From Botryllus schlosseri (Eukaryota): a stretch of 64,000 nucleotides of DNA. The notes under the pieces are model-generated. The model worked only from the letters and a program-made list of their open reading frames with translations. It ran no database searches and was not told where the DNA came from. This document shows positions 1 through 64,000 of this stretch, piece by piece. The position numbers and the translations under genes are program-made. The stretch covers positions 32,428,001-32,492,000 of the forward strand of contig CM119371.1 in assembly GCA_051294905.1 (NCBI GenBank), written 5' to 3'. Position 1 is the first letter of the stretch. Every line of letters begins with the position of its first letter.

Positions 1-135
1 AGGTGTAGTGTGGGGCGACTGTTAATGAACAAGAAAGTCGAACAGTAAGTAGAAAGCATATCAATAATCAGTTTTGAATACCAATATTAAACATCAGAAC
101 ACATTTTCAAATTATTTCAATATATACTGTCCATA

Positions 136-2131
136 TTATGCACTTGACGTTTTTTCGGTGCATTTCGGAGTATGTAGGAACTTGGCAAATGCAGATTGAA
201 TTTGCTGAAGGGTGCCATTTGATAATTTGTACTGGCCCCTTAATGTTGCCAAGGTTGGAGGTTCAACGATACACAAGAAATGAGCATAAGGAACCCAACA
301 TACATCTTCATATTCAGGAAATCTGAATGAGACCGAAGGCCCTTTTGGATACATAAATTTTACTTTAGCATCATCATTTGCATTATCCACTTCGGTGATA
401 TATCCAATGAACCAGTCATTGTCATAAATAACAGATGCATAACTGCCCTGCTTGATGCCATCAACACATGGGTGACATTTAGGCTGTGAAAAATCAAAAA
501 TTAAACTGTCCTTCTCGTCAAAATTTATGCGTTTCATGGCAACTTTGCAATTAGATATTGGCCGAAAATTATGAAAGGATCCGGTTCCTTTGATGGTGCT
601 ACCAAGAGCAAATCTTTTTTTCAATTGTTCTCTTGTAATTTGGAGGTCTGTTTCTGGAAGCTCTTTGAAATAGATGCTGGGAATTGCAGTTTTGCAGTAC
701 TTCATCATTTCTTGAACTCTGTTCTGTCAGTGACTGTCCACTGATTGAATGTAATTGGTTCATTGAAATCTTCAAATTTCCTTTTTATATATTCCTCAAC
801 TACTTTGGGGCCTGGGCAATGAGAACAACGTTGCAACATACAGTCTTTGCTCTTTGTATCACACACCATCATGCTGATCAACTCATGGTAACTCTCCTCA
901 AATTGTGCTGATTTCATCATCAATATCACATTCTGGTGTATTGTACACACGCAAACTGAATGTGTACCTGAGGATCCTGCCAATACACACCATTTTGGCC
1001 TTAAAGCTGCAAAGGTTGAAAATCCAACTTTGAGGTCATTGTGCTTCTCTCGAAATAGCTGATACAACTCTTTCAAGGTACATAAAATCAATTTTTTCTG
1101 CTGATATACGTTTCTTTTAACTAAGACCTTATCCCGAATTCCAGGCATTGTTCTTGAATTATCATCATTGCAGTAAAATTCTGAGATTGTTTCTTTTATT
1201 GACTGACTTAAAGCCTTTCCCTTTCTTGATGGTGGTTTACTCAAAATACCATTTCCCCGAGTATGCTTTTAGCAGCAGTCACTAAACAATATGGGACACC
1301 AAAATACTGAGATATTTCTTTTTTATTCCACGAATTTGGAGCTAATGTCAGTAGTTGGATTTTCTCTGCTCTTGTTGTATCAGTATGATTTATCTTGGCA
1401 AAAATTTCTCCCATTAAGATATCCAGATCATTAGCTTTTTGTTCCAATGATCTGTTGGAATAACTCTCCTCACTGACTTCATCTATTGAGAGGTCTAGTG
1501 CAGTTGCAACCTTTTTTGTCATTCTGTTTCTAATCTTCAATAATTTTCTTTTGCCGTACTGAGAGCGTCGATCTTTGGCCATACCATGCAGTTTCAAGGG
1601 GGATACTCCAATTTCGTTCAAACTTGAATTCAATACAAAACTTGATACCTGATCAATTGAACATTCTTCCTCACCATCTTCACCATTTTCCTCACTATCT
1701 TCACCATTAGAAGAGTCACAGATTTGCGCACACATTGCTTTCAACTTAATATTGCAGTTATTACAAACTTTCTTTCCTGGAACAACTGTTACCATCTGCT
1801 TCTGTAAAGCCTTTGTCTGCTCAAGTGTTATGGCATGGATGTTCTTTCTAATTTTCCTTCTATGACATTTCAAGGGGTCACAACAAGTTACCTGCAATGC
1901 TTCATACTGGTCTATCATCAGTGCTTTGTGCTGTCCACATATTGTCTCAACTTTCCCCTCTTCGCTGATTAAATTTGCTCTGTGTAGAAGTTTCTCTCTT
2001 TCCTCAACATCCAATTCTTTACATGGAACTAGTGATTTCTTGGTCACAAATGTTAGCTTATGGCACTCGCTGGGCTTATCTAATAGTATTCCAACACTGC
2101 AGGATTCTATCGCGTTCATTGTAAATAGCAT
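136..2131 (-). pseudogene. Disrupted DNA-transposon transposase, Sola-like (probably Sola2), in three ORF pieces
   Basis: ORFs 1241-2131, 705-1244 and 136-708 abut in different frames. Motifs SRTMPG..D, LCTLKELY..F, VGFSTFAALRPKWC and HSVCVCTIHQN, plus a C-terminal YDNDWFIGYI..VKFMYPKGP..F..P..EDVCWVP domain. There is a frameshift near 1250 (GE..GILSKP). The catalytic core expected after QWTVTDR appears deleted at ~705. Confidence 0.6.
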
Positions 2132-3151
2132 AAAACCTGATTGTATCTCAACAACAAGACAGCACTATTACTCAACAACTCATAGCTATTTCAAATTATT
2201 TATGCCATGTCTACTGATTAACATCAATCGAAAGATTGCAGATCATCAGAGATATCCTACACGGATTGGCAAGACATTAAATAGGCAATAATATGCATAC
2301 ATGACTCGGTGTACGTGATTGGAATTTTGACTGACATCACATGCAACAGTAAATGTTATGATGACATTTTGACACGTTACGTAGACCAACAATCGTATCA
2401 ATATTACTCATAATATAGGCATAGGATATAGAGCAAACAATGAACTTGTAGTCATAAAATATACTGTTTAGCATGGATAAAACATGGAATAACTCACTAC
2501 CTGTCATACTTACAGAAAGTCTAAATATCGTTTGAAAGGTAACCCATAAGTTCACTTGCAAGCATAATGAACATATCCAATTAATAAGATTACTCTCTGA
2601 GCATGGCAACAAGTATCTACTAAACGCAAAATCAGATAGTTAGAATTTTACTTTTAATATTTATGAGAAATTGTGCTATTTTTCACTGAGTACCAAATCA
2701 TATTTTACACTATGCTGTGGTCAAATATCAATATTACAACCAAGTTTATTGTATTCTAATTGGCAACAGCTTTCATATGACACCTTGTTCGTGAATTTTG
2801 GTTTAAATAGAATTGCGCCAGATAAGTTTGAAAATAACGTTACGCATCACTGATTTCAACACATGGCAATTTTAAAACCAGGATTTGACCCTTGACCCTA
2901 TATTGTGAAGCAGGCAAATTCCTAGTAAGTAAAGACCATGCACCGACAATCATTGTTAAACAGCATTCAAACCAATACCTTGCAATACTAATGATCTGTT
3001 GCAGTTACAGTCATACACAGATTTTGAGCAGTAAAATTTCACGGTTGAGTAAGCACAAAATCATCATTTTTTGAAGTGCAATAACTTTAAGACCGTTCAA
3101 CAAAAATTTCTGAAATCAATTTCATTTTACTCAGCACTAGTTACTCTAGTT

Positions 3152-4246
3152 CAGGGGTGGGCAAACTTTTGAGCTCGCGGGCCGCATTCAACATCTAAAT
3201 TCATTCGCGGGCCGCATTGTATAAAATTGAGATTATATCGTGAGGACATGGAGATTATATATGTTCCTATTTAAAACAAAACAAACATTGCTTTGATGAT
3301 ATCGTACACACATCAGAAACATGGCGAGATTTCATTGGCTGGTCGACTTCAATAACCAATTTGTCAAAACTATATAGATGAAAATCGGTTGTCCCGATTC
3401 TTAGAACAGGATTGGAATTTAAATCTATGAGCAGCGATCTGTTCATAGATTTAGTAATTCCACTTTTGGTTCAGTTCCAGGACACACAAATACTCACAGC
3501 ATCATAACCATGTTAGCTTCAAACACCCATCTACGATGTGTGGATAAAATATAAATACCCCAATTCTACACATACAGAGAACGAATCTACCTAAGACACG
3601 CGTAAATCGTTTGTATAAGCACATCACTGAAATAATTAAAACTGAAGTTATCCGAGTTATCCGAGTTACATCAATCTCGTTTAGGATTTCTGTGATGTTT
3701 AGTATATAGTTGAAACCTTTCAAACTGCGTGGGCCTTGAGATCGGGCTGTCGCGCCAGAAATTAAACATAAAGTAAGGAAGTATTTACCTTAAAATAGTG
3801 GCTCTCAAACTTTTTGAGACACGCCCCCCTTATGATGGTGAAAAATTTCGCGCCACCCTTATCGTCATATCACAAAACGCAACTATAGGGTGCTAGCAAA
3901 CCTAACAGATAGTTAGATGGCACGGAAGGTTACGAATGTGGATCAGGAATTTTTCAATATGAAATTTAGACTAAATACACAGCAACAACCATGACGTGAC
4001 CGAAAATCGCGCGAAGCGCGAAAAATTTTTTCAGTGGAGGGGGTGCACCCCAGATTTAGAACCACTGTCTTCAAATTATCATGGTGAAATAAACTAAGAA
4101 AAAGTTTATTGAAGTCCCTGCATTTATTCGATTTTTAGTACGGATTTTATCAATATTTTTAAAAAGTTTCTTTAGACTCTCGCGGGCCGCACAGAACGGT
4201 GTGGCGGGCCGCATGCGGCCCGCGGGCCGTAGTTTGCCCACCCCTG
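3152..4246 (+). mobile_element. Non-autonomous hAT (Charlie-like) composite MITE, copy 1
   Basis: TIR CAGGGGTGGGCAAACT / AGTTTGCCCACCCCTG with perfect 8-bp TSD CTCTAGTT. Subterminal GCGGGCCGC motifs. Internal MITE at ~3796-4067. Confidence 0.92.
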
Positions 4247-5460
4247 CTCTAGTTGCACAAGATTTTACAGAAAATTCTGAGGAGGGTGTGGAGACGGATT
4301 TAAAAAATATTTGCATCTTGAGAGGGAATTACTCAGCTGTCTGATCCTTGTATTAGTGGCATTTACGCATCTACTATAAACCCTTATGAATAGATGCTGC
4401 ATTGAGGCCCGCGTCTGCCTTGAAGGTTCGAGTCTATGATATAATTCTTGTTGCATCGTGTAATTTACAATAGGCTTTGATGAAAACTTCTATATTTAAA
4501 CTTCTTATTGTCTCAGCAAAACTGAATATCATCACACAACTACAATAAAGCTGTAATAGCCATAAATTATTTTGATTATGTCAGCTTTGCGTAACTTATT
4601 GCCAAACACGAGCACAAAAATATGTATGTGTGCTTACATGAAAAATTCGTCAATTATTTATCGTAGAACTACTCGCCATAAACACTTTATTTTAATTCCA
4701 ATATCTTTAGCATCAATAATTCTGGTTCTACAGGTTGAAATTGAGCCAAATTTGGTATACAGCGTTGTTTTGACCAATGTAGTAGCCAGTAAAATGAACA
4801 TGCATGGCGCAAAAGATCTCATTCGCCAAGAAGCAACCCCCATCTAAACTACCATACATACATGCATTCATTCCTTTCCTGTACTTTTTTATATTTTTTT
4901 CATATTATATTCAAAACTTGAAAGCCACCCATGATCTCCAAACATTTGCTAGGTAGTGAAGGCTGTGATCCAAACCAGCAACTATTTTGAATTGTTATCG
5001 TAAGTGGTATTTGATCTGTGTGAATAGAAATTGCATAACCAGTTGGTTTTGTATCGGGTGAGTTCAGTCTTCAACATCGTTGTCAATTCAGTTTTTAATC
5101 TTGCTGTTTGACGTCGCGGAGTGGGGACTGCACATTTTGTGACTTTCGTATGATATGACCTAGCTAAGGCGTTTTACATGGTGAATTGGAGTCTAAAATA
5201 TGAATTTATGGGGATTGGTGATGTCAAAATGGGCAAAAATAAGATCTGATAAATGCCGAGAATAAGCTTTGGCATATGCCCAAAATAAACATGCCTGCTT
5301 ATTGCAAGACATCTTTCAAAAAGTACCGCAGACATGGTCCGGTTAATTTTTTTTCCTTCGGGAATATCTTATAGTGACGAGAGCATAGACTCAATGGCGA
5401 AAAGCAGATTTCTATTTGATCTAGCCTACTCAAATGGGTATGGGGGTGTCTACTGTCTAG

Positions 5461-5836
5461 CAGTGTTGGGATGACTCGAGTCACCTTTTTCGTATGACTT
5501 GACTTGACTCGAGTCACTTTGCAAAAATGACTCGACTTGACTTGACTCGGCGTATCAGAAATGTGGATTGACTCGTGATTCGAGGCAAAATTTACGAGTC
5601 AATTTCAAGTTAAGTAATCGGTGTCGATAAACATCAGCGTACCGTCCGGTATCTTGTTTGCCAATGATTGGAATGTTCGCGAAACGCTTGTGTAACCCGT
5701 GAGAGCGATCAACCCTTCAATAATCGTGCGTTTTAATGAGCCTCCATTGTTGACTGGAGTCAACTCCAAAAATCGAGTGACTTGACTTGACTCGAGTCAC
5801 CTTCGAAAATCGAGTGACTTGACTTGACTCGAGTCA
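5461..5836. repeat. MITE fragment with GACTTGACTCGAGTC subterminal repeats
   Basis: Starts CAGTGTTGGGATGACTCGAGTC and carries many GACTTGACTCGAG units. A related copy lies at 31148-31714. Confidence 0.65.
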
Positions 5837-6032
5837 AAATGTGCGATGAATGACATTCGTATTTTATATCTCAATTGCAAAATACAGGAAGTGGTGTGCT
5901 TTCACATTCATTAAAGAAATAGGATTATATTTTGACTTAAAAGTATGGGTCATAATTTTTTTATGATGTCACAACAGAGAGTACATGGTCTACTTTCTGC
6001 GTGCGTCACAAAGGTGCAAGTGGTATAAGGAA

Positions 6033-6457
6033 TAGGGGTGTTCAAAAATGACTTTTTTCTCAAATCGTAATGGCTAGTTGATTTAAGCCTACCCACCAAA
6101 TTTGGTTCAATTCCAACCGGTGGCCGCATTGCTACAGGAGAAGCAAGTTTCTATTTATTACGGTATGTAAAAATAAATAATGAAAAATTTGAAAATTTTC
6201 TGTTCACCCCATGTAAGTGTTAGGTTGTCTATAGAAATGATGTTCACCAAATTTGGTTCAATTCCAACCAGTGGCAGCGGAATTATTGCCGTCGCAAAAT
6301 TTGGATTCGAATAAAATAGTATTTACGGGGAGCACCGCTATAATAAATAATTGAAGAATTGAACCAACTTTGATGTGCAGACTTAAATTCGGTAACCTAA
6401 CAATTTTATTAAGTAGCCAGTACGATTTGAGAAAAAAGTCATTTTTGAAGACCCCTA
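6033..6457. mobile_element. hAT-type MITE
   Basis: ~37-bp TIR TAGGGGTGTTCAAAAATGACTTTTTTCTCAAATCGTA with perfect 8-bp TSD ATAAGGAA. A related fragment lies at ~63481. Confidence 0.88.
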
Positions 6458-6633
6458 ATAAGGAACCGTTCATGAATAGCCTAACTTACAACTTGTTTCG
6501 GACAGGTGATACTTTAAAAGAATGGAGACCTTTGAACAAATTTTGTTAAATTCCGACAATGCAATTAAGCCGACACTTGGCTGTATAGTGAATTCTATAG
6601 TGATTGCAGAGACTTCAATACAACCATATATAA

Positions 6634-9203
6634 TAGGGTGGAGTGAAAAATGAAAATTTTTGAATTTCAAAAAAAGGTCTTGATATGTGGTGCCAAATAG
6701 TAAACAATTAAATTCTATCATAATTTTGGGTTCGTACACCCTCTAGTGGTCATGCAATTCCACCGAACGAGCCAAAAGCAGCTAATTTCGCCATATCTTG
6801 ATCATCACTTACGCTAGAAAGTCAGTATTGGGCTTAAAAGATGCAGAAGCAACATGTTTCTATCTCACTTCCATAGAACTTACTCTTAAAAATGAACAGA
6901 AAAAAAGTTACAAGCAAATTTCTCATTTTATAGGTAAAATTAAGCACTGAAGCAGTGGGTAGGATGGTGTAGTGATTGATCTTATGACTGAGCAACATAC
7001 CCTATCAATTATAACCACTTTTCAAAACTTGCTCAAACAAATGAAACCCCCTCCAAGCATAAATAGGGCTTGGGCATCAAATAGAGACTGCTAAAACTGT
7101 ATTTAAAACAGCGTCCATTGGTAGTGCAGCGTCACGATATCGGTAAGTTTATAACAACGGCCCGCATGAGATTTCTTACTAAAATGCTGCCGTAGGGTTT
7201 GTATCATATTTGTCACAAAGCTCCTGAATGAAAGCACAAAAATTGAAAATACACATTCAAGACACAAACATCAATTCTATACTGGAAACAGAAATTTTTT
7301 GTAGCAGTATCATATGAGTATCAGTGTGCACAAACATTAAAATCATGTTTAGTATTGAAAGATTTCATCTGCTTTCAAGACTCCAGTTTTCGTCTGATGA
7401 GACTATCTCTACGTTTAAATCCTGAAAGATTGTGCAGATGCTTATATCACCACTGTCACATGTCTTTCCGCTTCCTGGTTATGGCAAGGATAACTGAGCC
7501 TTAATGGTGATGATCGTAGGTTTCCCAGTTCTTGATCAGACAAGGTCTTGATTGCGATGCAGGCGGCTGCTCAATATTTTTGAGGTTGAAGTTGACAATT
7601 TGGTGGAAAGATTAAGCCTTGATGTTGATAACTGGAATTTGGAAGAATCTGATGCTGGTGTCAATGTTGCTGCTTTAGGGTTTGGTTTCATTTATATACC
7701 TCCTTCAAAGTCGTCAATTGGAACCAGATCTGCAATATTTAGAGGCTGGCCCATCGTTCATGCAATATGGTTGACTCTTTCATCTCAAATTCCAAAGTAC
7801 TATGTGGGACAGAGTCGTCCATCGAGAAATCTGAACTGTCTTGCTCAATGCTGCATGGAGGTTGATTTTCCGTTATGGTTTGAAATAAAAATGCACAGCT
7901 CCATTGTAGATGGTGCTAAAAATTTCCACAATATAGTTTCCCGTGTCACAAAGCTGACTGATACCCGAATTCACTCCCTTGCACTATCTTTGCTACGAAG
8001 AAATGCTCATTTTGAACATCCAGAAAATATTTTGCTGTGTATGCTTTGGTGACGAGGAAGGAAACGTCCGAAGATTTACAGTTAACAAGATTACAGCTAT
8101 GCGCAGAACAACCACACCATACCAAATTCCAATTATGAATTTGAAGGAAGATATATAAATAACACCAAACCTAAAAACAGCGACATTGAGCATCAGTTTC
8201 TTCAAAATTCCAGTTATCAACATCAAGGCTTAATCTTTCCACCAAATTGTCAACTTAAACCACAAAGATATTGAACACCCGCCTGCAATCACGACCTTGT
8301 CAGATGTCGAGGTGGAAAACCTAGGATCATCACCATTAGGGCTCAGTCATCCTTGCCACAACCAGGCAGTGGAAAGACATTAAAACGTGGTTACTGTAGC
8401 ATCTACCCATGTTTCAGTATTTAAACGTAGAGATAGACTCATCAGACGAAAACTGGAGTCTTGAAAGCAGATGAAATCTTTCCATACTAAACATGATTTT
8501 AATGTTTGTGCACACTGATACTCATATGATACTGCTACAAAAATTTTCTGTTCAATTGATGTTTGTGTTTTGAATGTGTATGTTCAATTTTTGTGCTTTC
8601 ATTCAGGAGCTTTGTGACAAATATGATACAAACCCTATGACAGCATTTTGGTAAGAAATCTCATGAGGGCCGTTGTTATAAACTTACCGATATCGTGATG
8701 CTGCACTACCAATGGACGCTGTTTTAAATACAGTTTAGCAGTCTCTGTTTGATGCCCGAGCCCTATTTATGCTTGGAGGGGGTTTCATTTGTTTGAGCAA
8801 GTTTTAAAAAGTGGTTATAATTGATAGGGTATGTTGCTCAGTCATAAGATCGATCACTACACGCTTTTGACATCCTACCCACTGCTCCAGTGCTTAATTT
8901 TACCTATAAAATGAGAAATTTGCTTGTAACTTTTTTTCTGTTCATTTTTAAGAGTACGTTCTATTGAAGTGAGGTAGAAACATGTTGCTTCTGCATCTTT
9001 TAAGCCCAAAACTGACTTTCTAGTGTAAGTGATGATCAAGATATGGCAAAATTAGCTGTTTTTGGCTCGTTCGGTGAAATTGCACGACCACTAGAGGGTG
9101 TACGAACCCAAAATTATGATGGAATTTTTTTGTTTACTATTTGGCACCACATGTCACGACCCTTTTTTGAAATTCAAAAATTTTCATTTTTCACTCCACC
9201 CTA
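6634..9203. mobile_element. Palindromic non-autonomous hATm-type element with ~1.1-kb inverted arms
   Basis: Termini TAGGGTGGAGTG / CACTCCACCCTA with perfect 8-bp TSD ATATATAA. The arms ~6634-7730 and ~8120-9203 are inverted repeats. Confidence 0.9.
7750..8519 (+). pseudogene. C-terminal fragment of a hATm-type transposase
   Basis: Motifs HAIWLT, PLWFEIK, RNAHFEHPENILLCML and HPCHNQAVERH..RD.LIR, interrupted by stops and frameshifts. An inverted second copy of the 3' part sits in the left arm. Confidence 0.7.
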
Positions 9204-9669
9204 ATATATAAACATCTAGTTTTAAAAAGGCGCCATTTAATAGAACCACATATAAATATCTATTATCAAAATGTTATAAAGTTGCATGCATTTGTCGCCA
9301 TTAAATTTAGGGGGGATTCTGGTTTTGAAAGGTTCACTGGTCCGCAAAATTTGCTTCAAAGTTTTACGGTCAGCGAGGTCAACAAGGTCGGGAACTACAG
9401 GTCCAATGTACTTTTTTATCTGCAATATCACAACCATCGCGAATCATTGTTGCCCGTGAGCATGTCAAAATTTTTGGAACCGTATTCATAATTAGATCAG
9501 GTCAGGATTAGGGATCGAGTTAGCTAGCGTCTGATGTATCTTAAGAATAGAGTAAAGGTTTAAGCTGAGACTATCGTATGTAAACATGGTATGACAACAA
9601 CAGATTTATCAGCCTCGTTCCGCTTCGCTGAGGCCAGAGTATAAATTGTTTAGCCTTTAGAGGCAGACA

Positions 9670-10059
9670 CTGTAGGGTTTATGGCAGTCCAAAAGCTGTC
9701 TTCCAGAGGACAGAATTTAGTGAAAGTCGTATTGATTGAAAGATATCGACGCACTGATTCCGAAAATATAGATTAAAATTTGATCATAGCTCCGGGATCC
9801 TGATCGAAATCTACCCCAACATCTGAAATCTCCGTTGTTCAGAACAATTAGATGGCCGCAAAGCAATGAGCTATTACAACTCTCTGATTATTCCGACAAC
9901 GCCGATATTTCAGACATTGAAAGCGAATTCTAGTGTTTCCATTGTCCTGATCATATTTTAATTTATAATTTCGGAATCAGTGCGACGCTAGCTTTACAGC
10001 TCGAGACCAGTAACTTCCGCGTCTTGAGTTAGCTATTGGATTGCCAGAAATCCTACAGT
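9670..10059. mobile_element. MITE with long imperfect TIRs
   Basis: ACTGTAGGGTTTATGGCAGTCCAAAAGCT ... AGCTATTGGATTGCCAGAAATCCTACAGT, plus an inner inverted pair GCACTGATTCCGAAA / TTTCGGAATCAGTGC. Related sequence at ~33235-33515. Confidence 0.6.
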
Positions 10060-10745
10060 CGATGCCGCTAAACAAAAAATCCAGATTCCAGCTTCAGCGA
10101 AGTGGAACGAAGCAAAAAAACCAGTTGTTTCCATTCCATGTTTACATTCAATACTGTCTACTGAGAGTGACCCGAAATCCTAATTTTACCATACCCAAAC
10201 CCGTAACTAATTATAAACACCATATAGTTTGACATGTTCATGGGGAACCCTGATTGGTGATGATCATGTTGTGGTGGATAAGAAATCACTAGATACCCAT
10301 CATATGAAACGATATAAAATTTCAGAAATGTGAATCCTGACTGATAAGGTTTTCGTTTTGTGCGAAAATCATATTTTGCTGGTTTCGTTCTTTTAATACT
10401 TTGGTGTACGGTATTAGATGTGTATTATAGACGAATTTGTCTTTTTATAACGGCTTCCAGACTAGCGTAAGTGCTACGCAGGTTAGCAAAAGTTGGAAAC
10501 CACTGATGTAGATGACATCTTTGTAAGTTCACCTCCACTACATGATGCTTGTGCAGGCTTTCTTCCAATATTCTTTTCTTGTTGCGTAATTTCACCTTAC
10601 TACACTTTACTTAGCATTATTCCTAATCTGGGACCCACTCTGATAATTATGTAATGTGCTATGTCTTCGTGTTCATTTATCGTTTGAAAGCTGTCTTTTT
10701 GCTTCAAATGCCAAGACAATGTCAGGGGCTGCTATATCCAATAGC

Positions 10746-11483
10746 TAGGGTTACCATATATTGGGATTCGGAAAGGAGGGCACTTTTTAGAACTGACAAA
10801 AGTTAGATTATCGGACTACAAACGTGCTGATCAGGGGCGTATCTAGCCGGAAAAAAAACGGGGGGTACCTTTAGAATAGGGGGTGTTTTTAAAAGGAGAG
10901 TGTGTTCCTAGTTCTAACCGATTGATCAGCTTAAATGTATGCAGAAATGCAGATATTACCACAGTTGGTTACGTAATCCTACTCGTGTTTGTGACTTCTT
11001 CATTCGCATATACAAAACTGTGACTTCTTCATTCGCATATACAAAACTAAGTACAAAACTAAGTACAACTAAACATAACATTGTAACCTGTAAGCAAAGA
11101 TAACAGCATAAAGAGAGACAGCGAGGTATCTTGACCTTAATTACCAAAGCGAAGATGTTATCAGGTAAGTGCGCGCAGATCATATTACAGCACCGGACAC
11201 CCATTACCCCCCTAAATACGCCCCTGGTGCTGATTCTAAAATTTTTACGGGGAGTCCCATTGTGTTGACTAAAAAAAGGACATTTTTTATTTCTACTCTC
11301 CAAGATCCGCTCAAAAATGCCCTCGTTACAGATTTCGCGTAATTTATGGAGTTTTTTAGCTGTGCCTGTCCAGTGGCCTGGCTGTCAAAGCTATAGAGGG
11401 GGACGAATTCCCAATTGTTTGACAATTAGGTGTTCTCGGAGGACATTTTCAATTTCTTGAAAACGGAGGACGTATGGACCCTA
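10746..11483. mobile_element. hAT (Blackjack-like) MITE
   Basis: TAGGGTTACCA ... TGGACCCTA termini with GAGGAC/GTCCTC motifs. Relatives at ~20418-20825 and 32270-32642. Confidence 0.65.
10832..11226. mobile_element. hAT (Tip100-like) MITE nested in the previous MITE
   Basis: CAGGGGCGTAT / ATACGCCCCTG with perfect TSD GTGCTGAT. Confidence 0.88.
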
Positions 11484-11846
11484 CCGTAGCTTACTCAGTT
11501 CGCTCGCCTGCAGTTTTCTAAGCACTGTAACTGACAGGGCTGTGGAATTGGATCACTTTTGACTCCGACCCCTGACATTTTCTATGTACCTACTCTTACA
11601 ACATGAAACACAGCGACTCCGTCTCCGACTCCTAATATTTTCTGTACAGAAAACATTCATGTGAATTTACTCTGAAAATTATACATTCGTTACTTCCATT
11701 AGTTAATGTTTTTACCATTATTACATACTGTATTGCTGGCAGAACCTCTAAAAATGGTGGGCTCGCACAGGCGCGTGCCAGTCTAAAATAAAGTGGGGTG
11801 TCGTGAAGAAAAGAGAGGTGTTTCGGAACAAAATGATGCTCCATAT

Positions 11847-12357
11847 CAGTGGTTCTCAACTGGGGTGTTCGTGAAACCTCCTAATTTGCAAAATGTTTGA
11901 TAACCTAATTTCTGTTTATTCGCTTCATAAATGCTAAAACTTGAGGACTCTCGCAAACAGAATGGCTGTATGAGATGAATTATTCTACTGTGCGAACTGA
12001 TTTTAATCGCCATAGTGCCGATAGCTTGCTGATACAAACGTATTGCTGTTTGGTGTTTATAGATGTTTTGTTGAGGTTTTGGAATATATTTGCATGCAAA
12101 AAATCCAATTTCTACTGTGCTACCGCTATTCCAGAATAACTTCAAGATGAGCTGCCACATAGAAATGAGTATACAGGCTGGACGTTATATCGATAAAATG
12201 ATGTTGATGATGATGATGATGATGTTTTTGGCGCCATGTGTGTTGCGATCAGACCCAAAGGTGTTGTGTTATTATTACAATTGCCATCGCATATCTTTGC
12301 GTCGGTCCGCGACAGTCCAAAGGTGGTCCGCGAAGACAAAAAGGTCGAGAACCACTG
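11847..12357. mobile_element. hAT MITE
   Basis: CAGTGGTTCTCAAC / GTCGAGAACCACTG termini with a degenerate TSD. Contains a (GAT)n microsatellite at ~12200-12225. Confidence 0.6.
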
Positions 12358-13465
12358 TTCTAAATTATACCTGATTTGTCAGGATAATTATATGAACAAG
12401 AATCAGACAATCTCGCTCGCTTTAACAACTCTATACACAGCTATGGCTGGGCAAAATCGAGTACCTGAGTGATTCGACTCTGAATCACGTAATATGCTTT
12501 GAGTCGAGTAATCAAGTATCACTCATTATGACGTCATAGCAGAATTTAATAGGTCAAAGTTCAAATATGTTCCTTTTATCCGACCACAAAGAATATAATG
12601 CCTGTTATCCATCACATTAGAGCAGGGGTGTCAAACTCAAATCGCCCACGGCCGGACCAGTCAACTGGTTCCAAAATGTGCCTTTGTAACTTAGTTGAAT
12701 ACTCTATTATCAGGCATAAATAGATAATACACGGATCATAGAGGTTTTATTGTAGCAAGTCGTAAAAATGGCGAAAAATGAAATTGGCAAAAAGACGATG
12801 ATTGTCTGGTTTGATACAGTTACACTTATTAACCGATAAAACAGGGGCAGTAACAACGATATAAGTTGACATATCTCGATACTTCCTTTCCCGTAGTCGT
12901 AATCTGTTCGTTAGCCCATCGTATGCGTTGTGAGGAATACAAGACATTCAACTGTAAACGCGGACGCTGGAATGTGCATTATTATTAATATTAAATCGCA
13001 TGCTGGGTTTCTCTTTCCAAGTCCGGGTACCTATTGGTTAGGACGTTACACAGCTGTGCGATCATAGATATTTGAATTATATATTTGCCAAACTAATATA
13101 TTTCCCATGTAAACTGCAAATACCGGTTCCGCATTGGCGCTTTCGCTTCTGTGAATAGCTACTTTTTGGTCCATTTTTCCATAAAAAAAACTCGGAGATC
13201 AGTGTGCACTGTCGAATTAGCGAGAGCGATACCACAAAGCCGTCAGTGGTCATAATGTGGCCTATGATCATGCTCGACATTTGCTGTCTATTTAATGAAA
13301 GTATTTCATGCAGAAAATCTCATCATTTGTTACGAATGTGCTGGATAATAAAACAATTTCTCAATCTACTCAGAATTGCTCCGCGGAAGGCGCTGGAATG
13401 AATTTCAATTCGTAATCATGCACAATAACACACTGTCCAATTTTGCACTACGATTAAAAGACTAA

Positions 13466-14183
13466 AGCCGGGAATAGACGATCCGTGTGGAGTGCATGCG
13501 TTTAGTGGGATTAGTGAGATTGCGTCATCGCAAGGGTAGTAAACAATATGCGCTCAGCCGTGACTGTCAAGTATCGGTGATCATCACCTGCACAGTTGAG
13601 ATTGTTGGGGATATTCACAACTGTATATTGAGCTTGATATTATTGTCGCTGTGGTGTTTGAGCTTGAGGGTCCATTGGTTTAGAAGTATGCTCTGTTTTT
13701 AGAAAAGTGGTGAAAATCTCAAGCCTTAGGAATAAAAATGTTGAACTTTTAGGTTTTCTGGCTGCTTTTATGTCATCCCCATTGGATTCTGAATGTTAAT
13801 GTGTACAATGCCGAGCATGCAAAGACCCCGTATACTTTACATATCTTCAAGTCCAAATCCCAGAACAATATCACGCCAAATTGTGTTCCTGGCTACCTTG
13901 TTATAGTAGTCTGGATTGGTGTGATTGTACTGCTCTATACACAGGGGTAATTAGATTCTCATCTTCTATATTATTCATTTTGTGTTACAACTGAAAATAG
14001 CATGATTAATCACTGCAACTTCAGAAAGTGCGATGTCCCGATCACGCGTGCGAGTTCTCACACTTTTGCGCTTGCTGCTCCTTATTTTTTCCTCGTCCCT
14101 CTTCTCTCTCACACGCATCCGTTTGAGAAGAGAAATAACAAGATAAAGACACGGACGCGGTAACGGATCGTCTATTCCCGGCT
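13466..14183. mobile_element. PIF/Harbinger-type MITE
   Basis: Perfect 21-bp TIR AGCCGGGAATAGACGATCCGT with 3-bp TSD TAA on both sides. Confidence 0.85.
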
Positions 14184-15776
14184 TAACAACAAAGAACGTG
14201 CATTTGCTCATTCAATTCAGAAAGGAGACGGTGTTTCTCGGCGTGCTGCATGCGTGCCTCCAAATCAGGGGCGGCCAACCTTTTCAGGCAAAGGGCCACA
14301 TTTGATTGACGAACCATTGCGCCGGGCCACTAGTCGCTCCAAGCGCAAAAATATTTCAAAGTTCGTAGGTCAATAATATTGTCACTTGACTATATTGCAG
14401 GCCTTCATAGTTTCATAGTCGACGGTCTTTCTGCGAGCGCAAACGCAAGGTCGTATATGTTTAACGACACTTTCTATCGTAATCGCGAATAATAGTTACA
14501 CTCAATCTGATACTTTAGGTGTTCTTTCATTTTCACAAAGGGGTAAAAATATTAAAAGCAACATGACAGCATGTTGCGCGAAGCGTGTAGAAAATACTGA
14601 CTGGAGTCGGAGTCTGTGAGAATGACCCTGACTTCGACTCTGACTCCCAACTTCGCTATCATGAAAACATTTGCTTTCAAAGAGTTGTCAATAGAATTCT
14701 TATGTACAACCAATCACTGTTATTAATAACCATGAAGATCAGGTGTGGCCAGCCCGTGGCACGCAGGCCAAATTTGGCATACGAGAAGGTTAGGTGTGGC
14801 CTGCAGGGTCTCGAAATTATTTATGACATCAGGTACAATTGCATGGCCAACCAAAATTTGATTAGCATGAGCGCGAAATTTGATGATGACTAAAACAACA
14901 GTTCTGACGCATTGACGTATCCAGGGGCTAGCCACATTTATCCCAGATCTTCGTATATGACCATAAAGTAGAATATTTCATAGCAGATTTATTTGACTTG
15001 AAATTTTTCTCGGTACTTCACATCGCATGATTCATTGTCACTAGATTTCTTGCATTCAGTATTTGAGCCCCCTTCTGAAAATTATAAATAGGCTACATAT
15101 TATTCACAGAATTGAGTCTAACTATATTCGAAATTAGGAGATAACGTGTCGTCCAACATGTGGTTTCGCTTGTGCACTCGCAGCGAGATCGTCGACAAAA
15201 CATTTGCCCAAAATGATAAAGGCATGTTCACTGATACCGTCGATTTTGCTATGTCTAAACAACGAATATTCCTGTCCTTGCCAAATGAGCCTAGTGGTAT
15301 ACAGATGCGACCCCCACATATTTATTGATATAATTCAGTCAATATCTTGCAAAAAAAATTTCGCGCTTCATGCGACCATGCAAATTTCTGAAATAGGGTG
15401 CTGAAAAAAAAGTCCAGTACCACTGGCACTGACCTACTACGGTATGTTCTTGATGTGCAAGTTGAATGCTGCATTTTTTGCAGATGACTTTCTCAGGTGC
15501 AGCACCTAGTCCTTAACTTGTCTCAAAGTGTGCTGCTTCCATCCCGTAATGACTTCTGATGAAGGCCTAAAATGCCGTGTCTGAGATTGTGTCCTTCTAG
15601 TGCATTGATGCCTGGTAAAATGTAACAGCTAACACTCAGCAGGTATATATATCAACCATGCTGATGCATGCACTTAATGCATTTCTTTTCGTTCGTGAGG
15701 CTTGGGTCACGAGAAGTTGAAATACCGCTCAGATTTTGGTCACACACTGAGCATTTGTGGAACCATTGCGTTACGG

Positions 15777-17618
15777 CAGGGGTGGGCAATTATTTCTCTC
15801 TTCGGGGAAAATGAATAACAGAAAATACGTTGGCGGGCCGAGTCAAAGTGTTCAACTAAATTCTCCAGCGTATTAATTGTATTTCCGAATTAAAAGCAGT
15901 GAAGTACATTGTTATGCGTTGATATTTGATAATGAGAGAATGACAGTTAACAAAACCGATAATCTATATATATTTTCCGTCATAACTCGAAACAATATTA
16001 AACATGATACATTTTGTTTTCTCTTTAATCCGTGTCTTTGTAGTAAGACGTTTAAAAGTATTTGGGATTCTACAAAGCTTATTGTCTTGTTCGCTGCCTT
16101 CCGAACTGTTGCGACTTGGTGTAATGACATGAGGCGGTGCTTTTGGTCAAGGTTTCCTCGCCGTCGAGCATGTTGGCGGCACACTTCGCAGAGTCATATG
16201 TTCGCCGAAACGTCATGGTCAACGTCTTGGTGTGTCGTGACGCGGTAACGGCCGGCGGCGAAATGTTGATCTCTATGAATTGAGTGTTACTTGCAGAGAG
16301 AGGTATACCCATTTTAAAATCATAACAATTAGCCACGATAAGTCGCGCGAAGCATGAAGGAAATTGGAATAACGTTTTATAAATATCTGAAAAATGCTCT
16401 ATAATTTATGTTAATTTATGAAATAATTTTGGGCAGCCTTGGAGCTCGGGCCTACTCTGATTGGGGGTTTGGGGTGTGGCAGTTGCGGCCCTGTGTTTAG
16501 TGCTCCATGCCCAGGGGCGTAGACAGCGGGGGATAATCGGTGTCCAATATCCCCCTTTCCCAAGCTCAAACTCCTCCTCCTCTTGAATCCAAAATCTAGC
16601 TCTCTGTTTATCTTAGTATAATCACTTAATGCTCATTCGTGATTAGATGCCCAATCAGCGTCTTCACAGAACAATAAATGCGACGGTACCCTTTTTTCTC
16701 CTATTCCTCTCTCGTCTGTGACAGCGGGAGTAATTAGCGTATCACTATAGAAATAAAACATGGAACGTCAACGACCGATTTTGCAGCTTCGTTCCGCTTC
16801 GCCGAGGCTGGAGTGGAGAATTGTTTTGCGTTTCGCTTTGGTAATTAGGTCATGATACCTCGCTGTCTCTCTTTCTGCCGTTATCTTAGCTTATGGGTTG
16901 TGGTGTTGTATTTAAATCGTACAACGTGGTTATATATATATATACGGTATGCGAATGATGAAGTCACAAACACAAGGAAGATTATCTGACCATTGCAATA
17001 TCTGCATTTGTGTATACAATCAACCTCATGAATCGGTAAGAACTGGAACATCATTTTTTGAAGCATTCTCCTTTCTTAAAAAACACCCCCCATTTTTTGA
17101 AATATCCCCCGTTTTTTTTTTCTCGGCTGGCTACGCCCCTGTCCATGCCGTCTTCGAATTTCAGCTTTCGGCGTTCTTTTATGACATGCCCGTTCATTAT
17201 TTATGGATGATGATGTCTCGTAGTAGAAACGAGCATTGATAGACTTTACAAAACAGGTATTTCGAAACATTGGCCTATCACGAATCAATTTGCATTACAG
17301 ACAGGGCAACGCGTTATGTGACAATGGCAACAAAGAAGGTTTGAACTGAAATATATGCTAAGAGTGTCTTCTTGTGACTTAGATTGTTACAACATACTTT
17401 GCTACATTTTCTTTATTTTGAATCTGGATTATGCCTGTGAGCTTGCGAGGGACGTAAGCTGCGTAATCGCGGCATATTAGGCTTCAAAGTAAACCAATCT
17501 CCGTTCCAGTTCAGTTTATACAGCATATAGTTTTATTCCACGCAGCAATATTCAAAAGTAGGTTTTATGTTTTGACTTCCAAGCAACGGACCCGTGGGCC
17601 GCACTTTACCCAGGTCTG
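15777..17618. mobile_element. hAT MITE hosting a nested MITE
   Basis: CAGGGGTGGGCAA ... TTACCCAGGTCTG, TSD CGTTACGG/CATTACGG (7/8). Confidence 0.7.
16512..17141. mobile_element. hAT (Tip100-like) MITE
   Basis: CAGGGGCGTAG / CTACGCCCCTG with perfect TSD TCCATGCC. One end resembles the element at 10832-11226. Confidence 0.88.
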
Positions 17619-17969
17619 CATTACGGTGTAAGACTGTTCACATGCTGGTAGCCACAGTGAAAATTAAAGGGGAGGGGAAAGGAAACATTGTTCTATTAGA
17701 TGACATCACTGTATATTGCACTGTGAAGAACACATAAAATGACCATGTGTACTATTGACTGGGAGAGACCAAAGCCCGTTTTCTATATTTTCCCGTGACT
17801 TGGAGTTACTTTCCATTCTGAAGAAAATCACTTGAGTCACTTTTTGGATTGATTAGACTTCTACTCGAGTTATTGCGCATGACTAGAGACATTACATATG
17901 TCCTTATTTAATTCATCTCATATTTTAATAGACCGTGTCTGGTGTCTCAATTTTCTTCTAATGATCTAG

Positions 17970-19490
17970 CGATACAATCATAAATGTGATATATGTTGGA
18001 AAGCATTTACTCGAAAAGAGAATCTCAAGCTTCACAAGGATATGCATGCTGGTGTCAAAAACCAAAAGTGTGATGTATGTGGAAAGACATTCACTAAGAA
18101 GAATAACCTCAAGACTCATATGAATATACATTCTGGCCGCAAAAATCATAAATGCGATGTATGTGGGAAAGGATTTACTCGGAAGGATAGCGTGAAGCTT
18201 CATATGGAAATACATGCTGATAGAAAAATTCATGAATGTGATATATGTGGTAAAGCATTTACACAAAAATATGGCGTCAAGCTTCATATGAAGATACATA
18301 TTGGCGTCAAAAATCATAAATGTGATATATGTGGGAAAGCATTTACTGCTGAGGTTAATCTCGAGAGTCATAAGGATATGCACGCTGGTGTGAAAAAGCA
18401 AAGATGCGATGTATGTGGAAAGGCCTTCTTTACGAAGAATAACCTCAAGACGCATATGAATGTACATGCTGGCGTGAAAAATCATAAGTGCGGTATATGT
18501 GGAAAAGCATTTACTCGGAAAGGTAGCGTCGAGATTCATATGAAAATACATTCTGGCATCAAAGAACATGAATGTGATATATGTGGGAAATCATTTTCAC
18601 AGAAAGGTAGCGCCAAGATTCATATAAATAGACATCTTGGCATCAAAAACTATAATTGTGATATATGTGGCAAAGCATTTATTCATCAGAATCGTCTCGA
18701 GCGTCATATGGGTATGCATGCCGGTGTCAAAAACCATAAATGTGATATATGTGGGAAAGCGTTCAGACTGAATGGTGGACTCAAAAATCATATGGGTACT
18801 CATGCTGACGTCAAAGACCAAAAATGCGATATTTGTGGAAAAGCATTCAGTCTAAAGAGTAAAGTCAAGCTTCATATGGATATGCATTTTGATATGAAAA
18901 ACCATGAATGTGATATCTGTGGTAAAGCATTCAGTCTGAAGCGGAACCTCAAGATTCATGTGAATAGGCATTTTGCCATGAAAAATCACGAGTGTGATAT
19001 ATGTGGGAAAACATTCACTCATACGATCGAACTCAAGTGGCATATGGAGATCCATACTAGCATCAAAAATCGAAACTATGACTGTCCCATATGTGGTAGA
19101 GCATTTACTCGGAAGAGTTGCCTCAACGTTCACATGGATGTGCATGCTGGTATCAAAAAGCATAAATGTGATATATGTGGGAAGGAAGTTACTGGAAAAA
19201 GTAACCTCAAGCTACATTACGCTGCACATGTCGGAATCAAAAATCACAAATGTGAATTATGTGGGAAAGCATTCAGCTGGAAGCTCGACCTCGGCCGTCA
19301 TATGGATATGCATGCCGGCATCAAAGTTCATGGATGTGATATATGTGGGAAAGCATTTACTAAAAAGGATCACCTCAAGATTCATATGAATATGCATTTT
19401 GACATCAAAAACTATCAGTGTGGTATATGCGCGAAAGCATTTAGTAATCCGGGTAACCTTGTGCAGCATCTGAACATCCATGCAAAATAG
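17970..19490 (+). CDS. Tandem C2H2 zinc-finger protein, probable terminal exon (18 fingers)
   Basis: The 482-aa ORF has 17 CxxC-x12-HxxxH fingers. The frame extends upstream through one more finger (RYNHKCDICWKAFTRKENLKLHKDMH) to a pyrimidine tract plus AG at 17968-17969, a likely splice acceptor. Confidence 0.9.
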   Translation, partial: RYNHKCDICWKAFTRKENLKLHKDMHAGVKNQKCDVCGKTFTKKNNLKTHMNIHSGRKNHKCDVCGKGFTRKDSVKLHMEIHADRKIHECDICGKAFTQKYGVKLHMKIHIGVKNHKCDICGKAFTAEVNLESHKDMHAGVKKQRCDVCGKAFFTKNNLKTHMNVHAGVKNHKCGICGKAFTRKGSVEIHMKIHSGIKEHECDICGKSFSQKGSAKIHINRHLGIKNYNCDICGKAFIHQNRLERHMGMHAGVKNHKCDICGKAFRLNGGLKNHMGTHADVKDQKCDICGKAFSLKSKVKLHMDMHFDMKNHECDICGKAFSLKRNLKIHVNRHFAMKNHECDICGKTFTHTIELKWHMEIHTSIKNRNYDCPICGRAFTRKSCLNVHMDVHAGIKKHKCDICGKEVTGKSNLKLHYAAHVGIKNHKCELCGKAFSWKLDLGRHMDMHAGIKVHGCDICGKAFTKKDHLKIHMNMHFDIKNYQCGICAKAFSNPGNLVQHLNIHAK

Positions 19491-19938
19491 TAGACGTATA
19501 TACAATGGGAAGTCTACCCACCTTCAATGCTATTATTTCAAATCAAAAATATTGTATAATTAAATTTTTTTTCATCTCCAATAGCTTCGCTTCCAAAAGT
19601 GGAAGTCGAGCAAAATTTGATGTGCAGCGATATTTTCAGTCAACCACACAAGTAAAATTTGAATGAAAACTCCATTTTTGAACGACCCTAACATGCATGC
19701 TGTGGAAAAAACTATAGCCGGAATATTTGTCTGAAAGAATTAATTCATTTAAAATAATTTAACCGCCATATTACTATTCATTTTTCACAGCCACCAAAAA
19801 TTTTACTAATTTGCTCTTCAGAGTCCACCTAACATAAACGCATTTTCTTGCGTTATTTTTGAATTGTCACAGGTCTTCAAATTCCTATGATTGAATGCCC
19901 AGTGCTATTCCCATATACAGTTGCAGTAGACACTAGAC

Positions 19939-21056
19939 CAGGGGCGGGCAACTTCTCCAGTCGGGGGGCCGGATATAGGAAAATTAAGTGCTTGGCGGGC
20001 CGGATTGCTGGATCGATACATTATTCGCCAATTTAACCACATCTGCAAGGAATAAGTCGTATTTAACGAATGTACTTTAACGACAGCAATGTCGCTTCAA
20101 AGCCATTTCTCGTCGATAATGACGAAGACAATGTGGATTTGAGAATAGCATTGTCATACAGGCGCCACCATGTCTGCTTCTATCACATCAATCAACACAC
20201 GGCGCAATCCTTAATTAAGATTTCAAGGCGTTGGATAACCCTGGTACCCCTAATTTACCAAGATATCAATTCATTAGTGTTGAGTAGGTGACGAGATAGC
20301 ATCGTTGTTCAACAATCTCTATATTGAATTATTGCGGTCCGCGTCATCTACGAAATTTGAAAAGTGGCCCGCGACCGTTTTCGAGTTGGCGACCGCTGGT
20401 ATAAGAGGTGCCTTACAAGGGTTACCATACGTCCTCTTTTAAGAGGTATTGTCCTCTTTTTGAAAATGTCCTCGGATGACGTCCACATGTCCTATTTTTG
20501 GGATTTTGTCCTCTTTTTTGAGAATTTTAGTTGAATTTATTGCAAAATCGACTGAGATACAGTAATTTAGCACCGAAGTAACGCACCAGCGGCTATTTCG
20601 GGAGGTGAGCCGGACAGTTGACCCTTTTTTAGTCAACCAACTGATATTGTGAAAGAAAAAACTATTTTAGGCGCGGAGCGAGAAAGTTGACCTTTATTTA
20701 TTTTAGTCAATCAACCATGAAGTAGAAAAAATTTACCATTTTTCAGGATTTTCCTCCGGTTTTGCAAGTATGAAAATTTTGAAAAGTGCCCTTCAGATTT
20801 CCAAAATAGGGTAACCGTAACCCTACGTCTTACAAAAGCCTAGAACTGGGCCGTGCTACAAGTCGGCGGTTACGGAATGAAAAATAAGGCTTATCAGCAT
20901 GGTGTAAATGACCTTTGTAGTCGACAAACACCCTGATTACCACAAACGACATTAGGGCATTAGTAAGTAGTGAGAAATCTCGGCAGACTGGGGCCACGGG
21001 CCACACTATCATGTAAGATGGAAAACTCCCCGCGGGCCGGATCCGGCCCGCCCCTG
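19939..21056. mobile_element. hAT MITE with nested insertions
   Basis: CAGGGGCGGGC ... GCCCGCCCCTG, TSD CACTAGAC/TGCTAGAC. A Blackjack-like MITE lies inside at ~20418-20825. Confidence 0.7.
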
Positions 21057-21316
21057 TGCTAGACAGTAGACATGTAAACTGTAAGATGGTTTCTTACTGA
21101 ATAGCGGTACTCCATTTCAACTACTGCTAAGTAACCCTTTGGGAATATCACTAGAATGCTTCGCTTGTAAATGCTTCTTTATCAAATGATCTCTTCAAGG
21201 CATTGTTCTGTTTCTATTCAGGTCTTGTGAAAAGCAACTGCTGGTATAGCTGTTTGTGACAATATTCCGACTTGTCATTATGGTGTTCCTTATCATTAAA
21301 TGTAGTTGTTGCCGAC

Positions 21317-21581
21317 TGTTATGTATTGTTTACATCTATCATTTCATGTCATAATTTGGTCACCAGTGATCAACTTCGTCTATTTGGCTCAAGGTTATAT
21401 AAAGCGTCCGTCCTCCGTTTTTATTGACCATTTTCCTGTGACGTTTAATTAAGTTGTAATCTCATTCTAGCTCACCACGGGCTAGATCACCACGTGCTGA
21501 CAAGGTATCTCTTTTGGATCGTTTGTACATATTTCCTAATATACATTTTCATTTGGAGCATTTGACTGTTGCTGTATAACA
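21317..21581 (+). mobile_element. Possible solo LTR
   Basis: TGTTAT...ATAACA inverted ends and an internal TATATAAA. No clear TSD. Confidence 0.35.
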
Positions 21582-22008
21582 ACGTTTTGCGTCAGTGTAT
21601 ATCCGGTTAAGGTGTTTCCGCGCGTAAAAATCGGAAACAGCGGATTTGAAAGCCAGTCAGAAGCAGTAATATTAGTGGGAAACATGTTCAATGCCCATGT
21701 AAAATCCTACATAAACACTTGTATTGCATCATGTGCTACAGAATCTGAACCGAATGTGTTGTGCGTCGGTGGGTAAGAAAGGGTCATAGGACAGGGGCTC
21801 CTAAAGTATTCGTCGCGAGGGGACCAGAGCGGTGAGCGATATTTCAATATGTATGTGATATTTGTTGAAATTTTTGCAACAAAAAATTCTTCGCTCGATT
21901 TTTATAGATAGCTTGTACTTACATGTCCGAGGTCACTGTTTTGGGTACTATAGCCTAATACACGAAGAAAACTCGTTACTGCAATAATGGCTTGTCGACG
22001 TTTTAGTA

Positions 22009-23109
22009 CAGGGGTGGGCAAACTACGGCCCGCAAGAGTCAAAAGAAACTTCTTAAAAATATTGATAAAATGCGTACTAAAATCGAATTAATGCAGAGAC
22101 TTGAAAAACCTTTTTCTTGGTATATTTCCCCACGATAATCCAAAGGCAGTGGTTGTCAAACTGAAGGCGAGCCCCTATTGGCGGCGTGAAAGCATCTGAA
22201 GGGGGCGCGAAGCTGAGCTCAACTTTAATTTTCTTCGCGCTTCGCGCGATTTGCATACAGATCATGAGTATTAATCTGTAGTTAGTCAGAATTTCATATT
22301 TAAAAATCTCTCATCCGCAGTGGTTGCGTTTTGTGATATGACGATAAGAGGGGGGATGCGAAGTCTTTCACCATCATAAAGGGGCGTGTCTTAAAAAGTT
22401 TGAGAGCAACTGTTCTTAGGTAAATACCTGCTTTTTTACTTTTTATGTTCAATTTCTGGCGCGACAGCTCGATCTCAGGGCCCGAGCAGTTTGAAAGGTT
22501 TCAACTGCTAAAACATCACAGAAATCCCAAACGAGATTGACATAATTCGGATAACGGGTGTGATTTCAGTTTGGCCACTCAGTTTTAATTATTTCAGTGA
22601 TGTGCATGATATAAAAACGAATAGCGCGTGTCTTCGTTCTCTGTATGCGTAGAATTGGTGTATTTATATTTTATCTACACACAGTAGAAGCGTGTGTGAA
22701 GCTAACATTGTTATGATGCTGTCAGCATTGTGTGTCCTGGAACTGTACCAACAGTGGTATTAGTAAATACATGAACAGATTGCTGCTCAGTGCTCACAGA
22801 TTCAAATTTCAATCCTGTTTTAAGAATTGGGAGTTGGGACAACCGACTTTCATCTCTATAGTTTTAACAAATTGGTTATTGAGGTCGACCAGCGTATGAA
22901 ATCTCGCCACTGTTTCTGACGCGTGTACGGTATCATCAAAGCAATGTTTCGTTTTTCTAAATAAGCTTATATATTATCTCCATGTCATCACTATATAATC
23001 AAATAACAATATTGTGTTTTGGTGTATAATCCGAATTTTATGGGTGCGGCCCGCGAATGGATTCAGATGTTGAATGCGGCCCGCGAGCTCAAAAGTTTGC
23101 CCACCTCTG
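22009..23109 (-). mobile_element. Composite hAT MITE, copy 2
   Basis: Same family as 3152-4246 in reverse orientation, with perfect TSD TTTTAGTA. Confidence 0.92.
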
Positions 23110-24258
23110 TTTTAGTAACACACAAATTGCTTTGAATTCACGATAAGGCTCATCCAATATTGGTTTATCTGGAGAACAGTGTCGGGGACGGTTGGGATGC
23201 TTTAGTGTAGTGCTGTGCAACTTGCTGGCGTGGGACTATGAGACACTGGCATTTCGAGGCCAACCCCTTCCACGCCAGAAGAAATGAAGTTTGAGCCGAC
23301 GTACGTCTTGGTCAAGTGCGATGCCAAAACGATCGGCGTCGATAAAACCTTGACCACAAATGACCGCCCGTGGTTGGCCTTGAACACTGATAGGTCTGGT
23401 CATCGAAATGGTGGGCACCAAATAGTCCCGTCGTTGCAATCTGAGTAGAAAGTAGCACAAATGCGATCCGAAGAGGAAAGTAATGCACCCCAATTCGATA
23501 TCGTGTTCGTCAGAAATGTTTCTTAGCTGCGTTTCGTACAACTGTTGTCTGCGCGTTCTCTATGTTCTACATAGCACACTAATAATAACAATGCATTCCT
23601 TTTGGTGCACGAGGCTTGGGTCGCGAGATGCTACTAAAACTCAGATGCGGGTTGCGGTCTAAAAAGTTCAAGAACCTCTGTCATAGATCAGGATTTCTGT
23701 AAGTTTTTTTTTGTTCTAAATAATAGCAACCTTCCGCACACTCGACGAGTGGATTTTGACTATACTCGAGTGGTCGCGTAGTCTGTAATTATCGCCAAAG
23801 TCGAATGATTTAGGGGTGCATGAGCCTGCGAATTTCCTGCAAGCGGTCTGTGAATAGAAATACGTGCCATTATGTTGATGAATGTCAGTGATTATGGCTG
23901 TAACCATACAGGGCTCTGGAGTCGGAGTTTCGCTCATTTGACTTTGATAGAGTCGGAGTCTCTTTTAAGCATGACTTGGAGTCGGGTCGGAGTTTGTAAA
24001 ATGCTCTCGACTCCGTCCTCTTTAATATTTCTTCAATATGTAAAACAAGTGCTTTCAAAGTTCTCTTAAAATTGCTAATAATGAATAAAATAGGATTTGT
24101 GTGTATGTACCAACAATCATAGTTATTAGAAACTATTGATAAAACTGGACATTTATTGCAAATTGCAATTCAATTGGTTATAGAGGAAAAAGTTGCAACA
24201 AAATCTCGACCAACACAAAACTACTGATACAGTCACAAATTGGTTAAATTTTCGGAAT

Positions 24259-24701
24259 TGTAAATGTCTGTCCCGATTCCGTTGTGCGCGAAAGCGTAAA
24301 TAGGTCACTCTCGAAGCCACGAGCTGTGACGGCACAGTTAGTCTACGACGCACGTGTTCTCAGAGCCCGCATATGGAGGTCGGCGCGCTGGCGCGGCAGA
24401 CGTAAGATAGACAATTGGCTCCATTTCGCTTCATTTATTCTTTCTATTTCTTATTGAACCGCAGTATCATTGAACCTGGTAAATCTACAAGTTTCTGACC
24501 ACTAATTACTACTATTTGGCTGTTCTGTGCTAGTAAAGAAAGCTCCTTGGATCTGCGTGTGTGATCAGGATTGCAAGAGTACTCAGAGCGGTCATTAGTC
24601 AGTCAACTAGTGCGTGCAACGGGAACTGTAGCTGTAGCGTCGACTCCGATCAAGCATTATACCAGCGTGTCTTGCAACAAGTCGTTGCAGCGACCGCTAC
24701 A
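24259..24701 (+). repeat. 5' LTR
   Basis: TGTAAATG...CGCTACA, a direct repeat of 29153-29595. Candidate poly(A) signal AGTAAA at 24532-24537. Confidence 0.96.
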
Positions 24702-24742
24702 GTCAGAAACTTTACCAGCCATAAAGTTGAAAGTCGGAAAAG

Positions 24743-27649
24743 TTGAAAATAATGGAAGCTGAAGCAACGTCGGAGATAGCTGACGGCTCAGCCGTACAAA
24801 GTCAAACTGTGGCAACGTCAGGGAGTGCTGACTGCCCAGTTCCACCAAGTCCAGAGAATGTTAAAGATGAACGTGGAAGTGTCAAGAAAGAAATTGTGGA
24901 CCAGATCCCCGCGAAGAGCAAGTCAGTGGGTTCTGATGTTCCAACCAGTAGTGACGGCACTTTCCATGGATTCGATCAGAGATTGATTGAACTTGAACGT
25001 CAGTTCCGTGAAACAGAAAGAGATGTTAAAAGTCGCATCGAAGTGGTTGTGGATATTATAACGCAATCAGCGAATAAAGAAGAAGTAAGGGAAGCAATGA
25101 AAGGTGTTTCTTCCTACAGAGACGAATTGCGGAAAATTACCGGAGAAATTACTTCCAAGTACGCCGAAAATACGGAAACAAAGGACTTCACCAAAAGTCT
25201 GAGGTTGGTTGAAATGAAAATTGAGAAAGTTCAGCAAACCGTTATGGACTTCATGATGCTTCCATCCGAAAATGGATCCGTATGTAGCCGCGCGAGATCT
25301 GGAGCCGGCTCGAGATCGAGTCGCCATACACAACACAGTCGCACCAGCCTCGCCAGCAACAAAGAGCTACGTCATACGAGAATAAGGGAAGCAGCCGCTC
25401 TGGAAGCGAAACTGGAATTTTCAGAGCAAGAAGCTGAAATGAAGAAAAAGTTGTCGCAATTGGCTCTGAAGAGTCAAATTGCTGAAAAACGAGCCGAGAT
25501 CAAGGCTTGTGAGCAAATTGAAAAGGAGGAGAACCCCTTTGGTCTGGATGAAGATACCCAGTGTGTTGGATCTAACTTCGCAGAAATACAGAATAGCGTT
25601 CCGGTTTTGGATTCGGGAGACAAGGTAAAAAACTTTGTTTTAAGTGACTCTCATGACCGTCCCGAAGTAAGGCCATCTACTGTCAAATTTACGGAACCTA
25701 AAACACCAACGTTAGTTATTGATAAATCTCCCCCAATGAACCATGTCTCGTGTGTCGAACCGCAAGTAATTGAACAAAAACTGTTTGTGCCGAGTCCTAA
25801 ACCGCCCACCGATCATTCCATGCTTATACCAAGTGAACATCATTACAATGTAAGACCTAGGACGCGAATACCCGATATAAAAGTTTGGGTTTTTGATGGT
25901 GATGAAACCAACTATATAGAGTGGGAAAATTCGTTCAAGGCTTTGGTGGAAGATAGAGTCTGCTGTGTCAATGAGAAGATGAATTTGTTGAAACAGCATC
26001 TTGGTCCCAACCCGTTGAAAGTTGTTAAAAGTCATTTTTTGAATGGTACGGAGGAATCCTACCAAAAAGCAATCGGAGACTTGCGAGACAGGTATGGAAG
26101 CCCTGTTGTCATTGGCCAAACCTTCCTGAATAGACTGCGTGCTTGGCGCTACATAAAGGAATATGACAAACTTGGCCTGCGTGAATTCTCTGATTTTTTG
26201 GAGCAAGTAGTAGTCAACAAGCATTATGTATCAGAGTTGGGCATTCTTGATTACTCGTCAAGTCATATGTACATAGTGAAGAAGTTACCTCCGTCACTAG
26301 TCGAGAAGTGGCGTGTTAAAGTGTCGCAATACAAAGTGGAAACGAATGATAAAAATTGCTACCCGCCCTTTGAGTATTTCGTGTCATTTGTAAGAGATCA
26401 GTCAGAGCTTCAAAACATGCCGGAATTCAGAATGCTTAATGAAGACCGACATAGTAACGTCACTCATTCCGCTCAAAAGATTCCACGTGATAAGCCAAGT
26501 GTGTCATTCGGAACTAATGTGAAGCCAGATGAGTTCGACTGCATCTTTTGTAAAAAGAAAGGCCATCATATCCCGGATTGTGTTGATTTCGGGAAGTTGC
26601 CCTTCAATGAGCGGAAATCGTTTATGTACGACAAGTTTTTATGTTATGGGTGTGGAGAAAAGTGTAGTAGATCCCACAAGGGGCAAGACTGTACCAAGCG
26701 TGTGGTTTGCAAGACATGCGGCAAGTTTCATTTAACCAGCCTCCATTTGAGTTCTGCTTCTGGTGTTTCAAATTGCATTCAAGTCTGTGAGTCGGAAACC
26801 ATGGAAATCGATAATACCATGCTGGTGCCGGTCTGGGTTAATCCCAAGTCGGATCCCACGAAGATTACCCTTTGTTACGCTGCATTGGACTCGTTAAGTA
26901 ACCGTTCTTTTGTTACGGAAGAGATAAAGAGTGAGCTTCGTCTGAATAGTCAATCCACACATGTCGAATTGTCTACAATGAGCGGAAAGGATGCATGGCC
27001 TATTGAGAAAGTTTGGAACCTCGAAGTTACATCTTATGACAAGAAGAAGAGTGTCAACGTAGCACAAGCGTATGTCAGAGATGAGATACCCGCGAACAGA
27101 ACACAGATTCCTAAAGCGTCCGCATGCAAAGAGTGGGCTCACCTCCAGAAGGTAGCAGATGAGTTGCCTCCTTATCTACCGAATGCAAAAGTCGGCATCT
27201 TGCTGGGAAGTGATGTGGTCGCAGCCCTAATCCCTCGTGAGGTGGTAGCTGGGGGAGATAACGAGCCGTTTGCTATGAAGACAGACTTGGGATGGGGTGT
27301 TGTGGGTAAAATCTGTAAAGGCGTTGATCCTAACAATGCTATATGTCATAGGATCATCGTGCAAGAAATGAACAATGACGCTAACATCGTATTAGCGTCT
27401 CGAGCAAAAGAGATAATCAACCCGAACGCCGTGAAGAACATGTTCGAATTGGAGTTCGCCGAGCATAAAGGAAAGTTATCGTCGCTCTCCGTAGAAGATC
27501 GAAGATTCCTGCAGATGATTTCAGACGGGATAAAGCAGCGTCCAGACAAGCACTACGAAATGCCTCTCCCGCTTCGAGACGAGACTGTCGATATTCCCAA
27601 CAACAAATCGTTCGTTTTGAAAAGGACTGCCCAACTTGATTGGAATTGA
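24743..27649 (+). CDS. BEL/Pao Gag plus aspartic protease, truncated just before RT
   Basis: Coiled coil; FDGDETNYIEWENSF..L Gag core; three Cys/His knuckles (CIFCKKKGHHIPDC, CYGC..H..C, CKTCGKFHLTSLH); protease YAALDSLS, ILLGSD, KTDLGW; then YEMPLP..PNNK and an abrupt stop. First ATG is near 24752. Confidence 0.92.
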   Translation: MKIMEAEATSEIADGSAVQSQTVATSGSADCPVPPSPENVKDERGSVKKEIVDQIPAKSKSVGSDVPTSSDGTFHGFDQRLIELERQFRETERDVKSRIEVVVDIITQSANKEEVREAMKGVSSYRDELRKITGEITSKYAENTETKDFTKSLRLVEMKIEKVQQTVMDFMMLPSENGSVCSRARSGAGSRSSRHTQHSRTSLASNKELRHTRIREAAALEAKLEFSEQEAEMKKKLSQLALKSQIAEKRAEIKACEQIEKEENPFGLDEDTQCVGSNFAEIQNSVPVLDSGDKVKNFVLSDSHDRPEVRPSTVKFTEPKTPTLVIDKSPPMNHVSCVEPQVIEQKLFVPSPKPPTDHSMLIPSEHHYNVRPRTRIPDIKVWVFDGDETNYIEWENSFKALVEDRVCCVNEKMNLLKQHLGPNPLKVVKSHFLNGTEESYQKAIGDLRDRYGSPVVIGQTFLNRLRAWRYIKEYDKLGLREFSDFLEQVVVNKHYVSELGILDYSSSHMYIVKKLPPSLVEKWRVKVSQYKVETNDKNCYPPFEYFVSFVRDQSELQNMPEFRMLNEDRHSNVTHSAQKIPRDKPSVSFGTNVKPDEFDCIFCKKKGHHIPDCVDFGKLPFNERKSFMYDKFLCYGCGEKCSRSHKGQDCTKRVVCKTCGKFHLTSLHLSSASGVSNCIQVCESETMEIDNTMLVPVWVNPKSDPTKITLCYAALDSLSNRSFVTEEIKSELRLNSQSTHVELSTMSGKDAWPIEKVWNLEVTSYDKKKSVNVAQAYVRDEIPANRTQIPKASACKEWAHLQKVADELPPYLPNAKVGILLGSDVVAALIPREVVAGGDNEPFAMKTDLGWGVVGKICKGVDPNNAICHRIIVQEMNNDANIVLASRAKEIINPNAVKNMFELEFAEHKGKLSSLSVEDRRFLQMISDGIKQRPDKHYEMPLPLRDETVDIPNNKSFVLKRTAQLDWN

Positions 27650-28932
27650 GCGCTGCTGTTGTGTCGTCGCGGATGAGTCGGTTTCTTCGCGACGAGTTGA
27701 AGTATGAGAATGTTGTTGAATATTTCTGGGTTGATTCCATGGTAGTTTTAGGCTACATCAAAAATGAGGCAAAGCGGTTTCACGCGTATGTCGCAAATCG
27801 AGTCCAGACAATCCATGACCATACCAATGTGGATTCATGGTACTACGTGCCTTCTGCACAAAACCCGAGTGATGATGCCAGTAGAGGTATCCCTGTGAGT
27901 GATTTTAATGCAAAATGTCGTTGGTTGTGTGGCCCTAGTTTCCTGCATGTCGTGGGTCCCTTTGCGGCCCCTGAGTCCACCTTTGAACCGTGCGATGTCT
28001 TTGGTATATACTACGTGAAAGAGAAGCGATCTACTCTGAAGCGTTATTGTGTTTTGTTTACTTGTTTGTCGTCCCGTGCTATCCATTTGGAATCGTTGAA
28101 TGCTATGACCACTGATTCCTTCATCAATGCCCTCCGCAGAATGTTGGCCCGTAGAGGTCCTATGAAGCAACTGAGATGTGACTGTGGCACAAATTTTGTC
28201 GGCGCTAGTAATGAGCTGAAAAAAGCTGCTTTGAAATTGAACCAAACTAAAGTGAAAAACTTCTTGTTGAATGAGCATTGCGATTTTATTGAATTCAACT
28301 TTGCCGTTCCCCATGCTAGTCACATGTCAGGAGCAGTCGAAAGACAAATCCGAACCGTGAAGGCTGCTCTTAATCCTTTGTTGCTGAAATTTGGTCATAT
28401 CTTGTGTGATGAGTCTTACCGTACCTTTCTTACCGAAGTTGAGAATATTGTAAATTCAAGACCGTTGTGTGTGCAAAATTTGAATGACCCATCAGCGCCA
28501 ATCCCATTGTCCCCTCAGCATATTCTCACATTGAAGTCTAAGGTTTTATTGCCTCCACCAGGAGTATTTCAAAAATGTGATATATATTTGGTCAAGAGAT
28601 GGCGCAGGGTTCAGTACCTTGCCAATGAGTTTTGGAGTAAATGGAAACGTGAGTATTTGAGCTCACTGCAAAATCGAAGTAAATGGAATGATGTCAAACG
28701 GGACTTCAAACCCGGCGATATTGTTTTAATTTCCGACCCTAATCAGCCCCGGAATTCTTGGAAACTTGGCCGAGTTGAGGTTGTCACGCCAAGTGGTGAT
28801 GGGCACATTCGGAAAGCAACTGTGTTAGTTGCGACAACGGAGCTTGATGCAAAGGGTAGACGCACTGCTTCTTCCACTTATGTTGACCGCCCCATTCACA
28901 AGTTGGTGCTTTTGATATCAGTCGATTCTTGA
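27640..28932 (+). CDS. BEL/Pao RNase H C-terminal part fused in frame to the integrase core and C-terminal domain
   Basis: LELSAAV, FWVDS..VLGYI, YVANRV, NPSDDASRG and WLCGPSFL, followed directly by CDVFG, RCDCGTNF and GAVERQIR (D,D,E), then RWRRVQYLANEFW and DRPIHKL. Confidence 0.88.
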   Translation: MELSAAVVSSRMSRFLRDELKYENVVEYFWVDSMVVLGYIKNEAKRFHAYVANRVQTIHDHTNVDSWYYVPSAQNPSDDASRGIPVSDFNAKCRWLCGPSFLHVVGPFAAPESTFEPCDVFGIYYVKEKRSTLKRYCVLFTCLSSRAIHLESLNAMTTDSFINALRRMLARRGPMKQLRCDCGTNFVGASNELKKAALKLNQTKVKNFLLNEHCDFIEFNFAVPHASHMSGAVERQIRTVKAALNPLLLKFGHILCDESYRTFLTEVENIVNSRPLCVQNLNDPSAPIPLSPQHILTLKSKVLLPPPGVFQKCDIYLVKRWRRVQYLANEFWSKWKREYLSSLQNRSKWNDVKRDFKPGDIVLISDPNQPRNSWKLGRVEVVTPSGDGHIRKATVLVATTELDAKGRRTASSTYVDRPIHKLVLLISVDS

Positions 28933-29152
28933 TTGTCTGTTTTTCGCTGTGTGATATGAGTGAATCTCGTTATTTTTTTGTCGTTGTTATTGTTATTTGT
29001 TTCGTACATACTTGAGACCATTTGGATCTCTCGTACTCTATGTGTTATCAGTGTAGTCCGATTTCCCGAAGTGGAGCCACATTGTTTACACGTTTGCAAA
29101 AATGGTTGTAAAGACATTTTATGTTGCACAAAAATGTCCTTAAAAGGGGGAG

Positions 29153-29595
29153 TGTAAATGTCTGTCCCGATTCCGTTGTGCGCGAAAGCGTAAATAGGTC
29201 ACTCTCGAAGCCACGAGCTGTGACGGCACAGTTAGTCTACGACGCACGTGTTCTCAGAGCCCGCATATGGAGGTCGGCGCGCTGGCGCGGCAGACGTAAG
29301 ATAGACAATTGGCTCCATTTCGCTTCATTTATTCTTTCTATTTCTTATTGAACCGCAGTATCATTGAACCTGGTAAATCTACAAGTTTCTGACCACTAAT
29401 TACTACTATTTGGCTGTTCTGTGCTAGTAAAGAAAGCTCCTTGGATCTGCGTGTGTGATCAGGATTGCAAGAGTACTCAGAGCGGTCATTAGTCAGTCAA
29501 CTAGTGCGTGCAACGGGAACTGTAGCTGTAGCGTCGACTCCGATCAAGCATTATACCAGCGTGTCTTGCAACAAGTCGTTGCAGCGACCGCTACA
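29153..29595 (+). repeat. 3' LTR
   Basis: Follows the polypurine tract and is followed by TSD GGAAT. Confidence 0.96.
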
Positions 29596-31147
29596 GGAAT
29601 TATACAACTGATTATATGATTACATGATTACATCACTTGTAACAGTGATGAAAATAGTACCAACACTGCTCCATGAGGAAATTAGTCGGAGGCTGAGTCC
29701 GAGTCGCTAAATTTAATAACGCTGGAGTCGGAATTGTCATCAAGTCTATTGAAAATGTCTGGAATCAAAGTCGGAGTTGCAGTCGGTGGTAAAAGTTACC
29801 GACTCCACATCCACAGTCCTGGCTGTAACTGCCGCGTTCCAAACTCCCCGCTTTGAAAGAGGCAGAAATATATTGTAAATGAACATAAAGTGAAGGTATT
29901 TAACTACTTATCCATGCGATTTGGTGTCACTATGTTTATTGTTGGTAAACATCCGCTTTGAAAAAAAAAACTGTGTTAGCAATCATGAGATCTGGTAATG
30001 TTCCTAATATATCGTGCTGCTCGAGGGCGCGGTCTGTTACTAAATGAAGGACTTAACCAACATGCTTTTGCATTGCTGCGTGACTAATAAATGAGCTCTT
30101 ACATTATTACACGTTATTCGACTTAGCTAGATTGACAGTCATAAATACAACAATTTTATGGGGTTGGTTGTAGTGGCGTAGCAGCATGTGCTGCCGCCCG
30201 TGGCTTTTGATGAAAATGCCGCCCAATAAGCACACCGCAGCAAATTTCGACATAGCTCACTTTTCAACACTCTTCAATAAAAAAAATAATTACAAATAAT
30301 ATGCGCTGTATCAGAAGTTCTATATATTGCTTTAGAAAGAAGCCTCACCGTCTCAGCGTTTGTAAGGCGAAAAACAAAAATGACATGAAATGGAGAACGA
30401 ATGTATTAGTCCAGGGGCGGCCAACCCGTCGCCCGCGAGAAGATTTTGAGTGGCTGGCGAAATAATTCGCGAAATTAGCTGTAATATTAAATAATAAGTA
30501 TTCCATGTAATTTATTACGGTTAGATATATCGTCTGCTATCGACGCAACAAAGTATGTAATTTATTGTGAATTTGCAAGGCCAACCAAAAATTTGATAAA
30601 CTTTACAGCGAAATTTGGGTTGGTAATGACTTGAGCATCATTTCCGACGCAATGACGTAGCCAGGGGCCAGCCAGATTTTTCATAAGATCTTCGTATATG
30701 ATCATAAAGTAGAATATTTCATAGCAGATTTATTTGACTTGAAATTTTTATTAGCACTCAGCGCGATTTATTGTCACTCAATTTCCTGCTTTTAGTACCC
30801 CCTCCTGAAAATTTACCGAATTTAGTCTGACAATACTCGCAATTATAAGAGAACGTGTCGTCCAACATCCGACTTCGCATCTGCATTTGCAGAAAGATGA
30901 TAGGTGATGATGAAACCTTTGCACAAAATGATAGCGCCGAATACTCCTGTCCTTGTCAAATGAGCCTAGCGGCATACAGAGGCGACCCGCAATATATACA
31001 AGTGACATAGGTATTGACAGAACTCATTCATTAACTTACAAAAATGTTAGCGCTTGGCGCGGTTAGTTCACGAGTGCACTATGCACGCTGACTTTTCACG
31101 ACATAATTGTTATCGATTTCGATGCGTAGTAATATACGTCTTGTTGC

Positions 31148-31714
31148 CAGGGTTGTAATGACTCGAGTCATGACTCGACTCGAGTCACGATTTTCTGATG
31201 ACTCGACTTGACTCGAGTCATTTTCTAAAAATACGGAAATGACTCAACTCGAGTCAATCTGTGTATTGACTCGACTTAGTCTCGAGTCATTGCGCATGAC
31301 TCGAACCAAGTCATATGACTCGAGACCAAGACCGACATTTCATTGTGATTTCGAAGACGAGTAAAGAAACCGCCCTATCGCGTCGGGACTTTGACTTTTG
31401 GTACTGGTATACTTGAAAAAGCGACCAGAAACTGTTAAAAGTGAGGAAAATTAGTATATTACAAACGCGAACCAGTCGATATCACCAAACAGAGTTATAA
31501 AAGTGGGTTTAACAAAGCTTTAACTGGAAACTAAGCAGTCAACACAATGACTTGGACTCGGACTCGAGTCATAATACCATGACTCGGACTTGAATCTCGG
31601 GTCGATGACTTGGACTCGGTGGTGAATTAAAAATGACTCGACTTGACTCGTGTCAAAACTATAAAAGTGAGATTGACTTGTGACTCGGAGCCTTGTGACT
31701 CGGTTATAACCCTG
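31148..31714. mobile_element. MITE with GACTCGAGTC repeats
   Basis: CAGGGTTGTAA / TTATAACCCTG termini with dense TGACTCGAGTCA motifs. Confidence 0.7.
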
Positions 31715-32231
31715 CTATAACCCGACTCAAGAAAGGTCATCAAAATTCAACATCCAAGTGCGCAATGATTCCCAAATCTCATGTGGCCCTTTGGCCGAAA
31801 GGGTTCGCGCCATGTATTGGGCAAATAAAACAAAATCAATAGCCGCCTCATAACTGAACTTTTTGGGCTTTCTGCGGAACGAAATCACCGAAAATAATCT
31901 AAAAATCAAGTTTTTGAACGTAGACCCTTTCTATAAAAAATGGATAGAGGTGATCGCCGATCCTCATTCATGGTAGAACGTAAATAAGACTTTATCAGTT
32001 TGAGCTTCGAGAAGCTCCTCTCAGAGTTCGCAATTGAAACACAAATGGTATTGTCGGACACGAATGGTGTCGAATCAAGTAGGTGTGATTTAACTAATCA
32101 CTGTAAAACATCGAACGCTGTTGCCTTACGATCAAAAGTGGTTTCACTGCTCCGCACCAGCCTTTTAAATCTGTCAATTTTCGCACCTAACTCCAATTTA
32201 ACCATAGAATAATGTTCTTAATCGAAAGCTA

Positions 32232-33078
32232 TTGTTGTTGTTGTTGTTAGTACTATACATGGTGTTAGGTAGGCTTACCATACGTCCTCTTTTAAGAGGA
32301 TTTGTCCTCTTTTTTGACTTTTTTGAAAGTGTCCTCGGAGGACGCCCTTTTGTCCTCTTTTTTGAGATTTTGTCCTCTTTTTTGAAAATTTAGGTCAGAT
32401 TTAGAGCAAATTGCAAGTGATATGCCGCAAATTAGCACAGAGGTGAAGCTCCGGCGGATATTTCTGAGTGAAAAACGGTGACTTTAGCTCTGAGCGAAAA
32501 GATGACTTTTTTTTTTTTTTTAGTCAACCGATCACAAAGTGGGAAAAATTCACCGGTTTTTGAGAATTCTACTCCGGTTTGGCATCTTGCAAATTTCTGA
32601 AAAAGTGTCCTCTTTTTACATTTCCAAAATATGGTAAGCATATGTTAGGCTACTATGACCTTTTACACCAGGTCTTAAGAGTCTGACAAAGCCACTAGCG
32701 TCACAACTGTCTGCCGGTGTGGATAACGAATTCAGCCACTGGTAGTATAATCCGTGGATCTGATAACAGTTTTGTGAGCTGAAACGGTATGCCTATGCCT
32801 GGATTCGCCGCTGTCGTCTTCCAATGATTGCGGGGAGTCGAATAGCGTTCGCAATAAATTAAAAAGTGTTCGACCGTCTCGTCGATATCGCACGTATCGC
32901 ACAAACCCGTCTCGTGACATCCGATTCTGCGAAGGTGCCAGTGGAGTATACAGTAGCCCGTTTGCAATCTTATCAGAATTGACGAGATTGTTCGTGAGGA
33001 TATGCTGCAGCTTGGCATGATTGGCCGTACAGAGGTGAACGCAATATATGTAAGAGGCATTAGTATCGACCGAACCAA
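32232..33078 (-). mobile_element. 5'-truncated I-group LINE 3' end with (AAC)n tail
   Basis: RLQTGYC.LHWHL.RIG...LCDTCDIDETVEHFLIYCERY C-terminal CCHC motif. (TTG)n on + at 32232-32248. A MITE is inserted at 32270-32642. Confidence 0.75.
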
Positions 33079-35512
33079 TGTAAAACATCGAACGCTGTTG
33101 CATTACGATCAAAAGTGGTTTCACTGCTCCGCACCCGCCTCTTAAATATGTCAATTTGCGCATCTAACTCCAATTAAACAATAGAATACTGTTCTTAATC
33201 GAAAGATATTGTTGCCGCCTTGATTCGGTTTGGTCAGGACAACGGAACCACCCCGAAATAGCCGTCTAAGTTTGAAAATATCGGCATTATTCCGAATATT
33301 CGCTTGATACAATTTCCATTATCATGGTCAATCGGTCATTGTTTTGCGGCGCTCCGATTGTTCGGAACAATTGGCCTTGCCGGCAATTTCGGAGTGCTTC
33401 CATTGACATGCTCACATTTTAATTTGTGTTTTTGGAATCAGTGCGACACTAGCTTTTGATTGAGAACATTTGATTGAATTTGAGCTCTCGGGCAGCCAGC
33501 TATTGGACTACAAATTAGAAGCTGCTTTTAGCCGGCTGTGTACACTGTGCACTGTGCAGACTCATTTTCCCACTCACTTGGAGCCTGCTGCTCCTGGCGC
33601 AGAGCCATAACCGCCAAGTGGCACCTACGACACTGGTTGGCAGTAAAACGTTGTAAAATTTTCCCACTCTAGTATAGTTTCGCTTCAACAGGTTTAAATT
33701 GACCCAAATTTCGCGTGTAGCGTTCTTTAGCCCACCTAACAATTTTATCGAATATACAGTCAAATTCGAAGAAAGTTATTTTTGAACATTTCAACTAACT
33801 GACGTGTTTTGAGTAGTTCTAGTTCTTGTTCTATTTGCTAATTTGGAAAATTATGTAGGCCTGCGAGAGCATTTTGTGCAGCTCGCGTCGGCATTTTGGA
33901 ATTTCAAGTAATCAACAATATATTTAAGTGGCATATATCTTTCTAGATATAAGAACTTAAAGTTTACGCAAAAACTACTATAAAAATCATTGAAACCCCA
34001 ACAAACATCACTATCACATCACTTTTAAAAGTTACCTTGCGGATCAGCTATTACGTCACATTTCTAGTTCATGATGATAAAACATGACCCGTTGATGATT
34101 TGCGACTGAAAATTGTGAATTGGTTTGGTGCGACCTTCTCGTAAAATTACTTGATTTTGGATTGACTGGGTGATGAAATAAAAATGACTCGAGTTGAGTC
34201 GGGTCAAACGGTGAAATCGGAGAAGGACTTGCGACTCGAGATGGTGACTTGGTAATCCTACGGACGCAACTTTGCAACTTTCATGCAGAATAGTAATACA
34301 TCAAAAGGTCGTAGCTTGCGTTGCATAGGGTATATAGATATTTAATCAGGTCAGTATGGCAACTATGGGTATTCTTTTACCCCCGTGACGTATGTAGTTG
34401 GTTACACGATGTATGTTGTTTTTTCTCTTCATCCATGTTATTATTATCGGTGGCGAGTGAGGTGGCAGTACGCTCCGCAGCTGTAACACCAACGAATTCT
34501 TCGCCGATTGGAAATTTCTATTCCAGGGGTTCTTAACCAGGGTCCGTAGACCCCATCGGGGTACGAAGCACCACATCATGGAGTAAGAGATGCATTGTAG
34601 AATTTGTAGGCCCATATGCTGTGGAATATTTTCTTGGTCAAATTATTCAACTGGAAAATAGTCTTCGCGCTGCGCGCGATTTTGTGAATGGGCTTTCTGA
34701 TTTAAATAGGTACCATCAGAAATTGTGTTTAAACTTGACAGGGGCTATGAGAAATCATATTGGAAGCACAAGGGGTACGATCACTAAAATGGTTAAGAAG
34801 CAATGCTATTACTATGGCTCAATAATGAGTGTAGTTAAGTTGTCATTGATATATCGAAGGCGAAATCCTACGCTTATTTAATGTGTGTTTAGCAATGACA
34901 GTAACAATAGCCTATATTTACCACGACGATACCAAGACCATAGGATTAGGCTGCACCGCTCAAATACTCTGATATCATACCAATCTTCAGTAGATCTTAA
35001 AATAGTCAACGTAAAGTTGTTGCATGTCATAGGTCCGCTAGTTGCAATATTATAACCCGACAGTTTTGCGATGTCATGGATGCATCCTCTCACATGATGT
35101 CTATAACTCGTTAATTAAAAAAATTCTGCCCGGCACAAAAACAATTTTATTCAAATATTTGAAAATGTGATTTTTTCCCGTGTCAAAAAGCGTTAGTAGT
35201 GCAATAGTAAATTACATTTCCACGATGTTTGTGGAATGCCCGTCTGCAAGGTCCCGTCAAATAAGGCCATTAAATATCCCTATCATTGATGCTGCGGCCC
35301 GTGGCGTCATCAAAACTAGAAAATTGGCCCTCGAGCACATTTGAGCTTGAGACCTCTGTTTTAAGTGTTAGTTCTAGTTGCAGGTTTCAAAAAGTGAGTA
35401 GTTCTAGTTTCAGTTCCGGATTTTAAGAAGTTGTTAGTTCTAGTTCTAGTTTTAGTTATTAGTTCTAGTTCTAGTTCAAATTTAGGCTTTCGTTAGTGAC
35501 ATCACGGTAAGC

Positions 35513-36684
35513 CAGGGGTGGGCAAACTACGGCCTACTGGCCGCATGCGGCCCGCCACACCGTTCTGTGCGGCCCGCGAGAGTCTGAAGAAACCTATTAG
35601 AAATATTGATATAATGCGTCCTAAAATTCGAATTAATGCTAGGACTTGATTAAACTATTTCTTAGTATATTTCACCATGATAATTCTAAGGCAGTGGTTC
35701 TCAAACTGGAGGCGTGAAAGCATCAGAAGGGGGCGCAAAGCTGAGCACGACTGAAAAAAATTTTCGCGCTCAGCGCGATTTACATCCAATTCATAGTTAG
35801 TGCTCTATATTTAGTCTGGATTTCATATTTAAAAATCTCTCATTCACAGTCGCAACCTTCCATACCATCAAACTATCCGTTTGGTTTGCTAGCATCCAAG
35901 TCGCGTTTTGTGATATGGCGGTAAGGTGCGCGCGAAATCTTTCACCATCATAAAGGGAGGGGGTGTCCTAAAAGTTTGAGAACCACTGTTCTAAGGTAAA
36001 TACTTCCTATATCATTTTTTATGTTTCATTTCTGGCACGACAGTCCGATTTCAAGGACCAGGCATTTTGAAAGGTTTCAACTGCTAAACATCACAGAAAT
36101 CCTAAACGAGATTGACATAATTCGGATCACGAGTGTGATTTCAGATTGACCACTCCAGTTTTATTTTCAATTCAGTAATGTGCGTATAAAAGACGATTCT
36201 CGCGTGTCTTAGGTAGATTCGTTATCTGTAAGCGTAGAATTAGGGCATTTATATTTTCTTTACACACTGTAGAAGTGGTCTGAAGCTAACAAGGTTATGA
36301 TGCTGTCAGCATTGCATGTCCTGGAACGGAACGAAAAGTGGAATTAGTAAATCTATGAACAGATCGCTGCTCACAGATTTAAATTTCAATCCTGTTCTAA
36401 GAATCGGGACAACCGACTTACATCTGTATGATTTTGACAAATTGTTTATTGAGGTCGACCAGCCTATGAAATCTCGCCACTGTTTCTGACGAGTGTACGA
36501 TAACAACAACGAAGTAATGTTTGGTTTGTTTTAAATAAGCATATACATTATCTCCATGTCCTCACTATATATTCAAATAAAAATATTACGTTTTGGTTTA
36601 TGATCCCAATTTTATATAGTGCGGCCCGCGAATGGATTGAGATGTTGAATGCGGCCCGCGAGCTCAAAATTTTGCCCACCCCTG
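35513..36684 (-). mobile_element. Composite hAT MITE, copy 3
   Basis: Perfect TSD CGGTAAGC. The inner MITE 35692-35988 has its own perfect TSD TTCTAAGG. Confidence 0.93.
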
Positions 36685-36974
36685 CGGTAAGCATACAACA
36701 GAAACAGATCAAATATTGTTATTGAAATCATCGCGATTTACCTCCAATTCACGCGTGATTCTCTACAGACTGAATTTCATATTTTTGAACTCTCTAATCA
36801 GCAGTCATAACCTTCCATGCCATCAAACAATCTGTTGGGGTTGCTAAGCAACCCGGTTTAATTTTGTGATATGACGACAGGGGGCGCGGAATTTTTCACT
36901 ATCATGAAAGGGGGTGTGTCTAAAAAAGGTTGAGAATCACTGATCTATAGTGATGAAACCTGGGTTGCAGAACA

Positions 36975-38577
36975 GAATAACTGAGTTTTCGGTGAACTTG
37001 AATCCAGTGGTGCTCTATCTTTTCCGATCAGGACCTCTTTTCATCCCATAAATTTATATGTTGATATATTGTTCGTCGGTAGAAGTTATCATCTTTATAT
37101 ACCACATTTCGTTTAAAGATTCTGATTAGTACCTCCGTAGTTAATTTAGTTTCATACGTTTTCTATCTTTACACATCCGTCCTGGAGACTTAATCGGTCA
37201 ATGCATTTTGTGACAGCACTCTGCTCTTTCGTAAAACGCAAAAGTTTGCAAACAATAAACATTGTATTGCTGGTATATTATGTAGAAGAGAATTGTTCAC
37301 TCTGGTACATGACCCGAATATGTGACCCTTTAAGCTTGTTTTGAAACATTAAAAGAAACAGGAAGTCTGCTTTCCAAAGAAGAAAAGTGCTTATCATGAT
37401 AACTTGAAAGAAGTTATCATCATTAATCTCCACATGTACTTATCATGCTAATTCTTCTTCTCCAGTTTCCAGATATTGTCACATTTTATCGGAATCGAGG
37501 AAAGCTGTTTCTGAACTGTTTTTTCTTTGGGTTTATTTCCTTGATATAAAGGGATTATTTTGCATTGTCTATTATAGACAACCAGATGAATGGAGACTGC
37601 TTGTGCTTACTAACAGCTAAGCATGAAACCGGAAGTGCATGTTGCTTCACAATAGAAATAAATATGCATCGGTTCTAGGACAGTCGATCCCTCTCGACAT
37701 AGGACATTCTGTGGCCTACAACAAATACCACGTGTTCTATGCCGGAAGAGAGCCAGAGATTTGCATTCCCTAATTTCGAGGCTTTTTGTTAGTGTGTTGC
37801 ATGATTAAACGCCAATTCCAAATACAAAAAGCTTTACATTTTTGGAGGTTTCTGATTTGCCGTAATATTTTACTATGAACAAGAGTCGGTCGAAGTGACC
37901 AGCGCTAGTAAGTAACAGCGTGAGCGTAAGCGTAAGCGTAAGTAACGCCATACATTTCTTCTCAATTACAAGCAGAAGTAGTCATATCTAAGACATGTCA
38001 AAACTACTTCAAGTAGAAAACGAAATGAAAGGTCTGAGAATTATTAAAAATCAATAAATATCTAAGTACATTTGATCGGGGAGAGGGTGGTCGCTTACTT
38101 TCAACAGTTGTTTGGAGGTGGCTACATACGAAATCGCAAGATGTATCACCGCATATAACGCAAAATGACTATAATGACACCGCTCATGGGTAGGAACTTC
38201 AAAAAAATATACTCAGGTACCGTGATTCAGAGGCTATTTTACAGTTTTCTTATGACGATTTACCTCATGATAGTGGTGCAGTATTATCCCTGAACTACTT
38301 TCTACTTTACAAAAAACAAATTGCAAAAGTAATTAGTTCATCCGGAAAACAGTTCAGGTAGATGTTGAAGTAGTTGAAAAACATTGCCACTTCAGTAAGT
38401 ACTGCAAGTAGCCCGAATCTATTTGAGTGCCGCGAAAAAGTAAACATATTCAACATACATAATATCTCAGAAACGTGATTTGATGGAGCAAAATTACGTC
38501 GGATTCGTATTCAGCGCGCCCAAATAAGGTATAATTGACCCAAAGAAGTCCCGGCGCAAAAATCGTGTGGACCAGTG
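36975..38577 (+). mobile_element. Degraded Chapaev3-like (CMC) DNA transposon
   Basis: Fragments reading PDIVTFYRNR, PDEWRL and LLHN.NKY at ~37470-37670. Right end ...GGACCAGTG is followed by TTA. The left boundary is approximate. Confidence 0.5.
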
Positions 38578-39429
38578 TTATCAATGACTTAAGGCATCCA
38601 CACATTGAGCAAACACGTGCAGTGCAGTTATGCACCATACGTTTCTGTGACTTCATTCTACGCTCAGCTTGTTCCGACGCGGCACTGAAATCAATGAGTG
38701 GCACTTTATCAGGTGTCGGGATCCTGTCTGCTACACACTAAATCTGGCAATCTGGGTACTAAGCAAGCGTTGCGTATCTCAAATCTCTTCTGTTTCAAAT
38801 ACAAGCAGTCCAAAACATACGATACGGAATAGCTTGTTCAGAAATAGATACGTTAAATGGCGAGATTCGCAAGATTGCTTGCTCGTCCGATAGCAGTCGA
38901 AATAGAGAATGAAACAACAGCAACAGTGAAATATAAAGGAAAACGAGAACGGACGGCGCAACAATTAAATTAACCAATCATCAAATCAAACCAGAGCAAT
39001 TAAGAGTTGTCGTGGAGAATAACGGAATGCAAATAAGGGACGGTAACTAAAAACATGACTCGTCAAAACACAGGTAAGATGAGTGTTCTTGAGATCAAAA
39101 ATGTCTGAATCTCAAATACTTCAGATATTCAGTGCTAAACCAGCTAACAGAACCCATATGTGTAAAAATATCTGTAATATTCACTCACGTTACAAGAACT
39201 GCCGCAGAGACTTTATTAAGGGTCCAAAGGTCGAAGCGGCTAGATGCGAAAGACACAGGAACAACACAAGTCATCACTACTATAACAGGGAGCAGTATAG
39301 AGCACGGCTGTCACATATCAACTGAAATTGTACATGTGAATATCACAAAGCATTTTATCACACGTCAATGAATTTACGTCAGGAAATATTGGAGAACAAA
39401 ATTCAATAATTGGACAGAGATGATTTTTT

Positions 39430-39940
39430 TTCAGATACATGAATGTAATACATGTTAACGAGTTCACCCTTGGAGTAACCCTTCGCAGTATATGCTCTCA
39501 CCCGTACATTTCATCCATGATTGTTGATGCCAGTATGGACGTTCATATGTCACCGGAGGCGATTCTTCTGAGTAAACGCTCTCCCACATAAATCACATTT
39601 ATGATTTTTGATGCCAGCATGTATATACAAATGAAGCTTGAGGTCACCTTTCTGATAAAATGGTTTTCCACATTCATCACACTCATGAATTTTTCTGTCA
39701 GCATGTATTTCCATATGACGCTTCATGCCACCCTTCTGAGTAAATGCTTGCCCGCATACACCGCATTTATGATTTTTGATGCTAGCATGTATATTAATAT
39801 GACGCTTGCGGTATATTTTATGATTGAATACCATTCCACACACATCACATGTTTGTTTTTTGACACCAGCATGCATATCCATAGGGCGCTTGAAGCTGTC
39901 CTTCCAAGTAAATGCTTTTCCACATACACCACATTTATGT
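39430..39940 (-). pseudogene. Out-of-frame, decaying C2H2 finger tail
   Basis: Fingers continue after the frameshift. One has His to Pro (FKRPMDMH), there is a TGA at 39550-39552 inside a finger, and a further degenerate finger follows. Confidence 0.8.
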
Positions 39941-42121
39941 TTTTTTCACGCCAGCATGCATATTCATATGACACTTGAGGTGAGCCTTCTGAGTAAATGC
40001 TTTCCCACATACATCACATCCATGATCTTTGATGCCAGCATGGATATTCATATGAAGCTTGAGGCCACCCTTCTGAGTAAATACTTTCCCACATACATCA
40101 CATCCATGATCTTTGATGCCAGCATGGATATTCATATGAACCCTGAGGCTTTTCATCTGGGCTAATGTCTTCCCACATACATCACATTTAATACCTTTGC
40201 TGCCAATATGCGTTTTCATATGACAATTGTGATGAATCTTTCTAATGAATGCTTTCCCACATATCTCACATTGATGTTTTTTAACGCCATCATGAGTATT
40301 CATATGAAGTTGAAGGCAACGGTTACTAGTAAATGCTTTATCACATACATCACATATATGATTTTTGATGCCAGCATGCATTTTCATATGAAGCTTGAGG
40401 CCACCCTTCTGAGTAAATGCTTTCCCACATACATCACATTCATGATCTTTGATGCCAGCATGGATATTCATATGTGGCGTGAGTTCATGTTTACAAGTAA
40501 ATGCTTTTCCACATATACCACACTCATGTTTTTTGATGCCTGCGTGCATCTTCATATGAACCCTGAGGCTTTTCATCTGGGCTAATGTCTTCCCACATAC
40601 ATCACATTTAATACCTTTGCTGCCAATATGCGTTTTCATATGACAATTGTGATCAATCTTCCTAATGAATGCTTTCTCACATATCTCACATTGATGTTTT
40701 TTGACGCCATCATGAGTATTCATATGAAGTTTAAGGCAACGGGTACTAGTAAATGCTTTATCACATACATCACATTTACGATTTTTGATGCCGGAATGCA
40801 TCTCCATATGAATATTGAGTTCATTCTTCCTCAAAAATGGTTTACCACAAACATCACATTCATGATTTTTGACACCAGCATGCATATCCATATGAAGGTT
40901 GAGGTGGGCCTTCTGAGTGAATGCTTTCCCACATACATCACATGCATGGTTTTTGATGCCAGCATGCCTATTCATATGTTGCCCGAGGTTATGTTTAAGA
41001 GTAAATGCTTTTCCGCATACATAACATTTATGTATTTTGACGCCAGCATGCATATACATATGAGACTTGAGGCAAGCCTTCCTAGTAAATGCCTTCCCAC
41101 ATACATCACATTCATGATTTTTATTGCCAGCATGCATATCCATGTGACACTTGAGGTGAATCTTCTGAGTAAATGCTTTCCCACACACCTCACATTCGTG
41201 ATTTCTGATGCCAGCATGGATACTCACATGTTTCCTGAGGGCATTTTTCCGAGAGAATGCTTTTCCGCATACATCACATTTATGATTATCGATGCCTGAA
41301 TGCATATCCATATGAGCATTGATTTCAGCCGTTCTGATAAATGTTTTACCACATACATCGCATTCGCGATTTTTGATGCCTGAATGCATCTCCATATGAA
41401 CCTTGAGTTCATTCTTCCTCATAAATGGTTTATCACAAACATCACATATATGCTTTTTGACACCAGCATGCATATCCATATGAAGATTGAGGTCGCCCTT
41501 CTGGGTAAATGCTTTCCCACATACATCACATCCATGGTCTTTGATGCCAGCATGGATATTCATATGTTGCCTGAGGTAATGCTTATAAGTAAATGCTTTT
41601 CCACATATAGCACATTTATGTTTTTTGATGCCAGCGTGCATATTCATATGTTGCCTGAGGCTACTCTTCTCAGCTAATGCTTTCCCACATACATCACATT
41701 CATGATTTTTCATTCCTGCATGCATATCCATATGAAGGTTGAGGTGGGCCTTCTGAGTAAATGCTCTCCCACATACATCACATTCATGTCTTTTGACGCC
41801 AGCGTGCATATCCATATGATACTTGAGGTAGCTCTTCAGATGAAACGATTTCCCACATATACCACATTCATGACTTTTGATGCCAACATGCATATTCATA
41901 TGTCGCTTGAGGTCACCCTTCATAGTAAATGTTCTCCCACATACATCACATATATGAGTTTTGGTGTAGACGTTTCGAGAGAATTCTTTTTTGGCAACAT
42001 CGCATGGATCTTTCAAGTCGTGATGAATAGATAATTTTTCTGACTCCATGTCGCTCTTTTTATGGGAATGACAATGGTGTTTATTTATTACAGTGGTAAT
42101 AATATCTGTTTTCAAGTTCAA
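39935..42121 (-). CDS. Tandem C2H2 zinc-finger protein (24 fingers)
   Basis: 728-aa ORF of 28-aa repeats with AG[IV]K[NK]H[EK]C linkers. It ends at a frameshift in an A7 run. The true start or upstream exons are uncertain. Confidence 0.88.
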   Translation of the reverse strand: MNLKTDIITTVINKHHCHSHKKSDMESEKLSIHHDLKDPCDVAKKEFSRNVYTKTHICDVCGRTFTMKGDLKRHMNMHVGIKSHECGICGKSFHLKSYLKYHMDMHAGVKRHECDVCGRAFTQKAHLNLHMDMHAGMKNHECDVCGKALAEKSSLRQHMNMHAGIKKHKCAICGKAFTYKHYLRQHMNIHAGIKDHGCDVCGKAFTQKGDLNLHMDMHAGVKKHICDVCDKPFMRKNELKVHMEMHSGIKNRECDVCGKTFIRTAEINAHMDMHSGIDNHKCDVCGKAFSRKNALRKHVSIHAGIRNHECEVCGKAFTQKIHLKCHMDMHAGNKNHECDVCGKAFTRKACLKSHMYMHAGVKIHKCYVCGKAFTLKHNLGQHMNRHAGIKNHACDVCGKAFTQKAHLNLHMDMHAGVKNHECDVCGKPFLRKNELNIHMEMHSGIKNRKCDVCDKAFTSTRCLKLHMNTHDGVKKHQCEICEKAFIRKIDHNCHMKTHIGSKGIKCDVCGKTLAQMKSLRVHMKMHAGIKKHECGICGKAFTCKHELTPHMNIHAGIKDHECDVCGKAFTQKGGLKLHMKMHAGIKNHICDVCDKAFTSNRCLQLHMNTHDGVKKHQCEICGKAFIRKIHHNCHMKTHIGSKGIKCDVCGKTLAQMKSLRVHMNIHAGIKDHGCDVCGKVFTQKGGLKLHMNIHAGIKDHGCDVCGKAFTQKAHLKCHMNMHAGVKKT

Positions 42122-44869
42122 AGTGGTTATTACATATTTTCCACAATTTCTTCAGTGTATATACCGGTAAGTAGTTCTATGACAGCATGGCATGGTCTGA
42201 TAAATATGAAACTAGGAAAGTGTCGAACTAATCTTAATAAAGAGAAGCATTAGGCGGTAGAGAGCGCCATTGTCATGTTATTATATCTTGCAACAAAAAT
42301 AATATAACATATTTTTACAATTTGATCGGAATTAATCGAATATCATCAATACGAGCATCAGTTTGATCACTTTTGATCAAATCAAAATATAGTCACACAG
42401 TAACATTATAAAAAAGGTAATGAGAGAACACTATAAATTTTCAACAAATCACCCATCACCTGGCAGAGCAACGAAAAGCTAGGTGGTAAAGGTGCATCCG
42501 TATCGTCTGGTGTCGGGAACGTATGGCTGGCCTTCACAACGAAGATTTTATTGAAGTTCTCAATAACACGTTTCATATTCTTTCTCGGGCTCGCACAATC
42601 CATAGAATGTAATGTGTACGCTGCTTGCAGCAAATTATCTGTTTACCGTAGTCATTACACCTTCTAGCACAGAGGTCCTACAGCAGTGGTTCTCAAACTT
42701 TTTAGACAGCGACCCAAATCTGAGTTTTAGTGGCATCTCGCAACCCAAGTCTCACACATCAAAATTAATGCATCTAAAATATTGGTAAGCTATAGGTTTT
42801 TACGGGCATGTATGACATATAGAGAACGTATTACATAATTTTCGACGTGTCCACATTATGGGCTATGGTACCCAACATAATGATACCAGATATTTACTAA
42901 TTATTCGGGTGATTTTCGGGACCTAAAAACGGAAGATTTTGACCGTAAACATGAAAATGTTGACATTTTTCGACGTTAAAAAACCTAATTTTGAAAAAAT
43001 GTTGCCCTCATGTATATAAATTATGAGTTTTCACGCATAATGCTAGAATTGTACTACTCATCTTCATTTCTGGCTGGAACTGTCTGTCCTCACATCACGA
43101 AGTATGGTACAAAACTACAAATACAATTAAAATGTATTGTAGTACAACGGAAGATACTTTCCTACATTCTCGGGTAGAAAGTGTCTGTCCTTTGTAAGTA
43201 GCTTGTCAAGAGTGGAGAAAAAACGTTAAACAGCAGCAGTTGTGCGTACACTGCTGGTGAAAATCCGTGTTGCTTCAATGTTGTCTACATCGGTGGTTCT
43301 CAACCTCCCCCCCTCGCGGACAGGCAAAATTTCAAAAGATATGTGGCGGACCGGTGAACCTTGAAAATTGAAATCAACCCCAAATGTAATGTATGCAGCT
43401 GTTTTCCTGCAAGTATGGTACTGGAGCAGGCGTGGTAAACCTTTTTGCTCTTCACGGCCACATTTCGATCACTTATATGGCCTACGGCCGCATACCAGGA
43501 CACACAGTCGTGATGAACTACCTAGACGCGAAATACCCATGTCCATTACTGGTGAACTCCGGACTAATCGACTTTATGATATCGTCTTACCCTACGCGGG
43601 GAAATCACTATATAGTGCTCACGTTATGAATAGTTACTATGGGAACAATGATCTTGGCGCGCAACGGGAAAATTTTTTCAAATTCTCCAACGAAAATAGT
43701 CTCTCGTATTACTATTTATCCTTTCTCAGCCAATCTGATCAGATTCATCGGTAGAGTTGATGTAGGGAGTGTTTCCGAAAATTTTGGCAATTTATGAATG
43801 TTGATGCATCTTCGGGTGGGCCGATTGTTACTGTAGTCACTTTGTTTCGTGTTGTTATTTCTTGACCTCCCATCAGGATTGTCGGTATAGTGGAAAGACA
43901 TTGGAATCTACCAAACGTACCAGAAACAAATTTCTTTCGCGAGGAGCGTAGACCTATAGTTCCTAGATGGTGTTTCTATATGGGGTGCATCATTTTCCTC
44001 GGTTGTTCGTATCTGTACTGTGAAGCCCAGATTGCAAAGGGCGCTACGACAATATAATAATCGAAAAATGAAGTCGCATTGAATCACGCCTAACGCGAAG
44101 AAAGTTTCAAGTTTAATTGAAATATCTCCAAAAGTCGGGAGTCAACTCGCAAATTAAATTTTCATGTCGACGGCGGCCAACACATACTAATCGAATTACG
44201 TGTCCACGGTCGCACAAATTTCCTTCTGCGGCCGCAGGTTGGTCCTGTACTAAAGAATGACATTCTTTTCGTAATTAATGCATCTCTGGCTTGCACAATC
44301 GCCTCTGCATTGGCTTGGTGCTGCGGATATTGACTCTGGCCTACATAATCGCATCTGCAATAGTTCTGGTACGAAAGAGATAATCGCTGGCCTAACCATC
44401 GCGTCTGCGGGCCCAGCATGCGTTGGCTCCCACCCCTCGGATGGCTTGGTTGACAATATGCCGTTAAGTGTATTCTGATAAGTGATTGTGAGTAAAGAGT
44501 GACATCGCGAAACTGAATGACATCGAATGTTCGGAAACATGTGTGATTGTTTGTGCGTGCAAGCGTAATTAATTTCCACTAATACTTAATTCGAAAAGAA
44601 TTGAAACCCAGTCATTTTATTTCAAACACTGCCATCTTATTTTTCGGCTGGATACGCACCTGATCACGTGAATTTATCAAGGAGGGATTTGAGAGAGATA
44701 TCACGCCGTCCTCAATTCCAGTATAGGACACTATTATTCCAGTATCAGCTACCCGTCCTTCCAGTACTCCGAACCTATGCAGAAGAATGGTTCAAAAGGA
44801 ATGCGAAGTGTTTGAAGCTTCCGGCAAACGACCTGCCAACCTTTAGTCTCGCTACGAAGCGCTGATTAC

Positions 44870-45233
44870 TATTAGGTCCACTTCTGTGGAGGCGGAAAGA
44901 GCATTCAATGCATGCGGACTCTATGTTACAAAACTCCAGTGCCGGCTACAGGATGCCACGATTGATGCATTGTGCGTCATAAGGAGGCCGTTGCTGAAGC
45001 AGTGTACACTATATTTGCGTGATTTTTCTCGTATTCATTTGTACTGCGCGCGTATACATAGATCAATAATAACACTGTGTTATGATTTTGCAATCCATTT
45101 TTCATGCACATCTCGTGAAATCGATTGTCTCACTTAGCAGTTATTATCCGGTTAACCCGTTAGATAAATTCCAAATATACGGATATATCCGTTATCCCGA
45201 TCATAAAAATTATTGTTTTCCGAACCAACCCTA
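44870..45233 (+). mobile_element. hAT transposon 3' remnant (dimerization domain plus TIR)
   Basis: PTSVEAERAFNACGLYVTKLQCRLQDATIDALC, then ATCCG-type subterminal repeats ending CAACCCTA. Confidence 0.7.
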
Positions 45234-47233
45234 GTACAGACCAAAGAAAACGGTCATATTTCAGGAAATAGACGATCCAAGTTTTGTATGTTAGCAGACT
45301 GACGAAGTTAAATATAAATCTTCGTGTCAAATTCATGGTCGAAATACTGGCACACTATGAGTTTTTTTTACAGTTAGCAACAACTGATGTTGACATGACT
45401 AGAGTCATGGCTTCAATATAGAAACGTTTTCGGAAATACCTCAATTAAGTAGCTGCACTAAAATGAGTTGACCTGATTCGAATTTCGACGTATGCATATT
45501 TCTGAATGAGTCACGACTTGGGTGCAAATAGTCGAGTCATCTTTCAAGTCATCAGCTATAATGCTTCGAAAAACCTCACGATCAGCAGGCCTACTAAAAT
45601 CCTTTATTCCCTGGATTCGATTTCCGTTTACGGTTTGGACGTGGTAAGTTGGATCAGCATGTCGTGACAACACGGATAAAGGAAGCGATATTGGGACGCC
45701 ATGAATGTCCTTAATAATAGTAGTGACGAGCATTATAATATCAATAAACCCATGAACAAATATATTCAATCAGTTTGAAAAGAATTGAAGCAATTTCGAA
45801 GAAATCTGATAACAATTTGCAATAAATTTTTTTTTCTACATGAGTAATTTGTCTACTCGATCTGCCTTCATAGTACAAAGTTTGCAGCCATCCTGCAATT
45901 AATGATACTTTCATGGAATTGTGCTCCCAGACAGCTTTGAATAAAGCATACTTGTTAGGAGCATTCTCATCCCATTACACATATAGAAGACCGAGTAATT
46001 CGTACAGTGAGCGATGTATAGTATAATCCCGAAAGAAGCCAGGTTACAACTAATTACACGCAAGTATAAAAATAATTGAACAAAGTCCGAGGAACCAGAA
46101 CACTTTCAAAATGAGTCACCCTTGCGCACTTATGGTTCGTTACCAAGGTACCAGAATAAGAATAGTATAGAAGAGAACGAATGCAAGCCTGACATAGTCT
46201 GTAGCCTACAATATATGCAACAGTTTATCAAGGTCTCACTAATCTCTTAAGTTACATGGGAATCATCATTGTTAACAAATACGAGATCAGTATGAATCGT
46301 ATATGATATTCGAGTAAGTATCATAGTCAAAATACTGGTATACTCGGAACTTTTTGACCAGGGACAACTGATATTACAATATTGTCGATATAAAATGTTC
46401 TTTTAAATTATGCACTAGTTGCTGGCAATTACTCCTGACGAGTGTCAACCGAATATATTCAGGTTAATATCACAATAAATTTACTAGTCAGTTTTTTATT
46501 TTAGGTTTATGATAATTTTGTAGTGTAACAGAAAAAATATGCATGTTGCGTCGTGCGTATCGTGGTGCAATCAGTGCTCCTCGATGCCATAGACCAGTGG
46601 TCCCCAACCTTTTTCGACTCATCGCCCTCTTATAAAAGCTCGAAAAATTTTCATCGCCCCCCTAGAAGGTGACCCAAATTTGAGATCTATTGAGTTCTCG
46701 TGACCACCGTTCTCTCTAAGCTGCGCCCGTGCGCAATTGCGCAGTACTGACACGGAAAATCTAAGCTGCGCACGAAAAAGCCAAAAGGATGACCTTTTTT
46801 TAGTTATCACCACAAAATTAACGAGAAAAGTTGTAATTCGGCAGTCCGATCAAATTGATTACCATTTTTTATTTGTTGCGCACTGCTGACCAACGGACCG
46901 CGCAGTTAGTCGGTGAATGCGCACAGACAGGGTTTTGCCTAAACCCCAAACGTTCAACGATAAGTTAGATGGCCATTAGTGTACTATTCGGTATCATAAC
47001 AACTTATACTGTCCTCCACAAATCTGACCGCACAGGGTTATTAACGTTTTGGAAATCGTTAGAGTTACTAGTATGCTAAAAAATAAGGCTACTTCGAGAA
47101 GCAATGCTGTTGTGTTACGTCTATAAAGTAGACCAATTAAAACTACATTGGTGATCGAAAATCAACTGTATCGCTTGCTTGAGATGTCATATATAGGGTT
47201 GGCAACTGCAGGAAGGCTCTGGAAGTCATAAGC

Positions 47234-48075
47234 CAGTGGTTCTTAACCTTTTTCATATCGTTACCCCCAAGAGGAAATTGACGGGATGCAATTACCTCTT
47301 TTCCAAAAATAACAAATTACAACTTGCGCTCAATCAATTGTAAAACAGCACAAATATGACGTCATAATGACGTGAAATCTAAACAAAGGAAATGATAATA
47401 GCCAGCATCCCATGTTATTGTCAATCGCAAACTTATTTCGTTTTGATAGATACCATTGTAGAAAATCCTACTTCACTGCAATAAGTTGAAGGAAGTTCAA
47501 TCATAAAGTTCAATGCCATTATGTCAAAAATTGCTTATTCATTTTGAAGGCATGTTAAAGATTGGTTATTCATTTGGAAGGCGAGCCCAGAAGCTTCCAA
47601 AATTTTCCCCTTATTTCTTCGAAGGTAATTTGATGATTTCAGACTTAATTTTACTGACTATACTAGATCACTACACTTTTCAATACTAACAACTATGTTT
47701 CTACAATATTAATTTATTACTGCATTATGGGTGTAAAGCTGAACTTAGACGCCCCTTACTGTCTTTCAATTTACCAGCATGCCCAACAATATGTGATCCG
47801 CCCTGCTGCAAAATAAATTGGACCTATACTTAGCACACTCGGCCCTGTTATTCATAATTACTAATGGCTACTATGATATCACAGCAGGCCTGGCGTATTC
47901 AGTGAAACGAAATACATACAAGCTGGAAAAATATATGTTGGCATACATTCACATTTACCTTTGAAAATACTTCAGGTTCAGGTATATAAGTATATAAAAC
48001 GTCAATTTGAATTACCCCCCCAAAATTGGTAAATTACCACTTTGGGGGTAATTACCCCCAGGTTAAGAACCCCTG
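47234..48075. mobile_element. hAT MITE
   Basis: CAGTGGTTCTTAACC / GGTTAAGAACCCCTG, TSD TCATAAGC/TCATAGGC. Confidence 0.85.
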
Positions 48076-48194
48076 TCATAGGCTATATTTCATAACATAA
48101 TAGCTTACCGAACTGACTGTAACATAACCAAATTATCCTCATCGTTCGAAATGTCTTTACATCTTAATAGAGATCAGATAAAATGATTGGGAAA

Positions 48195-48265
48195 ATGAGT
48201 GGCGCAGTTGGTTAAACACTGCAGTCACGACACCAATGGTTGCTGGTTCGAGTCTCGGCTCTGCT
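48195..48265 (+). mobile_element. tRNA-derived SINE head or tRNA pseudogene (Pol III A and B boxes)
   Basis: A box TGGCGCAGTTGG at 48200-48211 and B box GGTTCGAGTC at 48245-48254 with tRNA-like spacing. No intact acceptor stem. Confidence 0.6.
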
Positions 48266-49339
48266 ATGTTTCTATGTGTCGGAGGTTTATATGGGCTCCT
48301 CTTCGCCGATCGCGCTTTACTTCCAGCGCCTTGAAAAGCTCAGAGAGAGAGAGAGCCGAACTCCAGAAAGATGGCAAAAAAAAGACTAGGTTGCGGGCGC
48401 ATGAAAATCGAACGAGACTGATGGTGGAAGAGCGCGTGCGTGGACGTCGTCCTTGATAGTTGAAGAAAATCGAACGAGCAAAACTAGTGCCAACGTGCCA
48501 GACTCGAAATTCTGGTGCCAACTAACGTGAAAATGTGCCAATATTCATAAATTTGGCCCCGATATGCGCCAATTTGCAACACTGGATACTTTGCAACGAC
48601 ACATTAAGGAGCAGTATTAACAGAAAGTGTTCGTGCTTGCTGGCTCACGCAGAAACAGCTGATATTTGATTAATTATGATGTAACAGCAGCGGTGTATCC
48701 ATTGAGAATAAACGACCGTCAATGACCGGATGGTACGAGGTTGGTAGACTTCATAAACAAGTAAAATAGGTGTAATAGGAGGCAAATTTACGGGACTTGA
48801 AATTCATTTCAGGTATCGCAGGCTGGAATGGGTCAAGTATTGAGCCACTTTTCTATCATCGTCGATCTCACATAAATTGAACTGAGCAATAAACCAAGCA
48901 CATATTGAATCATTATTTGACTGAAAGTTCTATCGTTTTCGCCCCCTATCGCCCCCTTGTCCGTTTTCGCCCCCCTATCGCCCCCATCGTTATTTTCGCC
49001 CGCTGGATCACCAAATCGCCCCCTGGGAGGCTGTATCGCCCACGCTGGGTACCACTGCCATGAACCATATATTCCTTAATTGCGATTGTGCTATTTTCCC
49101 AATGCAAAATACCCCACATACCAAATTACCTGGAAAGCTGGATGAGCCTGACTAACAGGACCGTGTAGCAGCACTTCGTCAGCCACCGGAAATGTTGGTT
49201 TCGCCCCCCCCATAGGGCGATAAACCGAAGTATTCCTTTAGTGGCATACAATTTTTCTCTACGGGGTAGCACTTGTCCTGTCGGGTCCAGATCGCCAGAA
49301 AGGGAACATTCAACTCCAACCGTTGATGCGCATATGGAC

Positions 49340-50603
49340 CAGGGCTTTGGAGCAGCCGTAAATTTTAACTGCTCCAGCTCCGGTTCCGGAGCTCTCTTCT
49401 ATCATACATTAGCTCCGGCTCCAGCTCCGGAGCCGCATTATAACCACTGCTCCGGCTCCAGCTCCGGCTCCGGCTCCAAAATTATCGAATGGTCCTGTCT
49501 ATATCAGGGGTCTGAGGGGTGGCCCGCAAATGTGGCCCGCGAGAGGGTTTAGCGTGACCCGCGAGGTAATGTCCTATTATATTATCGAAAATGAATTGCT
49601 CAGATTGTGAACTTGCAATGCCAAGCAAAAATTATAATTGTGACTGCAACACTTGGGATGTTGATGACTAAAATATCAGTTCCGACGCATTGGCAGATCC
49701 AGGGTCCAGTCACATTTTGAGTAAATCGTCGCACATTACAATAAACTAAAATAGTAGCGAAATTTTTCTTCACGCTTCGCGTGTTTAATTGTCACACGAT
49801 TTCTTGCTTGGTAGCCTACCCCTACTGAAAATGAAAAAAAAACGCCTAATTTACCCGATTGAGTCTAAATGTATTCGCAATTACGGAAGAAAGTCTTTTC
49901 GCGTTTGCGCTCGCATAAAATCGTCGACGGTGAAATGTAGGCACAAAATGATAGTCGCATATTATCGGAGACCTTCGATATTGATGTGACCAGACGCCGA
50001 CTAGTCGTGTCCTTGCAAACTGAGCCTAGCGGGTGGTATACAATAGACCAGCAATACTCACCTAGTTTATTAATAAACTTAGAAAATTTTACCCGCTTGG
50101 CGTGGCTAGTGGACCGCGCACTCGTTCGTCTATTTCATGTGGCTCTTTAGCCGAAACGGTTGGCCATTCCTGGTCTATATAGAATACTAATCTACTAATA
50201 GGTTAGTTAGCTATAGTAATCTAGAGTCCGTCAGCCGTCAATAACATCCGATGTAACAACAAAGACATATAGGTGCCACCGTGCCGGCTTGTGACTTCAT
50301 ACTGAATACTTGTCAATTGTCGACAACATCATAGTTGCAATAGAACGCAATTTACTCCATGCCATTGCCGTGCACAGCATTAAAATTCATGCCTGGTGTT
50401 CAATTATGATAAATCAGCAGATGTGGTTGTTGCATATATAATAGCATCTTATGAAATAGGTCGGAGCCGGAGTTACTCCTCAAATAACGAGCTCCAGCTC
50501 CGGCTACGGCTCCGGCTTGATTTTATGTAGAGCTCCGGCTCCGATGAAAACGCTCGGCTCCGGGGCTCCGGCTCCGGGCTCCAGCTCCGGCTCCAAAGCC
50601 CTG
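49340..50603. mobile_element. hAT-type MITE with (GCTCCG)n subterminal repeats
   Basis: CAGGGCTTTGGAGC / GCTCCAAAGCCCTG, TSD ATATGGAC/GTATGGAC. Confidence 0.85.
49505..50172. mobile_element. Nested hAT MITE
   Basis: CAGGGG...TTCCTG with perfect TSD GTCTATAT. Family members at ~14740, ~30412 and ~57280. Confidence 0.8.
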
Positions 50604-51553
50604 GTATGGACCATTGAACGTATACGTATAGTATCAATATATCGAAGTTTTCGGTGAGAACAAGGGCATTCCTTTTCGGCCAAGGTCGTCTATCTGCTGA
50701 TCGTTCTGGCACACTTCTCGGAGTCGCATGTTACATGGCCTATAACTTCATATGTGTCGGTGCGTCGTGGCGCAGTAATCTCCGACGCCGAAGTATCCAT
50801 TTCCAAAAATCTTTCGTATTTTTGTTGGGGTAAGGGTACCCCAAAACCAAGAGATATGACTAGGCAATATTAAATCACGCACAGTGCCAAAATTCTTTGA
50901 AAAAGTCAAGTTCGCGTTCGAGTCCGCCTCTTCCAATCAGGAATTGGGGGGAGCGGCAGTTACGGTCCTGACTCCAATATAGACGTTTTAACGCGCTATC
51001 TCCCCTATCTCCCCCGTCGTTCGTTTTCGCCCCCCAGCCCTATCGCCCCCTAGACCGCCAAATCGCCCCCTGGGGGCGATATCGCCCACGTTGGGAACCA
51101 CTGCATTGAGACATATGCCATAAAACCTTGACCCAAAATGACCGTTGCTAGTTGGCCAATGTCTTCAATATTGATATGTCCGGTTTAGAAATGGTCGGCA
51201 CCGAATATATCGTCTTGTCCTTGCAATCTTGTCCCGGTACTACAAAATTGGCCATCAGAGAAAAATATTGCATACCGATTTTAAGTTGCGCGCACTATAC
51301 ATGTTTCACAGAGCTGCGACTTGGTGTTCGCGCCTTTGTATTCCATGCATGCCAGTAAATACGTAACACACTGACATTAAATGCAATCACGTGGAGGCGT
51401 GAGGCTCGGGTCACGAGAGATTTGAGTCGGTCCAGAAAGTTTGAGAACCCGAGTCATATGAGGGGACGGTGTCTTGTGACGTCACAATCAACCCGCAGCG
51501 GTAACGTCATAGTCACATTAGAACGCACTTTACTCCATGTCGCCGGTGTACGT

Positions 51554-51967
51554 CAGAGATGAGCATGGATTAGGATTAGATTTTGAAAAAACAGGATTTG
51601 TGAAATTTTGCGGATTTGGATTATACATTTTCTTCAGAACGGATTAGGATTTGCATTGGATTTATCAATTTTCTGGCGGATTGAAATGTCGTGTTGCGAA
51701 TGGCGACAAACTTTATTCAGATCAGTTATTAATGTACTTAAGGTTACTAAGTTATCTTGAATCAAGTGAATCGTTGGTTGTGAAAGAAAATTTTCGGATC
51801 CCTCCATTGCATAAATTGGTATTTTTTCTGAATTTCCAGTTGGAATCGGATTAGGATTGGACATGGACTTGAATATGAAAAAGTTATGGATTAGGATTTA
51901 GATTTGGATTTGAAGGTTCGGATTTGGATTGGATTAGGACATAGAAATTTCAAATCGCTCATCTCTG
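51554..51967. mobile_element. hAT-type MITE with GGATT repeats
   Basis: CAGAGATGAGC / GCTCATCTCTG with perfect TSD GTGTACGT. Confidence 0.9.
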
Positions 51968-54889
51968 GTGTACGTGCGTACAGTAGGGATATCTAGATAT
52001 GATCCTGTTTCAGGAAATAGACCACCCTCCATGTTAGCGCAAGGATTGTGTATTTCCAGCCATGTAACAACCCTGATGTACGGGTGTCAATATACACCCA
52101 TAGCACACGAAACAAGAGCCTAACTCACACTCGAGTACAGCATTCTATTCCAAATGATGCATTCGCGTAGGTGCTTAGGAAGGTATGCACGTAGGCACGT
52201 AGGATTTATGACCGCGATGTAATTCTGTGTAAGGTTCTGTCTCCGGCCCTTTGGATGTGAATACGCTTAGAGTGTATAGTTTTATGGGTCTAAAAACGAA
52301 CGAAGTTGAATTTAGATAGTAAAGTCAATCTCATCATCAAAATACTGGCACAGTCGAAACTTTTTTATCGAGTACAACTGATATTGACGCGCCTGGAGTC
52401 ATGGCTTGAATCGATTACCGTTTTCTGAATGACCTGACTTGAATCCACTGAATCCAATTCACTCCACTGAAATGAATTAACTTGACTTGAATTCTACGCA
52501 TGCATATTATCGAATGATTCATGACTTGAGCGCGAATTTTTAATAAGTCTTTCAAGTCAACAACTATTCAGCCTCGCAAAACCTCTCGATCAATGGGCAT
52601 GCTATAATCCTTTATTCACTGGATTCGACTTCCGTTTACGGTTTGGATGTGGTAAGTTCGATCAGCATGTAGCGACATCTCATATAAAGGAAACGACATC
52701 GGCATGCTAGGAAAAGCCACAATAACTGTTTTCACAGGCACTAAAATATCATAAAATCCAAAACTAAATATATTCAATCAGATGGATAAGAAGGGAAGTT
52801 TTTCTATCTTGACAATTTCTAAGAAATCTGATTACGATTTAATATTTTCTCAACAAAAGTTTCTCTTTCACATAAACATGTAATCGGCTCTGCCTCTTTA
52901 GCATAAAGCTTGCATCCATCCTGCATTGTTTTCTCAATGAACATTACTTTCACGGAATTATGCCACTTTGGATATCGCATACCTTATTTTCAGCATTATC
53001 ATTCCATTATACGCATAGAAAAGTATATTACAGCAGACCAGATTCATTTAGACACCGAGTGACGTATTGTACTACCACGGAAGGATCCAGGTTAAAACCA
53101 ATCATACCTGACTATCGATACATAAACTTCTCAACCTCTCTCATACTGGGAGACTTATGGTTAGCTATCAAGGTTACAAAATATTCCAAAGACTAGTGAA
53201 TTAGACAGCGAATACACGCCGCGCACAATATGTGCAATATTGTCCACACCGACTTGCACAAATTACTGGATTTCCAAAAAGCGCAACTAAAATTACTACT
53301 ACAACTAATCAAATTTGGAAACCAGCAACTAGAACTAAATATAGAACTACTCACTTTTCAAACCACGCAACCACACTAGAACTAAAACTAATCTCTTTTC
53401 GAAGCCCGTAGCTAGAACCAGATCTAGCTAGAACTAACGACCGTGCAAAATTAATCGACCGCAGAATACAGAGCAACATTTTGACTTGACCCGCGAAACT
53501 ATTCACTGCTTCTCATTCTCTGAAAGATAATTTCATTTTACGAAGGGACACATTGATTTTTATTTAATCGGAAATACTATACACAGAATCGTCATTTCAA
53601 AAGGAAGTGTTTCGACTTTGGAATGGGAGAGATTTTGACCCCCAAACCCAACCGCTGGCTACGACACTGTCAGCAGTGATGGCTTTGAGCTATCAATGGC
53701 TGCATAAACATCATTCAACATATCACCGGTATCTCGGATCACGCAAAACGACAACACGTGCATGCTAGTTTTTTGGCAACTAATATTTCTTCAAATGTGA
53801 AACCAGAACTAGAACTATAGAACTACTCACTTTTCAATATCTGCATTAAGAAATAGAACCACTCCATTTTCAAATTCCGAAACTGGAATTAGAACTTCAG
53901 AACTACTCAGTTTTTAAAATCGGCAACTGGAAATAGGTCTAGCTAGAGCTACTCAAAACACCGATAGTTATAGTTGAACGGCAACCAACTAAATGAGTAG
54001 TGTGTACAAGCTTGATTCAACAGTTTAACCATGACTTAACCCTCAAGTAATAGAAAATAAATTAGTATTTCGACAAATACGAATCCGGGCTGCATCGTAT
54101 ATTAAATTCGAGTACATTTCATAGTCGAAATACCGGTACGCTATATGATCCTTTTTTCCAGCCACATATGATACTGACATGATTTTTGATAAACAATGTT
54201 CTGTCAAATTCTACACTGGTTTCTGAAGATTATCCCTGGCGCGTGTGCTATTATGTATATGGTTATTTTAGAAGATATCAGGCACAATGGGCATGTTTCA
54301 TCATAGGATACGTATCACGGTACTATTAGCACACATTCCCGATGCGATAAACAAGATTCTATAATCGTAATCGCGCTATCTTCCCAATGTAAAATATACC
54401 GCAGAGCAAGCTATCAGGAAAGCTGGGTTAGCCTGACTAATGCTGACTATGAGCTTCTCATAATACTCACGGTCAGATAGACTACCGATATCGTCGCTAA
54501 TACCGTTAACATGCATAGCGAGCTTTTACATCGATTTTGCAAGTCCCGCGACGATGCATGAAACGGACTGAAGCCGGATGTAATTTAATGCTAAACCCCC
54601 ATGCACGAATCGCGTGAACGCGCTGCGCGTATACAGCTCTGAAAATGCTGATAAATCAATGGCCAGTTCCCTGAGCAATGAATACTTTTTATAGTGATAT
54701 ACGTGTGGCGATCAACCATTTTTAAAGTGATCTTTTTATATTGTGTTGTGCCTACAACTGTTGCAACTTACTTTTATTCCTAAGTATATGACAAGAGAAT
54801 CATATTAAAATCATAGTTGAAATTTGAACTATGTCTTGTTTGCCTTTAAATTGTTATTGCAAACACTCTATATACATAAATTTATTCGC

Positions 54890-55500
54890 AAAAACATTAA
54901 ATATATTGCACCGTGTTCACTTGAGATACTGAATCACATGATCCAACACGCATTCATTAGTAACTATTTCTGCTGTACTAAAATGACAATCATTTGTAAT
55001 ATAACGTTACAGATTTGCACTTTGCCGTACATGGGCGACTCGAAACAGTGCATTAAATAATGCTCGTAGGTATCGGGCTACAAACATTGTCCACACAAAG
55101 GGAAAACAGTAGATAAAATCTTATGTAGGTGATAAATGAGGCGACAATAATATGACAATCAAAATTGTTGCAAAGTAATATTCATAGAATGTACAATACA
55201 TCCAAAATCAAGCCATATTTTCTGCGTGTAACGCTTATTGGATATAGTCCGCAACAACAGTGACCTTGAACATGTAAAAACAATCGCAGGATTTTTGCAA
55301 TAAATTCAACAAAAACTACATATACATCAATAGATAGCTCTGGCACCGTGTCGACGTAACATCATACCTTTTGCGGCCCATTTATTGAAGGGGTAATAAT
55401 TTGCGCTGCAGTAACGTGCAAATGTGAGTTTGTCATGTTGTTACTCCTATCCTCGTGCTTCGTTATAATTAATCGTTATTACGAGAATGTATTGATAATT
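54890..55500 (-). mobile_element. Degraded I-group LINE 3' part
   Basis: LCGQCL*PDTYEHYLMHC CCHC motif, homologous to 59400-59640. The upstream boundary is approximate. Confidence 0.6.
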
Positions 55501-56587
55501 CTACGTCTGAAAAATTAACAATTATTTACGATCTTCCTCCGCACTCTTTCGGATTTTACCTCGCACCACCTTTGTCATTCGCACTACAAATTCCCAGTGA
55601 AACGAGGGCAAAGGAGATGCCCTTTCAATGCGTAACCTGATGACCTAGATAGGTAGTCAAATACTTTTCATTATCTCTGTTGGCTCGTGGGGATGCAATG
55701 TTCTTTGCAAAAAAAGTGCAGTTGATGCTCAAAAAGGTTGAAAGGATTTCTTTTAAACGTGTCGCAAATATCAGATTTTCAATTGCGAGCCTTAGCCGGG
55801 CTACTTATATGAACGGTGCATATTTTATCGAACGTACACAGAAGACTGGATGTCTTGAACATAAAAGGTATGAACAAACTGGATATTGTTAAGTTCAATT
55901 TACTAGTACCATTACGAATACATCGCAAGAAATCATTATACATTTGACAACAGCATTGTGCCATGGACGTTTTTTGTAGAAAGTTGTACGATACCGAGGT
56001 CGAGTGCTTATTTAGAGGCGGAAGAACCAGATCTCCTTCTGCGTAGGAACATATTTCTTAACTTCACTCCTAACATTGAATAACTACCTTCTAATGAGGT
56101 TAACGTATTTCATTTATGTAATCTTTCCTCGGAGAGAGAAGGGTTCCCAACCCCTGGGTTGAGAGAGTTGGATATCGTATTTAACACACTGAACGAGTCT
56201 GAAAGAATAGCATATTTCTCTTCTTTGCATCCATTATCGGACAGCAAGGACAATGCACGAAGAATCGCTTAGCATGTCAGTTTCTACTAATCTGTACCGA
56301 GCGAGAGATGATGTAAAAATCGTAGACGGTCGCTAATGAGGTCTTGGACCTATCGGTATATATCTCGATAGCTGTGTCGTGACATTCAAAGATATAGTCA
56401 TGGAAACATGCTTTTATGACATCTTGGGTAACATTTACTGGGTGTAAACATAGCAGTTGCGTATTGGCGATTGGTGGGGTTGATATTGAGTGAGGGTCTT
56501 CTTCACAGAAGCTAAATCAGCGGCCTTGTCTGCCCCTAATCGTCAGCTCCCTGAGGTGACCATCGGAGACGCTAAGTCTCTTGTACG

Positions 56588-57032
56588 TAAGGTTGCATTT
56601 AAGACAAACGGTGTTTTAAAAGACTTTGTTTAAAACATGTTTTAATCAGTGTTTTAAAACGAGGCCTTTTTAAAAAACATTTTTTTTTATTGAAGTTGTA
56701 AAATTATGCCATAATTGTGAAAATACTTTACAAAAATATGTTGTATACGGCAACAGGCAATTGCCACCCAATGCAGCCGATGTATATAGAAATGGGATGA
56801 TTGGAACACTCAAAATAGTTGGTTCAATAGCAATAGTACATATATTTCGTCAAAAGAGCTATTTTTACCCTGTTTTTTTAATTGTCAATGTCAATCCAAT
56901 ATGACGTCAGAATTGAATATTCGTGCCGCCAAGACTAAACAAATAAAAAATAATAAAAAAAGATGTTTTAAATTACGGCCTTGTTTTAAACATGTTTGTT
57001 TTAAATTGATTTTTGTTTTAAATGCAACCATA
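56588..57032. mobile_element. MITE with 8-bp TSD
   Basis: TAAGGTTGCATTTAA / TTAAATGCAACCATA, TSD CTTGTACG/CTTGTCCG. Confidence 0.75.
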
Positions 57033-57089
57033 CTTGTCCGTCAATATTCGCGAACTCTCTGGCAGTAGCTGTACGTTCGTTGAGGTAAA

Positions 57090-57279
57090 GGGATGCATTA
57101 TAAGCGCAGGCTTAACGCTCATTTGTTTAGAATAGGATGTTCAGATACTCAGATCTGTCTTCATTGCAATATCGCCGAAACCGTCGCCATTTTCTACTAA
57201 ATTGTGCAAGATATGATTTTCAACGGTCCTTTCTCATTGATTCCTGCCATAATCATGACATCCCATTCACGACTTATAA
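57090..57279 (+). mobile_element. I-group LINE 3' fragment
   Basis: RLNAHLFRIGCSDTQICLHCNIAETV / HFLLNCARY across a frameshift. Confidence 0.65.
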
Positions 57280-59394
57280 CAGGGGCGGCCAACCCGTGGC
57301 CCGCGAGTATGTTTTGAGTGGACCACGAGATAATTTTCGAAATTAGTTATATTATAGAAAAATATATCACCCAGAGGATGTTTTTGAACTTGCAAGGCCA
57401 ACCAAATATTTGATAAACTTAACTACGAAATTTGGGATGTTGATGAATAAAATTTCAGTTCCGACGCATTTGCGTAGCCAGGGGCCAGCCACACTTTCTT
57501 AGCAATTCGCACCATTTATTGTCACTCCATTTCTTGCTTTCAGTGTTGGTAACTCTCCTGAAAATTAAAAAAATTACATATACGCCCAATTTCTAGCATT
57601 TAGTCTAACTATATTCGCCGTTATAAGGGAACGGTCGTACAACATTCGACTTCGCACCTGCACTCGCAGAAAGATCGTCGTCGATGAAAACTTTGATGAC
57701 AAGTCTTAATCGCTCCTATCGAACGACTAAAAATTGTAATCAACATTCACGCGCGCAATGGTTCCGGTATCTCACGTAGCCCTTTGGCCTTCCCATTGAC
57801 TTGATATTTTAATAGGCATTTCAGTGTACATTATGATTTCATTTCATTTTATAGATTGGACGATGCTCATCATAGTCTATTTAACATGTGATCATGCGAC
57901 ACCGTAGCGCACGGAACATTGCCATGTGCATTGAAATTAGATCTGCTGTTCAGAAAGTCACATGTACATGCACATTTAAGTGTCTCATACTCAAATGTCA
58001 GCTGACTTCGTGGTGTATGGTTAATTTCCAAGCACCAATTCTTTCGGTATGTCTGTATCTAGTAGAACTTGGCATGAATGTTATATTATTAAATGTAAGT
58101 ATAATTTTTGAACTTGTGCAATGATTGTGGGCTGTCATTAAATCAATAGACGAAGTATGTTTGTTTACTCCGTGCACGTTTTCTAACTGACTAGGAGCTT
58201 ATATAACTCAATATTAATTTTATTGAAACTCATAACATTGGAAAGTTCTATTCGAACTGTGTTTTATATATATGCAATGAGTTCTTTTGTAACTTTTACA
58301 GCTGATTAGGAGCTGGCATTGAATTTATTTTGCGTTTTATGTATTTGCTATGACAGGTCTTCTCAATTTCCACTGTTTTTTGTATGCCTTGTACCTCATG
58401 ATGAATTTCAACACGACACATCATGATGACGTAATGATCGGTTAATATATCTGTCAGACGTCAACAATGCTTCAAGTGACGGCAGGGTTAATAGCGGTTG
58501 TAAGCTGTAGTACAGAAATGATTATGCAGCTGAAACGCGATAATTGTTTCTTTTGAAGAATCAATTTGACATCAAATGCGCATAACATGCAGATCGATCT
58601 CATCCGATTTTGTTCACTGGGTGGCACAATTGAGAGGATTTCTGTACTTGATATGGACTAACCACAATGTCTTCAATAATTTAAAAAACTACAGCTATTT
58701 AAGTAGGAAATCAGGTAGTTGAACAGTCGGATGGTATTCGGATTCAATTGCGGATTTTGTTTCGGATATTTTCGAATAGTTGTAACTTTTGCTGCCGGGT
58801 ATTTGTGGATAGTTCTGACCGACTATTTCGACTATTGATTTCAAGTTCTAAAAAAATCGTCCGCTCGAAAAGCAAACACGGACAGTAAACACCTTCTGAT
58901 AGCACTGGTAGCACTCTTAATTTGTTCTGCTTAAGGTCCGAGCAAATATAAATCTGCTAACCAAAACCTAAGCCTTTGTAAAGACCATACCATGCCGAGA
59001 TGTACAATTAAGATCCTTCGCAAAAGTTATTCGATTCGGACTTTTTCGGACTCTGGACGGCATTATTCGGATTCGAGTGGACTTTTGATTCAGATTGTTC
59101 GCATTCGGACGGATAAAGTTCCTCTTATACTCGAGCTCTTGCACTGATTTGGATTATCAGAAATCGATACCTGCTCATCACTGGATCACACACGATACAA
59201 CTGCTGACACTTTATTAGGCGTTCGATTGCCGAAGCTGCTGGATGCCAAACCCGCAGATACAACATGAAACATCACTACTGAAAAGTCACAGGTAGTATA
59301 TGACTAGAGAATCATATTGAAATCATAGATGTCCTTGGAAATTTGATCTGATTGCCTTTAAATTAACATAGCAAACGGTATATATATAAATTCC

Positions 59395-59900
59395 TCAACA
59401 TAAACAGTAAATAACGCGCCGTGTTCTTTTGACATACTGAATCACATGCTCCAACATACCCTCATCTATTACTAATTCTGCGGCACTAAAATGACTATCA
59501 TTGTCATATAGGGTTTCAGATTCGCACTTCGCCGTACATACTCGAAACAGTGCATTAAATAATGATCGGAGGTATCGGGCTGCAAACATTGTCCACACAA
59601 ATAGGAATCAGTAGATACAATCATATGTGTGATAATTGTGTGATAATTGAACCGACAATAGCCTGGTGTCAAACGAAACAGCCTCAAAGTGATATTTGTA
59701 CAATGAACATCGCGCATAGAATTGTCTCGATGATTGATATCATCGCAAGTAATAGTGAGGTATATTTGAAAACCAATGTCGTGTGCCGGAAACTTCTTTA
59801 TGCCAATCTTGTATCCAAAGTTTTGGTGGAAAATTTCGTCATGCGCCACCGGCGACTGTCACACCATATCCGAGTCTACAAAAAGTAGCCATGCTAATAT
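59395..59900 (-). mobile_element. Degraded I-group LINE 3' part (RNase H end plus CCHC)
   Basis: KFPAHDIG (similar to WVPxHxG), RLTPGYCRFNYH, LCGQCLQPDTSDHYLMHC and VIQYVKRTRR. Confidence 0.65.
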
Positions 59901-60965
59901 GCGAAACCTGATTCATAGGGTACTAAAACTCGTACAACATCAGAACGTAGATACGCAGGAAAAAGACGGTATAATATGATAACAAGTTGAATAATAGTAT
60001 TATCATAAAATGCATGCACATGTTTGTCCGTTGGTCTTTATAAATGACTAATCTTGAACATTTTTACAGTAATTTTGAATAAACGTGCATATTTATTGTC
60101 TTGAAATGTGGTGTAGGCGCTGTGTGGCAGTAATGTATCGGTGTACGTGAGGGAATCTAGAAATTATTGTAAGTTTGGTCTGATAAAACAATTGATGCAT
60201 GTCTTCAATAACGCAGTCTTTTATCCTGATTTTCGACAGTCTGGTCAAAGTCTTCAATCAGACATGATGAATGTGTGTAGTTTTTTTTATTACGCCGATC
60301 TAGCTGGAAACGTACTGTTTTACACAACTTGCAAGTGGCCCTATCGAGTATTTACGAGGACCTACAGTAGATTCCGCTTAATTCGGGCATCGGATAGTCG
60401 GGAAAACCGCTTTATTCAGTCAAAATGTTCCGGTAGTGAAAATTTCAAGTGAATAACTCAGGTTAATACGGACAATGGTCCACTAATTCAGACACAGACT
60501 CCCAAATTCCTATAATTAAGTTGCACAATAAACATTATTTCGTCCGTTTCAACACAAGATAAGTGATTATTGCGATGCAATGCCGATCGATGCCGTAACA
60601 ATCGACAACGAACCCATAAAAGACTGTACCAGCTTTATAGTCGATTTCAATTCAGTACACTTGCGCGCATCTTGTAGAACTAATTGGTACATAGTTGGTA
60701 CATAACAAGTTAAAGCAGAAAAAGAGAAATTGCTCAGAGAAAAAGTGAAGATGCTTTCATTGCAGTTCGGCAGTAAAGATTCGTAGGATCGGGACATGAA
60801 AAAGGAGCCTACTAATTCAACCAGAGTTGTAATGACACTAGTACAGTGGTTCTCACTCTTTTTGTTTTCACGGACCCCTTTTGGCCGTCAGGGACCCCGC
60901 GGACCCCCAGAAGTTTTAGTTCAAAATTAGCTCAATTGTCGTGCAACCGTGATATGACTTGTGTC

Positions 60966-62268
60966 CAGAGGTGGTCAGTAACGAAGTACTTCTACTTTTT
61001 CGAAGTACTCAAGTAGTTATCCTCTTCTTATGGTACTTACTCAAGTAGATCTGATTTTCGCTACTTCTACTTCTACTTCGTAATATTTTGTGATCTACTT
61101 ACTTCTCGTCATTTTCAGTTTGTTAAGTAGAAGTAGTTCAATCTTTCAATCAGGAAGACAGCCGGAGGAATTTCGGGGCTGTTTTCACGGAGTATGAACA
61201 TTTAATTTTAATAAGAATTGAGTAAAACCAGAATTTTCGTCGCGTATCGCGCGCAGTGAATACGGAGTTACCAGTATGATTTCACGGAAGAATCGATGAA
61301 TATAATTTCGGTAGCGGGTTGGCGTGGTTCCGTTCACACAGGGATATCTGGAATTAGATATCTAGATATCTCTGCGTTCATACCACATTGTCCCCCTTCG
61401 CCCATATGAAATAATTCATCACGGTATATATGGATCATCAAAACGTTTGAAACCGATGTTTCGCAATGTAGCATTTACTTATTATATTGAAATCTAGCAT
61501 GTCCATGGCTCGTCCTAACCGGGCAAAGTGGACTCTGACATTTTTTGTTAGTTTTAGAGCTGATTTAGCATACCACCTTTGAAACTTTCTGGACCAAACG
61601 CATGAAAAACGTGTTCCGCTTTTAGAAGTAGTATTTATGTTTCATTTTCAATCCCCGGTATCATATACTTTGAGCTATAATTAAAATCAGTTATTTTGTC
61701 TGGATAACATACATGTTGAAGTATAAAAGCAACTGTACTAATGCCTTTAATTTCCGGAAATAGAGCTACACAATATCGCATTTTTACGGTCCACCATATT
61801 TTTTATTAACGTTTACTAATCGCGCAAAGTGTTTACACCGTATCCTATACAACTTCTCCGTATTGCTTTTCGACTAAACTACGGACCTTATAATATGGGG
61901 GATGGCGCCATACCATGCTATTTTCTAAAACGTGCTGTTCGAGAAAACAGAGTATAAGTATCGCATTTCCATATCAATCCTATCATTTCTTCCCATGATG
62001 TGGACGGATGCTTATGCTATCGAAAATTGGATACCTGCTGGTATGCATCAATATGAATCAAGCTCGTCACCTTTCGCATAGATCAATTTGCACCTTTTTA
62101 CAATCCATGTGAACAAATTAGGATCGTTTTCACAACTACTTACTTACTTGAGTACTTTTAAAGTCCGTCAATTCTACTTCTACTTCAAGTAGTTTCAGGG
62201 TTCTTATGGAAGAAGTACTTCTACTTGTACTTGAGTAGATTTTTTTGTCGCTACTTTGACCACCTCTG
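60966..62268. mobile_element. hAT-type MITE with AGTA/TACT repeats, nested in another MITE (~60844-63032)
   Basis: CAGAGGTGGTCA / TGACCACCTCTG, TSD CTTGTGTC/CTTGTGCC. Confidence 0.85.
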
Positions 62269-64000
62269 CTTGTGCCAAATCTAACTGTAGGATAGTAATA
62301 AAAAGCCGCAAAAGACTTATATCATAAATAATATTATACATTATGTAGAAAATGCATCGTTTTTTATTATTTTAAATGGAAATTTGCAGGTGCATTTATT
62401 GAAATAAGTGGTAGTGTCTTGAAAACCCGAGCTTTTGATTTGATATGAACAAGTGCTAAAATCCAATTCCACAATGATAGGTGGTGGCGAATGTAATCAA
62501 TAATCCTTAATGCATCCGTTCACACCAGGCACCTAAATTGGAAAAAAGATTTTCTACTGAACGTCCAGCCTACCGATTTCCATCTAGCAGCTCATCATGA
62601 AGTTATTCTTGAATAGGGGTTATGTATATTGCCAAAGAAAATCGATAACAAATGTCCACTTATAGCGACTACTCACTAATTTGCTGGGACTGACAATTAG
62701 TAAACATTTCGAAGTCACCCTGATTGACCTTAGTGTTCCACCTTTTTATCTTTTCACAAACCCCGACATACCATCTTCAATAGCAATATATGTTAGTATC
62801 ATTAGGCTGCTGTCAATTTATCAATTAAAATGAGTTTGCACAGTAGGATGATTCGTTTTCGACGGCCATTTTTGTAATATTGAGTCTTTAAGTTTTATCA
62901 GTTATGAAGCGAATCTGTCTCGTGATTTACCTAATTGAAAAAATACAAATTAGGCGATAAAACATTTTACAAATTTGGATGTCTCGCGGGCTCCCTGAAA
63001 ATACTTCGTGGACACCGGGTTGAGAGCCACTACTCTCGTGACTCGTGAGTCTAGTCCAGGGATCGGGAACCTTTTTTGACCGGAAAGCCATATTGGCGCA
63101 ATATTTACAATCGCAAATCCGAAAGAGCCATACATATAATTCAACTGTTACGTCACAAATGAAAGTTCGTAACGTATCGGTAGCACTAATGCAGTGGTTC
63201 TCAACATGTGTTCCACGGCACGCTAGCGTGACAATTAGGTCTCGCGATGGTGCCGCGAGAAATCAAAATTGCTGTCATGGCCGCAATCAATAAACTCCGC
63301 GAATTCGCTTTACCCGACATACCGCGCACCTTGAAGGTTGAATTTAGTTGTGCAAAATACGTTGATTCATCGCAAAGAAGAGCTGATATGGCGGAGCCTG
63401 TGTAACTATGCACTTTTACAATCCTCATCGTCTTCCTAAGTAGCAGCGAGACATGAACTTAGTTGGAAGTGAGGTTCACTGGGGGTGTTCAAAAAAAAAC
63501 TTATTTTTTAAACTTTTTTCGGCTTGGTTGTCAAATCGTCAGGTTATTTAAAGAAACGTTGCACACCAAATTTGAATCAATTCCAACCAGCAGTCATTTA
63601 AATTGAAATTTCGGCCCTTTTTGAAATAATAGTATTTACGGTGACCTATTTCGTCACACCGACATGACGAAAAATCGTGTTCATGGTATGCCTGAAGAGA
63701 CGGGTATGTGCTTTCCGCTTGTTTTGATCTTGACAAGGGCCCATGGTGGCGTCTGGACGAAGACATCGCCAGTAAACGAAAAAATGGTATAACATGGATT
63801 ATCTGGAAACTAGTCCACTTCACTACGTCCTTGCATTTTGCTGCCTGTCTGAAATACAGATTGAGTGGTCATTGATTTTGAACCGATAAATGAATATACA
63901 GTTGACTATACACGCAAGAAGGCGCTGTATCGTCCACATATACGAAGAACTGCTAGACTACGTGAGTAATTGCATGGCCTCAGCTTATAGTTACCAGCCA

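Follow-up and report, generated by a model that had tools for sequence, protein, structure and literature searches.

A BEL/Pao retrotransposon with a candidate self-primer in place of a tRNA primer-binding site

In Tf1 of Schizosaccharomyces pombe, Levin and Lin reportedly identified the first 11 nucleotides of the element's own RNA as the primer of reverse transcription, with an RNase H cut between nucleotides 11 and 12 and with a U5-IR. Across the literature consulted, self-priming is listed only for the Tf1/sushi-type chromoviruses of Ty3/gypsy and for the TAR lineage of copia elements (PMC6934838, PMC6317226, PMC3601003). The former group includes Tf1, Tf2, Maggy, Skippy, Cft-1, Boty, Grasshopper, Afut1 and sushi-ichi as well as the Tcn1 clade in plants (PMC6934838, PMC6317226), while the TAR lineage of plant Ty1/copia (Houba, Osr-1) is predicted to self-prime (PMC6317226). 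BEL/Pao elements are described in the ICTV profile as tRNA-primed, with an 18-nt site that base-pairs with the 3' terminus of a host tRNA (PMC8742986), and the primer of the BEL/Pao element Achilles is given as tRNA-Tyr (PMC4580426). No report linking BEL/Pao with self-priming was found by full-text search of the literature outside subscription journals. The present analysis concerns a BEL/Pao element in a 64,000-nucleotide stretch of Botryllus schlosseri DNA, analysed as a whole and referred to here as the window.

The element, its transcripts and the site after its LTR

The copy in the window is a young BEL/Pao insertion that carries internal deletions; its LTRs are identical (100% over 444 bases in the alignment), and it is flanked by a GGAAT target-site duplication (Table 1). 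Pfam detects DUF1759, rve and DUF5641 in it, and comparison with a full-length copy (L031), which encodes a single 2036-aa Gag-Pol frame (P0003), shows that a second deletion has removed the integrase N-terminus. As the reverse transcriptase region and the integrase N-terminus are lost, the window copy is non-autonomous, and its internal deletions leave it copyable only with proteins from full-length copies. P0003 carries DUF1759 (388-528), RVT_1 (1054-1185), Peptidase_A17 (1247-1411, E 3e-46) and, further, Integrase_H2C2, rve and DUF5641; since these Pao-type domains stand in the full-length frame, the element is, by its Pfam domain set, a BEL/Pao (Belpaoviridae) LTR retrotransposon. The structural marks of that group, namely TG..CA LTRs, a short target duplication and a polypurine tract, are present, and only the 18-nt tRNA-complementary site is missing. 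Judged by the proteins, which still place the element in BEL/Pao, this is a departure in replication and not in descent.

Table 1. Features of the element in the window, with the intron-like inserts of related loci in the last row
Feature	Positions (strand)	Basis
Target-site duplication GGAAT	5' copy 24254..24258 (+), 3' copy 29596-29600	read in sequence
5' LTR, 443 bp, TGTAAATG...GCTACA, TG..CA ends	24259..24701 (+)	read in sequence
U3 (putative, boundary putative)	24259..24462 (+)	subfamily divergence, mismatch counts in 45 LTR copies, loose ends of reads
CAGT, initiator-like motif with candidate transcription start A24463	24462..24465 (+)	sequence and subfamily homology boundary
Upstream arm CTGGTA of second helix (partner TACCAG, 24713-24718)	24476..24481 (+)	sequence, folds, RNAduplex
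7-base bulge AATCTAC separating both helices	24482..24488 (+)	sequence
Candidate self-primer 3' segment AAGTTTCTGAC	24489..24499 (+)	sequence, shuffles, RNAduplex
Poly(A) signal variant AGTAAA	24532..24537 (+)	sequence and read depth
Predicted U5 hairpin, just 5' of primer-binding site	24664..24697 (+)	minimum-free-energy and centroid folds
Primer-binding site (PBS) GTCAGAAACTTTACCAG, 17 nt	24702..24718 (+)	sequence, copy alignment, genome search
Gag and protease part of gag-pol frame, 965 aa, ending at first internal deletion	24752..27649 (+)	comparison with full-length P0003
Rest of pol (RNase H end, integrase core, DUF5641), frame-shifted	27640..28932 (+)	ORFs, Pfam, comparison with P0003
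Polypurine tract AAAAGGGGGAG, preceding 3' LTR	29142..29152 (+)	read in sequence
3' LTR	29153..29595 (+)	sequence, LTR-pair alignment
Intron-like inserts in related loci	L105 ~518-854; L106/L107 3' LTR; L110 7001-7070; L114 ~6720-6977; L187 1502-1895; L184 ~5853-6016	

The element sits between two C2H2 zinc-finger genes, which form 84-bp tandem-unit arrays at 17958-19541 (+) and 39407-42151 (-), with ORFs of 506 and 738 aa and the Pfam domains zf-C2H2 and zf-H2C2_2. It is also flanked by two direct-repeat pairs (83% and 88% identity) spaced 13.57 kb apart (22394-22939 vs 35970-36509), which may represent an older duplication or an older repeat that received the element. At least 40 LTR matches of the family occur in the same genome (495 Mb, 219 contigs), in which other BEL/Pao elements are represented by 150 Pfam hits. 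Full-length copies measure 7.2-7.3 kb and the window copy 5.3 kb, while LTR pairs about 3.3 kb apart (C1:10198944-10202284, C10:8307907-8311197, C14:8634812-8638095, C156:951-4206) suggest a short non-autonomous derivative of the family.

The sequence abutting the 5' LTR end is GTCAGAAACTT (24702-24712), and no TGG occurs in the 50 bases from the LTR end to the gag ATG at 24752. This 11-mer has its exact reverse complement inside the LTR, at 24489-24499, and a second helix of 6 bp (TACCAG with CTGGTA) lies across a 7-base bulge. The best LTR:PBS duplex found by RNAduplex (-21.0 kcal/mol) is precisely this arrangement of 11 + 6 bp, and the primer:PBS helix is present in both the minimum-free-energy and the centroid fold of 24463-24760, a leader of unremarkable overall stability (z = -1.04). 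The hairpin predicted in U5 occupies a position which we take to be analogous to that of the U5-IR stem-loop. Among 3000 mononucleotide shuffles of the LTR, 1-2 produced a flush 11-mer, and a separate shuffle run gave 0.0005. A preliminary description of the locus had already reported the flush position and the lack of a TGG start, the exact 11-base reverse complement and 17-nt pairing across a 7-nt bulge, all of which can be read directly in the sequence and the last of which is returned by RNAduplex and the folds as well; its estimate of about 1e-4 for the chance occurrence of the 11-mer is in line with the shuffles.

The 17-base site is invariant in all 13 aligned 5' LTR copies (93-100% identity), the next two bases being variable, and the sole variant among these copies within 24476-24499 is T24486C in L011, inside the bulge. 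Of the 28 loci with the exact site, 23 carry the 11-mer (-207 to -215 relative to the LTR end); the other five comprise four 5'-truncated LTRs and one decayed copy (L042), which differs at two positions of the LTR motif but keeps the PBS unchanged. Across 45 distinct LTR copies, conservation is strong from ~24463 onward and the U3 upstream is variable, and in the alignment the divergence between LTR subfamilies climbs sharply upstream of ~24461-24463. Both sides of the pairing are invariant within the family, so that no covariation was seen among the 13 aligned 5' LTRs, the 28 loci and the 45 LTR copies. Four copies (L038, L043, L051 and L058) compared with window positions 24259-24470 have a strongly diverged or unrelated U3 and a near-identical R-U5 from ~24463, and RNA reads show one more U3 type (loose ends at 24463 and 24470); such mixing of U3 types with a common R-U5 looks like U3 exchange via recombination within R.

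Two of three RNA runs carrying the same species label, together with two contig sets, were mapped to 24000-25600, and the reads show transcription of the family. The depth of 3'-tag reads in the single-cell run X22 is 214.6 over 24432-24485, 132.7 over 24486-24539 and 12.6 over 24540-24593, and from this drop after 24539 the RNA 3' ends lie at ~24540-24560, just past AGTAAA, which itself begins 33 bases past the LTR motif. U3 and R are covered by X22 reads that have loose ends matching the sequence on the polypurine side of a 3' LTR. Since the poly(A) site lies downstream of the motif, the latter is placed as an R sequence requires; it precedes that site by about 50 bases, as would be expected of the start of R. 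No pile-up of reads marking a transcription start was flagged over 24000-25600, and a depth step at 24463 is confounded by subfamilies that have a different U3 up to that point; the homology boundary, taken with CAGT, makes A24463 a candidate start. The placement of the motif upstream of a poly(A) signal in the preliminary description agrees with the signal and the reads; its comparison with Tf1 would put the primer at the extreme 5' end of the RNA, which is improbable.

Two further read classes were observed. In the bulk RNA-seq run X24, nine reads pass the PBS by 8 bases (24718-24726) and continue into a long A run, which could stem from a short LTR-PBS RNA that is polyadenylated, or else from a genomic copy lying before an A-rich stretch. 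In X22, reads of opposite orientation pile up on U5 (24594-24703, with a depth of 48.6 in 24648-24701), 44 of them leaving at 24703 into unrelated sequence; these probably derive from a host transcript reading through a solo or 3' LTR elsewhere.

Complementarity in related families and its interruption by inserts

Because copies within the family are too alike for covariation, the comparison was made on related loci in metagenome and metagenome-assembled genome (MAG) contigs. P0003 was aligned with 19 homologues, picked from the best 120 of 3293 hits, and a contig scan followed, which gave 79 related loci (31-53% identity) in metagenome contigs and 11 in prokaryote MAG contigs, the latter evidently host contamination; neither close nor distant relatives were found in viral contigs. 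LTR ends could be fixed by LTR-pair alignment in nine families, and in none of these does TGG follow the LTR. The perfect complement that each flush site finds in its own LTR measures 11 bases in the window family, 9 in L103, 7 in L106, 11 in L121, 8 in L153, 5 in L154, 7 in L161, 4 in L184 and 5 in L187, the better LTR copy being used for L121 (3' LTR) and L153 (5' LTR), of which the other copies give at most 5 bases. Thus, six of the nine families have a flush perfect complement of 7-11 bases, with a sequence that varies between families. In the first seven, the mean is 8.29 bases with the own LTR vs 3.52 for swapped PBS/LTR pairs, and shuffle p < 0.05 was obtained in six of seven families with pair-defined ends. 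A set of 15 families gave p < 0.05 in 11, with the limit that it adds ends taken from the conserved junction ..ACA/GT (the stroke marking the boundary), which are not independent of the self-priming model; L154, L122, L170 and L117 fail the shuffle test in this set, and L154 has no complement, either contiguous or split. Control ACAGT sites elsewhere in the leaders of the relatives reach at most 7 bases.

The family-specific pairs are AGTTTTTAC with PBS GTAAAAACT, CGATGTTTTAC with GTAAAACATCG, AGTATTAC with GTAATACT, AATCGTTTGAC with GTCAAACGATT, AGTTCGAC with GTCGAACT and AGTTGAC with GTCAACT. In nine families, inspected by eye, the base past the motif is unable to pair with the last A of the LTR, so the duplex stops exactly at the U5 boundary. 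A second short upstream helix across a bulge of 2-7 bases recurs in the window family, L128, L121 and L108, and AATAAA is found about 8-45 bases after the motif in the relatives. The helix appears in the minimum-free-energy fold of five of 11 family leaders, a result counted neither for nor against the pairing. The complementarity, then, is kept across related families while its sequence changes, which lends support to the earlier suggestion that this BEL lineage may self-prime; a lack of conservation in relatives had been named there as grounds for abandoning it.

Several candidates from the same contigs were set aside. A scan of all CA/ positions in the leaders returned mostly chance 7-mers, and the 9-10-mers that it gave in L113, L154, L160, L167 and L177 are attributable to chance, being of low complexity or outside the LTR. 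The complement in L134 was rejected as its true LTR end lies elsewhere, and a pyrimidine-purine step at the 5' edge of the complement (7/10 families, by eye) was discounted because the intron data favour a start further upstream. L187 additionally contains, at 3323-8042, a nested second and unrelated LTR pair of 331 bp (TGTTGAAAAA...TTTTTCAACA).

In L105/106/107/109/110, L114 and L187, the complement is interrupted by an intron-like GT..AG insert (Table 1). Removal of the insert restores an 11-base complement. Among the nine families with pair-defined ends, two further ones gain such a complement, and a third 10 of 11 bases, in this way alone, while one family fits neither way. The L105 group reads ...AATCG/GTAAGCG...(168-171 nt)...TTTTAG/TTTGAC, and its insert-less relative L108 has AATCGTTTGAC, an exact 11-base complement of the common site; L114 reads CGATGT/GTAAGTG... 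where the insert-less L121 has its contiguous CGATGTTTTAC. L187, of the family of L122, reads AGATAT/GTAAGT...(388 nt)...TTTTCAG/TTTAC, which yields AGATATTTTAC for the site GTAAAATATCT once the insert is removed, and in L184 the removal of ~165 nt leaves a 10/11 match with one mismatch (by eye). Shuffles reached the split 11-mer in 0/1000 cases for L105, 2/1000 for L107 and 5/1000 for L187. Covariation with PBS positions 6-11 is seen in the five or six bases that precede the insert, and donors such as GTAAGT and GTGAGT are accompanied by a pyrimidine-rich tract before the AG. The GT..AG ends and pyrimidine tracts suggest that the inserts are introns; if so, the pairing would exist only in RNA, and the first exon would be longer than five bases, with the primer segment inside the 5' leader and not at its end. 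Split complements with such covariation argue for pairing at the RNA level.

A proposed route of self-priming and its alternatives

Pairing in register with the LTR end, lack of a tRNA-type site, cross-family conservation and a poly(A) site downstream of the motif are observed. With a probability of roughly 0.7, these features indicate that the BEL/Pao element starts minus-strand DNA synthesis with its own RNA and not with a host tRNA. The genomic RNA would start in the LTR, tens of bases upstream of 24489, with CAGT at 24463 as the candidate start (from a start downstream of 24499, the RNA would not include the motif of the 5' LTR), and its 5' leader would fold back so that 24489-24499, aided by 24476-24481, pairs with the site abutting U5. 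The RNase H of the element would then cut the leader after C24499, leaving a priming 3'-OH, which the reverse transcriptase would extend into U5 and R; given that the site abuts U5, the first base copied would be the last base of the LTR. Strand transfer would make use of the remaining R, from ~24500 to the poly(A) site near 24550. If, as in the retroviral scheme, the attached primer is copied in plus-strand synthesis, the site would stay matched to the primer, and such copying would explain why young copies match perfectly. The primer probably lies within the 5' leader of the RNA and does not coincide with its first 11 bases, for the second helix upstream of the motif and the introns predicted inside the motif of relatives place the RNA start tens of bases further upstream.

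A wider scenario is offered more tentatively, the odds being somewhat against it. A broad marine-invertebrate clade of BEL/Pao may have given up tRNA priming and may use as primer a segment from within the capped 5' leader of its own RNA; several lineages would gain the primer only after removal of a spliceosomal intron located in the R of the LTR, so that splicing would license reverse transcription, and intron-less sisters would originate where splicing also takes out the intron's 3' copy before copying.

An unlikely alternative is that the long-range pairing is a real structure of the leader that serves some other purpose. It might mask the site, aid packaging or dimerisation, circularise the RNA through the 3' U3/R copy, or control translation, and the true primer would then be something else, possibly a short LTR-derived RNA that acts in trans and comes from another copy. 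The same motif lies at the 3' U3/R junction of every transcript, making pairing in trans or with the 3' end sterically possible, and the use of bases upstream of the motif by the second helix would suit another role; the nine X24 reads with poly(A), which run ~8 bases past the 17-base site, hint at short LTR-PBS RNAs. Nevertheless, in every family having a duplex, it ends exactly at the U5/PBS junction, a register that primers need and other roles do not, and no alternative primer site occurs in the 50 bases before the ATG. A primer supplied in trans by the element's own RNA would, broadly, still be self-priming.

Priming at 24702-24718 by a host RNA, be it a piece from inside a tRNA, as copia uses, or a different small RNA, with an LTR complement that is incidental or regulatory, is considered improbable. 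Half-tRNA primers of the copia type are known (PMC6317226). CTGGTAAAGTTTCTGAC, read as tRNA positions 18-32, would show a GG like that of the D-loop, and its end could fall where an anticodon loop begins, and a GT[AC]AAA start of the site is common to many relatives. The reverse complement of the 17-mer, however, matches exactly in the whole 495-Mb assembly only at the element's own copies, each followed by the LTR end, and its near matches stand at or below the control level, with ~56 hits at one or two mismatches vs 81 for the control pattern; none of ten fetched near matches is a tRNA, the recurring ones belonging to another repeat family. An anticodon-arm pattern containing the 11-mer gave no exact hit in the whole assembly and 64 hits with one mismatch vs 91 for the control, and AAGTTTCTGACTCTACGTCAGC, which occurs at four places, does not fit a tRNA anticodon arm. 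Rfam gave no match over 24200-24800, and no tRNA was found within the window. Rfam tRNA scoring took in 63 of 36083 candidates, almost all of them tRNA-Lys, and ARAGORN, applied to the loci, yielded 34 distinct sequences, nearly all Lys-TTT; the tRNA comparison thus covers whole-genome patterns and part of the tRNA set, and leaves room for matches of up to 11 bases to tRNA fragments. A host tRNA matching the site, which the preliminary description had named as a competing primer, is hence absent from the whole-assembly patterns, while the tRNA set itself has been covered in part. Moreover, the sites differ strongly between related families, each matching its own LTR, which conserved tRNAs would not produce, and in three lineages the match occurs only in the predicted spliced RNA of the element.

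It is very improbable that the primer is a 3' end of the element's own RNA created by cleavage at the poly(A) site. Motif and poly(A) signal do share one part of the LTR, but 33 bases separate the end of the motif from AGTAAA, and the reads extend to ~24540-24560; in the relatives too the signal follows the motif, which places the motif upstream of the cleavage site and not at it. Chance complementarity devoid of function is scarcely credible, for although short inverted matches are common and 7-mers occur at control ACAGT sites in relatives, the shuffle p is ~0.0003-0.0007 for the window alone and is also low, independently, in the majority of related families, whose paired sequences differ and always stand in register with the LTR end.

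Comparison with described priming systems

Self-priming has so far been demonstrated in Tf1, and predictions of it exist for parts of Ty3/gypsy and Ty1/copia. On comparative support, Tf1-like self-priming appears to be new for BEL/Pao, and, if true, all three superfamilies of LTR retrotransposons have reached, or kept, this mode, which is relevant to the long-standing question whether hairpin or self-priming came before tRNA priming. A predicted intron that splits the primer within the LTR, if real, would be an unusual link of splicing to reverse transcription. In practical terms, annotation pipelines that require a tRNA site will miss or misplace such elements, and the primer/site pair provides a simple sequence signature for finding them.

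The window element resembles canonical BEL/Pao (Belpaoviridae, genus Semotivirus) in its DUF1759 Gag, Pao-type pol domains and integrase with DUF5641, as well as in its TG..CA LTRs, 5-bp duplication and polypurine tract, whereas its clade, unlike canonical members such as Achilles, is devoid of a tRNA site. With copia-type half-tRNA priming it shares a site that does not start with TGG; the copia primer, however, is an internal fragment of a host tRNA, while the present site has no host match among those searched and varies with its own LTR. The TAR lineage offers another parallel, since its self-priming is likewise deduced from sequence within a superfamily that otherwise uses tRNA (PMC6317226), although the window element belongs to a different superfamily and kingdom.

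With the Tf1/sushi group the element shares several traits: a tRNA-type site is lacking, the site flush with U5 is 11 bases long and pairs with the element's own R, the complement in R lies upstream of the poly(A) signal, a U5 hairpin is predicted beside the site, and complementarity is maintained in relatives. Unlike that of Tf1, its primer segment probably does not lie at the extreme 5' end, and some relatives have an intron-like insert inside the motif. Its Pfam domains place it in BEL/Pao and not in Ty3/gypsy or in descent from the Tf1/sushi chromoviruses; the element would therefore appear to work like Tf1 without belonging to the Tf1 lineage.
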